The notes under the pieces were generated by a model. The model was not told the origin of the DNA. It did not search any database and was given only the letters and a program-made list of their open reading frames with translations. Of a stretch of DNA of 64,000 bases, positions 1 to 64,000 are shown one piece after another. The stretch covers positions 640,001-704,000 of the forward strand of contig OY820591.1 in NCBI GenBank assembly GCA_963555985.3. The letters run 5' to 3'. Origin of the DNA: Dehalococcoidia bacterium. GTDB lineage: Bacteria; Chloroflexota; Dehalococcoidia; Bin125. The first letter of the stretch is position 1. The number at the start of each line of letters is the position of its first letter. A program made the translations under genes and the position numbers.

Positions 1-71
1 ACGGCGGCGTCACCATGCGCGGCGGCGAACCCACCGGCGTCACCACGGGACAGGTCCTCACCTCGGCCTAG
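1..71 (+). CDS. 3' end of upstream gene, probably amidohydrolase/D-aminoacylase-like (partial)
   Basis: Frame 3 reads GGVTMRGGEPTGVTTGQVLTSA*, like the NG..v..G..TG..pG.vL C-terminus of D-aminoacylase family. Confidence 0.5.
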   Translation, partial: GGVTMRGGEPTGVTTGQVLTSA

Positions 72-86
72 AACGGACGCAGCGTC

Positions 87-785
87 GTGACGACCGAAGC
101 GCCGCAGCGAGTCGAGCCCAAAGGTGGCCAGCAGGAGTTGCCGCCGCTCCCTGCAATGATCCGCGTACCGCTGCCCGAAGGCTGTCTACCAGCCACCGGC
201 TGCGCGGAAACCGAAGCCTGGTTTCAGCGCGTCTACGAGGCCAATCCGGAGTGGCGGATCGAGCTCACGCCCGAAGGCGAGCTGATCTTCAACGAGTACG
301 CTGGCGGCGATAGCTCCGATATCGCTGTGGAGATCAGTGCGCAGATCAGCAACTGGGTCGTCAACGACGCCGGCGGCGGACGGGTACGGGATTCCAGCGC
401 CGGCTATTGGGTCACCAATGCCGCTGGCCGCGACGGAGTGCTGATGCCCGATGTCTCGTGGGTCTCATCGCAGCAGTTCTCCGACGTTCCGGCGGAACAG
501 CGGCGGCGCGCCTGGCATCTGTGCCCGGCTCTCATCGTCGAGATTCGCTCACCCCGGGATTCGCTCCGTGCGCAGCAGCGGCGAATGGAGCATTGGCTGC
601 GGCTGGGCGCCCAACTCGGCTGGCTGATCGATCCGCGTTCCTGGGATGTGTGGATTTACCGGCCCAATCAGGATCCCGAACGCCGACACCGCCCCGAGAC
701 GCTCAGCGGCGAGTCCGTCCTCGCTGGCCTGAGCGTGGATTGCACCCGTATCTGGGAGATGGCCGACGACCTCGCCAGCCTCTAA
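87..785 (+). CDS. Uma2 (DUF820) family endonuclease
   Basis: RIELTPEGEL, PDVSWV, CPALIVEIRSP, LGWLIDP motifs. Confidence 0.9.
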   Translation: MTTEAPQRVEPKGGQQELPPLPAMIRVPLPEGCLPATGCAETEAWFQRVYEANPEWRIELTPEGELIFNEYAGGDSSDIAVEISAQISNWVVNDAGGGRVRDSSAGYWVTNAAGRDGVLMPDVSWVSSQQFSDVPAEQRRRAWHLCPALIVEIRSPRDSLRAQQRRMEHWLRLGAQLGWLIDPRSWDVWIYRPNQDPERRHRPETLSGESVLAGLSVDCTRIWEMADDLASL

Positions 786-799
786 ACAACGATCATCCC

Positions 800-1855
800 G
801 TGCGCATCCCCAAATTCGGCCTCAACCGCCAAGACGCTTCCTCACCCGCAGCCTTCGCCGAAGATGTGGCGAGAATCGAGTCTCTCGGCTGGGACGCCGC
901 CTGGCTGCCCGATTCCCAACTCCGTCGCCGCGACACCTACGTCCTCCTCGCCGCCGCCGCCCAAGCGACCGAGACGATCCAGCTCGGCACGCTGCTGGTC
1001 AACCCCGTCACCCGCCATCCTTCCGTCACCGCCTCCTCCATCGCCACGATCGACGAGCTCGCGCCCGGACGGGTCGCGCTCGGCTTCGGCGCCGGCGACA
1101 CCGCCGTCCGTCTGAGCGGATTGCGTCCCGCGCGAGTCGCCGAAATGGAGGACGCGATCGTCCTCATGCGCCGACTCTTGGCCGGTGAGGAGATCGAGGT
1201 CGGCGCCGAGCGCCCCGCTTTCCTGCCCTTCCACCGGCCGGTACCCGTCTGGCTCACCGCCGGCGGACCGCGCACGCTCGAAATGGGCGGCCGCGTCGCC
1301 GACGGTGTCTTCATGCGCGTCGGTACCCACCACACCGCCATCGCCGATACGGTCAGCCGAATCCGGCGCGGCGCGGAGGCTGCCGGCCGAGACCCGCTCT
1401 CGATCCCACTGGGGATCATCTTCCACACCGTCCTCGTGGACGATCCCGACGATGCCCTCCTGATGGCCAAAGCAATGGCCGCCGGCTACTACGAGTACTC
1501 CCCCATGCTCTTCGAACCCTGCGGCCTCAGCTGGGACGGCCCCGACCCTGAACTGCTCAAGCGGCAGCGCGATGTCTGGCCCGACTTCCACCACGATCCC
1601 GACCTGCTCAAGGCCGGGCGAGCGGTCGACTTCCTCAGCGAAGCCCACGCCGACGCCTTCGCCCTGCGCGGCTCCGCCGACCGGATCATTGAACAACTCG
1701 TGCGCGTCCTCACCGACGCCGCCGGCGACGGCATCGAGTTCGAGCACGTCGTCCTCCACCCGATCCCTAACCCACCTGCACCAGACGATGGATACACCGT
1801 CCGCGTCGCACGCGACATTCTGCCCGCCGTCCGCCAATATCTCTCCGAACACTAG
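800..1855 (+). CDS. LLM-class flavin/F420-dependent oxidoreductase (Mer-like)
   Basis: GWDAAWLPDSQ, NPVTRHP, LGFGAGD, GGPRTLEMGGRVADG; true start likely GTG 800 rather than 407. Confidence 0.9.
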   Translation: MRIPKFGLNRQDASSPAAFAEDVARIESLGWDAAWLPDSQLRRRDTYVLLAAAAQATETIQLGTLLVNPVTRHPSVTASSIATIDELAPGRVALGFGAGDTAVRLSGLRPARVAEMEDAIVLMRRLLAGEEIEVGAERPAFLPFHRPVPVWLTAGGPRTLEMGGRVADGVFMRVGTHHTAIADTVSRIRRGAEAAGRDPLSIPLGIIFHTVLVDDPDDALLMAKAMAAGYYEYSPMLFEPCGLSWDGPDPELLKRQRDVWPDFHHDPDLLKAGRAVDFLSEAHADAFALRGSADRIIEQLVRVLTDAAGDGIEFEHVVLHPIPNPPAPDDGYTVRVARDILPAVRQYLSEH

Positions 1856-1914
1856 TCCAATCCGTGCTATAGTCGGTCATCAGTGCGAGGACGCCCCGGC
1901 AGGAGGAACCGCCA

Positions 1915-2007
1915 ATGTCCGCAAGCCCATGCCCGTCCCAACCATCCCGTAAGCCCCTGACGGGACGGCAAACGCTGAACAAAGCTGAAAGAAACCTGAA
2001 CGGCTGA
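1915..2007 (+). CDS. Putative 30-aa small ORF (MSASPCPSQPSRKPLTGRQTLNKAERNLNG)
   Basis: Extended -10 TGCTATAGT at 1865-1873, perfect AGGAGG at 1901-1906, ATG 8 nt later. Confidence 0.35.
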   Translation: MSASPCPSQPSRKPLTGRQTLNKAERNLNG

Positions 2008-2160
2008 AATTGCGATCACCCCATAATTTACAGGTAATTCGTTCAGCTAACCGGCTCTCCGTAGCCGAAAGAAAAAACTCCCTGAACAACCTGAACACCG
2101 CCCCGAACAGCCCGCCACTAGCCTGATCCGCACCAACCTGCGCTCGCATTGGAAGTGATC

Positions 2161-2889
2161 ATGACCGACCAACCCCCCGACCTCAGCAACATCAAGGCGC
2201 TCGCCTGGGACATCGGCGGCACGATCTTCGACTGGCATCACACGATCCGCGATGAGGTCGCATCGATCGCCCAGGCGCAAGGCGTCGAACTCGACGCCGC
2301 GCGGTTCGCCAACCAGTGGCGCTTCACGATGTTCCGGCGGCTGCAACTCGTGCGTCGCGGCGATCTGCCCTGGCTCAACGCCGACCAGCTCCACCGCCGC
2401 GTGCTCGACGAGGTGATGGACGACCATCCGCAACTCAAGCTCGACATGAACGAGCGCGACGAACTCAACCAAGTCTGGCACCGCATGAACGCCTGGCCCG
2501 GCTCGCCGGAGTGCCTGGAGGCGCTGCGCTCGCGCTACAAGGTGACCGTGCTCACCGTCATGTCCTGGGCCATCGCCGTCGATTGCAGCAAGCACAACGG
2601 CATCAGCTGGGACGGCATTCTCTCCTGCGAGTTCCTGGGCCACTACAAGCCCGAACCCGAGGCCTATCAAGCCAGCGCCAGACTGCTCGGCCTCGACATC
2701 TCCGAGGTGATGATGTGCGCCGCCCACAAAGGCGATCTTCAGGCCGCCGCCCGCGCCGGAATGCCCACCGCCTACGTCCCCGTTCCCAGCGAGCGCGGCG
2801 AGGGCAACGATCCGGACATGTCGCCCGATCCGTCCTTCACCGTCAACGCGACCGACTTTCCGGACCTGGCTCGGAAGCTGCTGGCCTGA
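2161..2889 (+). CDS. Haloacid dehalogenase type II / HAD hydrolase
   Basis: IKALAWDIGGTIFDW, YKPEPEAY, MMCAAHKGDL. Confidence 0.9.
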   Translation: MTDQPPDLSNIKALAWDIGGTIFDWHHTIRDEVASIAQAQGVELDAARFANQWRFTMFRRLQLVRRGDLPWLNADQLHRRVLDEVMDDHPQLKLDMNERDELNQVWHRMNAWPGSPECLEALRSRYKVTVLTVMSWAIAVDCSKHNGISWDGILSCEFLGHYKPEPEAYQASARLLGLDISEVMMCAAHKGDLQAAARAGMPTAYVPVPSERGEGNDPDMSPDPSFTVNATDFPDLARKLLA

Positions 2890-2913
2890 GCCGGACCGAT
2901 TGCGAGATACACC

Positions 2914-3822
2914 ATGGCGAACGCTGAACCCGTCCTGATCGAGGCTGTGATCAACGGCCAAGCCACCAAAGCGTGGAATCCGAACGTCCCCCGCAGCGTC
3001 GCTGAAGTCCGCGACGAGATCCACGCCGTGCTCGACGCCGGAGCCTCCATGGTCCACAACCACCCCGGCGACGGCGCAACCGGTCATAACGGCTACGACT
3101 TCTACGTCGCCGCCTGGACGCCGGTGCTCGAAGCCCGCCCCGGCGCGATCGTCTACCCAACCCTCGGCGGCGGCGCCACCTACCACGATCGCTTCGGCCA
3201 CGTACCTGCGCTCGCCGAAGCCGGTTTGTTGCATGTCGGCCCAATCGACGCCGGCTCCGTCAATCTCGGCGCGATCGGGCCTGACGGATTGCCCGTGCCC
3301 AACGATTTCGTCTACGCCAACTCGTTCGGCTACATCAACTACGAGATGCAAATCTGCCGCGAGTACCAGCTCGCCCCCACCTTCGCCATCTTCGATCCGT
3401 CCTTCCTGCGCTGCGTGCTCGCCTGGTATCGCGCCGGAGAGCTGCCCCAGGGCGCGTGGCTCAAGTTCTACTTCGGCGGCGACCACGGCTACCCCGGCAT
3501 CGGCGGCCCGGACGGTCGCGGTATGCCCATCGGTCTCCCGCCAACCGAGAAGGCGCTCGACGCCTACCTCGAGATGATGCAAGGCTGCGACATCCCTTGG
3601 GGCGTCAGCGCCGTCGGCGGAGATGTGGTCGAATCCGGCATCGCCGAACTCGCCCTCGAACGAGGCGGACACATCCACGTCGGCCTCGAAATGTTCGCCG
3701 CCGAGAGGCAACCCACCAACGTGGAGCTAGTCGCCGAAGTCGTCGAACTGTGCCAGAAGGTCGGCCGGGAACCGCTGAGGTGGGAAGATTGCGCCTCGTA
3801 CCTGGACTTTCCGTCGGCGTAG
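2914..3822 (+). CDS. 3-keto-5-aminohexanoate cleavage enzyme family (BKACE/DUF849)
   Basis: IEAVING..NPNVP, GASMVHNH, GGHIHVGLE, TNVELV. Confidence 0.9.
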   Translation: MANAEPVLIEAVINGQATKAWNPNVPRSVAEVRDEIHAVLDAGASMVHNHPGDGATGHNGYDFYVAAWTPVLEARPGAIVYPTLGGGATYHDRFGHVPALAEAGLLHVGPIDAGSVNLGAIGPDGLPVPNDFVYANSFGYINYEMQICREYQLAPTFAIFDPSFLRCVLAWYRAGELPQGAWLKFYFGGDHGYPGIGGPDGRGMPIGLPPTEKALDAYLEMMQGCDIPWGVSAVGGDVVESGIAELALERGGHIHVGLEMFAAERQPTNVELVAEVVELCQKVGREPLRWEDCASYLDFPSA

Positions 3823-3852
3823 AATCGCGCGAAAGAGAGGACCGACGGTGGT

Positions 3853-4995
3853 ATGAGCGGAACTCTGACCAAGGCGTCTGTCATAAGCTGGGCTATCGAA
3901 GAGTCCGGCTACAGCGTGCCCCAACTCGCGCAGCAGATGGAGTCGGTGAAGGCGACGGAATCGAAGATCCAGAGTTGGATCGATGGGGAATCAACTCCGA
4001 CCAGGGGCCAACTCACAAAGCTGGCGAAAGTTCTCCGTCGTCCTGTTGCCGTCTTCTATCGATCCGAGCCGCCTCAATCAGATTCGAAACTCTTGCAGCT
4101 TCGCACCGGCCGAGGAGCCAAGAACAGATCGCTGACCCCCGATGAGCGATTTCAGGTGCGCGAGGCGCGTCGGCGTCAGCGCTGGATTTCAGAACTGCTC
4201 TCGGATGAACCGACGGTCGATATCCCCTCGTTCCACAGTGGTGTGAGCGCAACAACCGCCGCGGCGCGACTTCGTCAGTGGTGTGAGGTGGATGCCGAGC
4301 AGATGGCGAGATGGAATAGTGATCACGACGGCTACCTCGCTTGGAAACGAGCACTCGAGAGCCGCGGCGTCTTGGTAATGGAGCTCCAGCTCGGACAAGA
4401 TGGTATGCGAGGGTTCTCACTCGCCGATCCGTATGCGCCGGCCGTAGCGGTCAATACAATTGAGAATGCGGCTGCTCGTTCATTCACCCTGTGGCACGAA
4501 GTTGCCCACTTGGCTCGATCTGACACCAGTTCCTGTCTCGTCTTGGACGAACTGACAGTAGATGGGTCGGAACGCTGGTGCGACCAGGTGGCAAGCGAAG
4601 TGTTGCTGCCGAAGGCGATGCTCGCTGATTTCTGCACTGCACGTCCAACCGCGGAGGGTATCGCGCTCGTTCGTGTGGTGGCGGAGAGATTTCGCACCAG
4701 CCTTCGCGCCACAGCAATGGCGTTGCAAACGCTGGATCCAAAATACGATGGGCTCTACGCCCTGGTGAATTCCACGGTCGGATTTGGCGATGCTGACAAG
4801 GGATTTCGCAGGAGTAGACGGGAATCGAACAGACGCCCACAGCGCCGCTTGCGCGAGACCGGTAGAGTCGGAAGCCGCACGGTGATCGATGCGTTGGCCG
4901 CTGATCGGATTTCTGAACGATCGGCGCGTCGGATACTTCGCCTGGACGGATACGAGCTTGGACGCTTGGGAGAATTGGTTGAGGACCTTGACTGA
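3853..4995 (+). CDS. XRE-HTH + ImmA/IrrE (M78) metallopeptidase
   Basis: N-terminal HTH (SWIDGESTPTRGQLTKLA), FTLWHEVAH HExxH, ERWCDQVASEVLLP; atypical codon usage. Confidence 0.9.
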   Translation: MSGTLTKASVISWAIEESGYSVPQLAQQMESVKATESKIQSWIDGESTPTRGQLTKLAKVLRRPVAVFYRSEPPQSDSKLLQLRTGRGAKNRSLTPDERFQVREARRRQRWISELLSDEPTVDIPSFHSGVSATTAAARLRQWCEVDAEQMARWNSDHDGYLAWKRALESRGVLVMELQLGQDGMRGFSLADPYAPAVAVNTIENAAARSFTLWHEVAHLARSDTSSCLVLDELTVDGSERWCDQVASEVLLPKAMLADFCTARPTAEGIALVRVVAERFRTSLRATAMALQTLDPKYDGLYALVNSTVGFGDADKGFRRSRRESNRRPQRRLRETGRVGSRTVIDALAADRISERSARRILRLDGYELGRLGELVEDLD

Positions 4996-5501
4996 TGCAG
5001 CAGAGAGTGTGGGTGCTTGACGCCTCGGTGGTGATTGACTTCAAGATTCGCATCAATGTTCAGTTCCAGTGGGCATTCTTGCGTTGTCTGGAGCTGATGG
5101 TGAACGCTGGCTTGGCGTACATCACTGAAGACGTCGTTCGAGAAGTTGGTGACGGCGTTTATCCGGACGCGCCGGGTGCGTGGGTGTACGGAGTTCGCAA
5201 CGGAGTCCAGGTTGGCTTCCGCACCAGCGCTGAGGTGCTGGAATTCGTGCTGTCTCGCGCCGCAGATGTCGTCGATCCGGACGATTCGGAAGACGACGCC
5301 GATCCCTCTGTCATCGCGCAGGCCATCGAACTGATCCGTGACGGAAAACACCCAGTCGTGGTGACAAAAGACCGACGAGATCGCCAAGATCACATCTCCA
5401 TGCGCACGGCCTGCGACAGGTTCGACATCCCGACTTGCTCGCTGGACGAGTTCGTCGCCGAAATCGACTGTGACGCTGGAGAACTCAAGCCGGAGGCCTA
5501 A
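4995..5501 (+). CDS. DUF4411-like PIN-domain protein
   Basis: VLDASVVI, DADPSVIAQA, VVTKD, ACDRFDIPTC; TGATG coupling to upstream gene. Confidence 0.8.
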   Translation: MQQRVWVLDASVVIDFKIRINVQFQWAFLRCLELMVNAGLAYITEDVVREVGDGVYPDAPGAWVYGVRNGVQVGFRTSAEVLEFVLSRAADVVDPDDSEDDADPSVIAQAIELIRDGKHPVVVTKDRRDRQDHISMRTACDRFDIPTCSLDEFVAEIDCDAGELKPEA

Positions 5502-6241
5502 GCCAAGCCGCCCCCATCCACGACAAACTCCGACCCGGTGCTGAAACTCGACTCGTCCGACGCCAGATACAGCGCCAGGTAGGCCACCTCCGACGGATCC
5601 GCGGCACGCCGCAAGGGGGTGTTCCGCAAGAACCGATCACTGTCCGCCTCAAACCCGGGCACCTGATGCAGCATCATCGTATCGATCGGGCCTGGATGAA
5701 TACTGTTCACCCGAATGTTGTAGCGGCCCCACTCTCGCGCTGCTACCTTTGTCATTCCTCTCACAGCAAACTTGCTGGCCGTATACGCAATTGACCCCGC
5801 ACCCCCGCGAAATCCCGCCGTCGAAGAGATATTCACCACCGAACCCGACTGCTGCGCGATCATCTGCGGCCCCACCGCCTTCATCCCCAGCCACACGCCG
5901 ATCTGATTGATCTCGATCACCTGCCGGTACATCTCCTGCGTCATCTCCACGATCGACGCATTCCGGTAGATGCCCGCGTTGTTGATCAGCGCATCCAGCC
6001 GCCCGTGCTGCTCCGCGATCTCCGCCACCAGCGCGTGCCAGGCCTCCTCGTCGGTCACGTCGAGGTGGTGATACGAGGCCGCCGCGCCGATCTTCGCCGC
6101 CGTTTCCGCACCCTCGGCGTCGAGCACGTCCGCCATCACCACCGCTGCTCCCTCCGCCGCGAACAGCTCCGCCTCCGCCGCGCCTTGTCCCCGCGCCGCG
6201 CCCGTGATCAGCGCCACCTTGTCCTTCAGCCGGTCGACCAT
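5498..6241 (-). CDS. Short-chain dehydrogenase/reductase (3alpha,20beta-HSD-like)
   Basis: TGAARGQG, NNAG, YTASK. Confidence 0.95.
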   Translation of the reverse strand: MVDRLKDKVALITGAARGQGAAEAELFAAEGAAVVMADVLDAEGAETAAKIGAAASYHHLDVTDEEAWHALVAEIAEQHGRLDALINNAGIYRNASIVEMTQEMYRQVIEINQIGVWLGMKAVGPQMIAQQSGSVVNISSTAGFRGGAGSIAYTASKFAVRGMTKVAAREWGRYNIRVNSIHPGPIDTMMLHQVPGFEADSDRFLRNTPLRRAADPSEVAYLALYLASDESSFSTGSEFVVDGGGLA

Positions 6242-6344
6242 GATCAGACCCTTCCCGTTTGCAGTCTTGGCCTGCGCAGTCTAGAGAACCACGGCGCGTA
6301 TCCTACGAGTACGCGAAGCAATCCGACGAAGCGGGAGCACGAGC

Positions 6345-7199
6345 ATGGCAGGACGAATCGACGGCAAAGTCGCGGTGATCACGGGCGGCGCCAGCGGCAT
6401 CGGCGAGGGTGCCGTTCGCCTCTTCGCCGAAGAGGGCGGCCGCGTCGTCGTCGCCGACATCCAGGACGAACGCGGACACGCCCTGGTCGAATCGATCGGC
6501 GGCGACACCACCTACATCCACGCCAACGTCGCCAGCGAAGCCGATGTCGCCGGTTCGATCACCCACGCCATCGACCGCTTTGGCCGGATCGACGCGATCT
6601 TCAACAACGCCGGCTACGCGGGCGTGCTCGATCCCATCACCGAAGTCGACGAAGCCGATTACGACTCAACCATGGGCGGCCTGCTCAAGGGCGTCTTCTT
6701 CGGCATCAAGCACGCCGCCCGCGCCATGATCGCCCAGGGCGACGGCGGCTCGATCGTCAGCACCGCTAGCGTCGCCGGCGTTGGCGCGGGCAACGGGCCG
6801 GCCGTCTACAGCGTCGCCAAGGGAGCCGTGATCCACCTCACGAAAGTCGCCGCTTACGAACTCGGCGAGCACAACATCCGCGTCAACTGCATTTGCCCGG
6901 GCGGGATCGCCACTCCCATCTTCGGCAAGTCGCTCGGCCTCTCGGTAGAGGAAGCCGACAAGACCGTCGAAGCGATGGCCGAGGTGATGGGCCAAGCCCA
7001 GCCAATCCGGCGCTCGGGCCGTCCCGCCGATATCGCCCACGCCGCGCTCTGGCTCTCCAGCGACGACTCCTCCTTCGTCACCGGCCACGCCCTCATCGTC
7101 GACGGCGGACTCACCCTCGGCCGCCCCCGCACCGGAGAATTCGACGAGCAAATCGGCGAACTCTTCGACGCGCTCGGGATTGATCGTCCGGCTGAGTAG
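6345..7199 (+). CDS. Short-chain dehydrogenase/reductase
   Basis: TGGASGIG, NNAG, YSVAK. Confidence 0.95.
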   Translation: MAGRIDGKVAVITGGASGIGEGAVRLFAEEGGRVVVADIQDERGHALVESIGGDTTYIHANVASEADVAGSITHAIDRFGRIDAIFNNAGYAGVLDPITEVDEADYDSTMGGLLKGVFFGIKHAARAMIAQGDGGSIVSTASVAGVGAGNGPAVYSVAKGAVIHLTKVAAYELGEHNIRVNCICPGGIATPIFGKSLGLSVEEADKTVEAMAEVMGQAQPIRRSGRPADIAHAALWLSSDDSSFVTGHALIVDGGLTLGRPRTGEFDEQIGELFDALGIDRPAE

Positions 7200-7232
7200 C
7201 GGCGTATCCTCCAAGTCAGAGGAGCACGGGCC

Positions 7233-7961
7233 GTGGACGACCTGATCTTCGGCATGGATGCCGATACCTACTACCACCGTCTCTGTCGCGGCGGCATGAT
7301 GGGCGGTGATCACCTGGCGGCGTTGTCCGGCGCGACCCCGGCCCAGATTCGCGGCTGGCGCACGCTGGGACTGCTGCATCCCGAGAAGCCGGACCCCTTG
7401 TTTTTCCCGCTCTATCCCAACATGTGGTTGTACTCGTGGGTGGACTACTCGCGAGCTCGCCTCGCCGTCAAACTGAGCGAACGCCGCGTGCCTCGCCGTC
7501 GGCTGCCGGAGCTGTTCGAGCGCCTGGACGCCGCCGTCCCCGGCTGGTATCTGTCGCTCCTGCCGCCCGCGCGTGGACGTGCCATCGTGATCAACCCCGA
7601 CACCGCTCAACTCACGGTGAAACTGTATGCCGACCACCCTGCGGCTCCTCTTCCCTGCTCAGTCAATCAGAATTGCTGCGACGCGGCCGACACGGAACTG
7701 TATGCGGCTGTCGAGATCCTGCGCGAACTCCAGCGTGAGGGATCGCTGGGGCAGCTCAGCCACGTGACCGATCTCATCGTGATAGACCCAGCCATTCAAG
7801 GAGGAGCGCCGACGGTGTTCGGACATCGAATTGAGACCGAGTTCGTCGGCCCGCCAGTGCTTACCGGCGCACAGAGCGTCGAGCAGATCGCGGAGCTCTA
7901 CCGCATCTCTCCCGAGAAAGTGCGGGCGGCAGTTGAGTTTGAACGAGCGTTGGCGGCCTAG
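7233..7961 (+). CDS. HTH + DUF433 domain protein (putative antitoxin)
   Basis: C-terminal IDPAIQGGAPTVFGHRI...IAELYRISPEKVRAAVEFE; N-terminal MerR-like HTH. Confidence 0.8.
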   Translation: MDDLIFGMDADTYYHRLCRGGMMGGDHLAALSGATPAQIRGWRTLGLLHPEKPDPLFFPLYPNMWLYSWVDYSRARLAVKLSERRVPRRRLPELFERLDAAVPGWYLSLLPPARGRAIVINPDTAQLTVKLYADHPAAPLPCSVNQNCCDAADTELYAAVEILRELQREGSLGQLSHVTDLIVIDPAIQGGAPTVFGHRIETEFVGPPVLTGAQSVEQIAELYRISPEKVRAAVEFERALAA

Positions 7962-7970
7962 GGCGATCGC

Positions 7971-8405
7971 GTGCGCTGCCTCGTGGATGAGAACATGTCC
8001 CCGGCGGTGGCCGCCGTCCTACGGTTCCTCGGTCACGACGCTCAGCACATCAACGACATCGGTTGGGCAACAAGTCGAGACGAAGACTACCTACCGCTCG
8101 CCGTCAACCGTTGGGACCTCTTGATCACCAAGGATTTATTCCGCGGCAAGCTCGAGCGTGAGGTCGCTCGACGGGCAATGCTGGATGGACTGATGATCCT
8201 GCATCTGCGCATCCCTGGTGAAAACCATGAACAAGACCTCCTCGGACAGCTGCGCACGCTGCTGTATCAGTGGCGCGCTGTGGAGCGGGTGATGACGCCG
8301 GGCGGCGATTATCGCTTGGCTGTGATCGCCGACGATGACCTGCGCGCGCGCTTTCGCACGCAGAGCGATGTGGCCGCCATGCCCGGAATCGGCGGCGGCC
8401 GATGA
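7971..8405 (+). CDS. DUF5615/VapC45-like PIN toxin
   Basis: MRCLVDENMS, GHDAQHI, LITKD; follows DUF433 gene. Confidence 0.8.
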   Translation: MRCLVDENMSPAVAAVLRFLGHDAQHINDIGWATSRDEDYLPLAVNRWDLLITKDLFRGKLEREVARRAMLDGLMILHLRIPGENHEQDLLGQLRTLLYQWRAVERVMTPGGDYRLAVIADDDLRARFRTQSDVAAMPGIGGGR

Positions 8406-9748
8406 CCATCTTCGGACGGCATATCTTCTACGGCTGGATCGTCGTCGCCGCCGCCTTCATGGCCCAGTTCGTCGCGGTCGGTGTGCAAACCTCCGTCGCT
8501 GCCGTCTTTGCGCCCGAGATGGTCGCCGAGTTCGGCTGGACCCGAACTCAGTTCTTCGCCGCCGACTCACTCGGCCAAGGCATCCTGATGGTGGTCGGGT
8601 TCCTGATCGGGCCGCGAATCGACCGCTTTGGCGCCCGCCCGATCATGCTCACCGCCGCCGCCGTCTGTATCCCCTCGCTGATCCTCATGAGCCAGGTCGA
8701 CCACTACTGGCAGTACCTGATCGTGCGCGGCGTCTTCCTGCTCACCTCCGCCTCCGTGGCCGGCTTCCTCGTGCTCTCGATCGCGGTCTCCAAATGGTTC
8801 GTCGTCAAGCGCGGACAGGCGCTCGGCTGGACTTCGATGGGCGTCTCTATGGCCGGCCTGGTCTGGCCCTCATTTGCCGTGGCCGCTCTGATCGACCCGC
8901 TCGGCTGGCGCACCGCCTGGATCGTCCTCAGCGCCTTCCTCGCCGCCATCCTGATCCCCTCGGCGCTGCTCATGCGCCGCCGGCCCGAAGACTACGGAAT
9001 GCTCCCCGACGGCGGCCCGACCCAGCTCACGCCCGACCAGATCAGGGCTGCCCAGCACGACGATGAGACCTCCTTGACCCGCCATGAAGCCTTGCGCTCG
9101 AGCTGTTTCTATCTGATCGTGCTGATCTTCGGGATCTCCGTCGTCGGTATCTTCGCGATCTTGCTCAACGGCGTCTTCTTCCTGCGTGAGCACGGATTCA
9201 CTTCACTTGAAGCGGCGCTCGCTGTCGCCGCCTTTTCGCTGCTCTCAATGCTGACCAAACCGCCCTGGGGCTACGCCCTCGACCGTTGGGATACGCGCGT
9301 CGTCGGCTTCGCTTCGTTCGCAATGGGCGCAATGGGCTTTGTGCTCGTGATCAACGCCGCGCCGACCGGCAACTGGTGGCTGATCGCCGGAGCGCTCGCC
9401 CTGATGGGACTGGGAATCGGCGGCAACATTCCCATTCAGGACATGTTCTGGGCCGAGTACTTCGGCCGCCGCTATCTGGGCGCGGTGCGCAGCGTCGGTT
9501 TCCCCGTTGCCATGGGCATCAACGCCGTCACCCCTGTCCTGGTCGCCTTCTCCTACGACCTGCTCGGCTCCTACGAGGTCGCCTTCTACACCTGCGCCGG
9601 ACTCTGGGCCGCCTCCGCCCTGCTCTGTATGATGCTCCGCCTCCCGGCCAAACGCCGAACGCCGCTCGGTGAGCTCGCGCGCCGGCTGGCGGCGCTGATC
9701 ACTCCGGCCAACAACCCCGCCGCGCGCCCCGCCGCCCAGAAGCGCTAG
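8402..9748 (+). CDS. MFS transporter
   Basis: ~12 hydrophobic segments, GPRIDRFGAR motif A, FYGWIVV N-terminus. Confidence 0.92.
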   Translation: MTIFGRHIFYGWIVVAAAFMAQFVAVGVQTSVAAVFAPEMVAEFGWTRTQFFAADSLGQGILMVVGFLIGPRIDRFGARPIMLTAAAVCIPSLILMSQVDHYWQYLIVRGVFLLTSASVAGFLVLSIAVSKWFVVKRGQALGWTSMGVSMAGLVWPSFAVAALIDPLGWRTAWIVLSAFLAAILIPSALLMRRRPEDYGMLPDGGPTQLTPDQIRAAQHDDETSLTRHEALRSSCFYLIVLIFGISVVGIFAILLNGVFFLREHGFTSLEAALAVAAFSLLSMLTKPPWGYALDRWDTRVVGFASFAMGAMGFVLVINAAPTGNWWLIAGALALMGLGIGGNIPIQDMFWAEYFGRRYLGAVRSVGFPVAMGINAVTPVLVAFSYDLLGSYEVAFYTCAGLWAASALLCMMLRLPAKRRTPLGELARRLAALITPANNPAARPAAQKR

Positions 9749-10464
9749 TCGGCCGCCGGAATCTCGATCGGCGAACTTCGCAGCCATCGCCCTTGATCCG
9801 GATCGATCGGAAAGTAGCGACGCTGCGGCAGAAAATCGTCGAAGCCCGACACCCGGAAGCCGAACTCAGTACGCCCGTTATCGAGCCGGCGCGCGATGAT
9901 CCGCCCGCGAACGCCGCTATCCAACTCAACCACCGAACTGTGCAGCCAGCGCTCGGGGATCGCGTTTGCCGGAAAGAGACGCCGCTCGGGCAAAATCTCC
10001 CTACCCGCCGCGTCGCGCAGGCCGAACTCGATGCGCCCGTCCTCAAGCAATCGGGCAATGATCTGGATGCTGGGCGCAACCGGCGCGGTCGTTTGCGCGC
10101 TGCTGAAATCGCTGAGGCGCACGCGCGTCAGTTCGCCGTAGCGCAACTCGAACTGCCGGCTCAGCCGGATCGAGTCGTTGCTGAGGAGATAGAACCGAAT
10201 CATCCGCCCGTCGTCCGAGGCGAGGTAGAGCAGCCAGCGACCGTCCTCGATCGTGACGGAGCCGAGCTCGGCTCCGTCAACCGCCACAGCGCGGACTTCC
10301 GCTCCCTCGAAGGCGTCAAAGTCGGTACCCCAGAACCAGTGCGGCGGCAGCGGAATACCGTCCTGCGCCTTTGCCGGATCGGCGAGCGTAGCGGCGAAGA
10401 GCAGCAGCGCCGACGCCGCGATCGCGGCGGCCCAATCTCGGCGTCGGCGACCGGGAACGTTCAT
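9745..10464 (-). CDS. Secreted protein with duplicated IIARR..GR.EFG.R domain
   Basis: Signal peptide (AKA-Q), two internal ~55-aa repeats, paralog of next gene. Confidence 0.75.
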   Translation of the reverse strand: MNVPGRRRRDWAAAIAASALLLFAATLADPAKAQDGIPLPPHWFWGTDFDAFEGAEVRAVAVDGAELGSVTIEDGRWLLYLASDDGRMIRFYLLSNDSIRLSRQFELRYGELTRVRLSDFSSAQTTAPVAPSIQIIARLLEDGRIEFGLRDAAGREILPERRLFPANAIPERWLHSSVVELDSGVRGRIIARRLDNGRTEFGFRVSGFDDFLPQRRYFPIDPDQGRWLRSSPIEIPAAD

Positions 10465-10490
10465 CGCGCTTTCTGATTCGGCTGGGACGA

Positions 10491-10518
10491 ACAGACCCGC
10501 GCCGAAACGCGGGTCTGT
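10491..10518. terminator. Intergenic hairpin between the paralogous secreted genes
   Basis: ACAGACCCGCG-ccgaaa-CGCGGGTCTGT perfect 11-bp stem; no strong U tract. Confidence 0.5.
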
Positions 10519-10542
10519 CTGGCTCTGCGCTCAACGGGTTGC

Positions 10543-11304
10543 TCAGCGCGGCGGATTGATCTCAATCTCCGAGCTCCGCAGCCAGCGGTTGTGATCGGGC
10601 CCGCTCGCGGGGAAATACCGCGCCGACGGGAAGATGTCGTCGTAGCCCGCTACGCGGAAACCGAATTCGATCCGTCCGTTGGGATCGCCTCCCTCACGGC
10701 GGGCGATGATCTGCCCGACAAAGCCGTCGCCGAAGTCGATTTCGGAACTGTGCAGGAAGCGATCGTGGCTGGGTCCGGTGGCGGGGAAGTAGCGCGCCCG
10801 CGGGAAGATGTCTTCACCGCTGGGTGAGCGCATCCCGAACTCGACGCGGCCGTCGGGCGCGCGCCGCGCGATGATGCGCACCATCAGCGTGGGCGGCGCT
10901 TCTACCTGGAGATCGTCATCCGGTACCTCGACTACGGTGAACTGCGCGAGCCGGATTCGCGTCAGCTCGGCCTTCTGCACGTCGTATTCGACCGTGGTGC
11001 GCGTGCCGTCGTCCGCGTCAAATTCGAATCTGACCTTGCGATGCTCGGTCGCAATCGTGATTGACCACTGCCCTTGAGTATTGACTGTGGTCGAATCGAT
11101 CGTCGCGCCGTTGGAGTCGACCGCGCGAATGACCGTGCCGCTGTAGTTGTCGTAGCCGATGCCATAGAACCAGTGCGGCGGATCGGGCAATCCCTGCGCG
11201 CTCAGACTGGGGGCAAAGGCCGCGGCCAGGCCCAACAGGGCGGTGAGAGCGGCCAGGCGGAGCGTCCAGCCCCGCCTCATCTCCAGCTTCTGGATCACTC
11301 GCAT
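10543..11304 (-). CDS. Secreted protein with duplicated IIARR..GR.EFG.R domain
   Basis: Signal peptide (LSA-Q), PPHWFYG, two internal repeats ending WL.SSEI; start uncertain (11304 or 11340). Confidence 0.75.
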   Translation of the reverse strand: MRVIQKLEMRRGWTLRLAALTALLGLAAAFAPSLSAQGLPDPPHWFYGIGYDNYSGTVIRAVDSNGATIDSTTVNTQGQWSITIATEHRKVRFEFDADDGTRTTVEYDVQKAELTRIRLAQFTVVEVPDDDLQVEAPPTLMVRIIARRAPDGRVEFGMRSPSGEDIFPRARYFPATGPSHDRFLHSSEIDFGDGFVGQIIARREGGDPNGRIEFGFRVAGYDDIFPSARYFPASGPDHNRWLRSSEIEINPPR

Positions 11305-11508
11305 GATGATGTCTTCACCCTTCACTCCGTCGGTACCCACATTCAGCCTGCCGATACACCTGCCCTTGCCGATCCGATAAGCGGACGGTCAAGTAGCCGA
11401 TGCGGTTAACTCTACACGCGCTTTGCACATGGTGATCGGTGAAATCGGGACGGATTTTGCGCTCCGCTTACGCAGCAAGCCCAAACAGCCCCAATCTGGT
11501 AGCGGGAA

Positions 11509-12270
11509 CTAGCGCGCGAGGAAGCCGCCGTCGATCTTCAGCTCCGAGCCCGTGATGTACGAAGCCTCGTCGGAGGCCAGAAAGAGCACGCCGTTCGCCA
11601 CTTCATCGACCTCGCCCGTGCGCCGCAGCGGGATCGCGCGGACGAGCCGCGCGCGCGCGTCGTCGGTCATGCCCACGCTCGAACGCATCGGCGGCATGAA
11701 GCCCGGATGCACCGTGTTGACCCGAATCCCTTGCGGCCCCAGCCGAACCGCCATTGCCTTGGAGAAGTTGCGCACCGCCGCTTTCGAAGCGTGATAGGCC
11801 GGATGCCCCGCATCGGAACCGACGAAGCCGTAGATCGAGGAAATGTTCACGATCGAGCCGCCGTTGCCCGCCGTCAGCATCGCCGCTGAACCCAGCTTGG
11901 TGCCCAGGAAGACGCCGGTCGCGTTCACGTTCATAATCCGGTGCCAACCCTCGGTCGAGTTGGGGTCGTCCACCGAGGTTGATGACAGTCCGGCGTTGTT
12001 GACCAGCACGTCGAGCCGTCCGCCGTGCGCTTCGAGGGTGGAGGTCAGCAGCGCGTTCCACTCCTCCTCGGCGGTCACGTCCATCGAGACGAAGTTGGCG
12101 ACCCCGCCGGCCGAGCGGATCTGCTCCTCAACCTCGCGCCCGCCTTCCTCATAGAGATCGGCGATCACGACCGCCGCGCCCTCGCGGGCGAACAGCCGGC
12201 ACTCGGCCGCCCCCATCCCCGCGCCGCCGCCGGTAACGATGGCGACTTTGCCTTCGAGTCTTCCGGTCAT
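11509..12270 (-). CDS. Short-chain dehydrogenase/reductase
   Basis: TGGGAGMG, NNAG, YHASK. Confidence 0.95.
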   Translation of the reverse strand: MTGRLEGKVAIVTGGGAGMGAAECRLFAREGAAVVIADLYEEGGREVEEQIRSAGGVANFVSMDVTAEEEWNALLTSTLEAHGGRLDVLVNNAGLSSTSVDDPNSTEGWHRIMNVNATGVFLGTKLGSAAMLTAGNGGSIVNISSIYGFVGSDAGHPAYHASKAAVRNFSKAMAVRLGPQGIRVNTVHPGFMPPMRSSVGMTDDARARLVRAIPLRRTGEVDEVANGVLFLASDEASYITGSELKIDGGFLAR

Positions 12271-12291
12271 GGTGATCTCCTAGCGTTCGGC

Positions 12292-12543
12292 CTACTGAAT
12301 GGGATCCGGTTGCTGATTGTTGGAGGCTTGCGCCCAAGCTCTACGCAGTTCGTCATGATGCTGTTTGGCCCAGTCGCGCAGCTGACGCTCATGTCGCTTG
12401 GACAGCCTTCCCTCGATGACCAACAGACTTTCTACCGCTATCTGCACTTCATCTGTACCCACCCGGGCGTGGAAGTGCGGCGGGTTGTGGTCGCCCGCAA
12501 TCATGAAGACCTTGATTGCGCCGACCCGACAGAGCTCAGACAG
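12292..12543 (-). CDS. DUF4160 family protein (possible CTG start)
   Basis: DHNPPHFHARVG, IEGRL...LRDWA; family N-terminus extends to in-frame CTG 12543 (first ATG at 12504). Confidence 0.75.
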   Translation of the reverse strand: MSELCRVGAIKVFMIAGDHNPPHFHARVGTDEVQIAVESLLVIEGRLSKRHERQLRDWAKQHHDELRRAWAQASNNQQPDPIQ

Positions 12544-13147
12544 GGGATGGGCTTCTTTCGTAGAGCTTCATGACCTCTTGCCATGGCAGTCCGGTGACGT
12601 CGATGTACAGCGCATAGCCGCATCGCTCGAGGTCGTCGCCCCAGATGACGTCGCTGCTACCGGCCAAACGAACCGACTCAAAGTACTCGCGATCTTGCCA
12701 TCCTGCGAAGGCAGGACCAGATGCCAAGAAGCTGAGATCGGCGATACCACTCGTCCCATCGGCGAACTCAACCCATATGGAATAACCCTCACGCGGCTCG
12801 ACGGCAACTACGTCTGTCGGACTCGGCCCAGAACTGCGTAGGGACCACTCTGGGTCCCACTCGGGATACAAGTCGTCGACAGATATGCCGGTCAGCCGCG
12901 AGTAGACCTCGTCGGCTGACATCTGGGTCTCGTACTCGACCCAGACCAAATCGCCGTACGGGGCGATCTGGATTCGCTCGAAGTACTCGCGACTCTGCCA
13001 GCGCCGGAAGTAGGGCTGATCGGCCAGGTCCGACAAATCGACGAGTCCGCTCACGCCGTCGTCAAACTCGACCCAGATCGTGAAGCCCTCGCGGGCTTCC
13101 ACCCGGATCGGTGTCTTCCACTCAGGCTCAGGGCCAAGTTCCGACAT
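12536..13147 (-). CDS. Tandem DUF2442 domain protein
   Basis: Two copies of VE.REG..IWVEF.DG.SG..DLS.LA..P.F..WQ.REYFE. Confidence 0.85.
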   Translation of the reverse strand: MSELGPEPEWKTPIRVEAREGFTIWVEFDDGVSGLVDLSDLADQPYFRRWQSREYFERIQIAPYGDLVWVEYETQMSADEVYSRLTGISVDDLYPEWDPEWSLRSSGPSPTDVVAVEPREGYSIWVEFADGTSGIADLSFLASGPAFAGWQDREYFESVRLAGSSDVIWGDDLERCGYALYIDVTGLPWQEVMKLYERSPSPV

Positions 13148-13160
13148 GACGGGTTCGCTC

Positions 13161-14357
13161 CTAGCCCCCCGCGGCGGCGCTCTCGTAGATCGAGGCCGGG
13201 GCCGGCGGCAGATGGTAAATCCGCTCCGCCGTCGTCCGCAGCACCTTCTCGCGGATGCCCTCGTCGAGGTCGGTCAGGACTTCGGTGATGTGCTCCTGCG
13301 CCCTCGGGTAGAGACATGTCGGGTGGGGGAAGTCGGTCTCGAACATCACGTTGTCTTCGCCGATCGCCGAGATCGTGGCGCGCGGGCCGAAGTCCTCGAA
13401 CCAGAACGAGGCGAAGATCTGGCGGCGGAAGTACTCCGACGGCTTCATGTTCAGGCCTTCGCGCTCGGTCGGCACCGTCTCCTCGAACTGGTAGTCCATC
13501 GCCTCGAGCAGGAACGGCACCCAGCCGATCCCGGACTCGACCGAGACGAAGTTGAGGCCGGGGTAGCGCTCACAGAGGCCGGAGAAGATCAGGTTCATAA
13601 TCACCTTGAAGTTGGTGATAAACAGGCTGATCGAGATCAACGCCAGCGATCGCTGCGGGCCGTAGCCGGGCCAGAGCAGCTTGTCGGCCACGCCGGCGCC
13701 CGCGCCGATGTGGAAGTTGACCGGCATCTCCATGTCCTGGCAGGTGTCCCAGAACGGGTCCCAGGCCGGGTCGCCGAGGTGCGGCAAGCCGAACGCCTCG
13801 GGCGTGTCGCACATCGTGATCCCGGTCATGCCGAGATCCTTGATCCGCTGCAACTCATCGATGGCGGCCGGGATGTCCCAGAACGGAACCAGGCCCTGCG
13901 GGAAGAGGCGGCCTTCGCCCTCCTCCTGGAACTCGGCGATGGCGTCGTTGTAGACCGTGCAGCAGATGTTGCGCAGCTCGTGATCCTCGATCTTGACGAA
14001 GTTCTGCGAGCCGAAGCCGGCCACGTTCGGGTAGACGATCTGCTGGGCGATGCCGAGCCGGTCGAGCAGCTTGAGCCGCTCCTTGGGGTCGGTCGCGGCT
14101 TTGCTCATCTGCTCGAACGAGGCCAGCGAGATTGAGCCGTACTCCTTGCTGCCGTCCTCGCGCACGACCGTGAATCCGGGCGGGCCAAAGTCGATGTCGT
14201 CGAGCACCGTCCAGCGCTGGTTGCCCTCGTCATTCACCGTGATATGGGGCACGGCGTCCTTGTACTTCGCCGGCGCGCGCGAGGTCCAGAGGTCGGGCGG
14301 CTCGGTGTAGTGCGAGTCGATGTCGATGACGGGAATCCCGTGAACGGTGAGGGACAT
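13161..14357 (-). CDS. Amidohydrolase family protein (Amidohydro_2)
   Basis: IDIDSHYTEP, NFHIG, SVESGIGW, FETDFPH; start at ATG 14357. Confidence 0.92.
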   Translation of the reverse strand: MSLTVHGIPVIDIDSHYTEPPDLWTSRAPAKYKDAVPHITVNDEGNQRWTVLDDIDFGPPGFTVVREDGSKEYGSISLASFEQMSKAATDPKERLKLLDRLGIAQQIVYPNVAGFGSQNFVKIEDHELRNICCTVYNDAIAEFQEEGEGRLFPQGLVPFWDIPAAIDELQRIKDLGMTGITMCDTPEAFGLPHLGDPAWDPFWDTCQDMEMPVNFHIGAGAGVADKLLWPGYGPQRSLALISISLFITNFKVIMNLIFSGLCERYPGLNFVSVESGIGWVPFLLEAMDYQFEETVPTEREGLNMKPSEYFRRQIFASFWFEDFGPRATISAIGEDNVMFETDFPHPTCLYPRAQEHITEVLTDLDEGIREKVLRTTAERIYHLPPAPASIYESAAAGG

Positions 14358-14480
14358 GATGCGGTCTCCTTGGCAAGGACTGTGTTTGAACTCATGGTAA
14401 CGCCTCAGAATTCGGCTAGGAACGCTCCCAAAACTCTCCCCCTGCATCGCGCCGCGAGACGCGCGTAGAGACTTCCCTCA

Positions 14481-14528
14481 CTCTCCCCCGCATCGCGGGG
14501 GGAGATGTCCCGTAGGGACAGAGGGGGG
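14481..14528 (+). repeat. Double-hairpin intergenic repeat, family B
   Basis: CTCCCCC-n-GGGGGAGATGTCCCGTAGGGACAGAGGGGG; related copies at 24594, 26560, 26643, 30566, 38026(-). Confidence 0.85.
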
Positions 14529-14548
14529 TCCAACCTGGAAGCTATTCC

Positions 14549-15595
14549 CTATCCGGCGGCGACCGCCAACTGCCGCCCGGCAAACTCCAGCGCCGCCGAC
14601 GCCGGCGTGATCCGCTCAGCCTCCGCCCGCGCAAAGACCTCCCGCGTCGTCTCATACACCCCCTCAGCGTGAGCCTCCGCCTGCTCATAACTCCACCCGC
14701 AGACCTCCTGCGCGACCGAGATCACCCCGCCTGAATTCACGACGTAATCCGGCGCATAGAGAATCCCGTGTTCGGCAAGCAGCTCCGCATCCTCCGGATC
14801 GCGTTCCAACTGATTGTTCGCCGCTCCGCAGACCGAACGCGCCGGCAGAAACGGAATCGTCTCCGCATTCAAAAGCCCGCCCAGCGCATTCGGCGAGAGC
14901 AGATCGCAGGGCGTCCTCAGCGCCTCGTCCACCGAGACTGTCTGCGCGCCCAGTTCCGCCGCCAGCGCCGCCGCCCCGATCGCGCGAATATCCGAGAGCA
15001 TCAGCCGCGCACCCTGCTCCGCAAGCGCCCGCGCCACCCGCGACCCCACCTTGCCTACGCCCAGAATCACGATCCGCCGCCCGTCCAGATCAGGATCGCC
15101 GTCCAGCGCCTCCAGCGTCGCCGCGATCCCCGCCAGCACCGTGGTCGCTGTCAGCGCCGAGGTATCACCGCTCCCGCCCAGCGCCTCCGACTTGCCCACC
15201 AGATGTGGCGTCCACTGCGAGAGTTGATCGATCTCGCTGGTCGTCGTGCCCACGTCGGTCGTGGTCAGAAACCGCCCCTCGAAGTGATTGACGAACTCCG
15301 CGTACGAGCGCAGTTGCGCCTCCGTCTTCTGCGACGGATCGCCCAGCACGACCGCCTTCCCGCCGCCAAACGGCAGCAGCGCCGCCGCCGACTTCAGCGT
15401 CATCGCCTGAGCCAACCGGCGGACATCCCTCAGCGCCTCATCAATGTCCGCGTAGGACAGCCAACGAGTGCCGCCGATCGCCGGCCCGCGAACGGTCGAG
15501 TGAATTGCGGCAGCGGCAGTCAGCTCCGCGTCTTCGTCGCGCCAGATGGCGATCTCCTCGTAGTCGTCGGTGGGAATCGTCGTCAGCTCGGCCAC
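14549..15595 (-). CDS. Leu/Phe/Val dehydrogenase
   Basis: IHSTVRGPAIGGTR, MTLKSA, GGGKAV, GVGKVG, GAANNQL; GAGGAG RBS before GTG 15595. Confidence 0.93.
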   Translation of the reverse strand: MAELTTIPTDDYEEIAIWRDEDAELTAAAAIHSTVRGPAIGGTRWLSYADIDEALRDVRRLAQAMTLKSAAALLPFGGGKAVVLGDPSQKTEAQLRSYAEFVNHFEGRFLTTTDVGTTTSEIDQLSQWTPHLVGKSEALGGSGDTSALTATTVLAGIAATLEALDGDPDLDGRRIVILGVGKVGSRVARALAEQGARLMLSDIRAIGAAALAAELGAQTVSVDEALRTPCDLLSPNALGGLLNAETIPFLPARSVCGAANNQLERDPEDAELLAEHGILYAPDYVVNSGGVISVAQEVCGWSYEQAEAHAEGVYETTREVFARAEAERITPASAALEFAGRQLAVAAG

Positions 15596-15703
15596 GCTGC
15601 GTCTCCTCACGTTCGCCCCCTCGTGGGGCCGCCAATTCAAAATTAGATCGCCTTGTCGCCGGCCGCGTCCCCGTTCTGCCAGACAATCAGCAGACGTTGT
15701 GTC

Positions 15704-16369
15704 TCAGGGAGCACGCCCGAATTGATCCGCAAATTCCCGCGTGTGCTCCGCAATCAACTCATCCGGCGCTTGCCCTGCGTAAATCCGCACGATCACCCCG
15801 TCCGGATCAACAAAAAACGACCGCGGCGGGCCGTTCGGCCCGCCCCCGCCATAGGCCCGAAACACCGTCCCGCTGTAGTCCATCGGCAAGACGTAGTTGA
15901 TCCCGAACTCCGAAGCGAACTCCTGCGCCGGATCGTCCGCCTCCTCAATGTTCACCCCCACGATCAGCAAACCGCTCTCCCCGTGCTCAGTTTGTGCCCG
16001 AATCAGCGCCGGAACCTCACGCCGGCAAGGGCCGCACCACGACGCCCAGAAATTAATCAGGATCGGCTGCCCGCGATAGTCCGAAAGCCGAAACGTTTCG
16101 CCGTCAAGCGTTTGCAGCTCGAAGTCCGGCGCGAGCTCGCCGCTCCGCGATCCGACCTCGCGTCCGTCCACGACCAACTCGGCCGGCAGCGCGACCACGC
16201 CCCCGTCAGCGCTCGGGCTTGGCTGGAGCAACGTCAACCAGAGCGCCGCCGCGACCGCCGCGACCACACCGACCGCCGCGATCACCGTCCGCGCCCCGTG
16301 ATACTCACGCGGACGATTCGGATTCTCGTGCGGCAAGCCGTCGTCGGGCTGGTGCTCGGATTCACTCAT
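15704..16369 (-). CDS. TlpA/ResA-like membrane-anchored thiol-disulfide oxidoreductase
   Basis: TM helix, APDFEL, INFWASWCGPC. Confidence 0.92.
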   Translation of the reverse strand: MSESEHQPDDGLPHENPNRPREYHGARTVIAAVGVVAAVAAALWLTLLQPSPSADGGVVALPAELVVDGREVGSRSGELAPDFELQTLDGETFRLSDYRGQPILINFWASWCGPCRREVPALIRAQTEHGESGLLIVGVNIEEADDPAQEFASEFGINYVLPMDYSGTVFRAYGGGGPNGPPRSFFVDPDGVIVRIYAGQAPDELIAEHTREFADQFGRAP

Positions 16370-16419
16370 GGGGCGGATATCATGCCCTTGCAACACACTC
16401 GTGAGCGGACGGAGGGACA

Positions 16420-16926
16420 ATGCCGGCTGAGTCGATCCCCGCCGATCAATTCCTCGAAGCGATTCGGGACGCAGGCGTCCAGGACATCGTCCTGGTCCCC
16501 GACACCCACCAGCGTACGCTGCTTGATCTCTTGATGGCCGACCCCGGCATTCGCACAGTCCACTGTTCCACCGAAGACGAGGCCGTCGCCATCTCGGCCG
16601 GCCTGATCATCGGCGGACGGCGGCCGATGATGCAAATCCAGCACGCCGGACTCTACGCCTCTGTCAACAACCTGCGCGGCGTCGCCCTCGACGGACACTT
16701 CCCCATCGTCCTCCTGATCGGCCTGCTCGGCCGCGACCCCGAACTCGACCCGCGCGACGACGGCGGCTCAATGGTCAGACTCTGCGAACCGCTGCTCGAC
16801 ACCCTGGGCATTCCCTCGCACCTGCTCGACAGCGCCGACGACCTCCATCACGTCGCCGCCGCCTTCGCTGAAGCCGCCGAACGCCAGGGCCCTGTAGCTC
16901 TGCTGGTAGGAGCGCCCACCGCATGA
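16420..16926 (+). CDS. TPP-dependent decarboxylase alpha subunit (ComD/Ppd-like)
   Basis: VPDT, EDEAVAISAG, EPLLDTLGIP. Confidence 0.85.
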   Translation: MPAESIPADQFLEAIRDAGVQDIVLVPDTHQRTLLDLLMADPGIRTVHCSTEDEAVAISAGLIIGGRRPMMQIQHAGLYASVNNLRGVALDGHFPIVLLIGLLGRDPELDPRDDGGSMVRLCEPLLDTLGIPSHLLDSADDLHHVAAAFAEAAERQGPVALLVGAPTA

Positions 16927-17540
16927 CCGACACCCCCCAAGCCGAACAGACCGACCAGCGCATGTCCCTCGAAGCCGCGCTCGACGTGCTCGCGCGCAGA
17001 CGCGATCAGCAGGTCGTCGTCGGCACCATGACCGCCAACGGCCCCTGGCGCGAGCGCTCTCCCCACGAACTCAACCTCGCCTGCATCGGTTTCATGGGCG
17101 GAGCCTCCGCGCTGGGCTTGGGCGTCGCCCTCTCCCAGCCCGACCGAGACGTCTGGGTGATTGACGGCGACGGCTCCCTGATGATGCAGCTCGGCTCGCT
17201 CGGCACGATCGCCGGCGCCGCCCCAGCCAACTTCGTCCACATCGTCATCCACAACGGCGTCTACGAGACCAGCGGCGCCCAACCCGTGCCCTCGGAGGCC
17301 AGCGTCGACTTCGCCGCCATGGCCGCAGGCGCGGGTTACCGCCAGACCGCCATCTTCGCCGATGTTGAGGAGTTCGACAGCGCCCTGGACGAGCTCCTGG
17401 CCGCGGAAGGCCCAACCCTGATCGAACTCCGAACCCGTCCCGGAGGCAAATTCTTCACCGCCCGCCCCACCCCCGTCGGCAGCACCCCCGCCCTAGCCCG
17501 AATGTGGCCCCCAGTCGCCGAGGCCCTGAACCAAGCGTGA
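16923..17540 (+). CDS. TPP-dependent decarboxylase beta subunit (ComE/Ppd-like)
   Basis: MGGASALGLG, DGDGSLMM...NGVYETSGAQP TPP motif. Confidence 0.88.
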   Translation: MTDTPQAEQTDQRMSLEAALDVLARRRDQQVVVGTMTANGPWRERSPHELNLACIGFMGGASALGLGVALSQPDRDVWVIDGDGSLMMQLGSLGTIAGAAPANFVHIVIHNGVYETSGAQPVPSEASVDFAAMAAGAGYRQTAIFADVEEFDSALDELLAAEGPTLIELRTRPGGKFFTARPTPVGSTPALARMWPPVAEALNQA

Positions 17541-17575
17541 GATCCGAAAGCTGATGAACAGGCTACGGTGAGGCT

Positions 17576-18799
17576 ATGAACGGCAGCTACACCGACGCGG
17601 AACTTAGGGCCATGATGGCGGACCTCGAGTCCGAACTCGTGGAGCGCAAGGCGGTGCTCGCCGGAACCGCGCGTGAGCGGATCCGTGAGGCGATCTGCGC
17701 GTTCGCCAACGATGTCCAGGGCCACGATCGCCCGGGTGTCGTCTTTCTGGGCCTTGAGGACGACGGTTCGCCGTCCGGGATGACGATCTCTGAGCCTGTG
17801 CTGCTCACGCTTGCTGACATGAAGACCGACGGCAACATCCTCCCCCAACCGAGCATGTCGGTGAAGAAACACGAATTGCCAGGCGGGGAAGTGGCCTCGA
17901 TCACAGTCTGGCCGTCCGATTCGCCGCCGCTGCGATACGCAGGCCGGATTTGGGTGCGAATCGGCCCCCGTCGCGGACTGGCGAGCGCCCAGGACGAACG
18001 CATCCTCAATGAACGGCGCAGAATGAAGGACGCGCACTACGACATCCTGCCGGTACCCGGTGCGCGGCTCGAAGACTTGAACCTGCGCCGCTTTGAGGAG
18101 GACTATCTCCCCGCTGCCTTCAGTCGCGAGCTGTTGGATGCGAACGATCGTAATCTCGAGCAACGCCTCGCCGCGCTTCGCATGATCGTCTCTCTCCACG
18201 ATCCTCGGCCAACAATGACCGGCTTGTTGGTCTTGGCGGACGATCCGCAGCGCTATCTGCCCGGCGCGTACATCCAATTCCTGCGCATCGGCGGCGAGCA
18301 ACTCACCGATCCAATTCTCGATTCCTCGGTCTGCAAGGGCAATCTCACGGCCTTGACGAAAGAGCTCGGCTTACACCTGCGCGCGCATAACCGCATCGCC
18401 GTGGACATCACCAGCGGGCCGCTCGAACGCAGATATCCCGACTACCCGATGCGAGCCTTGGAAGAGCTCATCAACAACGCCGTCATGCACCGCGCATACG
18501 AGGGCACCAACGCTCCAATTCGCGTGTATTGGTACGACGACCGGATCGAAATCTCCAGTCCCGGTGGTCCCTCGGGCATCATCACCGCCGACAACTTTGG
18601 CCAGCCCGGTCTCGTTGACTATCGCAACCCCAACCTGGCTGAGGCGATGCGAGTCTTGAATCTGGTGCAGCGCTACGGCGTTGGCCTCTTGATCGCCCGT
18701 CAAGAGCTGCACCAGAACGGACAACACGCACCGGAGTTTCACGTAGATGCACGGCAAGTCCGCTGCATCGTCTGGAAGCAGAAACGACCGGACACCTGA
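17576..18799 (+). CDS. AlbA_2 (Schlafen-like) + HATPase_c_4 protein
   Basis: ESELVERK, ICAFAN, EELINNAVMHRAY, RIEISSPGG, YRNPNLA. Confidence 0.88.
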   Translation: MNGSYTDAELRAMMADLESELVERKAVLAGTARERIREAICAFANDVQGHDRPGVVFLGLEDDGSPSGMTISEPVLLTLADMKTDGNILPQPSMSVKKHELPGGEVASITVWPSDSPPLRYAGRIWVRIGPRRGLASAQDERILNERRRMKDAHYDILPVPGARLEDLNLRRFEEDYLPAAFSRELLDANDRNLEQRLAALRMIVSLHDPRPTMTGLLVLADDPQRYLPGAYIQFLRIGGEQLTDPILDSSVCKGNLTALTKELGLHLRAHNRIAVDITSGPLERRYPDYPMRALEELINNAVMHRAYEGTNAPIRVYWYDDRIEISSPGGPSGIITADNFGQPGLVDYRNPNLAEAMRVLNLVQRYGVGLLIARQELHQNGQHAPEFHVDARQVRCIVWKQKRPDT

Positions 18800-18813
18800 G
18801 CCGTATCTGCCCT

Positions 18814-19695
18814 CTAGTGACCATCCCCCTCAACCAACTCCGGCTCCGACACACACCCATTCTCCAACGACCCAATCCCGTCAATCTCAATCCGCACCAC
18901 ATCGCCCGCCGTCAGCCACGGCGGCGGCGTCATCGCCGCCGCCACCCCCGACGGCGTCCCCGTCGCAATGATGTCCCCAGGCTCCAGCGTCATCGCTTCC
19001 GTGATGTAGGCCACGATGTCGTAGCAGTCGAAAATCAGGTGCTTCGTGTTTGAGTTCTGACGCAAGTCGCCATTCACATAGGTGCGAATCCCCAGGTTGT
19101 GCGGATCGCCCAGTTCATCCCCCGTCACGATCACCGGACCCACCGGGCCGTGCGTGTCGAACGACTTCCCCATCGTGAACTGCCGCGTCCGGTTCTGATA
19201 ATCCCGCACCGACACATCGTTCACAATCGTGTACCCCGCGATCACCCGATGCGCGTCCGCCGCCGGCACATGCCGGCACGTCTCCCCAATCACAACCCCC
19301 AGCTCGCCCTCATAGTCCACCGCCCGCGACACGCGCGGAATCTGAATCGCCCCGCCCGGATCATTCACGCAGCTCACCTGCTTCGTGAACACGGTCGGAT
19401 AGCGAGGCGTCTCCGACCCCGTCTCCGCGATGTGATCCCCGTAATTCAGGCCAATCGCCAAAAACTTCACCGGGTTCGGTACCGGCGACAGCAACTGCAC
19501 GTCACCCAGCGGCCGCCGATTCCCGCCCCGCTCCACCGCCATCTCCGCCATCACCCGCCCGTCTTCGCCCAGCGCCAGAAACTCGCGCATATCCGTCGGC
19601 GCCTCCGGCTCCGCGAGATACAGATCGACGATCTCGTCGTCCACCACGACGCCGACCCGCACCGTGTCTTCAAAGGAAAAACTGGCCAAGCGCAT
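18814..19695 (-). CDS. Fumarylacetoacetate hydrolase family protein
   Basis: IGLNY, DYEGEL, NDVSVRD, GKSFDT, TGTPSGV. Confidence 0.95.
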   Translation of the reverse strand: MRLASFSFEDTVRVGVVVDDEIVDLYLAEPEAPTDMREFLALGEDGRVMAEMAVERGGNRRPLGDVQLLSPVPNPVKFLAIGLNYGDHIAETGSETPRYPTVFTKQVSCVNDPGGAIQIPRVSRAVDYEGELGVVIGETCRHVPAADAHRVIAGYTIVNDVSVRDYQNRTRQFTMGKSFDTHGPVGPVIVTGDELGDPHNLGIRTYVNGDLRQNSNTKHLIFDCYDIVAYITEAMTLEPGDIIATGTPSGVAAAMTPPPWLTAGDVVRIEIDGIGSLENGCVSEPELVEGDGH

Positions 19696-19734
19696 TCCGC
19701 GCTCCTCTCATGAGTGGTTGTGACATGTCTCAGG

Positions 19735-22176
19735 CTAGTCGCCCCGAGCCGCGAGCGGAATCGTCCCAATCACGTCGTCCACCTCCATCTGATCGATCTC
19801 CGCCTCAGTCAACAAAGTCAGCCGCGCCAGCACCTCGCGCGTATCGCGCCCAAGCGTCGGCGACGGACGATCGACCTCCGGGCCGCTCCAGTTGCCGAAG
19901 CGGTAGGGCTGCAATGGATAGCGCCGAGCGCCCGCATAGGTGTGCTGCTGGGTGATGAAGAAGTCGCGCGCTTGCAGGTGCTGGTCTTCCAACAAGTCGC
20001 GCCCGTCGTAGACCACGCCGGCCGCAATCCGCAATCCCTGCAACTCGCGCATCAACTGCCCGGCGTCGCGCTCGCGCGTCCACTCGGCGATCGCAGCGTC
20101 GATCTCGCTACGGGCCGCGCTGCGCTCGCTGAAAGTGCCGTAGCGCCGGATCCAGTCCTCCCGACCCATCAGCCGCGCCAGATCGGCGAACTGTACGTCG
20201 CTCTCACACGCAATCGCGATCCAGTGATCGTCCTGACAGGGATAGGTGTTGTGCGGCGCGATCCGCGGGTGATAGTTCCCCACCCGCCCCGGATCTTCGC
20301 CCGAGATCGAGTACGCCGTCACCGCTTCGCCCGTGAACGACGTGGCCGTCTCGGTCTGCGAGAGGTCGATATGGCAGCCGCCCGGCTCACCCTGAGCGTT
20401 CAGCCGACGCCGGCGCTCCAACGCCGACAACAAGGCCAGCGCCCCCATGATCCCGGCCAGCGGATCGCCGCCCGTCGTCCCGCTGAAAATCGGCTGGTCG
20501 TCCGCGTAGCCCGTCAGATGCGGCAGCCCCGACATCTGCTCGGTCGTGTTGGCGAACGCCGTGTAGTGCGACCACGTACCGGTCAGCCCGAAACCAGGCA
20601 TCGAGATCATGATCAGCTCGGGATTGATCTCGCGCAGCTCCTCATACGACAGCCCGAAATTCCCCATCACACGAGGCGTGTAGTTCTCCACGAGAATGTC
20701 GGCCTCTTTGACCATGTGGCGAATCACGTCCGCGCCGCGCCGGTCGGTCAGATTGAGCGTGATCCCATGCTTGTTCCGGTTGACCCAGTTGAACTGCGGC
20801 GCCCACTCCCACCAGAACTCCTCGCTCGCGCCGCCCGCCCGCCAGCCGTCAATCCGCTGCACCGACTCCACCTTGATCACGTCCGCCCCCCCATCCGCGA
20901 AGACCAGCGACGTCATCGGCCCCGACATGAACATCGACAGATCAATCACCCGCAGCCCCTCCAGCGGCCTCTCTCCATTACTCCCGCGCCCTCCTCCGTC
21001 ATTCCCGCGCTTGTCGCGGGAATCTCGATCCCTGGCCTCCCACACTCCCGCCCGAACCTCTGCGTCATGCTCCCCCAGCAGCGGAGTCCGACTCCCTAAC
21101 GGCCGCTCCTCCCCGAACATCCACGGAATCCCCGGCATTCGCACATGACCCGCGCGCGGATGCTCAAAGTCAAAAAAGAACGCCCGCTCCCGATGCGGCA
21201 GCAAGTTCATCACATCGGACAACGTCGGAATCAACCCGAACGGAATCCGCCAAGTCTGAGCGTCGTGAAAGACATCCTCCGCCGTCCGAGGACGAGTCAG
21301 ATCGGCCAACTCGTTCGCCAGTTCGCGGGAGTTGGCCGTTCGCGCCCACGGATCGGCAAACAACGGATCCTCGATGAACTCCGGCTTGCCGAAGAACTGG
21401 CAGAGCATCTCCCACTGCGCCTGCGTCAGCACGTTCGCGCCCACATACCCATCGGAGGTGGGCAGTATGAACGACGGCGCCGGCCCGATATCGGCGCCCC
21501 GCACGCCGATCGTGCCGGTGTAGTCGTAACGCTGCACCGGCAGCAGCGCCGCGTTGACCGCCGTCTCCATCACCGACACATCCACATGATCGCCGCGACC
21601 GCGCTCCTGCGCCGCATACACCGCGATCAGCGTCGCCACCGCCGCATACGCCCCGGTCAGCGTCTCCGTCACCGAAGCCCCCAACTGAAGCGGCTCCCGA
21701 TCCGCCCGCCCGCACAGATGCGTAAACCCGCCCAGCGCCCCCGCGATCAGATGGTTCCACTCCCAATCGGCATACGGCCCCACCGACCCAAAACCGCTCA
21801 CAGTCGTCAGCACGACCCGAGGATTCCGCGCCGACAAGTCCCCATAGCCAAGCCCCCGAGCCGCCAGCGATGGCTCGGTCTCATGCGAGATCACCACATC
21901 AGCCTGCTCAAGCAACCGCGCCCGGAGCGCCAGATCGTCAGGGTTCGACGGATCGATCACCACACTGCGCTTCGACGTATTGGCGTACAGGAACGCAGCC
22001 GAAGCCTCGATGTCCTCAGACCCGGCGAACGGACCGCGCCGGCGCGCCGAGTCCCCCTGCGGCGGCTCCAGCTTGATCACGTCCGCGCCCAGATCGCCCA
22101 GCAACTTCGCCGCAAACGGAGCCGCCAGACCCTCCGAGACGTCCAAGACCCTCAGTCCATTCAGCGCCGTGGTCAT
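19735..22176 (-). CDS. Double-domain CaiB/BaiF (class III) CoA-transferase
   Basis: Two L.GLRV.D.S..GADVIK.E domains. Confidence 0.93.
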   Translation of the reverse strand: MTTALNGLRVLDVSEGLAAPFAAKLLGDLGADVIKLEPPQGDSARRRGPFAGSEDIEASAAFLYANTSKRSVVIDPSNPDDLALRARLLEQADVVISHETEPSLAARGLGYGDLSARNPRVVLTTVSGFGSVGPYADWEWNHLIAGALGGFTHLCGRADREPLQLGASVTETLTGAYAAVATLIAVYAAQERGRGDHVDVSVMETAVNAALLPVQRYDYTGTIGVRGADIGPAPSFILPTSDGYVGANVLTQAQWEMLCQFFGKPEFIEDPLFADPWARTANSRELANELADLTRPRTAEDVFHDAQTWRIPFGLIPTLSDVMNLLPHRERAFFFDFEHPRAGHVRMPGIPWMFGEERPLGSRTPLLGEHDAEVRAGVWEARDRDSRDKRGNDGGGRGSNGERPLEGLRVIDLSMFMSGPMTSLVFADGGADVIKVESVQRIDGWRAGGASEEFWWEWAPQFNWVNRNKHGITLNLTDRRGADVIRHMVKEADILVENYTPRVMGNFGLSYEELREINPELIMISMPGFGLTGTWSHYTAFANTTEQMSGLPHLTGYADDQPIFSGTTGGDPLAGIMGALALLSALERRRRLNAQGEPGGCHIDLSQTETATSFTGEAVTAYSISGEDPGRVGNYHPRIAPHNTYPCQDDHWIAIACESDVQFADLARLMGREDWIRRYGTFSERSAARSEIDAAIAEWTRERDAGQLMRELQGLRIAAGVVYDGRDLLEDQHLQARDFFITQQHTYAGARRYPLQPYRFGNWSGPEVDRPSPTLGRDTREVLARLTLLTEAEIDQMEVDDVIGTIPLAARGD
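20997..21024 (+). repeat. CGTC-type REP palindrome inside the CoA-transferase linker
   Basis: CGTCATTCCCGCG-cttgt-CGCGGGAATC. Confidence 0.8.
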
Positions 22177-22307
22177 GTCGCCGCTCCGACCTGCAACTCC
22201 AACCCGTGCAGGGTAATCGTTGTCGATTCCAGTCGAATGGAACTTTCAGTCCCCGCTTCACGCGGGGACCAGCTCGGTCGGTGGGAGCCACTGGCCAACT
22301 CCCAACC

Positions 22308-22544
22308 TCAGCGCCCCGAGCGCTGCTTGTGCATCGGCAACTGCGTCGCCATCCGATGCTCCGGCGATTTGTAGTGCTCGTAGAGCTCTTCGCGCAGCGC
22401 GTCTTCCGCTTCTGAGGAGAACGCCGCCTCGCAAGGATCGCAACTCACCGTCACCGGCCCGGCGTCCGCCGCGACTCCGCGAAAGGCGTCCCGCGCCGTC
22501 CTCCGCGCGAGCTGTTCGTGCAGGCGATTGCGAAAACTTGCCAT
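22308..22544 (-). CDS. Small protein with C2H2-like zinc finger
   Basis: CDPCEAAF...LYEHYKSPEH. Confidence 0.55.
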   Translation of the reverse strand: MASFRNRLHEQLARRTARDAFRGVAADAGPVTVSCDPCEAAFSSEAEDALREELYEHYKSPEHRMATQLPMHKQRSGR

Positions 22545-22560
22545 CCCGTTCCAGCTTTCC

Positions 22561-22660
22561 GAGGCCGTTGCAAACTCCCGTTTCCGTCATTCCTGCGAAC
22601 GCGGGAATCCATCCAGCGCATCGAGTGAGACGTGGATTCTCGCGTTCGCAAGAATCACGA
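22561..22660. repeat. MITE-end plus inverted pair of CGTC-type REPs
   Basis: GAGGCCGTTGCAAA then CGTCATTCCTGCGAACGCGGGAATCC and inverted GGATTCTCGCGTTCGCAAGAATCACG. Confidence 0.75.
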
Positions 22661-22759
22661 AACGCTCAGATCGGGAATCTTGCAAGGCGCTCCTTTCCCA
22701 GAGACACCTAGACTCAGGCCAGCGTACGGCAAGGTCCGAAACAAGGCTTGGAGTTGGGC

Positions 22760-24328
22760 ATGGTCTGGGAACCCGAAGTCGAAGAACTGCGCCATCGCAC
22801 CGAACTCTCCGCACGCGGAGGCACACCCGACCGCATCGCCCGACAGCACCGACTCGGACGCCTCACCGTCCGCGAACGCATCGAGAACCTGCTCGATCCC
22901 GGTTCCTTCCACGAAGTCGGAGCGCTCGCCGGCCTGGGCGAGTACGAAGACGGCGAATTGGCCAACTTCACCCCCGCCTCCTACGTCATGGGCCTCGGCA
23001 AAATCGACGGCCGCACCGTCGCCGTCGGCGGCGAGGACTTCACCATCCAGGGCGGCTCCGCGCTCTTCCCCATGCAGCGCTCCAAAGGCGGACTCGGCGG
23101 ATTCTGCGAAGAGTTGGCGGTCGAATACCGCGTACCCCTGATCCTCCTGATCGACGGCGCCGGCGCCAACGTCGGCGCGACCAAGAAGATGGGCACGACC
23201 TATCTCCCCAACGGCGGTACCAACTTCGTCACCTCAATTGAGGCGATGCGCAACGTGCCCGTGCTGGCGGGCGTCCTGGGCGCAATCGCCGGCGGCCCCT
23301 CCGGTCGCGCCATGATGGTCCACTGGAGCGTGATGACCAAAGGCCGCTCCGCCATGTTCGCCGCCGGCCCGCCGGTCGTGAAGCGCGGCATCGGACACGA
23401 CGTCACCAACGAGTCGCTGGGCGGATCGCAGGTCCACGTCCACACCTCGGGCTGCATCGACAACGAAGCCGAAGACGAACCCGACGCCTTCCGCCAAATC
23501 CGCACGATGCTCTCCTACCTGCCCGACAACGTGAACGAACTCCCGCCCGCCGCGCCCGCCCTCGACGCCCCCGAAGGCGCGGGCGAGCAGCTGATCGACC
23601 TCGTCCCCCGCAACACCCGCCGCCCCTACTCGATGTACAAGCTGATCCGCTCCGTCGTCGACGGCGGCGAGTTCTTCGAGATCAAACCCCATTGGGGCAC
23701 AGCCGTAATCACCGCCTTCGCCCGCATCGACGGACTCCCCATCGGCATCGTCGCCAACAACCCGCTCAAGAACGGCGGCGCGCTCGATCGCGACGGCTCT
23801 GACAAGCAGACTCACTTCCTCGAGCTCTGCAACTACTTCCACATCCCCATCGTCTACCTGGTCGACGTGCCCGGCTTCATGATCGGCGAGCAGGCCGAGC
23901 GCGAGGGCACCCTCCGCTCCGGCATGAGAGCCGTCTGGGTCGGCCTCCAGGCGACCGTGCCGCAACTCACCATCGTGATCCGCAAGTGCTACGGCATGGC
24001 CGGCATGGCCACCGGCAACCCCCGCCGCCTCAACTACCGCCTCGGCTGGCCCTCGGGCGAGTGGGGCAGCATCCCCATCGAAGGCGGCGTCGACGCCGCC
24101 TACCGCCGCGAAATCGCCAACGCCCCCGACCCCGCCGCCAAGCGAGACGAAATCGAAGCCGACCTCCGCAAGCTCCGCAACGTCTTCCGAACCGCCGAAA
24201 CCTTCGGCATCGAAGAAATCATCGACCCCCGCCAAACCCGAACCTACCTCCAACAATTCGTCGAACGAGCCTACAAAGTCCTCCCCTACGAACTCGAATC
24301 CAAACCCCTCCACGGAGTCCGCCCCTAA
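22760..24328 (+). CDS. Acyl-CoA carboxylase carboxyltransferase subunit
   Basis: GRLTVRERI, DFTIQGGS, LVDVPGFMIG, EIIDPRQTR. Confidence 0.93.
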   Translation: MVWEPEVEELRHRTELSARGGTPDRIARQHRLGRLTVRERIENLLDPGSFHEVGALAGLGEYEDGELANFTPASYVMGLGKIDGRTVAVGGEDFTIQGGSALFPMQRSKGGLGGFCEELAVEYRVPLILLIDGAGANVGATKKMGTTYLPNGGTNFVTSIEAMRNVPVLAGVLGAIAGGPSGRAMMVHWSVMTKGRSAMFAAGPPVVKRGIGHDVTNESLGGSQVHVHTSGCIDNEAEDEPDAFRQIRTMLSYLPDNVNELPPAAPALDAPEGAGEQLIDLVPRNTRRPYSMYKLIRSVVDGGEFFEIKPHWGTAVITAFARIDGLPIGIVANNPLKNGGALDRDGSDKQTHFLELCNYFHIPIVYLVDVPGFMIGEQAEREGTLRSGMRAVWVGLQATVPQLTIVIRKCYGMAGMATGNPRRLNYRLGWPSGEWGSIPIEGGVDAAYRREIANAPDPAAKRDEIEADLRKLRNVFRTAETFGIEEIIDPRQTRTYLQQFVERAYKVLPYELESKPLHGVRP

Positions 24329-24363
24329 ACCAAGAGCCAACCCCCTCCCCCCTCCCCCTTGAA

Positions 24364-24655
24364 GAGACCTGCGCGTAAATCCCCAATTCCGTCATTCCCG
24401 CGAACGCGGGAATCCATGCAGCGTCTCGAATGGCATCCGGACTCCCGCCTGCGGAGACCGTTGCGAAATCCCCACCTCCGTCATCCCCGCCCCAACAAGT
24501 TCCGTCATCCCCGCCCCAACAAACTCCGTCATACCCGCGCCCCGTCGCGGGTATCTCGCCGTGACCAGCACCCAACCCCCAAACCCCACCTCCCCTCTCC
24601 CCCCCTCCGCGGGGGGAGATGTCGCGTAGCGACAGAGGGGGGGACTCCCCAACCC
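24364..24655 (+). repeat. Mosaic repeat cluster (MITE ends, CGTC REPs, 24-bp tandem units, family B)
   Basis: GAGACCTGCGCG end, REP 24390-24415, CCGTCATCCCCGCCCCAACAA x2, REP 24526-24556, family B 24594-24643. Confidence 0.85.
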
Positions 24656-24750
24656 TCAGTCAACCACGACACACCCCCAAATTACCCACCCGAACACCCA
24701 TCCATATAAGATCAAGTGTCCTTCATTGAGCAAGAGAGGAACCCGGACCC

Positions 24751-25113
24751 ATGCCCTTCAACTACACCTACCAGTCCGCCATGAACGGCGTCGGCGAGCT
24801 CGCCTTCTGCAAGCGCGAACCCGGCTACGTCCGCGCCCAAGCCTTCGCCATCCTGCGCCGCGAACTCTCCCCGGCCAACCCCAAGAGCCGCGAGATCCAC
24901 CACGCGCTCGGCATCGAACCCCACCCCGAGCCCGCGCCCCGCCCCAACCACTCTCACCTGCCCGAAGCGCCGCTCACCCCCGAGCAGCAGAAGGACTTCC
25001 ACCTCAACCCGATCTTCCAAGTCTACGACGAGGTGATGGCGCTCGTGCACGGGGACGACGTCCCCTTCGGCGAAGACGAAGAAAGCACGGAGGAAGAGGA
25101 TGAGCCTCAGTAA
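24751..25113 (+). CDS. Small protein upstream of terminase (putative terminase small subunit-like)
   Basis: GAGAGGA RBS; overlaps terL start; paralog at 37618-37833 shares RELSPANPKSREI. Confidence 0.7.
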   Translation: MPFNYTYQSAMNGVGELAFCKREPGYVRAQAFAILRRELSPANPKSREIHHALGIEPHPEPAPRPNHSHLPEAPLTPEQQKDFHLNPIFQVYDEVMALVHGDDVPFGEDEESTEEEDEPQ

Positions 25114-26518
25114 TACCCCTGCCTCGAAGCGGTTGAACCGAGCGTTCGACCGCTTCCACGACGCCCGCGATTTTTTTCCGACGGACAGACAGCGCGAGCT
25201 CTATAGCGCAGTCGCTACCGTGCCTAACCCCGGCCTCGCTCTGGTCGGGTACGGCGGCGCCATGGGCGGCGGCAAGACGCGAGCGCTGGTCGAACTCGCG
25301 ATCGACGCCGCCTTGTTCTACCCGGGCAACGACATCCTGATCGGGCGAGACGCCTACACCAATCTCGCCACCACCACGATGCGCGAGTTTGACCGCCATT
25401 GTCCGTCGGAACTGGTTGTCGCCCGACGACAGAGCCCGACCCATTCCGCCGCCCTGCGAATGCCGCACTGGCCCGACGGGGTCGTCTCCACCGTCCACTT
25501 CCGCCACCTCTCCGACTGGACCGGCCTCGGCTCCCAGCAGTACGGCACCGTGCTGATCGACGAAGCCGGCGAAGTGGCCGAAGAAGCCGCCCAGATGCTG
25601 CTCACTCGCCTCAGACACCCGGCCCAGCCCCAGCGCTGGTTCGTGGCCGCCTCCAACCCCCACCCGGGCTGGTTCGAGCGCTGGTTCGTCCAACGCGAAC
25701 TGAACAAAGCTGAACTGGAGCACGCCGGCGGACAAGCCCGCTTCATCCCCGCCAAGATCGAGGACAACCCCCACCTGCCCGACAACTACGCCGAGCAGCA
25801 GCGCGCCCTGCTCCCGCCCGATTGGGTCGAACGCTTCATCGAAGGCCGCTTCGACGCCTTCGAGGGCCTGGTCTACCCCAAGTTCAACCCCAAACTGCAC
25901 CTCTGGGATAAGCGCCTGCCCAGCTTCGAGCGCTACCTCGGCGGCCTCGACTTCGGCGCTCAGACCGAACAAGCCCACTACACCGCCGGCATCGTCGCCG
26001 GCCTCACTACCCGCTACGCCGTCTGCGGACCCAACGTCTTGATCCGCCTGGCCGAGTTCGAGGACAGAGGCCCCGGCGTCACCCAGCGGCTCGAACAGTG
26101 GATGCTCCAGTGCCGCCGGCGCTTCGGCTCAATCAGTTGGAACGCCGACCGCACACAGTCCGCCTGGATCGATCACCTTCACCGCCGCGGGCGCGACATC
26201 CGCCCCAGCCGGGGCGGGCCCGGCTCCGTCCACCAGGGCATCGGCCTCGTGCAAGAACGCCTTTCGAGCGACCCGCCGACCTCCTTCTACACCCCCGAGC
26301 TCGTCCAGTTCCCGCGCCGCATGAGGGAGTACCAGTGGCGAGACCCCCGCGCCGCCAACCCCCAACCCCGGGACCGCGACGACGACCTCCTCGACGCCGA
26401 CCGCTACTGCCACGAGCTGGCCCAACCCCAACTCGAACCGCCAACCACCCGGATCGAGTTCTTCCACCTCCCGCCGCTCGACCGCGGCCGCATCGCCAGC
26501 ATGAGAAATCAGCTCTAA
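25100..26518 (+). CDS. Phage-type terminase large subunit
   Basis: Walker A YGGAMGGGKT, Walker B VLIDEA, motif III ASNP, DNPHLP..Y, nuclease GGLDFG and DDLLDADRY. Confidence 0.9.
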   Translation: MSLSNTPASKRLNRAFDRFHDARDFFPTDRQRELYSAVATVPNPGLALVGYGGAMGGGKTRALVELAIDAALFYPGNDILIGRDAYTNLATTTMREFDRHCPSELVVARRQSPTHSAALRMPHWPDGVVSTVHFRHLSDWTGLGSQQYGTVLIDEAGEVAEEAAQMLLTRLRHPAQPQRWFVAASNPHPGWFERWFVQRELNKAELEHAGGQARFIPAKIEDNPHLPDNYAEQQRALLPPDWVERFIEGRFDAFEGLVYPKFNPKLHLWDKRLPSFERYLGGLDFGAQTEQAHYTAGIVAGLTTRYAVCGPNVLIRLAEFEDRGPGVTQRLEQWMLQCRRRFGSISWNADRTQSAWIDHLHRRGRDIRPSRGGPGSVHQGIGLVQERLSSDPPTSFYTPELVQFPRRMREYQWRDPRAANPQPRDRDDDLLDADRYCHELAQPQLEPPTTRIEFFHLPPLDRGRIASMRNQL

Positions 26519-26537
26519 CCCATGCCCACCCACAATG

Positions 26538-26719
26538 CCGTCATCCCCGCCCCCAAGAATCTCCCCCTCAAGGGGGAGATGCCCCAACGGGGCAGAGGGG
26601 GTGAAACGCCACCCCCAGCACAAACGCCCCCAACCAACCTCCCCTCTCCCCCCCCTCTGCGGAGCCTGTCCCCGCGCACGCGGGGAGGGAGATGCCGCGC
26701 AGGCGGGGGACAGAGGGGG
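26538..26719 (+). repeat. Repeat cluster: truncated CGTC unit and two family B double hairpins
   Basis: CTCCCCCTCAAGGGGGAGATGCCCCAACGGGGCAGAGGGGG and a longer variant. Confidence 0.75.
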
Positions 26720-26764
26720 TCCGCCCACCCCCACCCCCTACGCTGAACCCAAAAGGAAGCGCCC

Positions 26765-27922
26765 ATGAGCATCGAACTCTCCGAAGCCCAACGCCTGCTC
26801 CGAGACACCGTCCGCGCCTTCGCCAACGACCACATCGACCCCATCGCCGACGACATCGACCGCCACGACCGCTGGCCCGATCACCTCTGGCCGATGCTCG
26901 GCGAACTCGGCCTGCTCGGCGTCACCATCGACGAGCGCTACGGCGGCTCCGACGCCGGACTCCTGGCCGGCGTCATCGCCACCGAGGAAATCGCCCGCGC
27001 CAGCGCCTCCATCGCCCTCTCCTACGGCGCCCACGCCAACCTCTGCGCCAACAACATCCACAGCAACGGCAACGAAGCCCAAAAACAGCGCTACCTGCCC
27101 GGCCTCTGTAGCGGCGAACAGGTCGGCGCGCTCGCTCTCACCGAACCCGAAGCCGGCTCCGACGCCGTCGGCATCCGCACCACCGCCGTCCGCGACGGCG
27201 ACGTCTACCGCCTCAACGGCTCCAAAATGTTCATCACCAACGGCTCCGTCGCCGACACCCTCGTGCTCTACGCCAAAACCGACCCCGACGCCGGCTCGCG
27301 CGGCATCACCGCCTTCATCGTCGAATCCTCCTTCGAAGGCTTCAGCGTCGGCCAACACCTCGACAAGGTCGGACACCGTGGCTCCCCAACCGCCGAACTG
27401 ATCCTCGACGACTGCATCGTCCCCGCCGAAAACATCCTCCGCGCAGAGGGGCGCGGCGCAGGCGTAATGATGCAGGGACTCGCCGTCGAACGCGCCTTCC
27501 TCGCCGGAGAACCCCTCGGCATCGCCCAGGCCGCCCTCGATACCGCCGTCGAATACGCCCGCCAACGACGCCAGTTCGGACAGCGCATCGGCGACTTCCA
27601 ACTCATCCAGGCCATGCTCGCCGACATGTACACCGAACTCGAAGCCGCCCGCTGGCTCGTCTACCGCACCGCCCACATCGTCGAACAAGCCGCCGCTCGC
27701 GGCGAGCGCAGCAACAAAGAAGCCGCCGCCGCCATCCTCTACTCCGCCGAAATGTCCTCCCGCGTCGCCGACAAAGCCGTCCAAATCCACGGCGGCTACG
27801 GCTACATGTCCGAAAGCCGCGTCGCACGCTACGTCAGAGACGCCAAACTCCTCGAAATCGGCGCCGGCACCAGCGAAATCCGACGCCTCCTCATCGGCCG
27901 CGAACTCATCGGCCCAGAGTAA
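26765..27922 (+). CDS. Acyl-CoA dehydrogenase (isovaleryl-CoA DH-like)
   Basis: LSYGAHANLC, ALTEPEAGSD, GSKMFITNG, RDAKLLEIGAGTSEIRR. Confidence 0.95.
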   Translation: MSIELSEAQRLLRDTVRAFANDHIDPIADDIDRHDRWPDHLWPMLGELGLLGVTIDERYGGSDAGLLAGVIATEEIARASASIALSYGAHANLCANNIHSNGNEAQKQRYLPGLCSGEQVGALALTEPEAGSDAVGIRTTAVRDGDVYRLNGSKMFITNGSVADTLVLYAKTDPDAGSRGITAFIVESSFEGFSVGQHLDKVGHRGSPTAELILDDCIVPAENILRAEGRGAGVMMQGLAVERAFLAGEPLGIAQAALDTAVEYARQRRQFGQRIGDFQLIQAMLADMYTELEAARWLVYRTAHIVEQAAARGERSNKEAAAAILYSAEMSSRVADKAVQIHGGYGYMSESRVARYVRDAKLLEIGAGTSEIRRLLIGRELIGPE

Positions 27923-27954
27923 GAACACGGGGGCAGGCCGCCAGAAAACATCGA

Positions 27955-27983
27955 TTGACAATCGCGAACGAAAACGGCAAGAT
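27955..27983 (+). promoter_or_regulatory. Sigma70-type promoter with no downstream sense CDS
   Basis: TTGACA-17 nt-CAAGAT; same architecture as 63171-63199. Confidence 0.55.
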
Positions 27984-27989
27984 GAGCGA

Positions 27990-28117
27990 CGAGGGCCGAC
28001 GCCTGCGCAGCGGGAATTGGTCCCGTCGCTGGAGGCGGCGAACGCAGGCTCCGTGTCGCGCCGCTGAGACCAAAGGGGCTCGAAGGTCAGCTTCTGCCAT
28101 TGCGGGGGCTGGCCTTC
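27990..28117 (+). ncRNA. Candidate structured RNA at the 3' end of DUF3800
   Basis: Nested stems GCCTGCG/CGCAGGC, CAGCG/CGCTG, GGGA/TCCC; hairpin GAAGGTCAGC/GCTGGCCTTC at 28082-28117. Confidence 0.4.
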
Positions 28118-28129
28118 ACTCTCCCACCA

Positions 28130-28858
28130 TCACAGGTTGATCAGGCCCCAGCGACCGTCAAGTCCGTTTGGATCCGGGTGCAGCTTCGAAGAAATGATCC
28201 GCCAGTCTTCATGATCAACCTTGCCGAGTATGTGCCTCCCGATCGGACTCACCACGAGGTCTGCGAGTTCAAGCCCAGCGATGCGATCTCCCTTGTTGTG
28301 GAGCTCGATGCGGGATATTCGTCGCCGAATCGTCAATGCGCGTCGATCCTCTATCCCCTCCTTGCGTATACGCCCCCATTCTCGCTCCAAACCTGCGTCA
28401 AGAACCGGATCTCGACGCTCCACCACGACCCGTCCTCCATGAATACGCGGACCAATCACATCACAGAAGCGATCAATAAGGCGCTGAAAACAAATGTGAT
28501 ACACATCTCCCTGCCATTCTGCGGACATATCTGCTCGGCCGCTCTTGCTCACTGTGCAAGCCAAAACAGTGTATTCAAGACTATGCATCAACCGATTGAG
28601 ATCCTCGAAGGCTTGAGCGCGTCGCCCTGGATGACGCAGTGACCGAAATGCGCCCCGAGCACGAACGAGGTCCGCGCTATGCAGCGTGAAGTCGGTACGC
28701 CCGCAGTGTTCACTCTTGAACTGTCTGATCGCAGCAGCCACCGTCGTTGCCGCGTACTGCTCCTCCATCACCACTCCACCCAGCACAAAAACTGGGTACT
28801 GCGGATCGATCTTGACCAAATTGTGATCCCCCGACTCATCCAGGTAGAGAACGCGCAT
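28130..28858 (-). CDS. DUF3800 family protein
   Basis: LYLDESGDH, PVFVLGG, LHSADL, GLELADLV; lower GC. Confidence 0.9.
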   Translation of the reverse strand: MRVLYLDESGDHNLVKIDPQYPVFVLGGVVMEEQYAATTVAAAIRQFKSEHCGRTDFTLHSADLVRARGAFRSLRHPGRRAQAFEDLNRLMHSLEYTVLACTVSKSGRADMSAEWQGDVYHICFQRLIDRFCDVIGPRIHGGRVVVERRDPVLDAGLEREWGRIRKEGIEDRRALTIRRRISRIELHNKGDRIAGLELADLVVSPIGRHILGKVDHEDWRIISSKLHPDPNGLDGRWGLINL

Positions 28859-28867
28859 CTGCTGATC

Positions 28868-29395
28868 TCACCCCAGCAAGATCCGAACCCCCTGCTCATA
28901 CCCGTCCAGCGCACGAGCGCACAATTCCTCATCGCTCGCGCTCCCAATCGGATGATCCACCAACGCATACCGAAAATCCGCCAACCCCAGCGTCTTCGCA
29001 ATCATCCGCCCCGTCGGATCAAACGGATGCGTACACAGCACCAGGCTCGGCTTCCCGCTCTGCTCGAAGGTAATCCCGTCATGCACACTGCACGTCGAAC
29101 ACGAGCCTCAATCGCCCACCGCCGTAATCAGAAAGTCAACGTCGTTCGCGATCCGCTCCAACACCTGCGGCTCCGCGATCCGGCTCGCATTCAGCTTGCC
29201 CGTATCGACCACGACTTCGCACTCATGCCGTCGCACAAACTCCTCCGCCGTGAAGCGAAGCAGTCGGTCGGCGTTCACCTTCGCATTCGAGAACAGCCCA
29301 ATCCGCAAACCGCTGAGCGTCTCCAAACGCGGTGCGTGGCGAAAGCCCGTCGCAGCCGGCTCGCCGGTGGGGTCAAAGAGTTCGAGCGGCATCAA
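28868..29395 (-). CDS. UGSC-family selenoprotein (in-frame UGA at 29108-29110)
   Basis: Two ORF-track ORFs join in frame: TAVGD-U-GSCSTCSVHDG...G.PS; SECIS-like hairpin 3' of UGA. Confidence 0.88.
29075..29099 (-). promoter_or_regulatory. Putative bacterial SECIS hairpin
   Basis: UUCG-A-CGUGCA-GUG-UGCAUG-A-CGGG, apical G 20 nt after the UGA. Confidence 0.55.
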
Positions 29396-29437
29396 GCATC
29401 CTCTCCCTGGAAATCCGGCAAATCTGACCGGAGAACT

Positions 29438-30511
29438 CTAATCGCAGTCGATGCAAACGCCGATCGCCTTCGTCTGAAAGATCGAACCGCGACCCCGGCT
29501 CCACGACGGCAGAAACGCCGAGTGACCGCCCGCTTCGCCGCCCGCGACTACGATCAGAATGTCCTCCGGGCTGCGCCCGCGATGGAACCGCACCCCGTCC
29601 GCCCGCGTCGGCCCCCGACCGTCAATCGCCGGCGCAAGCCCGTCCTGACCCGCCGCCGACGACCACTTGCCCGCCCGCAGCATCTCCGTCCCGTCCCGCG
29701 CCGCGTGCTCGAACAGGTACTCCTGCACCTCCGCCCGCCCCCAACCGCCGGAGGCCGCAATCGCCGCGTGCTCCGGCGACATCACCACCAGCGATTGCCC
29801 GTCCGTCAAAGCCCCCAGCGAACCCATCGCATCCGCAAACGTGTCCAGCAGCCGCTCCGGATCGCTCGTGTAGTGGTTCTCAACGTTGTAGAAACCCGAA
29901 GCCGCAAACACTGTCACCGTGCTCACCTCCGCAGGAAACCCCAGCGACTCGTGCAACGGCTCCCAAGGGCTATGCAGGATGTTCTCCGCAATGCAAGCGC
30001 TGTACTTCCCCGGCCAGCCCGTCGTCGAACGGTCGGAGACCCCGGGAATCATCTGAAAGATGTTCATGATCACCAGCCGCACCGCCCGCCCAATCGTCGC
30101 GTTCGCCCGATTGCCCGGCCCGAACACGTTCACGCTCGCGTTCATCCCGATCTCATCGCGGATGTCGCCGGAGACCACCAGCACCGGAGCGGAGCCGCCC
30201 GTACTCGCGGTCGAACCGTGGAAGTTGTACTCGTCCTCGGTCAGACCCTCCAGCGCTGCCAGCACCGTCGGAAAATACTGCGGCAGGCAACCAGCCATCA
30301 CCGCGTTGACCGCTGCCGACTGCACGCTGCACTCCCGCCCCGTCGCCGGATGCCGTGCCACGATCTCCTCGGGCGGCCGCCCGGCCGCAGCCAGAAAGCG
30401 TTCGACCCGCTCACGAGCCGGCGGAACCACGGGCAAGCCGTCCGTCCAGCCCTGCTCGTAGCACCAGTCAATCGCGGAAAGTTCGTCGGTCAGCGTGTGT
30501 GTGGTGGTCAT
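29438..30511 (-). CDS. UGSC-associated conserved protein (GWTDGLPVVPP family)
   Basis: GWTDGLPVVPP, AVMAGC.P, GNRANATIGRA; C-terminal CIDC. Confidence 0.8.
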   Translation of the reverse strand: MTTTHTLTDELSAIDWCYEQGWTDGLPVVPPARERVERFLAAAGRPPEEIVARHPATGRECSVQSAAVNAVMAGCLPQYFPTVLAALEGLTEDEYNFHGSTASTGGSAPVLVVSGDIRDEIGMNASVNVFGPGNRANATIGRAVRLVIMNIFQMIPGVSDRSTTGWPGKYSACIAENILHSPWEPLHESLGFPAEVSTVTVFAASGFYNVENHYTSDPERLLDTFADAMGSLGALTDGQSLVVMSPEHAAIAASGGWGRAEVQEYLFEHAARDGTEMLRAGKWSSAAGQDGLAPAIDGRGPTRADGVRFHRGRSPEDILIVVAGGEAGGHSAFLPSWSRGRGSIFQTKAIGVCIDCD

Positions 30512-30565
30512 AGCCGCAGTCTAGGGCTTCCTCAAATCCGCCCGAAACGCGAATCCAAACCTCCC

Positions 30566-30613
30566 CTCTCCCCCCCTCTGCGGGGGGAGATGTCCCGTAG
30601 GGACAGAGGGGGG
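30566..30613 (+). repeat. Family B double-hairpin repeat
   Basis: Near-identical to 14481-14528. Confidence 0.85.
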
Positions 30614-30869
30614 CTCCTCTCCCTCTGAACAGATGCGATCGCGCGGTAACGGCGATGCCCTTGCCCCTCTGCCTTCGGCGTCTCCCCGCAAGGCAGGGCG
30701 GACTTTCGCAAAGCTCTCCCAATGCGGAGATCACTCGCCGAGCTCGCCGCAGCGGAGCGCCCGGCCCCCGCAGAGACGACGGAGGGCCGGCAAGCCAAGA
30801 GAGTAATCTGCGGGCAACGGAGCTCGCCGGGAGCGGGCGTGAGAGGGATGCGATGAAGGCGAGCGTGCG

Positions 30870-32543
30870 GTGAGCAGGCGGCCCGGCGCGCGCAGCGGGG
30901 ACTCTCCTGCCGGAATGGACCAGGATCGCCCCTTAGTCACCGGGCCGTCGCTTGGCCCCGTTCCCTATTACTGGGTCGCGGCGATCGTTGTCTGCGTTGG
31001 CACCTTCCTCGGTGTCATGGACAACACGATCACCAACATCGCCCTCCCGACCATGAAGGACGAGTTCGGGCGCCCGCTCGACGACGTGATCTGGGTAGCG
31101 CTCGCCTTCATCGTCGTCAGCACCGGCCTCTCCCTCACGATGGGACGCCTGGGCGACCTCTACGGCCGCAAGATGCTCTACACCTGGGGCTTCGTCGTCT
31201 TCACGGTCGCCACCTTCCTCTCCTCGATCTCCGGATCGCTGGAGGAACTCGTCGGCACGCGCGTGTTGCAGGCCGTCGGCGCCTCGATGACGATGGCGAA
31301 TGGCGCAGCAATCATCACCGCCGCCTTCCCGCCCTCGAAGCGCGGTACCGGCCTGGGCCTGATCGTCTCCACGGTCGGCGCCGGTGCGGCTGCGGGACCG
31401 ATTCTGGGCGGCGTGCTGATCGACCTACTGGACTGGCGCGCGATCTTCTGGACCCGTGTGCCCTTTGGCCTGCTCGCCGCCTTCCTCGCGTGGCGCTTCC
31501 TGACCGACGCGCCCAGCGAGCAGCGGCCCAAGGGTCTTGACATTCCCGGCTCCGTGTTGCTCTTCGGGATGTTGGCTTGCCTCACCTTCGGGATCAACCG
31601 CGCACGCGATCTCGGCCTGACCTCGACCACGGTCACGCTGGTGCTCGCAGCCGGGCTCGTGTTCATGGTCTGGTTCATCATCGTCGAGCGTCGCTCGCGC
31701 TCGCCGGTCGTCGATCTGGGTCTGTTCAAGGGGCGTGGATTCTCATTCGGAATCCTGGCGGCCATCTTGCAGTTCTTCGGCTTGAGTTTCACGTTCTATC
31801 TGATGCCCACGCTGCTTCAGGACGGGCGCGGCTTCAGCGCGACCCAGACCGCGATGATGATGATGCCGCTCTCGCTGATGATGCTGCTCTGGGCGCCGAT
31901 CTCGGGACGCTTATCCGACCGCTTTGGCTCGCGTCCGCTGACGACGGCGGGGATGGTGATCGTCTGCACCGGCCTGATCTTGCTCTCCCGCACCTCGGCC
32001 GACACCTCGCCGGTCGACTTCGCTATGCGGATGCTGCTGCTGGGCATCGGCACCTCAACCTTCAGTTCGCCGAACACATCGGTCATCATGTCTGCCGTGC
32101 CGCCGCAGCGGCTGGGGACGGCCTCGGCTTCGCAAACGACGGCGCGCACCTTTGGCAACGCCTTCGGCACCTCGGTCGCGGTCGCGGTGATGGCCTCGGT
32201 CGCGGCGAGCTTTGCGGCTGAGAACGGAGTCGCAGCAGACAGCGGCGAATCCGTCATCCAGGGATTCCGCACGGCGCTGCTCGTGGCTGCGCTCGTCGCC
32301 TCGCCCGCGATCCTGTTGTCCTTACTGGGCGGCCAGCGCGGCGTCCGCGTGGCTGCCGAGCGAGCCGCCGACAAGGCTGCCGAAGGCGTGCAGGTCGTGC
32401 GCGGGGCGATTGAGATCGAGGTCGCCCGAATGGTGCCGCTGTTCCGGGGTCAAAAGTCGGCGAACTACGGCAGGAACGGACGCAACGGTGTCGGCGCTCA
32501 GCAGTCGGTGAGCTCCGCACGGGCAAGGAAAGAGTTGTCGTGA
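30870..32543 (+). CDS. MFS transporter, DHA2/EmrB-like
   Basis: MDNTITNIALP, GRLGDLYGRK, 14-TM pattern; alternative start ATG 30915. Confidence 0.92.
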   Translation: MSRRPGARSGDSPAGMDQDRPLVTGPSLGPVPYYWVAAIVVCVGTFLGVMDNTITNIALPTMKDEFGRPLDDVIWVALAFIVVSTGLSLTMGRLGDLYGRKMLYTWGFVVFTVATFLSSISGSLEELVGTRVLQAVGASMTMANGAAIITAAFPPSKRGTGLGLIVSTVGAGAAAGPILGGVLIDLLDWRAIFWTRVPFGLLAAFLAWRFLTDAPSEQRPKGLDIPGSVLLFGMLACLTFGINRARDLGLTSTTVTLVLAAGLVFMVWFIIVERRSRSPVVDLGLFKGRGFSFGILAAILQFFGLSFTFYLMPTLLQDGRGFSATQTAMMMMPLSLMMLLWAPISGRLSDRFGSRPLTTAGMVIVCTGLILLSRTSADTSPVDFAMRMLLLGIGTSTFSSPNTSVIMSAVPPQRLGTASASQTTARTFGNAFGTSVAVAVMASVAASFAAENGVAADSGESVIQGFRTALLVAALVASPAILLSLLGGQRGVRVAAERAADKAAEGVQVVRGAIEIEVARMVPLFRGQKSANYGRNGRNGVGAQQSVSSARARKELS

Positions 32544-34009
32544 CGCATGTGATCGTGGTCGGAGCGGGCAATGCGGCATTGTGCGCGGCGCTGTCGGCGC
32601 GCGAGCATGGCGCTGATGTCACCGTGCTCGAAAAAGCGCCCGAAGCCGAGCGCGGTGGCAACACCTACTTCACCGGCGGCGGCTTCCGCTTTCCCTATTC
32701 GGGCATCGGCGACATCCTCGAACTGATCCCGGACCTCAGCGACGCAGAACAGGCGCGTGTCGATGTCGGCGCCTACCCCGCCAGCCGGTTCCGCGACGAT
32801 CTCGCCCGCGTCACCGACGGTCTGATCGACGACGGCATGGCCTCAACCCTCGTCCGCGAAGCTGCGCCCACCATCCGCTGGCTGCGAGAACGCGGCGTCC
32901 GCTTCGCCTTAATGACCGGACGCCAAGCGAACGAAGTCGGCGGCAAGCTGGTCTTCTACGGTGGCCTCACTGTGGAGGCGGTCGGCGCTGGCAAGGGCCT
33001 CTCCGACCAGGAATTCGCCGCCGCCGAACGCGACGGCGTGCAGATCCGCTACGGAGCAAAGGTTGTGGACTTACTCCGCCAAGGGCGGCGCATCGCCGGC
33101 GTCAGCTTCTGGACCGACGACGAGGAAGAAGAACTGGAAGCGGACGCCGTCATCCTCGCTGCGGGCGGCTTCGAAGCCAACACCGAAATGCGCACCCGCT
33201 ACCTGGGCCCCGGCTGGGACATGGCCAAGGTGCGCGGTACCCGCTTCAACACCGGCGACGCCATTCGCGCCGCAATCGCTGCGGGCGCCCAGCCCTTCGG
33301 CAACTGGTCGGGCGCGCACGCCGTCGCCTGGGACTTGAACGCGCCCCCCACCGGAAATCGAGTCGTCGCCGACCTCTATCAGAAGCACTCATACCCCTAC
33401 GGCCTGATCGTCAATCTCAACGGCGAGCGCTTCGTGGACGAGGGCGCCGACCTGCGCAACTACACCTACGCCCGCTACGGACGCGCGATCCTCGAACAGC
33501 CCCAGCGCGTCGCCTTCCAACTGTTCGATCAGCGAACGGCGCATCTACTCCGCGACGAGTACCACGTTCGCCAGGTCACGATGGCGCAGGCCGATACGAT
33601 TGCCGACCTCGCCGAGGCGCTGGGCGTTGATGTGGTCGGGCTAAAGCAAACGATCGCCGAGTACAACGCAGCTTGCGTTGGAGGCGAGTTCAATCCATCG
33701 GCGCTCGACGGTGTGCGCACCGAGGGAATCACGCCGCCCAAGTCGAACTGGGCCTTGCCCGTTGATTCCCCACCGTATCTCGGTTTCGCCGTCACCTGCG
33801 GGATCACGTTCACCTTCGGCGGCCTCAAAATCACTCCGCGCAGCGGCCAAGTGCTCGACACCGAAGACCGTCCCATGCCCGGTCTCTACGCCGCCGGAGA
33901 ACTGGTCGGCGGACTGTTCTATAACAACTACGCGGGCGGTTCCGGATTGATGGCCGGCAGCGTCTTCGGCCGGATCGCGGGAAGGAGCGCAGCACGTGCA
34001 AATACCTGA
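32540..34009 (+). CDS. tcuA: FAD-dependent tricarballylate dehydrogenase-like flavoprotein
   Basis: VVGAGNAALCAA, GGFEAN.EMR.RYLGPGWD.AKVRG, GITFTFGG, NYAGGSGL. Confidence 0.85.
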   Translation: MTHVIVVGAGNAALCAALSAREHGADVTVLEKAPEAERGGNTYFTGGGFRFPYSGIGDILELIPDLSDAEQARVDVGAYPASRFRDDLARVTDGLIDDGMASTLVREAAPTIRWLRERGVRFALMTGRQANEVGGKLVFYGGLTVEAVGAGKGLSDQEFAAAERDGVQIRYGAKVVDLLRQGRRIAGVSFWTDDEEEELEADAVILAAGGFEANTEMRTRYLGPGWDMAKVRGTRFNTGDAIRAAIAAGAQPFGNWSGAHAVAWDLNAPPTGNRVVADLYQKHSYPYGLIVNLNGERFVDEGADLRNYTYARYGRAILEQPQRVAFQLFDQRTAHLLRDEYHVRQVTMAQADTIADLAEALGVDVVGLKQTIAEYNAACVGGEFNPSALDGVRTEGITPPKSNWALPVDSPPYLGFAVTCGITFTFGGLKITPRSGQVLDTEDRPMPGLYAAGELVGGLFYNNYAGGSGLMAGSVFGRIAGRSAARANT

Positions 34010-34736
34010 CCGAGCCCAAGCGCTGCTGCGAGAGATCATCGATTCGCCGGACGTGCTGATGACCCCGGCCCTGCGTCGCATCGCGCGGCGTGAGGCGCGC
34101 GCCTTGAAATCCGCGACCGGCGAAGAGGTGTTGGAGCTCTGCAATGAACTGATCGAGCACGGCGGCAGCGGCCGGGTGCGCCGAGCCGAACACGGCCCCG
34201 CCTACGAATCCAGAATGGTGGCGTTCGAACTGGGCGCAATGCACCGTGAGGCGTTCGCCCTCTTGAACTGGCGCGAACTGGAGCGCCTGGGCCGCACCCT
34301 AGACGGCTGGGCCTCTGTCGATCACTTCGCCCGCAAACTCAGCGGCCCCGCCTGGCAGCTCGGCCAGATCACCGACGCCCGCATCATGCGCTGGGCCACC
34401 TCCACCGACTTCTGGTGGAGACGGGCCGGGCTGGTCTCCACCATCGCTCTGAACGAGCGCCACTTAGGCCGCGGCGACGCCGCCCGCACCCTCACCATCT
34501 GCGAACTCTTCATCGACGACCGCGCCGATCTCCACGTCAAAGCCCTCAGCTGGGCGCTGCGCGAGCTCGCCTTGCGAGACCCCGAAGCAGTGATCGAGTT
34601 CCTCCTGCTCCGCGAAGACCGCCTGGCCCCGAGAGTCCGACGCGAGGTCCGAAACAAACTCACCACCGGTCACAAGCTGGCAAAGCCGTCCGAAGCAATG
34701 CAACGCCGGATGGCTGCGCGTCGATCTAGCGATTGA
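33996..34736 (+). CDS. DNA alkylation repair protein (AlkD-like)
   Basis: LDGWASVDHF, W.RRAGLVST, VKALSWALREL. Confidence 0.88.
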   Translation: MQIPDRAQALLREIIDSPDVLMTPALRRIARREARALKSATGEEVLELCNELIEHGGSGRVRRAEHGPAYESRMVAFELGAMHREAFALLNWRELERLGRTLDGWASVDHFARKLSGPAWQLGQITDARIMRWATSTDFWWRRAGLVSTIALNERHLGRGDAARTLTICELFIDDRADLHVKALSWALRELALRDPEAVIEFLLLREDRLAPRVRREVRNKLTTGHKLAKPSEAMQRRMAARRSSD

Positions 34737-35220
34737 GGATCAGGGAAACGCTCAGTGGATCGTATGAAAGGTTGAGCTCGAAGTGTTGCAACACGTCTCG
34801 TCCCAGCAGCGAGGGCATTTCCCAATACGACTGCCCTCGTCGGAGTCTTCTCACTGGTTCCGCGACCAGGATCGGTTGGGCAAAGTGATACGCTTCGCCG
34901 TCCGCGTCGGTGAACCCTAGACCGACGCGTTGGACGAGACATCGCAGGGTGGCGTTGCCGAGGCCGGTCACACTGACCGCATCGCGGCGCTGATTGATCT
35001 GAGGATCTTCGTCCCAAACGCCAAGCAACACGCGGCCTGCTTCCGATTGCAAGATGGTGTAGTCCGCGCCCGTATCGATCATGAAGGAGTGTTCGAGCCG
35101 CTGTCGGCCAAGCATCACACGGACGCGGATATACGGCGCGGATAGAGCAGACAGTGTGGGGTGTGGCGCGACACCGGTGGGGTGAAAGTACCCGGGTAGG
35201 CGGCGTCTCACAGCGCCCAC
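34726..35220 (-). CDS. Retropepsin-like aspartic protease
   Basis: FMIDTGADYT and LLGRDVL. Confidence 0.8.
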   Translation of the reverse strand: MGAVRRRLPGYFHPTGVAPHPTLSALSAPYIRVRVMLGRQRLEHSFMIDTGADYTILQSEAGRVLLGVWDEDPQINQRRDAVSVTGLGNATLRCLVQRVGLGFTDADGEAYHFAQPILVAEPVRRLRRGQSYWEMPSLLGRDVLQHFELNLSYDPLSVSLILNR

Positions 35221-35516
35221 GCAGTGCCGGGTTCTCGCTGACCATGAAAGAGCGCGGCAGCGCGTTGAATCTCAGGCAACGACATGAGCAACTGATGCAA
35301 CTCCTCAGGATCGGAACAGCCGCAGACTCTCTTGCCGCCGTCGTAGACGACGACCATTTGGCCGGGAAAACGCTCGAACAGCTCGAGTTCGTGCGCCAGG
35401 AAATACTCCAGATTGGCTTGACTCTCGCGCGTGATCGCGCGGCTGTCTTCGTAATCCGGATCAGACGGCTCCAGCTGGCGAATCTCGAATGGGATCGGTT
35501 CCACTGCTTCGGACAT
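35208..35516 (-). CDS. Small DUF5678-like protein
   Basis: YFLAHELELFERFPGQMVVVYDG; overlaps protease start. Confidence 0.6.
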   Translation of the reverse strand: MSEAVEPIPFEIRQLEPSDPDYEDSRAITRESQANLEYFLAHELELFERFPGQMVVVYDGGKRVCGCSDPEELHQLLMSLPEIQRAAALFHGQREPGTAWAL

Positions 35517-35546
35517 GATCGACTCCGAGCTCTCAGCCTAGCGAGC

Positions 35547-37100
35547 TCAGATGCATGTCGGCCAACTGGCCAACTCCTTCGTTTCACCTCGTCTGGGAGG
35601 CGTCACCGGGAACCGCTGCACCGCCTCCAGCAACCAACTGCGCGTATCCGCCGGATCAATGATCTCATCCAGATTCATGATGCCGGCGGCGCCCCATGGC
35701 TCATGGCCCAAAGTCCATTCAGCGATCAGGCGCTGACGTTCGGCGTCGGGGTCGGCAGCGTTGGCAATGTCTCGCGCGTGCACGACGTTGACGCCGACGC
35801 CTGGGTCCATGAACGAGATCTCCGCCCCCGGCCAGGCGGTGACCAGGGAGTTATCCATGCTGTTGCCCGAGAGCGAGAAGTAGGCCAGCCCGAATGCTTT
35901 GCGCAGCACGACGGTCATGCGCGGGACGGTCATCAGCGCAAGCGCCTCCATGAACATGATCGCTTTATGCAGCAGCCGCGCATGTTCGGGCTGAGAGCCG
36001 ACGATGAAGCCGGGCACGTCCTGCAACCAGATCGTGGGGATGTTGAAGGCCTCGCACATGCAGACGAACTGCGTGCCCTTGTCGCAGGTGTTGGGGTCGA
36101 GCGCGCCGGCGTTGAACATCGGATTGCTGGCGAGAATGCCGACCGTCTGTCCGCCGATCCGCGCAAGCGCCGTGATCAAACTGCGACCGAAACGCGGCTT
36201 GAGTTCAAGCATCTCTCCGTCATCGACCAGCCGCGTGATCACGCGGTGCATGTCGTAGGCGCGCTGACGGCGAGTGGGTACGAGGTTGGCAATGGCCGGA
36301 TCGTGCTCGGCGTAGTCGTAGCCCGCGCGGATTGGAGGCGTTTCCCAACAGTTGGAGGGCATGTAGGAGAGGAACGACTTGATCTGCTCGATCGCTTCGT
36401 CTTCCGTGTCCGCCGATACGTCGATCTGGCCCGTGAGGTCCAGATGGATGTCGACGCCGCCGAGCTCCTGCAATGTGATCAGCTCGCCGGTGGCGATCTC
36501 GATCACACGCGGCGAAGAGACGTTGAGCGCCGAGCCTCGTACCTGGACGGTGAAGTCGGAATAGGCGCTGTGGAAGCTGGAACCGCCAAAGGACTCGCCC
36601 ACGATGGCGGTGGCCATCGGAATCCGCCGCCGCCGCCGGGCGGACTCGATGCCCGGCGGGATCTTGCTGAAACCTTCAGAGCCAAGAGCGTCGGGCAAGC
36701 GCGCGCCGCCGGTCTCGCCGAAGTAGACGTACGGCACGCCCTGCTTGAGCGCCTGCTCGTAGATCCGCTTCATCCGCTTGCCGCCCACGACCGAGGAGGA
36801 GCCATGCAGCACGGTCACGTCGTCGCCGCAGCCGGTGGCGGGCCGGCCGTCGATTTTGCCCCAACCGCCAATCTTGCCGTCGCCGGGCGTACGGTCGCGG
36901 ACATCGGGGACCTCGGAGAAGGCAAAGGTGCCGATCTCGCGGAAGCTGCCGGGGTCGAAGAGCTTGTCAAGCCGCTCGCGGATCGTCATCCGCCCCTTCG
37001 CGTGCTGGCGAGCGATCCGCTCGGGCGAACCCATCTCGGAGACGATCTTCTGCCGCCGCATGAGGAGGTCTTCACGGATCGCTTGGGGTGACAGTGGCAT
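35547..37100 (-). CDS. Acyl-CoA carboxylase carboxyltransferase subunit
   Basis: GRMTIRERL, LQDVPGFIVG, DEIIDPADTR. Confidence 0.93.
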   Translation of the reverse strand: MPLSPQAIREDLLMRRQKIVSEMGSPERIARQHAKGRMTIRERLDKLFDPGSFREIGTFAFSEVPDVRDRTPGDGKIGGWGKIDGRPATGCGDDVTVLHGSSSVVGGKRMKRIYEQALKQGVPYVYFGETGGARLPDALGSEGFSKIPPGIESARRRRRIPMATAIVGESFGGSSFHSAYSDFTVQVRGSALNVSSPRVIEIATGELITLQELGGVDIHLDLTGQIDVSADTEDEAIEQIKSFLSYMPSNCWETPPIRAGYDYAEHDPAIANLVPTRRQRAYDMHRVITRLVDDGEMLELKPRFGRSLITALARIGGQTVGILASNPMFNAGALDPNTCDKGTQFVCMCEAFNIPTIWLQDVPGFIVGSQPEHARLLHKAIMFMEALALMTVPRMTVVLRKAFGLAYFSLSGNSMDNSLVTAWPGAEISFMDPGVGVNVVHARDIANAADPDAERQRLIAEWTLGHEPWGAAGIMNLDEIIDPADTRSWLLEAVQRFPVTPPRRGETKELASWPTCI

Positions 37101-37340
37101 CGAACGCTCCCTCTTGCAGATTGCAGGCCGAGTCTAGGGGCGGCTTTACCGCTTGGGACAGCGAGCAGCGATGGCCTGTTGGCGTGGGTTGGGCGAGCGC
37201 TGTTCGGGGGAGAGATTGTTCGGCGTGCGATGGGTGGATAGCGGAAATTTTTTCGGGCGAGTCTGGTGGAGGAAACCCAGTGTTTTACGGGAGATCGTGT
37301 GATCTGGGTGGTAGGCGGTGGTTAGTCCTGGAAAGCCTGG

Positions 37341-37436
37341 GTGTTTCGATTCCGATCGAATTTGTTTCATTTTGTTTCATTTTGTTTCGCCTTGTTTCGC
37401 TTTGTTCGGGTCTGGTCGGCGCCGTTCGGGTCTGGT
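37341..37436. repeat. 10-bp-period tandem array
   Basis: TTTGTTTCAT x2, TTTGTTTCGC, CTTGTTTCGC, TTTGTTCGGG; GTTCGGGTCTGGT x2 at 20-bp spacing. Confidence 0.8.
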
Positions 37437-37468
37437 TTGATGGTGTCGGGAGCGGGTTCCCGCGTTCG

Positions 37469-37632
37469 GAGGCCTTTGCGAAAGCCCAGCTTGTGCGGCT
37501 AATGCCTTGGAGGAGCGGATCGCGCGATGGGAGGTCGGTGGTACGACCAGATTGGGAGTGACTTCACACTTGGTTGCTTCGAGATTCCCGCCTGCGCGGG
37601 AATGACGGAAACGGGAGTTATGCATCGGTCTC
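37469..37632. mobile_element. 164-bp MITE (copy 1)
   Basis: Imperfect TIRs GAGGCCTTTGCGAAA / rc GAGACCGATGCATAA; ~110-bp interior shared with 62490-62652; internal REP. Confidence 0.75.
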
Positions 37633-37833
37633 CGCGAGCGGAGCTTCGGGGAACTTGGTGGGGGGTTCGAGGCCGAGGACGTGGCGGATCTCTCTGCTCT
37701 TGGGGTTGGCGGGGGAGAGTTCTCGGAGCAGGGTGTTGAGCGCGTTGACGCGGGTGTAGGCGTGTTCGTTGGAGTTGGCGATCTGGGCGACTTCGGTCAT
37801 GACGTCGCGGTAGCTGTAGGGGAAGGGAGTCAT
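37618..37833 (-). CDS. Paralog of 24751 small protein, truncated by MITE
   Basis: PF.Y.Y...M..V...A...RELSPANPKSREI.H.LG.EP..PEAPL; last codons and TAA lie in the MITE end; GAAAGGA RBS. Confidence 0.7.
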   Translation of the reverse strand: MTPFPYSYRDVMTEVAQIANSNEHAYTRVNALNTLLRELSPANPKSREIRHVLGLEPPTKFPEAPLAETDA

Positions 37834-37879
37834 TGGGGTAGTTCCTTTCCGTTGGAACTGGCGTTTGGCGTAGATGGCC

Positions 37880-38146
37880 GATTATATATGGATGGATGTT
37901 CGGGTAGGTAATTTTGGTGTGTGTTGTGGTTGGCAGAGGGTTGGGTGCTGGTCACGGCGAGATACCCGCGACGGGGCGCGGGTATGACGGAACTTGTTTG
38001 GGGCGGGTATGCCAGGGAGAGGCGGACCCCCCTCTCTGTCGCTGCGCGACATCTCCCCCCGCAGTGCGGGGGGAGAGAGGATCGGGACTTCTGCAAACGT
38101 CTCCCTGCGCGGGAATGACGGATATGGGGATTTTGCACAGGTCTTC
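37880..38146 (-). repeat. Leader/repeat cluster homologous to 24500-24710
   Basis: 53-nt identity 37938-37990 vs 24526-24578; family B at 38026-38078; MITE-end/REP at 38085-38146. Confidence 0.85.
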
Positions 38147-38163
38147 AATAGCGTGAGCAGACA

Positions 38164-41100
38164 CTACGGTAGCTGGATTTGGATCGTCTCGCTTGTGGCG
38201 GTTCGTAAGAGCCAGGCTTCCGAGACTGTGATTCCGACTGAATGCAGCATCTGTGCATAGGTTTGGAGTTGGGCTTCGTAGCCGCGCAGACGGTCTGCTC
38301 GAAGCTCATGATCCGACTTGTAATCGACCAGTACCCAGCGATCGGACTTGCGGAACAACAGATCGGCGATCCCTTCGGTGATGGTCGTAGTGTCCGTGTC
38401 GTCACTCTGAATTGTTGTCAGCGGCAGTTCTCGATGGACTTCGTCGGCGCTTCGGGCTCGTTCTATGAGTTCGCTCGCCAGCGCTCGTCGCACATGCGCC
38501 AGCACTTCGTGCGGGGGGATTCCATGCGCTGCGCAGATCCGCCGCGTTCGCTCTTCCGTGAGCGCGTGGTCGTCGAAATGGGCAAGCTCCATCGCGGCGT
38601 GGATTGCGGTACCAATGGCCAGCGGGTCAGAGCGCGGCGGCAGGCCGGCATCGCTTTCGTCTAGCTCTTCGCCGGGTGACTCTCTTGTCCACTTCGCAAG
38701 ATCGTCGGCGAGACCGGAGGGTGTTCGAGCCACCGTGCGCGGATCACCCTTGACGAGTGCATCTTCGCGGAGTCGGCGCCACTGCTGAGTCAACTCCGCA
38801 TGAGCAACCGGCGCCTCAGACTGCGGCGGGGCATGAATCGCGTCGAACTGTTCGGGTGCGAATACCTGAATCGCTGGATCCGCGCCTCGCAATTGCCAGC
38901 CGGGAGCGGCTTCATCGAGGAAACCGCGGAAGCTATCGCTGTTGCCCATCGTCTGCGCCTGGAAGGAGGTCAGGATCAGCCAATCCCGCGCCCGCGTGCA
39001 GGCGACGTAGAGCATCCGCCGCGCTTCCGCGTCGGCGTAGGCTTCATCTCGGCGTTCTGCTTCGCCGATGCCGGGCGTCGCAAACTGCGTGTCTCGTCCC
39101 AGCCGATAGGCGGCCCGCCCGTTGGGCCGATCGACGATGAAGCGAGTCCCGCCGAAGGGCCGATCGGACAGCTTGGGCAGGATCACGATCGGAAACTCCA
39201 GTCCCTTCGCCTGGTGGATCGTGAGGATGCGAACCGCGTCGTCGTCGGCCTCGCTGGTTGGCGACTCCGATTCGGGCAAGTTCCGGCCTTGGCGCTGCGA
39301 GAGCCAACGGACGAAGGGCCGGAGAGTGTCGGCCTCGCTGTTCGCAAAGTCACTGGCGCGCTGTACCAACATCCGTAGGTTTGCCTGTCGCTCGGCGCTG
39401 TCTGCGCCGCTCAGCATCTGCGCCTCCAGCAAGCCGGACCGCCGAATCACATGCTCGACGATCTGCGGCAGCGGCAGATCACGCACTGAGATGCGCAGAT
39501 GGGCAAGTTCCTCGATCCGGTCGCGGAGCCGGCCGTCGTACGCGGATGGGATCGTTACAGGATCCAGCAGCAACGCAGCGCGCGAACGCTGATCGGCATG
39601 AACGAATTCGAACAGTTCCTGATCGGAAGCCGCGACCAGCGGCGACTTGAGCACGGCGAGCGCCGCCACCTCGTCGGTGGGATCGTCAAGAGCCTGCAAA
39701 AGATGCGCCGCCGCCCGGATTTCGGGCCGCTGGTAGAACCCCTGGCCGCTATCGAAGTGGTAGGGAATCCCCGCGTTATTGAGAGCATCGGTGTAGTGCG
39801 AGATGCCGGTTCGGGTGCGGATCAGGATGGCGATCTCGCGCAGTGCGGGCGGCCGTGCCGCGTCATCGCTTGAGATCCGGCCCAACTCTGAACGTCCTTC
39901 GATGAGATGTGCGATCAAGCGAGCAGTCAGCTCGCCCTCGTCTTTTCGCGCCGCATCAACGCGCGGATATTCCGACCGAGAGACGATGCTCACCACGCCG
40001 CCGCCGCTGTCTTGGCGGTGTGGTTCGATTGGCTGGAACGACGCTTGCGCGCGTGGATACGCAGGGTCGCTGCTGAGCACTGCGCTCAGGCTGCGATTCT
40101 GCCAGTCGGCCAGATTTGGGCGTGCGCGGAAGTTGACGCGCAGCCGCTCGATCGCGGCGGTTCCGGGCGCTGTCTCACTCGCGCGACGGAAGAGCTCTCG
40201 AACCTCTTCGTAGGTGTCGATATCCGCGCGCCGGAATCGGTAGACGGACTGCTTGGGATCACCGACTAGCACGAGCCGTCCCGGTCCGGGCTCAGCCTCG
40301 CGCCAGTTCGCCGTGTCTTCACGTGCGGTGAGCAAGAGTACGATCTCCGCCTGGAGCGGGTCCGTGTCCTGAAACTCGTCCACAAGGATGCTGTCGAAGC
40401 GCTTCCGAAGCGCTCTGCGGGCTCCGGGATGTTGCACCAGTAGATCGCGAGCTTCGAGCAGGAGGTCGTCATAGCTCAGGACGCCTTGCTGCCGCCGTTG
40501 GGCAGCGTCTTCGATGACGAGCTCTCGCAGTGCAGCGGTGAGCTCGGCCAAGGTGTTGTCACGGATTCGGCTGAGCAGCCCGTCGCGCCAATCGCGCAGG
40601 GCAAACCAGCGCTCACGGATCGCTGCGCGATCCGGATTATGGGCCGCGGGCGCGCCGCGAACATCGAGCGCTGCCAATCGCGGCCCAAGTTCATTCGGCT
40701 CGGTCTCACGGCAACGCCGGAGATGGGCAAGGATTCGCTCGGCTGCACTGGAATTCGAGGGCGAGTGACGACGGCAGGCAGCGACGATCTTCTCAGCTTC
40801 CTGCTCAGCGCGTTCGAGTTCATCATCGAGATTCGTCGGTTCTTCGCTTGCCGGAACCGGATCGAGATCGCGGTTGCGGGTCATGTGCTCAGCGGCGGCC
40901 TGGAGGTCTTGCAACTCGAGACCGAGACTGAGCGCGCGCTGAATCGCCGTCTGCGCTGATGCGCCGGCGTCGGACCAGAGCCACGCTCGCCAGGACTGCC
41001 GGAAGCGCAAGTCGGTCTGAAGCTGATCGAGCACGCGAAAGTTCGGATCGAGGCGGGCGTCGAGCGCGCACTCGCGCAGGAGCATCGCGGCAAAGGCGTG

Positions 41101-41388
41101 CACGGTCGAGATCTGGGCCGCTTCCACCTCTCTCACGGCCTCGGCTAGACCGGCCCGTGCGAGTTCTCGTCGAATCCGCTCGCGCAACTCGCTCGCCGCC
41201 TTCTCGGTGAAGGTGATGGCCACGATCCGCTTGAGCGAGAGACCATGACGGGCCATTTCGACCACGCGCGACACCAGCACGCTGGTCTTGCCGGTTCCCG
41301 CTCCGGCTTCCAGGAAGAACGAGGTGTCCAACTCGTGAATTATGCGCTGGCGAACATCATCGTCAACAGGCGGGGCATCATCGCTCAT
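38164..41388 (-). CDS. addA: ATP-dependent helicase/nuclease subunit A (UvrD + PD-(D/E)xK)
   Basis: AGAGTGKT, VDEFQDT, VGDPKQSVYRFR, TIHQAKGLEF, YVACTRA, GIADL..VDYKS. Confidence 0.92.
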   Translation of the reverse strand: MSDDAPPVDDDVRQRIIHELDTSFFLEAGAGTGKTSVLVSRVVEMARHGLSLKRIVAITFTEKAASELRERIRRELARAGLAEAVREVEAAQISTVHAFAAMLLRECALDARLDPNFRVLDQLQTDLRFRQSWRAWLWSDAGASAQTAIQRALSLGLELQDLQAAAEHMTRNRDLDPVPASEEPTNLDDELERAEQEAEKIVAACRRHSPSNSSAAERILAHLRRCRETEPNELGPRLAALDVRGAPAAHNPDRAAIRERWFALRDWRDGLLSRIRDNTLAELTAALRELVIEDAAQRRQQGVLSYDDLLLEARDLLVQHPGARRALRKRFDSILVDEFQDTDPLQAEIVLLLTAREDTANWREAEPGPGRLVLVGDPKQSVYRFRRADIDTYEEVRELFRRASETAPGTAAIERLRVNFRARPNLADWQNRSLSAVLSSDPAYPRAQASFQPIEPHRQDSGGGVVSIVSRSEYPRVDAARKDEGELTARLIAHLIEGRSELGRISSDDAARPPALREIAILIRTRTGISHYTDALNNAGIPYHFDSGQGFYQRPEIRAAAHLLQALDDPTDEVAALAVLKSPLVAASDQELFEFVHADQRSRAALLLDPVTIPSAYDGRLRDRIEELAHLRISVRDLPLPQIVEHVIRRSGLLEAQMLSGADSAERQANLRMLVQRASDFANSEADTLRPFVRWLSQRQGRNLPESESPTSEADDDAVRILTIHQAKGLEFPIVILPKLSDRPFGGTRFIVDRPNGRAAYRLGRDTQFATPGIGEAERRDEAYADAEARRMLYVACTRARDWLILTSFQAQTMGNSDSFRGFLDEAAPGWQLRGADPAIQVFAPEQFDAIHAPPQSEAPVAHAELTQQWRRLREDALVKGDPRTVARTPSGLADDLAKWTRESPGEELDESDAGLPPRSDPLAIGTAIHAAMELAHFDDHALTEERTRRICAAHGIPPHEVLAHVRRALASELIERARSADEVHRELPLTTIQSDDTDTTTITEGIADLLFRKSDRWVLVDYKSDHELRADRLRGYEAQLQTYAQMLHSVGITVSEAWLLRTATSETIQIQLP

Positions 41389-44300
41389 TGCAAGACTCGT
41401 TTACGCCGCAGGGCGGCGAGCGCCCGCACCCGCTCGGGCTCACGGTTTGCCTTGAACGCTGTTCGCCCGGCGATATCGGGCGTACACGCCGCCTCGTATG
41501 GACAGCGGCGGCAGTGCGGGCGGCGTTCGGTAGGTTCGCCAACGTTTGCTATGAAACTGCCTGCTTCGATGCCGTTTACGATCGTGCCGAACGTATCGAT
41601 CAAGTCGTCGGCGCTGGTCGGCGCAGAGTCGCCGCCCCTTCGCGCGAAGTCTGCGCCCCGCAGTGTTTGCGACGCGAACTCACCGCGCGCGCTGACCGAT
41701 CGCAGCATGGACTCCCCCGCCGCGATGCCTGTGTCACGCTCACGCAAGTGAGGCATGAGCGCGGCCAAGTCAGCGACTGGATTCAGGACAGAACCGTTGC
41801 GAAAGCCTTCAACCCCGGGATCCATCGCTCCCACCGTGTACCGCACCGCGCGCAGACGACCGTCTTTGTGTCGGTCGATTCGCTCGATCTGTCCGCTCAG
41901 TTGGACAGATCGTCCAGCCCCAATACTGAGCTTTGCGCCTTCGTAGGACGTTTGACTCTCGACCGGAGTCCAGCCGTCGCGGGCATCGGTGAGTTCGAGG
42001 CGCCGAATTCGGCTGAGATCGTTGCGGAGTGCTTCGGCGGTCTGCTCTGCCGTCGCCGGAGGTCCGAGCAAACCGCGGGCCGCCGCGTCTGGTAGAACCT
42101 CATCCGCGACGGCGTCCAACCGGCGCTCATCAGAGGTGAATTCCAGCCAGGGCGGACGAGTCTCGCCGGGGACCTCCTGGAGCCAGCGCGACAGCCAGCG
42201 TCTCAGAATGCGAACGACGAGTTGTCCGGCGACGATCGGACTGCTGGTCTCAGGCGGTTCGGCGACGCTTTTGAGCTCGATGATGTGCCGGAGAAAGAAG
42301 CGATAAGGACAGCGAACATACAGCTCGAGCGATCGAGGCGACCATTCGCGCGCAGTTGGATCCCAATCGGACGGCATCGTCAACCGGCCGTCGAATTCGG
42401 TGAAGCGTGGCGCGTTGCGCTCGTGAATCGCGCGCAGCGCCGGCTCAGCCTGCGGCCAGAATTCGGAGAGCAGCGCGGCGCGCCGCACGCCGGGCGCGGT
42501 CAGAAACGCTATCCGCAGATCGTCTGGATCAAGCGCACGCAATACCGACGACCAGTCGCTCCGTTCGACCTGTTCAGCCGTTGGAGACACTCCGGAGATG
42601 GCGGAGGGAATGCGAAGCAGGCGAGCTTGCTGAGCGAGGTCTTCTTCGCTCTCTAACACTGCCAAACGATCGGTGTCGCCGGGTGACACGGAGGCCGACT
42701 CAAGCAGGAGCGACGACGCCCGCGCCGGCCCGCCGATCGCGCTCGAGCGTCGCGCCCAGGAGACTGTGAACCGCGCGCGCGCGGCCTGACGCAGCAGCTG
42801 GAAGACCAGCCGATCGCTCACTGCTCGCTCGGACTGCAACGCAAGCGCACCGGGAACGCGCCTGTTGATCTGCGCTCGTACTTCGTCCGGCAGTAGCGGA
42901 TCCTGCCGGCCGGGCGCCGGGAACACGCGCTCGGCGCAGCCGGCGACAAACACCGCGTCGTAACGAATCCCGCGAGCCGGCCCATTGGCGGGTCCGACGT
43001 TTGCTCCGCCAATCAGCCGCTTGCGATCGCGGACAACGACGCCGTTGAGCGCCCGCAACGCAGCGCTCAGAGCTGCGCTTGGGACGTATGTGAGGCTGTG
43101 ATCGTCGAGCTGACGGAGCCGATCGACCGCCTCAATGGACAGTCGCCGACACGCCTGCTTCTCATCGTCTGCTTGCTCGCTCGCCGGCGCGAGATATGTG
43201 TCCAGCGCCTGCATCAACAGGTCTGCGGCCTCGCCCCAGGTGCGCGCCTGCTGCAACTGCTCGGAGCGCGCTGTGAGGTCATCAATGACCGTCAAGAGAC
43301 CTTGCCCCGTATCCGACTCCGTATCGTCGCTATCGAGCCAGTGCGCCAGACGCGCCCGCATTGATGGCCAGCCGCGTACCAGGGCGGCGGCGCTCGCTGC
43401 GCGTTCCCATTGCTGCGGTTGGCGTGTCATGTCATCCACTCCGAGCGGAAGCGGATTGGCCAAGCCTGGCTGCGCGAGCGCATCAATCAAGGCTGAGCGT
43501 TCGACTCGCTCGCCGTCCGTCAGGAGCAGCCGCAGCAGGTCTCGCGCCGCCCGCCCGGGCGCGCTTCGAGCAACGGACTCACCCGCAATTGGCCAGACGG
43601 GCACGCCAGCGCGTACCAGAGCAGCGCGGATTCGTTCATCCGCTGGCGCACCCTGCTGATGCAGTACCGCCACGCGGTGAAAGGGAATACCGCCTCGCGC
43701 CAGTTCGAGGATCCGTCGCGCAACCTCCTCCGCCTCCGCGATCGGATCGCCGGTGCTGAAGCACTCGGACTCGGTCAGCGGCGTTGCCGCGGTCGTATGC
43801 CGCACGAGCTCTGCATTCGACTCGCCTGTGAGCAGTTGTGTTGTCCGGATGGGAATTGAGGTGTCATTACCCGCGCGCGCTGGATCAACCATCAATATCC
43901 GCACAGCGGCGGCTTCCGCACAGCGGCGTATCAGTAGTCGTTGGATTCGTGTCAGATCGGTGATTCCGCTGACAATCAGCGGAGCGTTGCCAAGCGCCTC
44001 TCGATAGGCATCCACACTCGTCGCGTTCGAGACCGCGTCTTCGTAGATCGCTGTCCGGTCGCCCACATCGCTCACCCGCTCGCGCCACGCGGCGAACGCT
44101 TTACGGAGATCGCCCTCAGGCAAGTCTTCCGGTCTGAGCGCAGCTTCCCGCAGATCGGTCAGCGTGCGCAGGAGCGCCTGCGTCAATCCGGGCGCATCCG
44201 GATCGAATGCGCTGAGCCGCACATCCTCCAGCAGCTCTCGAACCGCCACGAGATCAGCGCCGCGCGGCCAACTCCGGCGCGGCGGCGCATTTCCGCGATC

Positions 44301-44519
44301 CACGATCGCTTGAGCAAGGTCTACCGGGGTAAACCCGTGGACGGCGGCCAAACCTCCGCCCGCCTCGGCGGCGAGCCTTCGTTGCGCGTCGATCCGCTGG
44401 AGCGAAGAGCCAAACAACAGGTTCAGCCGCGTCAGCGACGAGGCGCGTGCACTCACGATCTCGGAGAGCAGGCGCTCGGCGGCGGCAAGGTCGGGCAGGA
44501 CTTCGATCCGCAGGCTCAT
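41385..44519 (-). CDS. addB: AddB-like helicase/nuclease subunit B
   Basis: Upstream of and coupled to addA; RCPYRFF and CRRCPYEAAC Fe-S staple cysteines; FP....DPLLPD. Confidence 0.8.
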   Translation of the reverse strand: MSLRIEVLPDLAAAERLLSEIVSARASSLTRLNLLFGSSLQRIDAQRRLAAEAGGGLAAVHGFTPVDLAQAIVDRGNAPPRRSWPRGADLVAVRELLEDVRLSAFDPDAPGLTQALLRTLTDLREAALRPEDLPEGDLRKAFAAWRERVSDVGDRTAIYEDAVSNATSVDAYREALGNAPLIVSGITDLTRIQRLLIRRCAEAAAVRILMVDPARAGNDTSIPIRTTQLLTGESNAELVRHTTAATPLTESECFSTGDPIAEAEEVARRILELARGGIPFHRVAVLHQQGAPADERIRAALVRAGVPVWPIAGESVARSAPGRAARDLLRLLLTDGERVERSALIDALAQPGLANPLPLGVDDMTRQPQQWERAASAAALVRGWPSMRARLAHWLDSDDTESDTGQGLLTVIDDLTARSEQLQQARTWGEAADLLMQALDTYLAPASEQADDEKQACRRLSIEAVDRLRQLDDHSLTYVPSAALSAALRALNGVVVRDRKRLIGGANVGPANGPARGIRYDAVFVAGCAERVFPAPGRQDPLLPDEVRAQINRRVPGALALQSERAVSDRLVFQLLRQAARARFTVSWARRSSAIGGPARASSLLLESASVSPGDTDRLAVLESEEDLAQQARLLRIPSAISGVSPTAEQVERSDWSSVLRALDPDDLRIAFLTAPGVRRAALLSEFWPQAEPALRAIHERNAPRFTEFDGRLTMPSDWDPTAREWSPRSLELYVRCPYRFFLRHIIELKSVAEPPETSSPIVAGQLVVRILRRWLSRWLQEVPGETRPPWLEFTSDERRLDAVADEVLPDAAARGLLGPPATAEQTAEALRNDLSRIRRLELTDARDGWTPVESQTSYEGAKLSIGAGRSVQLSGQIERIDRHKDGRLRAVRYTVGAMDPGVEGFRNGSVLNPVADLAALMPHLRERDTGIAAGESMLRSVSARGEFASQTLRGADFARRGGDSAPTSADDLIDTFGTIVNGIEAGSFIANVGEPTERRPHCRRCPYEAACTPDIAGRTAFKANREPERVRALAALRRKRVLQ

Positions 44520-44584
44520 GAGTCAAGCGTAGTGAGCTTGGAGAACGAGCCGATCGCTCACGGGAACCTACGCTATCGAGGGCA

Positions 44585-44617
44585 AACTGAAGCGGGGGCG
44601 GCCGAAGCCGCCCCCGC
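44585..44617 (-). terminator. Rho-independent terminator of amt-glnK
   Basis: 11-bp GC stem with C(UUCG)G loop followed by UUCAGUUU. Confidence 0.65.
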
Positions 44618-44657
44618 CCCAACCGGTCCCCGCGGAGGGGGGTCGGCCGTCGGTCCC

Positions 44658-44996
44658 CTAGACGGCGGCCGGCCCCCGTTCGCGAGTCCGCACGCGGACG
44701 GCGTCCTCGACTGACAGGACGAAGATCTTCCCGTCGCCGATCGAGCCGGAGCCCGCGTTGTCGAGGATCGCTTCAATCACGTCGTCCAGCGGCGTGGTGT
44801 TGATCACGATCTCGATCTTGATCTTGGGCAGGTAGTCCACCTGCACTTGCTGGCCGCGGAATTCCTGCACGATGCCCTTCTGGGCGCCGCGGCCGCGAAC
44901 CTCGGAAATCGTCATCGAGACGATGCCGATGTTTTCGAGCGCCGTGCGGACCACGGAGAGGCGCTCGGGGCGGATGATGGCGATCACCATCTTCAT
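44658..44996 (-). CDS. glnK: P-II nitrogen regulatory protein
   Basis: 112 aa, MKMVIAIIRP, GRGAQKG, GDGKIFV; downstream of amt. Confidence 0.95.
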   Translation of the reverse strand: MKMVIAIIRPERLSVVRTALENIGIVSMTISEVRGRGAQKGIVQEFRGQQVQVDYLPKIKIEIVINTTPLDDVIEAILDNAGSGSIGDGKIFVLSVEDAVRVRTRERGPAAV

Positions 44997-45096
44997 GTCG
45001 ATTGTTCCTTCCTCTGCGGAGCGGTCATTGTGCGTGCCGGTCGCGGCGGTGAGGGAAGGCCGCCGCGACCGCACACGTCAATTCGCCGCAGGCTAA

Positions 45097-46563
45097 CTAG
45101 TCGCCGCCGCCGGCTGGTGAGGGTGCGGGCAGCTCTTCGCCCGCCGAGACCTCAACCGCCGTGCCAGGCGCGACCGTGGGGAATTCGGGGTAGGCGCCGA
45201 TGCCGTGCTCCTGCACATCGAGTCCGGCCAGCTCCTCGTTCTCGGAGACGCGGAGTCCGATGGTGTTCTTGATCACGAAGAACAAGATGCCAGCGGTCAC
45301 GACTGTCCAGGCGAAGACGGCCAAGACGCCGACGATCTGCCAACCCAGCGCGCTGAAACCGCCGCCCATGAAGAGACCGTGCGAAGACGCGCCCCAGGCT
45401 TCGGCGGCCCCGGCGGTGGCGAACAGGCCGACCGCAATCGTGCCCCAGGCGCCACAGACGCCGTGCACCGAAATCGCGCCAACCGGGTCGTCCACCTTGA
45501 TCTTGTCGAAGAAGGCGACCGAGTACACAACGAGGCCACCGCCGATCGCGCCGATGATGATCGCTGCCCACGGCTCCACGAAACCGCAACCAGCGGTAAT
45601 CGAAACGAGCCCCGCCAACGCGCCGTTCAGCGTGAGACCGAGGTCAGCCTTGCCGTAGCGCAGCTTCGCCACGCCCACGGCCACAATCGCGCCGGCGCCG
45701 GCCGAGAGCGTCGTGTTGATCGCGATCCAAGCCGCCTCTGTCGCCAGTCCGCCCGTCAAACCCAGCGTCGAGCCGGGGTTGAAGCCGTACCAACCGAACC
45801 AGAGGATGAACATCCCCAGCGCGGCTAGTGTCATGTTGTGACCAGGGATTGCGTTCACCCGGCCGTCCGACATGTACTTGCCAAGCCGCGGGCCAACCAG
45901 AATCGCGCCCATCAGACCCGCCCAAGCGCCGACGCCGTGCACCAGCGTCGAACCGGCGTAGTCCATGAAGCCCTCGCTGCCGAGCCAGCCGCCGCCCCAG
46001 CCCCAGTTGATCACGACCGGGTAGATCACTCCGGTGATGAACACGGTGTAGAAGAGATAGGCGCTGAACTTGGTGCGCTCGGCCAGCGCGCCGGAGACGA
46101 TTGTCGCCGCAGTCGCGGCGAAGGCCCACTGGAAGAAGAACACGGCCGCTTCGGAGACGCCGTCGGTCTCGGTCAGGCCGCCAAGTCCCGGGAAGAACGA
46201 GTGGCCGCCGATGAAGCCGCCCTGCGAGGCGCCGAAGGCAAAGCCGAACCCGACCGCCCACCAGACGACCGCGCCGAGCGAGGCGTCGAGCACGTTCTTC
46301 ATCAGGATGTTGGTGGTGTTCTTGACACGCACAAAGCCGGCTTCGAGCAACCCGAAGCCCGCCTGCATGAAGAACACCAAAATGCCGGCGAGCACGAACC
46401 AGATCGTGTCAACGGCGAGGATCAGATCCGCGACCTCCTCCGACACTTCTTGTCCGTGTGCAATCCCAAGCGTGGCCAAGAGGCCGGTGGTCAGGCCGAG
46501 GATAATCCCCAGGCCGGGTTTCCTGACTCCACCTCGGAGCCGGACCATTCGGGCAAGCTGCAT
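45097..46563 (-). CDS. amtB: Ammonium transporter
   Basis: FFMQAGF, DYAGSTLVH, LWFGWYGFN, DDPVGAISVHG. Confidence 0.97.
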   Translation of the reverse strand: MQLARMVRLRGGVRKPGLGIILGLTTGLLATLGIAHGQEVSEEVADLILAVDTIWFVLAGILVFFMQAGFGLLEAGFVRVKNTTNILMKNVLDASLGAVVWWAVGFGFAFGASQGGFIGGHSFFPGLGGLTETDGVSEAAVFFFQWAFAATAATIVSGALAERTKFSAYLFYTVFITGVIYPVVINWGWGGGWLGSEGFMDYAGSTLVHGVGAWAGLMGAILVGPRLGKYMSDGRVNAIPGHNMTLAALGMFILWFGWYGFNPGSTLGLTGGLATEAAWIAINTTLSAGAGAIVAVGVAKLRYGKADLGLTLNGALAGLVSITAGCGFVEPWAAIIIGAIGGGLVVYSVAFFDKIKVDDPVGAISVHGVCGAWGTIAVGLFATAGAAEAWGASSHGLFMGGGFSALGWQIVGVLAVFAWTVVTAGILFFVIKNTIGLRVSENEELAGLDVQEHGIGAYPEFPTVAPGTAVEVSAGEELPAPSPAGGGD

Positions 46564-46623
46564 GTGTACCTCCGTTCCCGAAACCGGTCTGGAGGCAAGC
46601 TATGGAGACAGTGGATTGCGTGG

Positions 46624-46682
46624 GTTTCACCCGATTTACGCACAGATTGCGCCAACGTGTCGCTGTGTTACGCGCAGATTGC
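46624..46682 (-). promoter_or_regulatory. Direct-repeat operator upstream of amt (GlnR-like boxes)
   Basis: GCAATCTG(C/T)GCGTAA twice, 32 bp apart; GTAAA-n6-GAAAC. Confidence 0.5.
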
Positions 46683-46748
46683 AGCGTCAACTGGCTTACT
46701 CCGCTGACCCTCCCCACGAGCCGCTCTCAATTCACCTATCCTGCCGGC

Positions 46749-47168
46749 ATGGGACCACGACTCATCCGCGCGCTCACCGCGTTTCAACAGCCGCTCTTCT
46801 CGCTGATGCGAGGCCGATTCCAGGGACCACCCACCCTGCGCTTGATTACCACCGGACGGCGCTCGGGTAAGCCCCGCTCCGTACTCCTGCTCTATCTGGA
46901 CGAAATCGAGTCGCAGGGACGACTCGTGGTCGTCGCCTCCTATGGGGGACACCACGAAGATCCTTACTGGTGGAAGAACCTGCAAGCGCGGCCCCAAGCC
47001 GAGGTCTGGAGCGCCGCCCATGGCGCTCAGCAAGTCTCCGCCTCGGAAATCGAAGGCGAGGATCGCGAAGAAGTCTGGGAGCGGCTGATCTCGATGTATT
47101 CGCCCTACCAGGGCTACCAGGCAAAAACCTCGCGGCGGATTCCGTTGGTCGCACTGACGCCGCTCTAG
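46749..47168 (+). CDS. Deazaflavin (F420)-dependent nitroreductase family (DDN)
   Basis: LITTGRRSGKPR, VASYGG..P.WW.NL, YQAKTSRRIP. Confidence 0.92.
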   Translation: MGPRLIRALTAFQQPLFSLMRGRFQGPPTLRLITTGRRSGKPRSVLLLYLDEIESQGRLVVVASYGGHHEDPYWWKNLQARPQAEVWSAAHGAQQVSASEIEGEDREEVWERLISMYSPYQGYQAKTSRRIPLVALTPL

Positions 47169-47231
47169 CCGGTTCCGCTGATACGATGATCCAGTGACCC
47201 AATCCCTCTACTGCCCGCCTGCGAGTCGGAC

Positions 47232-48743
47232 TTGAGCTTTCTCCACCGTCTTTTCCCCAAGCGCCCGCCCTCTGAGGCCGTTGCTCCTCCGTCAACTTCC
47301 TCTGCTCCCGCTGATCACCCTGTTCGCGCTCCAAGTGCAAACGGCGCTCCCTCCGCAGTCTCCCAGCCAAAGCGACGCAAGCGCCGTCGGCGCAAGCCGC
47401 GTCCCGACTCGAGCGCCCCGAGTCCGTCGCCGAACGGCACGGTCGCGCCGCCGGCCCCGGGACGTAGACAGAGCGGAAGAGGCTCACGTTCCCGCCGCCG
47501 CCGCCGTTCGCCGGGAAAGTCAACCGGCGCTCCGCTCAGCGCGACGCAGCAGGCGCTGCTCTCAGGCGGATACGACTTGCCCGCGCTGGACGAATTGGAT
47601 CGGATCGAGACGGACTCCTGGCCCGCCGCCTTCACCGAGCTCGGGCTCTCGCCGCGCATGTTGCAAGCGCTGACCGCGCTCAAGTTCTCCGAGCCAACGC
47701 CAATCCAGCAACAAACTGTCCCGCTCCTCCTGGACGGCCGCGATGTCGTCGGCCAGGCCCAGACCGGCACCGGCAAGACCATTGCCTTCGGCCTGCCTGT
47801 GGTCGAATCCTGCGATCCGCAGGAAGGCGCAGTGCAGGCGATCATCCTCACGCCCACCCGCGAATTGGCGCAGCAGATCGGAGCAGTGCTCGATTTCCTC
47901 GCCCGAGCGCGCGGACTTGAAACGACGGTGCTCATGGGCGGCCGCCGCCTCGCCGACGACTTCGCCAATCTGGAGCGCCGCCCGCAGATCGTGGTCGGCA
48001 CTCCGGGGCGCGTGATCGATCACCTCGAACGGCGCACGCTCCAGCTCAATCAGGTGCGCATCGCTGTTCTGGACGAAGCCGACCGAATGCTGGATATCGG
48101 CTTTGAGCCGGACATGCGCCGGATCCTGCGCCGCTGTCCCCAGGATCGCCAGACTGCACTCTTCTCCGCCACGATCCCCACGCCAATCAAGACCCTGATC
48201 CATCGCTACATGTATGAACCGGAGCACATCCAGATCGCGCCGGAAGTGGCCACCGCCGAAGGCATCAACCAGCGCTACTACGAAGTAGCCGATCGCGACA
48301 AGCTCCGTGCGATCGAAGAACTGCTGCCCGAGCTCTCAGGCCGCACGCTGGTCTTCTGCAACATGAAGGTGACCGTCGATCGGCTCGTGCGCCGGCTCGC
48401 CGATCAGGGACTGAACGCCGACGCCATTCACGGCGACCGCGATCAACGCAAGCGCGACCGCGTGATGGAGCGCTTCCGCGCCGGCAGCTTGCAGTTCCTG
48501 ATCGCGACCGATGTCGCCGCGCGCGGGCTGGACATTCCCGATGTCCAACACGTCGTCAACTACGACCTGCCCCAGACTGCCGAAGACTACATCCACCGCG
48601 TCGGTCGCACCGGCCGAGCCGGCCGCGAGGGCAGCGCGATCAGCTTCGTCAGCGAGTGGGACTTCGATCAGTTGGACAAGATCCTGAAACTGGTGGGCGA
48701 TGAGTTGCAGCGGGGCGAGTTGGGTCTATACGCAAGCGGCTAG
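47232..48743 (+). CDS. DEAD-box RNA helicase with disordered basic N-terminus
   Basis: AQTGTGKT, PTRELA, DEAD, SAT, HRVGRTGRAG. Confidence 0.95.
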   Translation: MSFLHRLFPKRPPSEAVAPPSTSSAPADHPVRAPSANGAPSAVSQPKRRKRRRRKPRPDSSAPSPSPNGTVAPPAPGRRQSGRGSRSRRRRRSPGKSTGAPLSATQQALLSGGYDLPALDELDRIETDSWPAAFTELGLSPRMLQALTALKFSEPTPIQQQTVPLLLDGRDVVGQAQTGTGKTIAFGLPVVESCDPQEGAVQAIILTPTRELAQQIGAVLDFLARARGLETTVLMGGRRLADDFANLERRPQIVVGTPGRVIDHLERRTLQLNQVRIAVLDEADRMLDIGFEPDMRRILRRCPQDRQTALFSATIPTPIKTLIHRYMYEPEHIQIAPEVATAEGINQRYYEVADRDKLRAIEELLPELSGRTLVFCNMKVTVDRLVRRLADQGLNADAIHGDRDQRKRDRVMERFRAGSLQFLIATDVAARGLDIPDVQHVVNYDLPQTAEDYIHRVGRTGRAGREGSAISFVSEWDFDQLDKILKLVGDELQRGELGLYASG

Positions 48744-48807
48744 GTGCACGCCGAAACCGGTCCTCAGCTGCGCTGACATGGCCAGCTGAACGCTCGCAGG
48801 AGTCGCC

Positions 48808-49179
48808 ATGACCAGGCTGACAAGACGGCGCATCGGCTGGGCGATCTTCGTCCTCTCTGTCTGCGCCATGCTCGCCTTTCCCGCTTACCAAGCCATCACC
48901 CACGACAGCGACACCACCACTCCCGCCGCGCCGTCGGTCACCGTTGCCACCCCACAACCCCGATTCCTACCCCCTGCGACCGTGCCCGCATCCCGTACCT
49001 CCAGCTTCACCGCCATCAGCACATCCATTATCCGCGTCGTCCCCTCCCACGACGGCGACTGGTTGGGTCTCATCGTTCCCGAGACCATCGTCGCTGTAGT
49101 TGAGCATCCTCCCACGGTCCAGGTCGTTACCTTCAGTCCCCGGCCTGCCGTCCTGGTCCTCGAAGACGACGACGGCTGA
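48808..49179 (+). CDS. Hypothetical membrane-anchored/secreted protein
   Basis: AGGAG RBS, N-terminal hydrophobic helix, P/T-rich linker. Confidence 0.6.
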   Translation: MTRLTRRRIGWAIFVLSVCAMLAFPAYQAITHDSDTTTPAAPSVTVATPQPRFLPPATVPASRTSSFTAISTSIIRVVPSHDGDWLGLIVPETIVAVVEHPPTVQVVTFSPRPAVLVLEDDDG

Positions 49180-49230
49180 CTCAGCCCGAGCGCGCCTACT
49201 ATCCTGCCTCCGAGTTGAACGGAGGCGGAG

Positions 49231-50010
49231 ATGGGACGACTTGACGACCGAGTGGCCGTCGTGACCGGTGGCGGCCGCGGCATTGGACGCGCGATCGCGC
49301 TCGAAATGGCCCGCGACGGCGCAAAGATCGTGGTGTCCTCGCGCACCCTCGAACAGCTGGAGTCCGTGGTGGCCGAGGTCGAGGAGATCGGCTCGCAGGG
49401 CTTGGCGGTGATCGCCGACGCGCTCGACCGCGACGCCTCAAAAGAACCGGTACGTCAGGCCGTGTCGCACTTCGGACGGATCGACATCCTCGTCAACAAT
49501 GTCGGCGGCGGCGCGCCGATGCGCGGCAGCCAGGACCCGTTCACGCACGACGACGATGTGTTCGAGGCCAACCTCGCGCTCAACCTCACCTCCGCCTACT
49601 GGACCACGCGCGAAGCGCTGCCGCATATGCGAGACGCCGGCTACGGCCGCATCCTCACCATCGGCTCGGGCTATGCCAAGCGCTCAGGAGGCGCACTCGC
49701 CTACAGCACCGCCAAGCACGGCTTGATCGGATTCACTCGCGCCCTCGCGCACGACACCGCCAAGCACGGGATCACGGTCAACTGCCTGTGCCCCGGCTGG
49801 ACCAATACGGCCCTGGTCGACTGGGACGCAATGGGCCGGGCGATGGGGATCAGCGCCGAGGAGGCGCATGCTCTGCGAGCTGCGGAAAATCTCCAGGATC
49901 GCGTGCTCGAACCGGAGGAACTCGGCCCTATGGCGGCCCTCCTCGCCGCGCCCGAATCAGCCGGCATCACCGGTCAGGTGATCAGCGTCGACGGCGGCTA
50001 CAAGGTCTGA
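49231..50010 (+). CDS. Short-chain dehydrogenase/reductase
   Basis: TGGGRGIG, NNVGG, YSTAKHG. Confidence 0.95.
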   Translation: MGRLDDRVAVVTGGGRGIGRAIALEMARDGAKIVVSSRTLEQLESVVAEVEEIGSQGLAVIADALDRDASKEPVRQAVSHFGRIDILVNNVGGGAPMRGSQDPFTHDDDVFEANLALNLTSAYWTTREALPHMRDAGYGRILTIGSGYAKRSGGALAYSTAKHGLIGFTRALAHDTAKHGITVNCLCPGWTNTALVDWDAMGRAMGISAEEAHALRAAENLQDRVLEPEELGPMAALLAAPESAGITGQVISVDGGYKV

Positions 50011-50151
50011 CCAGCGCTCATCTGCTCGCGCAGTTCGGCACACGAATCCTCGAATCGCTCAGTTCCGTCATGGTCGCGCTCCGCCACGGCAATCTCGCGG
50101 TCCTGACGACCACGCGATAATCTGAGCCGGCAACGGAAGGCTTCCACGACC

Positions 50152-50964
50152 ATGACCTACGAAGACCTGACCCTGGACATTCAGAACGCTGTCGCCATCG
50201 TCACCCTGAACCGGCCTGAAAAGATGAACGCGATGGGCCCGCGTCTCGTCCACGAGCTGCTTGAGGTGCTCGAATCCACCCGCCACGACGACGGCGTCAA
50301 GGCGATGGTCCTGACCGGAGCCGGGCGCGGCTTCTGCGCCGGCGCAGACGTGACCGGCGGCGCGGAAGGACGCCGGCTCTCGGAAGAACTGGATGAGGCC
50401 GACAGCTTCCGCCGCCACCGGGAAGCGCCGATCGGCCACTACGGAGTGCTCTTCTCGACCCTCAACGATTACCCCAAGCCAATCGTCGCCGCGGTCAACG
50501 GCGCCGCCGCCGGCGCTGGCATGTCGCTCGCGCTCGCCTGCGACATTCGCCTCGCCTCAACCAACGCCCGCTTTGTCAGCGCGTTTGTCCACCGAGCGAT
50601 CGTGCCCGACACCGGCAGTACCTACTACCTGCCGCAGATGATCGGCAAGGGCCGCGCGCTCGAGCTGATGTACACCGGCGAGCCGCTGAGCGCCGCCGAC
50701 GCCGAGCGCTACGGTCTGACTAATCGCACCCTCGATCCTGAAACGTTGGTCGAGGAGGCGATCGCCCTGGCGGAGAAGATCGCCAGGGGTCCGTCGCTCG
50801 CGATCGAACTGACCAAACGCCTCATCAATAACCAGGCTGCCAGCTTCGATATGCAGGTCGAGCGTGAAGCCTGGGGTCTGAGCATCACCAGCAACAGCGA
50901 AGATCGTCAGGAAGGCATCGACAGCTTCGTGCAGAAGCGTCCGGCGCAATTCCGGGGTCGATAA
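50152..50964 (+). CDS. Enoyl-CoA hydratase/isomerase
   Basis: LNRPEKMNA, FCAGAD, AVNGAAAGAG. Confidence 0.95.
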   Translation: MTYEDLTLDIQNAVAIVTLNRPEKMNAMGPRLVHELLEVLESTRHDDGVKAMVLTGAGRGFCAGADVTGGAEGRRLSEELDEADSFRRHREAPIGHYGVLFSTLNDYPKPIVAAVNGAAAGAGMSLALACDIRLASTNARFVSAFVHRAIVPDTGSTYYLPQMIGKGRALELMYTGEPLSAADAERYGLTNRTLDPETLVEEAIALAEKIARGPSLAIELTKRLINNQAASFDMQVEREAWGLSITSNSEDRQEGIDSFVQKRPAQFRGR

Positions 50965-51091
50965 GACCGGGCAAGCGCAGGCTAGCAACCCGTGCTATAG
51001 CGGCCATCGCGGCCACATCTCCCCCAACACGAAGGCCGCCTGCCCTGGTGCCATCCTAGCGGTTCAGCAGACCCGTAATGGAGGAATTCCG

Positions 51092-52183
51092 ATGGTCAAG
51101 ATCACCAACCTCAAGATCGACGTCTTCAACTGGGAAACGCCGAACTGGCGCGTCGGCACGGGGATGCGTTTCGGCGGGCCGAACCAGCTCTCCGTCGTCA
51201 GCGTCGAGACCGATGCCGGCATCACCGGCAACGCCTTCCTCTCGCGGCCCCAGCATCACGCCCAGGTGTTGATCGACGTGCTCAAGCCGCGCGTGATCGG
51301 CAAGAACCCGCAGGACATCGGTCGCATCTGGGCCGACTGCTACAAGCAGAATCGGGCCGTCTCGAACGCCGCGATCGGCGCGATCGACATCGCGCTTTGG
51401 GACATCAACGGCAAGCTCGCCGACCAGCCGATTCATCGGTTGTTGGGCACCTGCAAGGACGAAGTGCCGGTCTATTCCAGCACCGCCTGGTGGGAGACCG
51501 CCGAGGAGTATGTCGAAGAAGCGCTTCAGTTCAAGGAAGACGGATGGATCGCCCACAAGCTCCATCCACACGGCATCCCGAAGAACGACATTGAGATCTG
51601 CAAGGCCGTCCGCGAGGGCGTCGGCGACGAGATGATCCTGATGCTCGATTCGATGTGGTCCTACCAGTATGAGGACGCGGTCCGCGTCGGCCGCGCGATC
51701 GAGGACCTCAACTACTACTGGTACGAAGACCCGCTGGCCGAGGAAGACCTCTACTCATACGTGAAGCTGCACCAGAAGCTCGACATCCCGATCATGTCGA
51801 CCGAGTACGCGCCCGGCCGCTACTACGGGATGACTCAGTGGATCACCCAATACGCCACCGACATCCTGCGCGGCGATGTGGCGGTCACTGGCGGGATCAC
51901 GCCGCTGGTGCGGCTCTGCCACCTGGCCGAGGGCTTCCAGATGAAGTGCGAGATCCACCACGGCGGCAACAGCCTCAACAACGTCGCCAACCTGCACGTC
52001 ACGATGGCCGTGCCCAACTGCGAGTTCTTCGAGTACTTTCCCAGCACCGGCGGCTTCCTCTACGGCCTGGTCGAAGACATCGACATGTCGGGCGGCATGG
52101 TCTCAGCGCCGACCGGTGCGGGTCTCGGCTACGAAATCGACTGGGATCTGATCAAGAGCCAGCACCTGGCGACATTGGAGTAG
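51092..52183 (+). CDS. Mandelate racemase/enolase superfamily enzyme
   Basis: DIALWDI.GK, LMLD, WYEDP, GGIT, PTGAGLG. Confidence 0.92.
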   Translation: MVKITNLKIDVFNWETPNWRVGTGMRFGGPNQLSVVSVETDAGITGNAFLSRPQHHAQVLIDVLKPRVIGKNPQDIGRIWADCYKQNRAVSNAAIGAIDIALWDINGKLADQPIHRLLGTCKDEVPVYSSTAWWETAEEYVEEALQFKEDGWIAHKLHPHGIPKNDIEICKAVREGVGDEMILMLDSMWSYQYEDAVRVGRAIEDLNYYWYEDPLAEEDLYSYVKLHQKLDIPIMSTEYAPGRYYGMTQWITQYATDILRGDVAVTGGITPLVRLCHLAEGFQMKCEIHHGGNSLNNVANLHVTMAVPNCEFFEYFPSTGGFLYGLVEDIDMSGGMVSAPTGAGLGYEIDWDLIKSQHLATLE

Positions 52184-52196
52184 TGCGAGGTGCTCG

Positions 52197-53291
52197 TCAG
52201 TCGTAGACGATCACACCGCGGCCGTCCTCGCCGCGTGCCAGTGCGTCGAAGGCTTCGTTGATCTCATCCAGCGGGTAGCGGCGCTGCACGATGTGATCGA
52301 TCTCGATCCGGCCGTTGACGTAGGCGTCGACCAGGACCTCAAACGTCCGATGCGGCGAGGCCGAGCCGTAGTAGGAGCCGACCATGGTCTTCTGCTTGCG
52401 GACCATGTCGACGAGGTCGAAGGAGCCGACTGCCTCGGTTGGGGCGAGGCCGACGATGACGCCGGTGCCGCCCTTGCCCAGGGACTGGAAGACCTGGTTG
52501 GCGGTGACGTCGGAGCCGAAGGTGTCGAAGGCGAAATCGACGCCGCCGTTGGAGAGTTCGACAACGGCGGCGGCTGCGTTGACGTTGCGCGCGTTGACCG
52601 TGTCGGTCGCGCCGAACCGCCGGGCAAACTCCAGCTTGTGCTCGTGGATGTCGACCGCGATGATCTTGCTCGCGTTGAGCATTCGCGCGCCCTGGATCGC
52701 ATTCAGGCCAACGCCGCCGGCGCCGATCACTGCGACGGTCATGCCCGCGCGGGCGGTGGGCTGGTTGATGACAGCGCCGACGCCCGTGGTCACCGAGCAG
52801 CCGATCAGCGCCGCCACCTCCATTGGCACCTCGTCGGGAATCGGGAAACAGGCCTGCTGCGCCGTGACGACGTGCTCGCCGAAGACCCCGAGCTTGCCCA
52901 TCTGGTAGATCTCTCGTCCCGCGTCGTCGTGCAGACGAACCGTCCCGTCGAGCAGACGCGAACCGGTTGCCTGGTGCAGGTCGCAGAGCTGCGGCTGTCC
53001 GCGCCGGCAAGTCGGGCACTGCCCGCACGGTGTCACGAACGAGAGGATGCAGCGGTCGCCTGGCTTGAGTTCGGTCACGCCCGGCCCCACCTCTTCGATC
53101 GTGCCCGCGCCTTCGTGTCCTAGGACGGACGGCAATGGGAACGACGCCGTGCCTTCCATGATGTGATGGTCGGAGGCGCAGATGCCGGCCGCGTCCATTC
53201 GCACCCGGACCTCTCCGTATTGCGGATCGTCCTGTTGCAGGTCCTTGATCAGGAGCGGCGTGTTTGGAGATTCAAGTACGGCAGCGCGCAT
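52197..53291 (-). CDS. Zn-dependent alcohol dehydrogenase
   Basis: GICASD, GHEGAG, CGQCPTC..C, GAGGVG. Confidence 0.95.
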   Translation of the reverse strand: MRAAVLESPNTPLLIKDLQQDDPQYGEVRVRMDAAGICASDHHIMEGTASFPLPSVLGHEGAGTIEEVGPGVTELKPGDRCILSFVTPCGQCPTCRRGQPQLCDLHQATGSRLLDGTVRLHDDAGREIYQMGKLGVFGEHVVTAQQACFPIPDEVPMEVAALIGCSVTTGVGAVINQPTARAGMTVAVIGAGGVGLNAIQGARMLNASKIIAVDIHEHKLEFARRFGATDTVNARNVNAAAAVVELSNGGVDFAFDTFGSDVTANQVFQSLGKGGTGVIVGLAPTEAVGSFDLVDMVRKQKTMVGSYYGSASPHRTFEVLVDAYVNGRIEIDHIVQRRYPLDEINEAFDALARGEDGRGVIVYD

Positions 53292-53367
53292 GGCAGTCCC
53301 TCCCAGGAATCGCAGTTCGGCCAAAGAGTAACGCAGTCCTCTACCGCCCCGCGTCCGTGACGCCCGC

Positions 53368-54618
53368 CTAGACCACCCGAATCGGATGCGGCAGCGGCTG
53401 ATTGAAGAGGTAGCCCTTCCTGTTGAAAGGGACCGCGTCAGGCTGGATGTTGCCGGCGGCGTCCGTGGCACGGGTCATGATCGTGTGCTCGCCCGGAGTC
53501 GCTTGCCAGGCAAACGCGAACTCAGCCCAACCATCGTCTACCTGGCGGCCGACCAACGATGCCGGCGTCCAGGTCGCGCCGGCGTCATCGCTCCACTCAA
53601 CGGTCGAGATCGGGCCGTGCGGCGAGTGCGCATAGCCCCGCAGCTCCTGGCGAGCGGTGTTCATTCGCGCTGGCCAGGGCAGGGCGAGCGCGCTCTTGAT
53701 CGACTGCGCTGTCACGACGGGTCCCTCAGCCTCACCCTCCCGCTCATAGTCGTCGCCGATCAGCACGTAGGAGGTCGTGTTGTTGCGGGTCCATAACGGC
53801 CTGCTCGAGACGATGATCCGGCCCAGCCACTTGATCTGCGAAGCCCCAACCCAGCCCGGAACGATCGCCCTCAGTGGGTAGCCATGATCCCTCGGCAATC
53901 GCTCGCCGTTCATCCGATGGGCGAGCATCGTGTCGGGGTGAAGCGCCTTCTCAATCGGCATCACCCGCCGGAATCCGCCTTCGGGCGACTCCCGGTCCAG
54001 TCCGATCAGGAGGACGGCGATGGCTTGGTCAGAGACACCGGCCAGTGCCAGCACGTCGGCCAGCGAAACGCCGCCCCACTCCGCGTTGCCGATCGCGCCC
54101 CGGCCCCACTGCGTTCCCCCTGCCATCCGGCCCTGGAGCCGGTCGAACATCACCCGCTGATTGCCGGCGCATTCCAGGTACGAGGTCCGAGTCTGCTGCG
54201 GCAGCCGGAGGATGTCGTCGAAGCTCAACTCGATTGGGGTGTCGATCGCGTCGCCCTCGACTTGCAGCCGCCAGTGCTCCTGGTCGAGGTCGACGCTGCG
54301 CGAATTGTTGCGCACGAAGAACAGCTCGTTCGGCGTGATCGAGCCGGTCATCAGCTCCAACCGCGCTTCCAGTCCCGCGTTGCCGTGGTCAATGAAGGGA
54401 GTCGGGTCCTTGAACACCAACGGCGGCTCGGCAGTTTGCGACACACGCTCGGCTCCGTCTGTCCACCCGGGAATCTCGTCGCCGCAAGCCGCCAGTACCG
54501 CAGCCGCGCCACCCGCCAAGAGCAACGTCAAGAACCGGCGCCGACTCAGCCCGCGACCGCTCGCGAGCCGCCACAGTGCTTCTCCCTGCGCGCCCAAACC
54601 ACTGCGAGTCACCTTCAT
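53368..54618 (-). CDS. Sulfite-oxidase-family molybdoenzyme, Tat lipoprotein
   Basis: SRRRFL Tat motif, LAAC lipobox, FFVRN, ECAGN, DHGYPLR. Confidence 0.9.
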   Translation of the reverse strand: MKVTRSGLGAQGEALWRLASGRGLSRRRFLTLLLAGGAAAVLAACGDEIPGWTDGAERVSQTAEPPLVFKDPTPFIDHGNAGLEARLELMTGSITPNELFFVRNNSRSVDLDQEHWRLQVEGDAIDTPIELSFDDILRLPQQTRTSYLECAGNQRVMFDRLQGRMAGGTQWGRGAIGNAEWGGVSLADVLALAGVSDQAIAVLLIGLDRESPEGGFRRVMPIEKALHPDTMLAHRMNGERLPRDHGYPLRAIVPGWVGASQIKWLGRIIVSSRPLWTRNNTTSYVLIGDDYEREGEAEGPVVTAQSIKSALALPWPARMNTARQELRGYAHSPHGPISTVEWSDDAGATWTPASLVGRQVDDGWAEFAFAWQATPGEHTIMTRATDAAGNIQPDAVPFNRKGYLFNQPLPHPIRVV

Positions 54619-54725
54619 TGCCTCGTCCTGAACCCGATTACACGCAGCATATGAAAGGTCGATTCAGCGGACACCGATTGGCCGATCGTTAGCCTGCGCG
54701 ACGAACCCAGTGAAGGAGACTCAGC

Positions 54726-56120
54726 ATGAAGCGCGCCGACTTCGAATCGATCAGCCGTGCCGCGGGCGTCGAACCGGCGGCTGCCGAGATCTCCTTCGTC
54801 GGCGACGGCGATCCGCTCTACCCGTCGCCGCTCCGCCTCGCTGCCGGCATGGCCGCACTGCTCGGTAACGTCGCCGGCGCCGTTAGCGACATCTACGAAT
54901 CGCAGACCGGCAAACCGCAGAGCGCCGAAATCGATCTCGGTCAGGCTTGCGTCGCGATTTCGAGCATGTGGGTGCTCAAGGTCAACGGCCGCAACGCCTT
55001 CGAGTCGCTGCCGGATTCGATTGCGCCCGGTCAGGGCATCTATCCGACCCGCGACGGGCGCTACCTCTACCTGCTCAGCGGTTTTCCGCACATCGTCGAG
55101 CGCACGATGGAAGTCCTCGGCTGCACGGCTGACACCGTTGCCGAGCATGTCGCGGCTCATGATGCTTCGGAACTTGAGCGGAAGCTGGTCAACGCCCAAC
55201 TCACCGGCGTCACGATCCGCACGCCGGACGAATGGCTTGCACATCCGCAAGGCAAGCTCCTGGCCGATGCGCCCGCCGTCACGATCGAGAAGATCGGCGA
55301 TGCGCCGCCCCAGCCGATTCCCGGCGGTGAACTCCCCTTGAATGGCGTCCGCGTGATCGACAGCACCCGCGTACTCGCAGGGCCGACCATCTCGCGCACG
55401 CTCGCGGCGCTTGGCGCGGATGTCCTCCACATCGGTTCGCCCAACGTGCCGGACATGCAGGCCGCTCAAGCCGACACCGGACACGGCAAGCGCCGCGCCT
55501 TTGTCGATCTCGAAACCGCGGGCGGGCGCGGTGCCCTCTGGAACCTGATCGAGGGAACAGACGTCTTTAGCCAGTCCTACCGCGCCAAGTCGCTCGCCCG
55601 CCGAGGCCTCAGCCCTGAAGCGCTGGCCGAACGGCGGCCCGGCATCATCTACATCTCCGAGAACGCCTACGGGCAGTTCGGTCCCTGGCAGGAGAAGCGC
55701 GGCTTCGACGGCAATGTCCAGGCCGCCTCGGGCATTCACCACATCCAGCAGAAGGATCCGACCGAGCTGATCGGGTCAGGTCCGGCGATGGCGCTGAACG
55801 ACTACGGCACCGGCTACTGGGGCGCCTACGGAGCACTCGAGGCGCTGAAACGCCGCGCTGTCGAAGGCGGAAGCTGGCACGTCAAAGTCGCGCTGGGCCA
55901 GACCGCCGCCTGGTTCCTCAGATTGGGAACGCCGCACCGAATCGAGGACGCCGATCCCGAGGATGGTTACCGCCTCGCCGAGCGCTTCTCCGAAACCGTC
56001 GACTCCGACTACGGCAAACTCACGCGACTAAGCTTCCCGATCAGCTTTTCCCAGATCCAGCCCCGCTGGGGACGAACCGTGAAACCAGGCACGCACGAAC
56101 CAGTCTGGCTCGAGCGCTAA
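54726..56120 (+). CDS. CaiB/BaiF CoA-transferase
   Basis: TRVLAGP, GADVL, DTGHGKR, RGFD. Confidence 0.9.
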   Translation: MKRADFESISRAAGVEPAAAEISFVGDGDPLYPSPLRLAAGMAALLGNVAGAVSDIYESQTGKPQSAEIDLGQACVAISSMWVLKVNGRNAFESLPDSIAPGQGIYPTRDGRYLYLLSGFPHIVERTMEVLGCTADTVAEHVAAHDASELERKLVNAQLTGVTIRTPDEWLAHPQGKLLADAPAVTIEKIGDAPPQPIPGGELPLNGVRVIDSTRVLAGPTISRTLAALGADVLHIGSPNVPDMQAAQADTGHGKRRAFVDLETAGGRGALWNLIEGTDVFSQSYRAKSLARRGLSPEALAERRPGIIYISENAYGQFGPWQEKRGFDGNVQAASGIHHIQQKDPTELIGSGPAMALNDYGTGYWGAYGALEALKRRAVEGGSWHVKVALGQTAAWFLRLGTPHRIEDADPEDGYRLAERFSETVDSDYGKLTRLSFPISFSQIQPRWGRTVKPGTHEPVWLER

Positions 56121-56122
56121 CG

Positions 56123-57010
56123 ATGGATCTGACGCAGAACCAGATCATCCTCGCCGACAATATGGACGTGCTGCCGCGCATCCCCGACGCGAGCATTCCC
56201 CTCGTCTACATCGATCCGCCCTTCAACACCGGCAAGCAACGATCCCTCAAGCGCATCCGCACCACCCGCGACGACGAATCCGGCGATCGCACCGGCTTCC
56301 AGGGCCGCCGCTACCGCACCGAGTTTGCCGGAGAGCTCGGCCGCTACGCGGACGCCTACGACGACTATCTCGCCTTCCTCGAACCGAGGCTGCGAGAGCT
56401 GCACCGGGTGCTGACTCCAATCGGCTCACTGTTCCTGCACATCGATCCGCGCGAGTCCCACTACTGCAAGGTGCTGCTAGATCAGATCTTCGGTCGCGAG
56501 TGCTTCATCAACGAGATCATCTGGGCCTATGACTTCGGGGGTCGCTCGAAGAAGAAGTGGCCAGCCAAGCACGACACCATCCTTTGGTACGCTAAGGATC
56601 CCAATCACTACATCTTTAACTACGACGAGATTGATCGGATTCCATATCTCGCGCCGGGTTTGGTCGGTGAGGAGAAGGCCAAGCGAGGTAAGACGCCGAC
56701 GGATGTCTGGTGGCAGACGATCGTTCCCACGAGCGGATCAGAGCGGACGGGGTATCCGACTCAGAAGCCGCTGGCGATTCTGGAGCGGATCGTGAGGGTG
56801 CATTCGAATCCGGGGGATGTCGTTCTGGACTGTTTCGCGGGGTCGGGGACGACTGGGGAGGCGGCGGTGCGTCATGGTCGGCAGTATGTGCTGGTGGATA
56901 GCAACCCCGATGCAATCGCGACGATGTCGGAGCGTCTGGCCGATTCTGCGCCCACTTGTGTGGATATCAGCTCTCCGGATCATCGGAGACAAGTGTCCAA
57001 ATCTGTTTAA
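56123..57010 (+). CDS. Beta-class N6A/N4C DNA methyltransferase
   Basis: YIDPPFN before YPTQKP and LDCFAGSGTT. Confidence 0.93.
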   Translation: MDLTQNQIILADNMDVLPRIPDASIPLVYIDPPFNTGKQRSLKRIRTTRDDESGDRTGFQGRRYRTEFAGELGRYADAYDDYLAFLEPRLRELHRVLTPIGSLFLHIDPRESHYCKVLLDQIFGRECFINEIIWAYDFGGRSKKKWPAKHDTILWYAKDPNHYIFNYDEIDRIPYLAPGLVGEEKAKRGKTPTDVWWQTIVPTSGSERTGYPTQKPLAILERIVRVHSNPGDVVLDCFAGSGTTGEAAVRHGRQYVLVDSNPDAIATMSERLADSAPTCVDISSPDHRRQVSKSV

Positions 57011-57995
57011 GCGGAAGCTCAGCGCGAATCTCCAGCGAGAGCTGGTCATACAGTCGAAAGATCTCATTCAATAGATCACGGCCACTCCATAGCCGCAGCC
57101 GAAAGTACATGCGCTTGCCTTCATCCAGCGCAGGTTTCGTGAAACCACTCCAACTCACGAACAATCCCAGATCGGCGCCATGTTTCTCCATTGCTCCGCA
57201 TAGGCGGTCCAGATCTGGCGTTCCGATCGGTTTCTCGGTCGCTTTCACCTGCACACAGAGATGAGGTGCGTCAAAGCCTAGCCGACCGCGGCCGGCGAGG
57301 ATATCCACGCCACCGTCGGGTCCGGGCGGCGAAAACAGCGTCGCATACCCATCGGCTAGGAGTACCGCCTCAACCAGTTCTGCAAACCGGTGTTCGCGAA
57401 ACTGATCGCGGATGTAGTCGAGAATTCGTTCCTCGGGATCGATCGCAAGATACGATTCTTCCTCCACGTCCGTTTCGATCGCCTCTTCCGCAGTCTCAGG
57501 ACGCCCGTCAATCACTGCTTGAAATCGCTCTGCAGCGTCTGGCACGTGAATCTGCACGATCGTGCTTGGTAAGCCCAATCGGCGTACAATATCCTCTCGA
57601 AAGTCACTCTTCGTAATCGTGTCGCCAAACCAGTCCACTGAGCGGCAGTGAAAATGCTGCTCACCGAGCCTTTTGTACTCATAGGGGCCTGCAATTTTGC
57701 CACATGCAACCTGTCCGGGATTACCCTTCAGCGGCATTGCGACATAGTCGCCGCGCTGCATACGTAATCGAAACGAGGTCAGCTGGCCCGTGAGCGATCT
57801 CACTCTTCCCTTCTTCATGCCGGGCTGACTGCTCGTGATTACCTCACGAATGGCCGCTCGGTCTTTTGCCTCACTCAAGTCGGAGACCCCGAAGTGGACC
57901 ATCGTCAGATCATGCGAGCTTGCCGTCTCTTCAAACTCTCCGGCGCTGCCGCCGCGTACCATCCAGACTGCCGGCGTGTCTTCTTGGTCAGTCAT
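56967..57995 (-). CDS. mrr: Mrr-family restriction endonuclease
   Basis: WMVRGG N-terminus, GPDGGVDILA..CVQVK, LFVSWSGF; lower GC. Confidence 0.88.
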   Translation of the reverse strand: MTDQEDTPAVWMVRGGSAGEFEETASSHDLTMVHFGVSDLSEAKDRAAIREVITSSQPGMKKGRVRSLTGQLTSFRLRMQRGDYVAMPLKGNPGQVACGKIAGPYEYKRLGEQHFHCRSVDWFGDTITKSDFREDIVRRLGLPSTIVQIHVPDAAERFQAVIDGRPETAEEAIETDVEEESYLAIDPEERILDYIRDQFREHRFAELVEAVLLADGYATLFSPPGPDGGVDILAGRGRLGFDAPHLCVQVKATEKPIGTPDLDRLCGAMEKHGADLGLFVSWSGFTKPALDEGKRMYFRLRLWSGRDLLNEIFRLYDQLSLEIRAELPLKQIWTLVSDDPES

Positions 57996-58005
57996 CTCGC
58001 AACTC

Positions 58006-59007
58006 CTATCGTAGCGCCACCTCAGGATCGCTTGGACGTGGGATCTCGTACCAGGGTTGATCGCAGAACTCCAGATCTTCTGGCGTCAACTCAAGTTCTG
58101 CGTAGCTCAGCGAATCGACGATTTGCTCGGCCCGGCTCGCGCCGACGATTGCGCTTGTGATCCCATCCTGCGCCAGTACCCAGGCGATTGCGGCGTGGGT
58201 GATGCTGACCTCTCGCTCGGCGAAGTATTTCTGTAGGCGGGCAACCTGTGCGAACTGGGCTTCGTCCCAGTAGCGGCGGCGGTAGCGCGGGCCGGCGCTG
58301 CCCAGGGTGAAGCGGGTGTTCTCGCGCAGGTCTTCGGTGTTGGCGTACTTGCCGGTCAGGAAGCCGCCCGCGAGGGGGTTGTAGGCGATGATCCCGACGC
58401 CCTGATCGCGGCAGAGCGGCAGCAGATCCGCCTCGATGTCGCGCCAGAGAATGTTGTAGCGCGGCTGGTCGCAGTCGAAGCGCGTGATCCCGGCCTTGTC
58501 CGACGCGCCCAGCGCCAGCGCCAACTGCCAGGCGCGGTAGTTCGACGCTCCCACGTAGCGCACCTTGCCCCAGCGCACGAGGTCGTCGAGCGCCTGCATC
58601 GTCTCCTCAATTGGCACCGACCAGTCGGGCGAGTGGAGTTGGTAGAGATCGATGTAGTCCGTCTTCAGTCGCCGCAGCGACTCGTCCACTGCCGCGAGAA
58701 TGTGCTGCCGCGACGCTCCGCGCTGATTCGGCGACGGCCCCATCGCGCCCACGCACTTGGTCGCCAGCACGATCTGGTCGCGCGGCTTGCCGGCCAGCCA
58801 ATCGCCGACGATCTCTTCCGTCGTCCCGACGACATTGGCGCCAATCGGGTACACGTCGGCGGTGTCGAAGAAGTTCAGGCCGCCGTCGAAGGCGGTGTCC
58901 ATGATCCGGTCGGCTTCAGCCTGTTCGGTCTGGAAACCGAAGGTCATCGTGCCCAGGCAGATTTCGGAGACGCGCAGTCCGGTGCGTCCCATGTTGCGGA
59001 ATTTCAT
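58006..59007 (-). CDS. Aldo/keto reductase
   Basis: LGTMTFG, DTADVY, YIDLYQLH, PLAGGFL. Confidence 0.95.
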   Translation of the reverse strand: MKFRNMGRTGLRVSEICLGTMTFGFQTEQAEADRIMDTAFDGGLNFFDTADVYPIGANVVGTTEEIVGDWLAGKPRDQIVLATKCVGAMGPSPNQRGASRQHILAAVDESLRRLKTDYIDLYQLHSPDWSVPIEETMQALDDLVRWGKVRYVGASNYRAWQLALALGASDKAGITRFDCDQPRYNILWRDIEADLLPLCRDQGVGIIAYNPLAGGFLTGKYANTEDLRENTRFTLGSAGPRYRRRYWDEAQFAQVARLQKYFAEREVSITHAAIAWVLAQDGITSAIVGASRAEQIVDSLSYAELELTPEDLEFCDQPWYEIPRPSDPEVALR

Positions 59008-59069
59008 TCAGTCACCTCCCTGTTCGAGAGCGTAGTCCGGTTCGATCTTGGCTCGCCGTACCGAGCGCC

Positions 59070-59993
59070 TTAGACAAACTGGCTCAGCACTTCGTTGTCC
59101 AGACGCTGGAAATACTCCGGATCATTGTCGCCCCGCCGACCGAACATGATCTCGTCGATGCCGAAGTCGATGAACTCGCCGATTCGCTGCACGATCTTAT
59201 CGGCTGTCCCGTTGAGCGTGCCGGGACCGATCCGCTCCTCCCATTCCCGCGCGGCAGCTTCGTCATCGGTCAGCAGGCAGGGCATCAGCGCCGTGATCTT
59301 GATCTCCGCGGGGTCGCGCCCCACTGTCTCGCAGTGCTTGTGCAGGATGTCGACCTTCTCCTTGAGCAGCTCCACCGACATTCCCCTTCCCGCCCAGCCG
59401 TCGAGATTGAAGATGTCGCCGTACATGGCCAAGGTCTTGAGCGTCCGCTTGGGGCCGGTGCCGCCGACCAGGATCGGGATCGGTTCGCTATAACTGCCGG
59501 GCGAGAGCGGCGCGTCGTCGAGCGAATAGTATTGGCCGTCAAATGTGACTCGTTCGTTGTTCGCGTGCAAGATCGTTCGCAGCATTCGACAGGCTTCTTC
59601 GAAGCGATCCTGGCGCTCTTTCATGCCGGGGAAGTCCCAGCCGTAGGCCGCGTGCTCGCGGCGGAACCAGGAGGCGCCGATGCCGAGGGTGAAGCGTCCG
59701 TGCGAGATGTGATCGATGCTGCCCGCGATCTTCGCCACGAGGCCGGGATTGCGGTAGGTATTGCCGAGCACGAGATGACCAATCCGCAGCGTCTCGGTGC
59801 AGACCGCGACTGCGGCTGCGAGCGAAAACGCTTCGTAGGCCTCGCGGCCCTCTACCTCGACGCCTCGATTCGGCGGGACGAAATGATCCGCGAACCAGAT
59901 CGAGCTGTAGCGACCGGTGTCCATCGTCTGCGCGACCGTGCGGATGTCGTCCCAGGAGGTGAGGTAGGCGGAGACTTGAGCGCCGAACTGCAT
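59070..59993 (-). CDS. LLM-class flavin/F420-dependent oxidoreductase
   Basis: WFADHF, NTYRNP, LGIGASW..EH.AYG. Confidence 0.92.
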   Translation of the reverse strand: MQFGAQVSAYLTSWDDIRTVAQTMDTGRYSSIWFADHFVPPNRGVEVEGREAYEAFSLAAAVAVCTETLRIGHLVLGNTYRNPGLVAKIAGSIDHISHGRFTLGIGASWFRREHAAYGWDFPGMKERQDRFEEACRMLRTILHANNERVTFDGQYYSLDDAPLSPGSYSEPIPILVGGTGPKRTLKTLAMYGDIFNLDGWAGRGMSVELLKEKVDILHKHCETVGRDPAEIKITALMPCLLTDDEAAAREWEERIGPGTLNGTADKIVQRIGEFIDFGIDEIMFGRRGDNDPEYFQRLDNEVLSQFV

Positions 59994-60073
59994 GGCGATC
60001 CTTTCGCTGGCGCGGACAGTCTAGGCGGCGGCGCGGTTAGGCTAGGGCGAACTGCGACGACTGGAGGCGTGTG

Positions 60074-61042
60074 ATGCGTGTGCTCGTGATGCCCGGACTG
60101 ACCCTGCCCGAAGTGACCGACGCCCAACTCGACTTGATCCGCAACGCCGCCGGCGACGAGGCCGAAGTGGTCGTCGCCAACAACCGCGAAGACGCGCTCG
60201 AACTGATCCCCGACGCCGAAGTCCTGCTCGGCTACCTCACGCCCGACCTCTTCGCCGAGGCGAACCAACTCAAGTGGGTCCACGCGACCGCTTCCGGCGT
60301 GGACGGCTACCTCTTCGACGCCTTTAAAGAGTCCGACATCCCCCTCACCGGCGAGAAGGGACTGGTCGGGCCGCATCTCGCCGACCATGCCTTTGCGTTG
60401 CTGCTGGCGTTGGCGCGCTCGCTCAAACCCGCGCTCACGCTGAAAGGCGAGGCTTGGGGATCGCGCGTACCGATGCGGCGGGCTGCGTTCGAGCTCTCCG
60501 GGCTGACCATGGGCATCGTCGGCTACGGCGGGACCGGCAAGGCGATCGGACAGCGGGCCAAGGGGTTTGGCATGAACGTGCGCGCGATTGACGCGCTGCC
60601 CGTGCCCGGAACGCCCGAAGTGCCCGTCGTGCTGGGCATGAAATCGCTGCCCGACCTGCTGGCCAAATCCGATGTGGTCGCAGTCTGCACCCCGCTCACC
60701 GCCGAGACGCGCCACCTCTTTAATGGTGAGACCTTCGCCCAGATGAAACCCGGTTCGGTGATCGTCAACGTGACTCGGGGTGAAATCATCGAACTCGAAG
60801 CGTTGATCGACGCCGTCGAATCCGGACACCTGCGCGGCGCAGCCCTCGATGTGGTCGAGGGCGAGCCGCTGCCGCCTGACCATCGCGTCTTCGCGATCGA
60901 CCAGATCGTGATGACCCCCCACACCGCCGGGGCGAGCCAACTCCGAGCCGGACGCAACCTCGAACGTTTCTGCGAGAATCTGCGCCGCTACCGGCGCGGG
61001 CATGAACTGGTCGGTCAAGTCGACAAGCAGGCCGGGTTCTGA
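60074..61042 (+). CDS. D-2-hydroxyacid dehydrogenase
   Basis: GYGGTG, PLTAET, NVTRG, LDV..EPLP, TPH. Confidence 0.93.
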   Translation: MRVLVMPGLTLPEVTDAQLDLIRNAAGDEAEVVVANNREDALELIPDAEVLLGYLTPDLFAEANQLKWVHATASGVDGYLFDAFKESDIPLTGEKGLVGPHLADHAFALLLALARSLKPALTLKGEAWGSRVPMRRAAFELSGLTMGIVGYGGTGKAIGQRAKGFGMNVRAIDALPVPGTPEVPVVLGMKSLPDLLAKSDVVAVCTPLTAETRHLFNGETFAQMKPGSVIVNVTRGEIIELEALIDAVESGHLRGAALDVVEGEPLPPDHRVFAIDQIVMTPHTAGASQLRAGRNLERFCENLRRYRRGHELVGQVDKQAGF

Positions 61043-61049
61043 GCCGTCT

Positions 61050-61862
61050 GTGGACTACCGCCCCGAACTCCAGACCGCCCAGGAAGCCGCGCGCCGCGCC
61101 GGACAGATCCTCCTCCGCTACCGCGAGCGGGGCGCTCGCTACGGCTGGAAGCAGTCCAACCGCGACGGCTTCCTCAACTACGAGGTCGTCTCCGAGGCCG
61201 ATGTCGAGGTCGACGCCGCCCTGCGCGAGACCTTGCTGGGCGCGTTCCCGGAGGACGGCTGGCTCTCGGAGGAGCAGCACGACGATCCCCATGCTCCCGG
61301 CGGACGCCTCAAGCGCGAGCGCGTCTGGATCGTCGATCCGCTCGACGGTACGCGCGAGTTCCTCCAGGGCATTCCCGAATACGCCGTCTCGATTGCGCTG
61401 ACCGTGCGGGGCGAGCCGGTGCTGGGCGTCGTCTACAACCCCGCCGCCGACGAGATCTACGCCGCCGCGACCCCGAGCGCCGACGACCGCTTCGCGCTTG
61501 ACCCCGCCCAGACCTTGCGCGACAGTTTCATGCTCGCCGGACGGGGCGAGTGGCGCTTCGGCGACCTTCCGCCCGTACCCGACGGCACCAAACTGATGCC
61601 GGTCGGCTCGATCGCCTACCGCATGGCCCTGCTCGCGACCGGTACCGGCTGTCTGATCTTCACCGTCGGCCGCCGCCGCGAGTGGGACGTCGCCGCCGGC
61701 GCCGCCCTGCTCAGCGCAGCAGGCGCGACGGTGACGGACGTACACGGGCGTCCGCTGCGCTTCAATCAGCCCGAGACGGAAGTAGACGGCCTGATCGCGG
61801 CGCGGGCCCAGATCCACGCAGCGGCGCGCTCGATGTGGATGGGTTCGGGCTGGCGGATTTGA
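61050..61862 (+). CDS. Inositol monophosphatase/CysQ family
   Basis: LSEE, WIVDPLDGTREF, EWDVAAG. Confidence 0.92.
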   Translation: MDYRPELQTAQEAARRAGQILLRYRERGARYGWKQSNRDGFLNYEVVSEADVEVDAALRETLLGAFPEDGWLSEEQHDDPHAPGGRLKRERVWIVDPLDGTREFLQGIPEYAVSIALTVRGEPVLGVVYNPAADEIYAAATPSADDRFALDPAQTLRDSFMLAGRGEWRFGDLPPVPDGTKLMPVGSIAYRMALLATGTGCLIFTVGRRREWDVAAGAALLSAAGATVTDVHGRPLRFNQPETEVDGLIAARAQIHAAARSMWMGSGWRI

Positions 61863-61953
61863 GCGCTCCGTGATTGCCGCGCTCAGCGGCGTCGCGGGAA
61901 GAGCGGAGAATGAGGCGCGCCCGCGACTTATACTCGCTGCGAGGCGGGAACGC

Positions 61954-62367
61954 ATGATGACTGACTCTCACGCGCTGATTGACGCGATTGCCGAGCGAAT
62001 CGGTGAATCAGATCAGCGCCGCGCGGAGCAGTTCCTGGACGATCTGCGTCAGGAGGGCCGCCTGCCCGGTCGGCGCGGACGTTTGGCATATCGTCTGCGC
62101 CGCGCCCGGCGGACCCTGCGCGGCTGGTTCGGACCTGTGTTTGAGGCGGTCAAGATCCTGTTCACCGGTCGGCGTCCTGCTTCGTACTGGGTGGATTTGA
62201 TGGATCAGCTGACCGCCGACGGGTGGTCGGAGGAACGCGCGGGCCAAGAGGTCGCCTGGAAGATGCGTAGGGAGGGCACTGACCAGTTGCTCCGATGGGT
62301 CCTCTGGCTTGGAGTCATTTGCATCGTCTTGACCATCGTCATGTTGGTGCGCGTCATCATGGCCTAA
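61954..62367 (+). CDS. Hypothetical protein with C-terminal TM helix
   Basis: Open frame filling the gap, hydrophobic C-terminus. Confidence 0.6.
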   Translation: MMTDSHALIDAIAERIGESDQRRAEQFLDDLRQEGRLPGRRGRLAYRLRRARRTLRGWFGPVFEAVKILFTGRRPASYWVDLMDQLTADGWSEERAGQEVAWKMRREGTDQLLRWVLWLGVICIVLTIVMLVRVIMA

Positions 62368-62374
62368 TTCCTTT

Positions 62375-62694
62375 CCGTCATTGCCGCACAGGGAGACGTT
62401 TGCTCAATCCTCGATCTGCGCGTTTCGTCATTCCCGCGAACGCGGGAATCCACGTCCCACTCGAGACGACGCATGGATTCCCGCCTGCGGAGACGTTTGC
62501 GAAATCCACCCCAGTACGTTGGGGCTTCGGAGGAGCGGATCGTGCAATGTGAGGTCGGTGGTACGACCAGATTAGGAGTGATTTCACACTTGGTTGCTTC
62601 GAGATTCCCGCCTGCGCGGGAATGACGGAAATGGGGATTCTGCACAGGCCTCCCCGCGCGGGAATGACGGAAATGGGGATTACGCGCAGGTCTC
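62375..62694. repeat. Nested REP/MITE cluster
   Basis: Multiple CGTCATTCCCGCG/GCGGGAATGACG units and four GAGRC.. ends (62393, 62490, rc 62652, rc 62694). Confidence 0.85.
62490..62652. mobile_element. 163-bp MITE (copy 2) inserted in a REP
   Basis: TIRs GAGACGTTTGCGAAATCC / rc GAGGCCTGTGCAGAATCC; flanks CCTGCG and CCCGCG. Confidence 0.8.
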
Positions 62695-62707
62695 TATACT
62701 GACCCGC

Positions 62708-63052
62708 ATGACCACCGAGACCGCACCCGACCCCACGATCGCAGCCTGGTCCGACCGACTCGAGGAGGACCTGCTCGACGCCGGCATGGACAAACCTCAG
62801 GCACGCGCCTACCGACTCGCCTTCGAACTCGGACTCACCCGCGTGATCTCCCAGACCGCAACCCGGCAGGAGCTCCAAGACGGCCTCACCGCGTTGCGCC
62901 GGGAACTCAACGATCTACGCCAGGAATTCAAGGCTGATCTCGCCGACCTCCGCGCCGACCTTCGCCGTGAGTTGGACATCCGCTTCGCCCTGCTGATCGC
63001 CATGCAGGCCGGCCTCTTCGCGGTCCTCGGCGTCATCCTTTCCAAAATCTGA
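62708..63052 (+). CDS. DUF1640/CCDC90-like coiled-coil protein with C-terminal TM
   Basis: L.DAGM...QA, ATRQEL, heptad repeats, hydrophobic tail. Confidence 0.7.
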   Translation: MTTETAPDPTIAAWSDRLEEDLLDAGMDKPQARAYRLAFELGLTRVISQTATRQELQDGLTALRRELNDLRQEFKADLADLRADLRRELDIRFALLIAMQAGLFAVLGVILSKI

Positions 63053-63170
63053 CCTCATATACTCACCCGCATGACGACTGAGGCCGCCCTGATCGCGCTC
63101 GTCGCCTAGACACACACCCACTCAACGTAACCCCAATGTAATTCCCATTAACGCTGACCCGCTTCCCGCG

Positions 63171-63199
63171 TTGACCGCTCTCGCCGCAGACGCCAAGAT
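63171..63199 (+). promoter_or_regulatory. Sigma70-type promoter of the surface-protein gene
   Basis: TTGACC-17 nt-CAAGAT. Confidence 0.55.
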
Positions 63200-63346
63200 G
63201 CACCTATCAGTGTCGACAGCCGCGCCCTCAGTGCGCGCGGCCCCAGCGAAGGAGTGAGGCCCGCGAACCTCCGCTCGAATTTCGAGAAGGCCGCGCCCAA
63301 GTGGGAAACAGGATCCCGCAGGGCGCGACACAGGAAGGAAACAGAG

Positions 63347-64000
63347 ATGACGCAAGCGCTCACGCGCAAGCGCATGCACCTGGTGGCGTTGGCGGCCCTG
63401 CTCGCCCTCGTCGCCGCCATGTTCGTCTCGCTGCAGTCCGCCAGCGCAGCCGCGTTGGGCAGCTGTGTAGGCAACCCGGACATCTCGGTCGGCATCGGCG
63501 ACAACTGCAACATCAAGGTTGACGGTGCCACATCTAACACGGACTCTGACTCGAGCAGTGACTCCATCGCCACTGTCGCCCGGGCGCAAGACAGCCAAAA
63601 CAATGATCTTCCGGACACATTCCGCGTCAACGGTGTAGCCGCTGGCGAAGCGAAGATCTACATCGGCGACTTGGGCAATGACGACCAACTTGGTGGCACC
63701 GGCGACGCTGCTGACGGTGTCTACTCCACGTTCAACGTCACGGTTGTCGGCTTCGCGATCACCAAGCTCGAGGTCGTCGACGACGCGGACAACACCGTTA
63801 AGGCCGGTCCGCAGATCACCGTGAAGGCGACCGTTCGCGCCGCCACCTCGAATGCGGTGGTGAACCTCACCGTGCCGACCACCGGTCTGTCGATCCAGAA
63901 CAACAACACCACTACCAACGGGCTGACCTCGGCGGCGCTCGCTGGCGCTACAGCCACGAAGACCACCACGTTCACGGTGAATACGGCCGGCGCCCCGGCG
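63347..64000 (+). CDS. Secreted/S-layer-like protein (partial, runs off window; absent from ORF track)
   Basis: AGGAAGGA RBS, signal peptide MTQALTRKRMHLVALAALL..ASA, T/N/D/A/V-rich beta-strand-like sequence, no stop to 64000. Confidence 0.8.
   Translation, partial: MTQALTRKRMHLVALAALLALVAAMFVSLQSASAAALGSCVGNPDISVGIGDNCNIKVDGATSNTDSDSSSDSIATVARAQDSQNNDLPDTFRVNGVAAGEAKIYIGDLGNDDQLGGTGDAADGVYSTFNVTVVGFAITKLEVVDDADNTVKAGPQITVKATVRAATSNAVVNLTVPTTGLSIQNNNTTTNGLTSAALAGATATKTTTFTVNTAGAPA

Follow-up and report, generated by a model that had tools for sequence, protein, structure and literature searches.

Terminases are regarded as hallmarks of tailed viruses and serve to identify prophages and viral contigs. 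The locus described here raises the question of what a terminase gene pair is doing in a metabolic neighbourhood, between a carboxyltransferase gene and an acyl-CoA dehydrogenase gene in a Dehalococcoidia genome (Table 1). The earlier note, made from the sequence alone, had described this setting, which is confirmed, and had considered a stand-alone module that was part of a dispersed system resembling a gene transfer agent (GTA), a packaging-interference defence, or a repurposed ATPase-nuclease. Here, the window refers to the whole analysed stretch of 64 kb. The statement that it holds no portal, capsid, tail or integrase gene is borne out, as none of the 62 ORFs called in it carried a Pfam domain of these kinds or of a transposase; no tRNA genes were detected in the window.

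Table 1. Coordinates of the terminase locus and related features in the 64-kb window.
Feature	Position	Strand	Remark
Carboxyltransferase gene	22748-24328		One neighbour of the terminase pair
Left REP-like cluster	24377-24655	+	
REP hairpin unit of left cluster	24377-24453		
Two 24-nt tandem half-sites of left cluster	24477-24524		
Second REP hairpin of left cluster	~24525-24568		
G/C-rich REP of another type, left cluster	24574-24655		
Leader, ~95-105 nt	24655-24750	+	From alignments of copies
Small gene, 120 aa	24751-25113	+	ORF call
Large terminase (TerL) gene, 472 aa	25100-26518	+	ATPase and RNase-H-like nuclease motifs intact
Right end of shared cassette	26519-26535	+	Copy C diverges ~12 nt past the TerL stop
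Right REP-like cluster	26537-26735	+	Same families as left cluster
Acyl-CoA dehydrogenase gene	26765-27922		Other neighbour of the terminase pair
Another carboxyltransferase gene	35550-37100		Downstream of and co-oriented with the truncated small-gene copy
Truncated second copy of small gene, 71-aa ORF	37618-37833	-	47% identity over residues 2-75

The large protein was described as an intact TerL, and the comparisons agree with this. It matched the Pfam family Terminase_3 (E 2.5e-6; 27.6 bits, cut-off 23.2) and phrog_2 (E 5.8e-23), and it also scored above the cut-off of Terminase_6N. The Walker A residues G50-K59, the Walker B residues D154/E155 and the nuclease acids D284, D350 and D428/D429/D432/D434 did not vary in any of the 47 family members aligned, and the nuclease half was aligned with the solved TerL structure 5oe8 (E 7.8e-12), in which the D..D..D positions correspond. 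The score against the PBSX-family TerL equivalog of NCBIfam, TIGR01547, was 41.4 bits, under the cut-off of 105.05, and the protein is only a distant relative of PBSX-family TerL. The best match in cultured phages was 23-28.5% identical, and none of 110 cultured-phage records covered 80% of TerL. The coupling to the upstream gene also holds, the two ORFs overlapping by 14 nt with the TerL start within the last codons of the small gene. Codon usage is host-like as proposed: the log-odds score of TerL falls within the range of the neighbouring genes, and the GC content of the pair is 0.655, vs 0.58-0.68 over the window.

The small protein itself gave no direct match in PHROGs, Pfam or NCBIfam. 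A profile of its family matched 93 cluster representatives out of 1.84 billion. In five small terminases of phrog_51 (P0206, P0211, P0213, P0214 and P0215), which were picked for a match placed well inside the protein, this profile matched the C-terminal half; five other profile matches scanned alongside were not phrog_51 small terminases. The top PDB match was the small terminase 21di_E (E 0.078), and the hhalign probability against small terminase (TerS) was 48.6%. The homologous region begins at about residue 3 of the small protein, whereas in the TerS matches its start lies at residues 56-136, past their N-terminal domain. These comparisons identify the small protein as the core of a TerS from which the N-terminal HTH DNA-binding domain is missing. 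With BLASTP, a relative's small protein could not be aligned to a viral TerS. When the small-protein model was searched with Foldseek, neither PDB nor BFVD yielded a match at E <= 0.001, and small terminases stood only among the weak matches, at BFVD ranks 1 and 2 (E 0.6 and 1.2) and PDB rank 8. The model consists of confident helices at residues 7-52, a Pro-rich linker and a helix at 89-99, followed by a disordered acidic tail that ends in DEPQ. The dN/dS values of the small gene (0.32-0.49), with 34, 16 and 58 variable sites at the three codon positions (118 each), point to purifying selection.

Modelling of the small protein together with TerL, which had been proposed as a check, gave a score of 0.62, whereas the best control reached 0.00. 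Among solved complexes, 58 of 80 attained the mark applied to this score, as against 2 of 110 mismatched pairs; these counts are only approximate here, because our own alignments were used. The model runs agreed in at least 35% of contacts, the partner pLDDT was at least 53, and the C-terminal helix (89-99) of the small protein was placed against the N-terminal ATPase region of TerL. The model supports binding of the small protein to TerL, with a score that may partly reflect likeness to known structures, because small-large terminase complexes have already been solved.

The description of the module as stand-alone does not hold. Five full-length TerL matches (87-100% identity) and additional N-terminal stubs were found in the genome, and the pair in the window, copy A, is one of five full copies (A to E) of a cassette of ~1.9 kb, consisting of the small gene and TerL, with 87-89% protein identity. 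Their shared DNA block measures 1.9-2.36 kb; copy A is 87-90% identical to the others at the DNA level, and B to E are 94-97% identical among themselves. The ends are sharp, lying ~100 nt ahead of the small ATG and ~12 nt past the TerL stop. The small gene alone gave 28 tblastn matches in the genome, one of them the truncated copy elsewhere in the window, and 27 are intact ORFs of 108-126 aa. Most of these are solo units of ~550 nt that retain only a decayed TerL stub; 17 of them measure 549-572 nt and are 83-95% identical. Their right end corresponds to a point within TerL, codon ~43, and the possibility that they keep the cassette right end was rejected (local alignment against shuffles, p 0.20-0.59, in four of four solo tails). 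Co-orientation with the downstream genes was observed for 25 of the 28 small-gene copies, and one of the five full copies lies ~250 nt from a tRNA-Met gene.

The earlier note had also described repeat clusters that bracket the pair. They are present on both sides, but they belong to generic intergenic REP-like families, three cores of which match the genome 292, 142 and 153 times, and they are not special to the terminase locus. The content of the left cluster varies among cassette copies, and this cluster is probably outside the core unit; the right cluster is common to copies A, B, D and E and missing in C. The leader is conserved in all five TerL copies and occurs in a diverged version in the solo units, and a GGA-rich ribosome-binding stretch lies in it ahead of the ATG. 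A consensus scan of positions 24300-26800 for promoters and terminators returned no sites, so the promoter-like hexamers read by eye in solo-type leaders are unsupported by the tool; no Rfam families were found in 22000-29000.

Comparison with related genomes was made for copies A, S10, C, S05 and S20. In genome G018, 2.26 kb with the small gene and TerL stands where genome G000 has a spacer of 22 nt. The gap that holds solo unit S05 is 882 nt, vs 82-133 nt in four relatives, and that of S20 is 1062 nt, vs 22-37 nt in relatives. Each unit, cassette or solo, is a discrete insertion in a spacer of 22-130 nt that is empty in related genera. In three relatives, the genes downstream of the carboxyltransferase are those that follow directly after copy S10 in G000; likewise, the gene that is the other neighbour of the acyl-CoA dehydrogenase gene in three relatives is found at 0.9 kb from copy C. 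Ancestral gene neighbourhoods are interrupted precisely where copies lie. The acyl-CoA dehydrogenase gene was rejected as ancestral neighbour of the carboxyltransferase. This multi-copy, self-inserting unit with about 20 small-gene-only derivatives had been missed. Logan contigs of four sequencing runs yielded short unitigs only, whose joints link REP-like repeats with sides of <37 nt, and neither an empty site nor an excision is demonstrated by them.

Only one Dehalococcoidia order has the family, in 45 of 65 species genomes. The pair occurs in 34/37, 8/9 and 2/2 species genomes of three genera, with synteny conserved within genera, and is missing from six of the ten genera of the order (0/16 genomes). 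It is single-copy and syntenic in most species of genus g8, and genus g7 carries several paralogue lineages per genome. Small genes persist after loss of TerL in other genomes too (L150, L151, L156 and L157). The nearest relatives are chromosomal, among metabolic genes and outside prophages, and structural genes were absent within ~5 kb at 12 of 12 relatives' loci. A scan of viral contigs with single proteins gave no match; an alignment-based scan revealed two contigs, L032 and L033, that carry TerS-TerL with TerL 47% and 44% identical, and these modules branch as sister to the chromosomal clade. A phage origin of the cassette is indicated by this branching.

The search for dispersed portal and capsid genes, suggested as a check, covered three Pfam families and four viral contigs in a genome that is 96.4% complete, and was negative or stayed under cut-off. 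Phage_portal and SPP1_portal had no match genome-wide, and the single match of Phage_capsid reached 18.7 bits, under its cut-off of 24.2 bits. In tblastn with the ORFs of at least 100 aa from the four closest viral contigs, TerL was the only one with a homologue in the genome, barring one unrelated match. PHROGs fail to recognise portal and capsid genes even on the viral contigs of this lineage, which makes absence based on such families weak evidence.

The explanation that we tentatively favour, and which could well prove right or wrong, is that the locus is one copy of a phage-derived, terminase-only cassette acting with the capsids of infecting phages. The cassette, comprising leader, HTH-less TerS and complete TerL, persists and multiplies as a discrete unit of ~1.9-2.3 kb in the chromosomes of one Dehalococcoidia lineage. 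The small protein and TerL would form a working terminase, and, as a terminase without its own shell, it would act on procapsids from infecting phages of the related lineage. Packaging would begin in the chromosome, at the cassette or close to it, much like lateral transduction that starts from a chromosomal pac site; the cassette and the host DNA next to it would in this way reach other cells, and capsids would be diverted from the phage. The solo copies might supply extra TerS that binds TerL and is blind to DNA, and might tune or compete in packaging. Site-specific initiation is unexplained by this model because the small protein is without the usual DNA-binding domain, and the model gives no account of integration at new loci. 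Besides, the single-copy synteny in most species of g8 is more reminiscent of a retained host gene than of an element that spreads.

A bolder proposal, which we regard as doubtful, is a new class of mobile element with a viral terminase as its sole enzyme. In one version, TerS and TerL would excise or copy the cassette and insert it into spacers; in the other, the copies would be packaging origins, providing some 5-28 start sites for capsid-mediated transfer of the cell's own genome. Either version, if true, would mean a packaging motor freed from its virus and living as an autonomous genetic element.

It is rather unlikely that the pair is instead a kept host defence or addiction module, in which TerL would be a restrained ATP-dependent nuclease (toxin-like or phage-triggered) and the acidic small protein its inhibitor or regulator; the solo genes would then be inhibitors left without their partner, or TerS decoys that act as dominant negatives and poison the terminase rings of phages. 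The near-constant presence and synteny within three genera speak for this, as do the purifying selection, the fast-evolving small gene that overlaps a nuclease gene and encodes a disordered acidic tail and a modelled TerL contact, the small genes retained after TerL loss here and in the four other genomes, and the several paralogue lineages in g7. On the other side, PADLOC 2.0 assigned no family to any of five proteins tried, which included TerL, the small protein of the window and those of two relatives. The solo units have conserved DNA in leader and tail and have entered new spacers, as expected of a mobile unit and not just of a gene family, and the absence from 6/10 genera also argues against a host module.

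A transposon powered by the terminase, with the TerL ATPase-nuclease guided by the small protein to move or copy the cassette and with solos mobilised in trans, is unlikely. It would explain why the unit is discrete, sharply ended and multi-copy, why its insertions into short spacers are lineage-specific, and why there are full and short copy classes that resemble autonomous and non-autonomous pairs. TerL is the sole enzyme encoded, its catalytic residues are kept in all copies, and in addition to the lack of transposase or integrase domains in the window, no Y1 transposase (Y1_Tnp, the family covered by the genome-wide search) was found in the genome. Against it, neither terminal inverted repeats nor target duplications were seen at the junctions inspected, where short duplications could be hidden because the comparisons span different genera, and the solo units end internally in TerL instead of at the cassette right end. 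Strand transfer is not known for any terminase, and 27 of 28 small ORFs are intact, whereas non-autonomous elements normally lose coding capacity.

A dispersed GTA-like system, with capsid, portal and tail genes elsewhere in the genome, is very improbable. Split loci are known among GTAs, the terminase has stayed intact and conserved with no phage genes beside it, and a few genes could be missing from a genome at this level of completeness. The absence of portal matches, the capsid match under cut-off, the lack of relatives for viral-contig ORFs besides TerL and the relatives' loci without structural genes all count against it, and five terminase copies make little sense for one GTA. Since the searches of the genome yielded neither a portal nor a capsid, a self-sufficient GTA and a decaying prophage are both unlikely; the latter is hardly credible and already contradicted, for although TerL is a phage gene and truncated stubs exist, all five copies are intact, share their sharp ends and include no further phage gene, TerL dN/dS among them (0.10-0.28) indicates purifying selection, and cultured phages offer only the distant matches given above. 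The decaying relic that the earlier note had named as its refutation is contradicted also by the nearest relatives outside prophages, and a reading as a retained, functional phage-derived ATPase-nuclease with a partner is supported by purifying selection, invariant catalytic residues and the partner as modelled onto TerL.

A multi-copy terminase-only cassette without capsid genes is unusual, and no account of a chromosomal one was found in the literature searched. The pair is long-lived without a virus, as seen from its presence in 45 of 65 species genomes, purifying selection, insertion at new sites and position at rearrangement breakpoints. If it works with foreign capsids, as in the favoured reading, it would be the smallest satellite-like element so far and would give an uncultured lineage a built-in means of chromosomal gene transfer; if self-moving, it would represent a new enzyme type for transposition. 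Virus detection based on terminases will yield false prophage calls in these genomes.

Among known systems, phage satellites (PICI and related) are chromosomal elements with packaging-specificity genes that redirect packaging and need another phage's capsids (10.1101/2022.09.14.508007), and lateral transduction from chromosomal pac sites is in situ packaging that moves adjacent chromosomal DNA (PMC8575950). The cassette resembles satellites in being chromosomal with packaging genes and, putatively, in depending on helper capsids. It differs in having no integrase, repressor, replication module or att sites, and in being only ~2 kb with two genes and many copies, carrying TerL as well as a DNA-blind TerS. 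With IS/MITE pairs and REP-associated elements, the units have in common that they are discrete, dispersed and multi-copy, lie between genes next to REP clusters, fall into long and short classes and coincide with rearrangement breakpoints; unlike IS/MITE pairs, they have no known transposase family and, at the inspected junctions, no inverted terminal repeats or target duplications, and the short class keeps an intact selected ORF without the right end of the long class. Pairs of the type II toxin-antitoxin kind share the fast-evolving small upstream gene with a disordered acidic C-terminus that overlaps a nuclease gene, and the orphan small genes, but the putative toxin here is a 472-aa motor nuclease of phage origin, and there is no PADLOC match. 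The headful-packaging terminase of phages (Terminase_3 or PBSX-like) has the same small-then-large order with overlapping stop and start, Walker A/B and three acids in the nuclease site. The likeness extends to the small protein, in which the oligomerisation/C-terminal half of phrog_51 TerS is recognised and which, in the model, sets its C-terminal helix against the ATPase region at the N-terminus of TerL. In contrast to such terminases, the cassette has no portal, capsid or other phage gene nearby or, as searched, genome-wide, its small subunit has no N-terminal HTH, and it is chromosomal, multi-copy and, within genera, inherited with the host.

In the window, the large terminase (TerL) matched the Pfam families Terminase_3 (E 2.5e-6; 27.6 bits, cut-off 23.2) and Terminase_6N as well as phrog_2, 'terminase large subunit' (E 5.8e-23), and its nuclease half was aligned with the solved TerL 5oe8 (E 7.8e-12); the match to the PBSX-type equivalog, at 41.4 bits, was sub-threshold (cut-off 105). 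The upstream small ORF, which overlaps the TerL ORF by 14 nt, encodes a protein with no match in Pfam, PHROG, NCBIfam or PADLOC. Both genes are host-like in GC content and codon score, and the pair lies between a carboxyltransferase gene and an acyl-CoA dehydrogenase (ACAD) gene. No portal, capsid, tail, integrase or transposase domain was found among the 62 ORFs of the 64 kb, which were called with a codon log-odds model trained on the window's own genome (G000), and the window contained no detectable tRNA gene. This is the locus that the earlier note had described: an ORF pair including TerL, with metabolic neighbours, host-like composition and no phage genes in 64 kb. The DUF3800 gene just downstream of ACAD, with its lower GC content and low codon score, may be foreign, and several defence- or addiction-type genes are dispersed in the window.

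Coordinates of the terminase genes and other features in the window
Feature	Position	Strand	Basis or remark
REP-like stretch	24340-24573		left of cassette copy A
G/C-rich REP, ~85 nt	24574-24655		between hairpin REP and leader
Small gene, 120 aa	24751-25113	+	ORF calling
TerL, 472 aa	25100-26518	+	ORF calling; Pfam and PHROG matches
DUF3800 gene	28130-28858	-	GC 0.61; codon score 14.3 for 242 aa
Second carboxyltransferase gene	35550-37100	-	co-oriented with truncated small-gene copy
Truncated small-gene copy, 71-aa ORF	37618-37833	-	the only one of 28 copies without a full ORF
Defence-/addiction-type genes	7233-8402; 12295-13147; 17576-18796; 38167-44519; 56123-57995		DUF433 and PIN_10; DUF4160 and DUF2442; Schlafen AlbA_2/HATPase_c_4 protein; AddAB-like helicase-nuclease pair; N6_N4 methylase adjoining Mrr-type endonuclease

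The terminase had been taken to stand alone, which proved wrong. When all six frames of the genome (3.33 Mb in 11 contigs, 96.4% complete, 7.5% contamination) were searched, five stop-free, full-length TerL genes (100, 89, 89, 88 and 87% identity) were found, besides N-terminal stubs. They share a DNA block of 1.9-2.36 kb, the cassette, which consists of a leader, the small gene and TerL; copy A, that of the window, has 87-90% DNA identity to the others, and copies B-E have 94-97% among themselves. Based on flank alignments, the cassette begins about 100 nt before the small-gene ATG, and it ends about 12 nt past the TerL stop, where copy C diverges from the others. Outside these ends, REP-like repeats, which are frequent across G000 (292, 142 and 153 matches to three cores), are arranged differently from copy to copy. 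In four public runs, summed contig depth reached 1e4-8e4 over the REP-like stretch left of copy A, compared with about 5-250 for the flanking genes, so the repeat cores must be common to many loci, and probably to many organisms in those samples. The G/C-rich REP is present in copies A and D, absent from B and C, and flanked on both sides by CCCAAC; it looks like a separate small-element insertion with a possible 6-nt duplication. Copy B has a tRNA-Met gene (L002, 3514-3589) upstream, at about 250 nt from its small gene, and no tRNA was found near copies C, D and E.

By tblastn, 28 copies of the small gene (47-100% identity) were detected in G000, and 27 of these are intact, ATG-started ORFs of 108-126 aa; the truncated one lies upstream of the second carboxyltransferase gene. 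Five copies precede a full TerL, two (S10 and S19) precede TerL stubs of 87 and 66 aa, and most others are solo. The 17 solo units measured are 549-572 nt long and 83-95% identical in pairs. Besides the ORF, each comprises the conserved leader and about 110 nt of tail; this tail can be aligned to TerL codons 1 to ~43, and its end falls on the same base in every copy. Since the TerL stretch matching this tail is kept as protein throughout the family (R23, F25, P27, T28, R30, Q31), the sequences indicate that solo units are derivatives of the full cassette and not its source. The solo right end did not resemble the cassette right end in any of the four tested (p 0.20-0.59 versus shuffles). A further solo unit on contig C9 (12029-12382), which was excluded from the identity statistics, belongs to a highly similar repeat of the purQ/purL locus at C1 421721, probably a strain variant in line with the contamination estimate.

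Pairwise comparison of the TerL copies of G000 gave dN/dS values of 0.10-0.28 at dS 0.12-0.31. For the small gene, summed dN over summed dS was 0.49 for all 345 usable pairs, 0.41 for the TerL-type and 0.32 for the solo-type; 34, 16 and 58 sites were variable at the three codon positions (118 each), and indels were multiples of three. Judged by these substitution patterns, both genes are coding and constrained. Between TerL-type and solo-type small genes, dN/dS was near 1 over the N-terminal 55 codons.

Insertion of whole units was revealed by comparison with relatives. In G018, a relative's genome, the stop codon of an Rdx-family gene is separated from the start codon (ATG) of a UGSC gene by a 2.26-kb small-TerL pair with its leader, whereas these genes are 22 nt apart in G000. 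The solo copy S05 lies upstream of purQ in a spacer of 882 nt, versus 82-133 nt in four relatives, which represent three genera (a fifth had no aligned left flank), and S20 lies upstream of ndk in a spacer of 1062 nt, versus 22-37 nt in the two relatives with both flanks aligned. No target duplication or terminal repeat was seen at the compared insertions, although short ones could be hidden in such between-genus comparisons. By our own crude gene calls, the downstream gene is co-oriented in 25 of the 28 small-gene copies (binomial p 2.7e-5 versus 0.5), and the upstream genes are of mixed orientation. The insertions occupy spacers of 22-130 nt ahead of genes with housekeeping roles, purQ and ndk among them, and the inserted units may supply or alter the upstream signals of these genes.

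Cassette copies also lie at rearrangement breakpoints. The carboxyltransferase has orthologues in five relatives (88-93% identity), none of which is followed by ACAD. In the three relatives whose downstream genes were compared (G013, G007 and G006), these genes correspond to G000 C1:760182-768845, which starts directly after S10, and the neighbour of the ACAD orthologue has its G000 counterpart at C1:2031854-2034055, at a distance of 0.9 kb on the upstream side of copy C. Therefore, two ancestral adjacencies have been split in G000, and a cassette copy is present at every end examined. In g7, a genus of the same order, the cassette locus is flanked by a DUF885 gene and a CoA-transferase gene, whose G000 counterparts lie beside copy D and beside S10. 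These breakpoints are most simply explained by recombination between dispersed copies.

A word-based search with TerL scored 8000 candidates, of which 219 proteins had E <= 0.001; the named matches are annotated as 'phage terminase large subunit' or as hypothetical proteins and come from Chloroflexota MAGs, in many cases from contigs 2-5 Mb long. Of 74 loci in species genomes, 73 are titled as Dehalococcoidia, Chloroflexota or Chloroflexi MAGs; the other, the 2.5-kb contig L088, was binned as Gammaproteobacteria, probably in error. Several isolate labels presumably resemble those of sponge-microbiome bins. Several species genomes have three or four full copies, and N-terminal TerL stubs accompanied by intact small genes recur. 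In the window's order, the TerL gene was detected at E <= 1e-40 in 45 of 65 species genomes, including 34 of 37 in g7, 8 of 9 in g8, both of g3 and the window's own genus; it was found in none of 16 genomes of six other genera and in none of 16 from other families of the class. Each relative tested has a single copy of the small gene, next to TerL, and synteny is kept within g8 and g7 (three loci each). The neighbours at all 12 relatives' loci are only metabolic, transport or defence-type genes. An HNH endonuclease ORF or GmrSD-type restriction genes adjoin the cassette at L020 (6414-6686), L021 (10319-11542) and L030 (11047-12834).

In a tree of 65 TerL rows hand-chosen from the hits, the chromosomal genes group together as a single clade (SH-aLRT 96), in which the five G000 copies are one sub-clade (support 100) and g7 has at least three paralogue lineages; two viral contigs, L032 and L033, constitute its sister group, with long branches. 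Both encode a full small terminase (TerS; phrog_51, E 1e-23 and 6e-30) overlapping a TerL (identities of 47 and 44%), and downstream of this pair lie ORFs of ~700 aa for which PHROG gave no match. Cultured phages are much more remote: among 110 records, the best rows had 23-28.5% identity to the window TerL, and none covers 80% of the protein. In one paralogue lineage (e.g., G006:C4:98622-100136 and G018:C1:3458729-3460189), the TerL match is split (~1-304 and ~311-467) within a single open frame, implying that some tens of residues are inserted where the nuclease domain begins, and some members are extended at the N-terminus (595-732 aa).

The window-type small protein was found in its own genome only (word-based search, seven clusters), and tblastn with it did not find the relatives' small ORFs, which are too diverged. 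Small ORFs are present upstream at 7 of 12 relatives' loci and, based on a motif regex, at 45 of 74 species-genome loci; the regex is crude, missing the alignable L147 and L151 and matching L138 probably by chance. An alignment of 32 sequences (A3) contains a common N-terminal two-helix region (..P.T...h..h..A..GP.YVR..A...L.R..GLF), and 25 of the 45 ORFs have an acidic tail with a (D/E)P(P/Q/L/H) end. The family profile retrieved 93 cluster representatives among 1.84 billion, 41 at E <= 1e-10. Five hits selected for a match position well inside the protein (P0206, P0211, P0213, P0214 and P0215) were all identified as small terminases of phrog_51 (E 1e-3 to 2e-31), with the profile aligned to the C-terminal half of each. 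A scan of five further hits gave one weak small-terminase match and no PHROG for the remaining four. Weaker support comes from the top PDB sequence match, the small terminase 21di_E (E 0.078, chain residues 60-113), and from hhalign against the L033 TerS, with a probability of 48.6% on the same motif. AlphaFold predicted confident helices at 7-19, 25-39 and 46-52 (block pLDDT 84-94), the remainder being mostly disordered with a helix at 89-99 (mean pLDDT 70.3), and fold searches with this model returned no significant match. From sequence comparison, the small protein represents the core of a small terminase and lacks the DNA-binding domain at the N-terminus.

The modelled complex of the small protein with TerL scored 0.62 (best control 0.00), a value attained by 58 of the 80 solved complexes and by 2 of the 110 mismatched pairs in the benchmark; these counts are rough because our own alignments were used. 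The runs had contact agreement of at least 35% and partner pLDDT of at least 53, with residues 86-101 of the small protein contacting TerL 11-23, 72-73, 102-105 and 121-122. The model supports binding of the small protein to TerL, but the score may partly reflect likeness to terminase complexes already solved. The contact helix is the segment that has several alternative versions among the 27 small-gene copies.

The cassette is a phage-derived TerS-core/TerL unit that has been kept functional, is inherited within genera and can insert as a unit, and it has been strongly amplified in G000, mainly as small-gene-only derivatives. As to its mode of action, we infer tentatively that it could well work on the capsids of infecting phages, by packaging hijack or a lateral-transduction-like origin. 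This reading is favoured because motor and nuclease are both fully conserved, the partner of TerL is a TerS, the closest relatives occur in phages of similar GC (0.65-0.67), and a terminase has, to our knowledge, no use without a portal; it does not account for integration at new sites. Two rival readings are live but less probable, and about equally so. In one, the cassette would be retained for defence or addiction, its small protein restraining TerL or poisoning phage TerS rings; this leaves the conserved non-coding leader and tail and the insertions unaccounted for. In the other, the cassette would move by its own nuclease, a reading that lacks ends and strand-transfer chemistry. No single one of the three readings covers all the observations. 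The GTA-like option of the earlier note is unlikely in the form of a self-sufficient GTA, as shell genes were not found in G000: Phage_portal and SPP1_portal had no match and Phage_capsid a single one below cut-off (18.7 bits). Because the large ORFs of related phages are invisible to PHROGs, all ORFs of at least 100 aa from the closest viral contigs (L032-L035) were searched directly against G000, and apart from TerL and its antisense frames the only match was one unrelated ORF. A decaying prophage, the relic against which the earlier note had proposed to check its reading, is excluded by the five intact TerL copies under purifying selection (dN/dS 0.10-0.28) and by the distribution and phylogeny of the family.

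In the parts of the literature accessible to us, no description of a multi-copy chromosomal terminase-only cassette was found, and there is a real chance that the cassette is something categorically new. Among known systems, it is classified here as akin to phage-derived packaging modules, satellites and IS-like repeats.

Follow-up and report, generated by a model that had tools for sequence, protein, structure and literature searches.

Terminases are known as virus-packaging enzymes, and in pac-type phages the pac site lies in or beside terS. The small gene studied here is best compared with the small terminases of the Terminase_2 (PF03592) or SPP1/SF6 G1P type. As in these systems, it is located directly upstream of terL and overlaps it; the helical hairpin of its product aligns with the core that follows their helix-turn-helix (..RLRAxELLGKxxGxF..), and its C-terminal part is predicted to contact the N-terminus of TerL. 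In contrast to them, the small protein has neither an N-terminal helix-turn-helix nor a Pfam or PHROG match, and its gene is scattered in roughly 30 copies, none of them in a phage and most lacking terL. Its partner resembles phage TerL (Terminase_3; the D6E enzyme, 5oe8 and 5oea) as a two-domain ATPase and RNase H-like nuclease with conserved acidic residues, but it is chromosomal, has five paralogs, is confined to one bacterial family and is accompanied by no detected portal, capsid or tail genes.

Three other systems offer partial parallels. SaPIs and PICIs are single-copy islands that span some 10-15 kb, encode an integrase besides replication and regulatory functions, and need the TerL of a helper phage. 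There, too, a TerS gene exists outside a complete phage and might divert a TerL; however, the unit described here measures 0.6-2.1 kb, is multicopy and brings its own terL in five copies. Pairs of IS elements and MITEs likewise consist of a few long, enzyme-encoding copies and many short ones that have the left end in common and use an internal, alternative right end, and their ends, like those of our cassettes, are better conserved than the interior. Unlike MITEs, the short cassettes keep an intact ORF under selection; the family lacks inverted repeats, target duplications and a known transposase, and its only enzyme is a terminase-like ATPase-nuclease. Finally, in RcGTA-type GTAs the host keeps packaging genes under purifying selection outside any prophage, as it does here, but in our case the searches turned up neither head nor portal genes, and the amplification of the terS-like gene is about 30-fold.

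We analyzed a 71-aa ORF in a 64,000-nucleotide stretch of DNA from a Dehalococcoidia bacterium (hereafter, the window). Our preferred reading, to which we assign a probability of roughly 0.55, is that this ORF is a truncated piece of a mobile-element-like terS/terL cassette family with non-autonomous derivatives. The features on which the analysis is built are as follows.

37618..37833, minus strand: truncated terS-like ORF, 71 aa (P0003), from ORF calling and tblastn
37505..37641, no strand: MITE-type repeat that abuts the 71-aa ORF and ends it after PEAPL, from genome coverage and end motif
37885..37914, minus strand: AT-rich conserved leader block of the truncated copy (TTACCT, 17 nt, TATATA), from pattern match
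37938..37991, minus strand: left-end hairpin block of the truncated copy, 54 nt, identical to 24525-24578, from exact match
24525..24578, plus strand: left-end hairpin block of the full-length copy, from exact match and folding
24679..24708, plus strand: conserved leader block of the full-length copy, from pattern match
24751..25113, plus strand: full-length terS-like gene, 120 aa (P0001), from ORF and paralogy
25100..26518, plus strand: terL-like gene, 472 aa (P0002), with ATPase and nuclease terminase fold, from Pfam, PHROG and fold
25209..25224, plus strand: internal site in terL (about codon 41, CAGTCGCTACCGTGCC), counterpart of the end nucleotide of 19 short cassettes, from alignment
26519..26533, plus strand: right boundary of the long unit, from comparison of five long copies

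The truncated ORF and the full-length copy in the window

The 71-aa ORF has a GC content of 0.61, 0.44 and 0.83 at the three codon positions, which is a coding-type profile. A tblastn search located its paralog at 24754-24975 on the plus strand, where residues 3-66 are 47% identical (E 2.3e-15) and both copies have RELSPANPKSREI; this confirms the initial annotation, which had described a diverged paralog with an identical stretch on the opposite strand. The annotation was also right that a MITE end cuts the ORF after PEAPL. Homology to the small-gene family ends at this point (about 37636), and the last codons and the stop come from the repeat, which is present in at least 30 genome copies and has a sharp family edge at 37641, where coverage falls from 30 to 3. 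The repeat carries a TTTCCGTCATTCCCGCGCAGGCGGGAATC end, and the IS30-like element of this genome has an end of this type on its right. A 366-nt contig assembled from public reads spans 37590-37955 with no differences.

P0003 retains the N-terminal helical core but has lost the C-terminal helix predicted to dock on TerL, along with the acidic tail, and its cassette no longer has a right end. Without the docking helix, P0003 cannot be a working adaptor: a MITE has cut this copy, which can no longer serve TerL. Compared with the other copies, the ORF gave a dN/dS of 1.38 (27 pairs, about 60 codons), a value we set aside because strong codon bias compresses dS and because the copy fits the consensus of relatives from outside this genome. 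Most likely, then, the 71-aa ORF is a dead relic of the mobile-element-like terS/terL cassette family.

At the full-length copy, the start of the P0002 gene overlaps the stop of the P0001 gene (ATGA). P0002 matches Terminase_3 (27.6 bits, cut-off 23.2), Terminase_6N and PHROG_2 terL (E 5.8e-23); its best Foldseek match is the large terminase of phage D6E (5oea, E 2.6e-19), and the TerL family profile retrieved 5oe8 from the PDB at E 1.8e-11. A phmmer search of the PDB sequences with P0002 alone gave no hits. Residues G50-K59 together with D154 and E155 (Walker A and B) and the nuclease aspartates D284, D350 and D428-D434 are invariant in 29 TerL sequences. Profile and fold comparisons show a terminase fold, with predicted ATPase and RNase H-like nuclease domains whose catalytic residues are conserved. 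PADLOC assigned no family to P0001, P0002 or P0003.

The small gene lies directly upstream of terL, with the ATGA overlap, at 24751-25113 and in four other copies, while the copy at 37618-37833 and the 24 other short copies have no adjacent terL. The initial annotation had assumed a single TerL, served by all small proteins; with five intact terL-like genes, that part has to be abandoned.

Likeness to small terminases and predicted contact with TerL

We consider it moderately well supported that the small protein resembles a small terminase without the DNA-binding domain. A profile search of 1.84 billion representatives returned 37 hits at E <= 0.001; this profile was mixed, as it also contained the RLRAWEL-type sequences of relatives, and is no independent test for the family's own type. 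When 13 of the 37 hits were scanned with Pfam, four exceeded the Terminase_2 cut-off and three more matched below it. Aligning own-type with TerS-type sequences by hhalign gave a probability of 6% (E 0.006) with shallow alignments and of 57% (E 1e-4, 42 columns) with deeper ones; for subfamily C against the TerS-type alignment the values were 5.8% and E 0.0065. The profile of the relatives' small ORFs had three PDB hits, including the small terminases of SF6 (E 0.056) and Pam5 (E 0.26), while the own-type profile retrieved no terminase from the PDB. Pfam and PHROGs assigned no family to P0001 or P0003, and none of 164 Foldseek matches to the small-protein model reached E <= 0.001. The TerS likeness originally suggested is thus plausible from the profile and hhalign results, with no curated family behind it.

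The monomer model (mean pLDDT 68.8) begins directly with a helical hairpin at residues 7-38, and the N-terminal helix-turn-helix DNA-binding domain is absent from it. In canonical TerS proteins, the match begins at about residue 64, past the Pfam-matched N-terminal part. The small protein would then consist of a helical hairpin matching the oligomerization core of Terminase_2-type TerS, a proline-rich linker, an amphipathic C-terminal helix and an acidic tail, with the C-terminal helix docking on the N-terminal helix of the TerL-like ATPase-nuclease.

The docking comes from complex prediction. The full-length small protein and the TerL-like protein scored 0.69 together, against 0.01 for the best control; 116 of 157 solved complexes attain this mark, as do 2 of 215 mismatched pairs. 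At least 63% of the contacts agreed between runs, and the pLDDT of the partner was at least 54. The predicted interface joins residues 86-101 of the small protein to residues 8-23, 72-73, 102-105 and 121-122 of TerL. Full-length small proteins are therefore predicted to bind the TerL-like protein, in line with the earlier idea of adaptors, which fails for the truncated copy: P0003 ends before residues 86-101.

The dispersed cassettes, their ends and their proposed mobility

The 3.3-Mb genome contains 30 cassettes, comprising 5 with an intact terL-like gene, 24 with a terL stump and the truncated copy. By tblastn 28 of these loci were found, and a leader HMM added two loci of a third subfamily, which hhalign relates to the small-gene family with a probability of 84% (E 7e-6). 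The expanded family proposed at the outset thus extends far beyond two copies, and judging from these searches it appears to be dispersed and specific to this genome. The five units with intact terL are about 2.1 kb long and 88-97% identical in nucleotide sequence among themselves; the stump of the others is about 90 nt. A complete cassette begins with a REP/MITE-type hairpin, continues through a conserved leader of roughly 100 nt that contains a ribosome-binding site, and then carries an ORF of around 120 aa, followed by an overlapping terL-like gene or its stump. The 71-aa ORF represents the 5' two-thirds of one such cassette.

The small ORFs are maintained by selection. None of the 29 full-length ORFs is broken, and a comparison of 27 of them gives a dN/dS of about 0.4. 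Among the ORFs found by tblastn, 27 of 28 are open and every indel is in frame, for which the joint chance under random substitution is about 1e-7. The C-terminal modules of the small gene are mosaic among copies, and in an allelic contig with flanks about 98% identical the 3' half of the small ORF has been replaced.

The surroundings of the cassettes are metabolic or housekeeping genes. At 27 of the first 28 loci the downstream genes could be identified, and all are housekeeping genes with no phage gene among them. This bears on the earlier proposal of a co-regulated regulon, in which TerS-like adaptors serve one phage TerL beside dispersed phage structural genes. A leader common to all cassette copies and the predicted binding of TerL by full-length copies would fit such a regulon; the five terL genes, the 27 loci without a phage gene downstream, the lack of detected head genes and a truncated copy devoid of the docking helix do not, and we regard it as very improbable.

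The leader itself also invites another interpretation. The shared block reported as 53 nt is real but measures 54 nt, with 24525-24578 being the reverse complement of 37938-37991, and in the copy at 24525..24578 it folds into a hairpin with a 9-bp stem (ATACCCGCG/CGCGGGTAT; -11.2 kcal/mol as DNA, z -3.1). The second block, AAATTACCYACCCGAACAYCCATCCATATA, occurs exactly twice within the window, at 24679-24708 (+) and 37914-37885 (-), and is thus present in both leaders as claimed; its promoter character was not confirmed, as a strict sigma-70 consensus scan of both leaders gave no promoter-like site. A terminator scan of both leaders returned a single terminator-like site, on the plus strand at 37865-37881, within shuffle expectation. 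Searched for as a 21-nt motif with up to 2 mismatches allowed, the tail of the 54-nt block recurs at 56 genomic places, and 33 of these have no small gene beside them. Searching the whole genome with the leader HMM gave four further sites at E < 0.001, namely two cassettes, one site upstream of an M20 peptidase gene and one without an ORF.

What had been taken for leaders homogenized more recently than the ORFs is more plausibly a conserved end of the cassette, formed by a hairpin of REP/MITE type that also bounds the terL unit of another genus on the left. Jukes-Cantor distances among subfamily-B copies are 0.043 for the hairpin, 0.065 for the trailer and 0.248 for the leader, with an ORF dS of 0.246.

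On the right, 19 of the 24 stump cassettes stop at one identical nucleotide, after CAGTCCCTACCGTGCC, and the flanks beyond are unrelated. This shared end corresponds to a position inside terL of the long copies, a site that may also be written CAGTC(C/G)CTACCGTGCC. The similarity of the five long copies runs on for about 15 nt past the terL stop, as judged from the one whose flank differs. The 19 short copies agree exactly at both ends, and the family as a whole shows what is expected of a transposable element in this respect, namely many dispersed copies with conserved, defined ends in unrelated flanks.

Several searches yielded no further marks of transposition. No terminal inverted repeat or target-site duplication was seen in the 25-30 nt flanks of all copies, where nested MITEs blur the left boundary. 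No known transposase is located within the unit, whose genes are the terS-like and the terL-like gene only, and no Y1 transposase was found in the genome. Four runs of one study, mapped to 22500-39000 of the window, showed no empty or bridging site, in contigs that are short and break at repeats; the read-contig joints near cassettes all have sides of <30 nt inside MITEs. As no inverted repeat, target-site duplication, empty site or known transposase was found, it is from the pattern of the copies that we infer mobility.

One could ask whether the cassettes are passive passengers with functionless small ORFs, spread by the IS30-like transposase or by recombination among the MITEs, hundreds of which have ends in common with it. 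The IS30-like element, which has about 10 copies in the genome and a transposase located outside the cassettes, does carry on its right an end of the same type as the left-end hairpin (CCGTCATACCCGCG..CGCGGGTAT), and so do the MITEs at their ends; CCGTCATNCCCGC occurs 314 times in the genome, and the cassettes always lie in MITE-rich intergenic DNA. Given this likeness of the left hairpin, another enzyme could move the cassettes. Yet only the left end is MITE-like, and no matching inverted repeat was found for the common right end; the ORFs are kept open at a dN/dS of about 0.4; in another genus (g7) the terL unit starts from this left hairpin as well, with its right end at the terL stop; and the unrelated downstream flanks of the 19 short copies with the same end argue against spread by flanking homology. 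We therefore consider mere passengers improbable.

Returning to the preferred reading, the short cassettes would be non-autonomous derivatives that arose in a burst in one lineage, with modules recombining between copies. The most likely agent of their mobility would be the TerL-like enzyme of the long copies. We tentatively propose, as a possible though doubtful extension, that the terS/terL pair is a new kind of mobile element, in which a TerS-derived specificity subunit guides the ATPase-nuclease to the element's own ends and about 25 cassettes with the small gene alone are mobilized in trans. These ends would be the REP-type hairpin on the left and, on the right, a CTAxCCxTGCC-like site either within terL or at its stop. 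Should the spread be driven by the TerL-like enzyme, this would represent a new class of mobility enzyme, a viral packaging enzyme acting as the 'transposase' of a cellular element, and would connect the packaging nucleases of viruses concretely to transposases with an RNase H fold. Whichever reading holds, the family is a testable system that consists of a small protein, an enzyme and DNA with defined ends.

Relatives and the search for head genes

The terS/terL pair is found in one family only (14 of its 17 sampled genomes, and none of the 283 others in the class), where it is low-copy (1-4). A small TerS-like ORF lies directly upstream of terL at 6 of 11 loci in relatives, bearing out the expected linkage of the small gene to terL, and at 5 of these 11 loci the pair is syntenic with CoA-transferase genes. 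In G297, a genome of genus g7, a 2.4-kb terL unit occurs at two loci with 96% identity, beginning at the TCCGTCATTCC..GGAATC hairpin and ending at the terL stop. In relatives, this resembles vertical inheritance of a pair of host genes more than the behavior of an active transposon. We have on the one hand a minimal terS/terL pair on the bacterial chromosome, selected across one bacterial family without detectable head genes, and on the other a single lineage in which the cassette of the small subunit has reached about 30 times its number and bears the marks typical of a mobile element. Searches of the literature available to us brought up nothing on terminase cassettes of Chloroflexota that are orphan or multicopy, nor on mobile elements derived from terminases.

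The conservation of the pair raises the alternative of domesticated GTA-type packaging, in which the TerL proteins would be host-kept motors, the cassettes dispersed recognition modules, each an adaptor plus its own pac-like site, from which packaging of chromosomal DNA starts at many places, and the head genes located elsewhere and too diverged to be recognized. Purifying selection on the terL paralogs (dN/dS 0.10-0.28), retention in most genomes of the family and partial synteny in two genera speak for it, and if such a hidden GTA-like machine existed, it would begin packaging at the many places where cassettes lie. We nevertheless hold it to be unlikely, since the portal, capsid and prohead-protease families all stayed below cut-off in the genome and the leader HMM led only to two more cassettes, the M20 peptidase site and the site without an ORF.

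In detail, the portal families PF04860, PF05133, PF05136 and PF16510 gave nothing above cut-off in the genome; the same holds for the Mu portal family PF06074, which was silent in the control genomes too and is hence uninformative. The capsid families PF05065 and PF03864 and the prohead protease family PF04586 also gave nothing over cut-off in the genome, in a search that diverged genes could escape, and no head genes were found behind the shared leader when the genome was searched with the leader HMM. For annotation, 'phage terminase' genes of this kind should not count as evidence of a prophage.

One weak hit to PF05065 (Phage_capsid), at C1:1976379-1976696 (18.7 bits, below cut-off), was rejected as a capsid candidate. 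It falls on an ORF that matches nothing in Pfam or PHROGs, and the same databases assign none of its neighbors to a capsid, a portal or any other family of head genes. Close to it are a gene for an Amidase_2 protein matching phage endolysin families and one for a CoA-transferase.

The two copies in the window

The ORF under study, P0003, is a truncated terS-like frame lying in 65% GC DNA, and its GC content by codon position (0.61/0.44/0.83) has a coding-type profile. A tblastn search of the window with its product returned a single paralog, at 24754-24975 (+), with 47% identity over residues 3-66 (E 2.3e-15) and RELSPANPKSREI identical in both. This match falls in a full-length gene, P0001, adjoined by a terL-like gene, P0002, whose product matches Terminase_3 (27.6 bits, cut-off 23.2) and Terminase_6N in Pfam as well as PHROG_2, 'terminase large subunit' (E 5.8e-23).

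Small ORFs and terL-like gene of the window
24751..25113, + strand, full-length terS-like gene P0001 (120 aa), paralog of P0003
25100..26518, + strand, terL-like gene P0002 (472 aa), its start overlapping the P0001 stop (ATGA)
37618..37833, - strand, truncated terS-like ORF P0003 (71 aa), from the ORF call

The longest exact block common to the two leaders is 54 nt, not 53 as first described (24525-24578, the reverse complement of 37938-37991). The 30-nt leader pattern that the initial annotation called promoter-like has exactly two occurrences in the window, one 5' of each copy; its conservation holds, but its likeness to a promoter is not confirmed, as a strict sigma-70 consensus scan of both window leaders gave zero promoter-like sites. 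Homology of P0003 to the small-ORF family ends after PEAPL, and a repeat with its family edge at 37641, where genome-copy coverage drops from 30 to 3, supplies the final codons and the stop. The ORF, its diverged paralog, the common leader and the cut after PEAPL were thus all borne out by the ORF call, tblastn, the exact-block comparison and this repeat edge.

Neither copy sits inside a prophage. Copy 1 (P0001) is surrounded by genes for a carboxyltransferase, an acyl-CoA dehydrogenase, a fused CoA-transferase and a DUF3800 protein, and copy 2 (P0003) by a second carboxyltransferase gene and an AddAB-like helicase-nuclease pair. The carboxyltransferase paralogs lie upstream of copy 1 (22748-24328, +) and downstream of copy 2 (35547-37100, -), which may be chance. 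Between the carboxyltransferase gene and the truncating repeat, positions 37350-37400 hold a short array of tandem GTTTCATTTT/GTTTCGCCTT-like units. CoA-transferase family III is very abundant in the source genome (89 tblastn matches with one query), in some cases as fused doubles of 813-828 aa.

A family of thirty cassettes

We searched the source genome assembly (G000; 3.33 Mb, 11 contigs, 96% complete, 7.5% contamination) with P0001 by tblastn and found 28 loci. An HMM of the 100-nt leader recovered all 28 and gave two more strong matches (E 1.8e-17 and 2.2e-15), each preceding an ORF of 111-114 aa (P0165, P0166) of a third subfamily, C. This subfamily carries ..PPYIQHQATNALARILGLYDQ.. and is more TerS-like than the others; P0165 aligns with the small-ORF family at 84% probability (hhalign, E 7e-6).

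Subfamily-C cassettes, found solely via the leader HMM
C1:905706-906050, L070
C1:775613-775948, L071

The total is therefore 30 loci, including one on contig C9, far more than the two copies of the window. Nor is there one TerL for the family, as had been proposed: the genome holds five intact terL-like genes (472-473 aa, at 5/30 loci). Four of these five long units are 95-97% identical to one another at the nucleotide level, and the window's long copy is 88-89% identical to those four; mutual similarity among long copies stops about 15 nt past the terL stop. Two other cassettes retain 57-69 codons of terL, and both subfamily-C cassettes keep an N-terminal stump of about 55-60 codons. Nineteen short cassettes terminate at one identical nucleotide, after CAGTCCCTACCGTGCC, with unrelated sequence beyond. 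In the long copies this motif is internal to terL, at about codon 41 (25209-25224 in the window); therefore, the short form derives from the long one by 3' truncation and multiplied afterwards. One diverged cassette does not have the motif, and the P0003 cassette is cut earlier still than the 19 short copies. P0003 is thus a real paralog, but one relic among 30 cassettes. A lone CAGTCCCTACCGTGCC right-end motif, without a nearby small gene, was also seen at C1:1516180-1516195.

Each cassette begins with a hairpin block, TCCGTCATACCCGCGC.CCG.CGCGGGTATCTCGCCGTGACCAGCACCCAACC, which folds as single-stranded DNA into a 9-bp stem (-11.2 kcal/mol, z -3.1). A nested MITE (in some copies), the conserved leader with its AT-rich block and GGA-rich ribosome-binding site, the ORF, and terL or its stump follow in that order. 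In subfamily B conservation is much higher at the ends than inside: Jukes-Cantor distances are 0.043 (hairpin) and 0.065 (trailer), compared with 0.248 for the leader, with an ORF dS of 0.246. In the alignment, a tRNA-like sequence was spotted by eye about 150 nt 5' of one long copy's left hairpin (C1:1690375, -).

The small ORFs have been kept open. The frame is open in 27 of the 28 found by tblastn, with all length differences in frame; had substitutions fallen at random at the divergences observed, the joint chance of this would be about 1e-7. Both subfamily-C ORFs are open as well. Mean dN/dS is 0.41 in subfamily A (28 pairs) and 0.40 in subfamily B (171 pairs), and 0.10-0.28 among the terL paralogs (n=5). 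Towards its C-terminus the small protein is mosaic, with four or five alternative helix modules found in combination with either N-terminal type. The C9 cassette (C9:12029-12382) looks like an allelic or duplicated version of the locus at C1:421721-422086, with flanks about 98% identical. However, the 3' halves of the two small ORFs differ at 10-20 positions per 100 nt and by a 12-nt gap, and encode different C-terminal modules. Near-identical flanks around a replaced 3' half indicate that cassette copies exchange segments.

The TerL-like enzyme and its predicted small partner

The TerL-like family is well conserved, with at least 219 members in the databases at E <= 0.001 (8000 candidates scored); the named matches are a 'phage terminase large subunit' or a 'hypothetical protein' in Chloroflexota/Chloroflexi records. 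Walker A (GYGGAMGGGKTR), Walker B (D154 E155) and nuclease D284, D350 and D428-D434 are invariant in 29 aligned members. The family profile matches the D6E large terminase (E 1.8e-11), which is also the best match of the structural model (mean pLDDT 73.4; E 2.6e-19), followed by the Sf6, HK97 and T4 terminases.

Among 41 relatives the gene was present in 12 genomes, all of them in the window's own family (11/24 of that family when the window's genome is excluded). When the class was sampled evenly (301 genomes), 15 had it, at one to four copies each (14/17 in the family, 0/283 outside). At 5/11 relatives' loci, in two genera (g7 and g8), orthologous CoA-transferase genes come after terL, a synteny that argues for long vertical residence, tempered by how abundant CoA-transferases are. 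The g7 genome G297 has a 2,425-bp terL unit at two loci far apart, 96% identical to each other, which starts at a same-type hairpin (TCCGTCATTCCTGCGCAGGCAGGAATC) and finishes at the terL stop; therefore, the terS/terL unit duplicates as a discrete whole, with the same left-end type, in more than one genus. We favor, at a probability of roughly 55%, the reading that a minimal terS/terL module, which relatives keep at one to few copies, has expanded here in the manner of a mobile element.

The G297 small gene (179 aa, L066 4632-5171, +) is head-to-head with terL (4623-2965, -), and its product contains ..ERGYVQVRALDSLARLL.. and an acidic tail, DEDEPP. This terL belongs to a subfamily (also in G006, G018 and G233) with a low-complexity insert of about 60 aa near residue 305; the insert-bearing genes stay one open frame of 552-584 aa, 552 aa in G297. 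Some phage terminases are accompanied by HNH proteins; in G018, a 91-aa HNH endonuclease ORF (L028 7414-7686) lies about 1.3 kb upstream of a terL-like gene.

The TerS likeness proposed in the initial annotation is plausible. Single-sequence searches with the small protein gave no family in Pfam, PHROGs or PADLOC, and a word-based search matched seven clusters, all from the source genome's own contig. In relatives, a small ORF with the motif ..GIRxLA..ENVxLRAWELxGxxxGxF.. lies directly 5' of an orthologous terL (57-64% identical) at 6/11 loci. A profile of these ORFs gave three PDB matches in all, a designed repeat protein at the top, with the SF6 and Pam5 small terminases at E 0.056 and 0.26. 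The combined small-ORF profile found 37 proteins at E <= 0.001 among 1.84 billion representatives; of 13 scanned with Pfam, four passed the Terminase_2 cut-off and three matched below it, the profile aligning after the N-terminal HTH part in each case. Aligning 16 own-type with 19 TerS-type sequences gave a probability of 57% (hhalign, E 1e-4, 42 columns), but the own-type profile alone found no terminase in PDB. In the AlphaFold model (mean pLDDT 68.8, about 90 over residues 11-40), helices 7-19 and 25-38 form a hairpin, followed by a short helix, a linker rich in proline, and C-terminal helices 77-83 and 87-99; the model had no significant Foldseek match. We conclude with moderate confidence that the small protein is a reduced small terminase that keeps the helical core but has no DNA-binding domain.

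Complex prediction supports binding of the small protein to the TerL-like protein. With both alignments the score was 0.69, against 0.01 for the best of three controls; as a rough guide only, since own alignments were used, 116/157 solved complexes and 2/215 mismatched pairs reach this score. Runs agreed in at least 63% of contacts, with partner pLDDT of at least 54. The predicted interface joins the C-terminal helix of the small protein (86-101) to the TerL N-terminal helix (8-23) and residues 72-73, 102-105 and 121-122. The end of P0003 corresponds to P0001 residue 75; thus, P0003 lacks the entire predicted interface.

Downstream genes and the spread of the cassettes

The initial annotation suggested a dispersed phage regulon. 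We called the first downstream gene at the 28 tblastn-found loci with a GC3-based ORF heuristic, by which 23/28 are co-oriented with the cassette (one duplicate among the 28). Leaving out the C9 duplicate, 25 were scanned against Pfam and two were known from the window. Families were assigned to 24 of the 25, including leucyl aminopeptidase, RibD, sulfite reductase, a sigma-70 factor, NDK, thiolase, acyl-CoA dehydrogenases, MoaD-MoaE, inositol-phosphate enzymes and others, and no phage-family match occurred at the 27 loci. Outside cassettes, the leader HMM gave only two matches at E < 0.001, one before an M20 peptidase gene and one without an ORF. Such housekeeping genes and so few non-cassette leaders do not support the regulon, despite the shared leader, and we regard it as highly improbable.

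A hidden GTA-like packaging system is another candidate reading. Genome searches for Phage_portal, SPP1_portal, Phage_portal_2, P22_portal, Phage_capsid, Phage_cap_E and Peptidase_S78 gave nothing over cut-off, which speaks against such a system, although diverged genes could escape; Portal_Mu gave none either, but its control was silent too. We consider this system unlikely. The genome's sole weak Phage_capsid match (18.7 bits), an ORF with no Pfam or PHROG match, was set aside.

Passive spread by transposon machinery was suggested by the ends. No Y1 (IS200/RAYT) transposase was found in the genome. An IS30-like element (HTH_38 + rve, 338 aa) occurs at about 10 places by genome self-comparison, including C1:128521-129588, and its right end, ..CGCGGGAATGACGG, belongs to the type seen in the hairpin arms and MITE ends. 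Since the genome's hundreds of small hairpin repeats have this end in common, they are probably MITEs of the IS30-like element; CCGTCATNCCCGC occurs 314 times.

MITE ends in the window
24388-24402
37583-37632
38104-38144

The left-end tail motif has 56 genome sites, 33 of them off cassettes and most of these within a palindromic MITE of about 95 nt; therefore, the cassette left end could be a MITE end, either borrowed or targeted. The shared right end, however, lacks an inverted counterpart, and no target duplication was found, and we judge passive spread by the IS30-like/MITE machinery to be quite unlikely. For the favored mobile-element-like expansion, the sole enzyme encoded within the unit is the TerL-like ATPase-nuclease; that it mobilizes the short cassettes is possible, if doubtful. 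The listings and abstract openings from a full-text literature search contained nothing on such cassettes.

Also seen in several copies was a gene whose product, an HTH protein of roughly 260-300 aa, begins MSFPNFPNP (C1:1925625-1926536, 2572166-2572942 and 581132-581908; L061-L063). This gene matches no transposase family, and its upstream DNA is only weakly like the cassette leader (nhmmer E 0.5-1).
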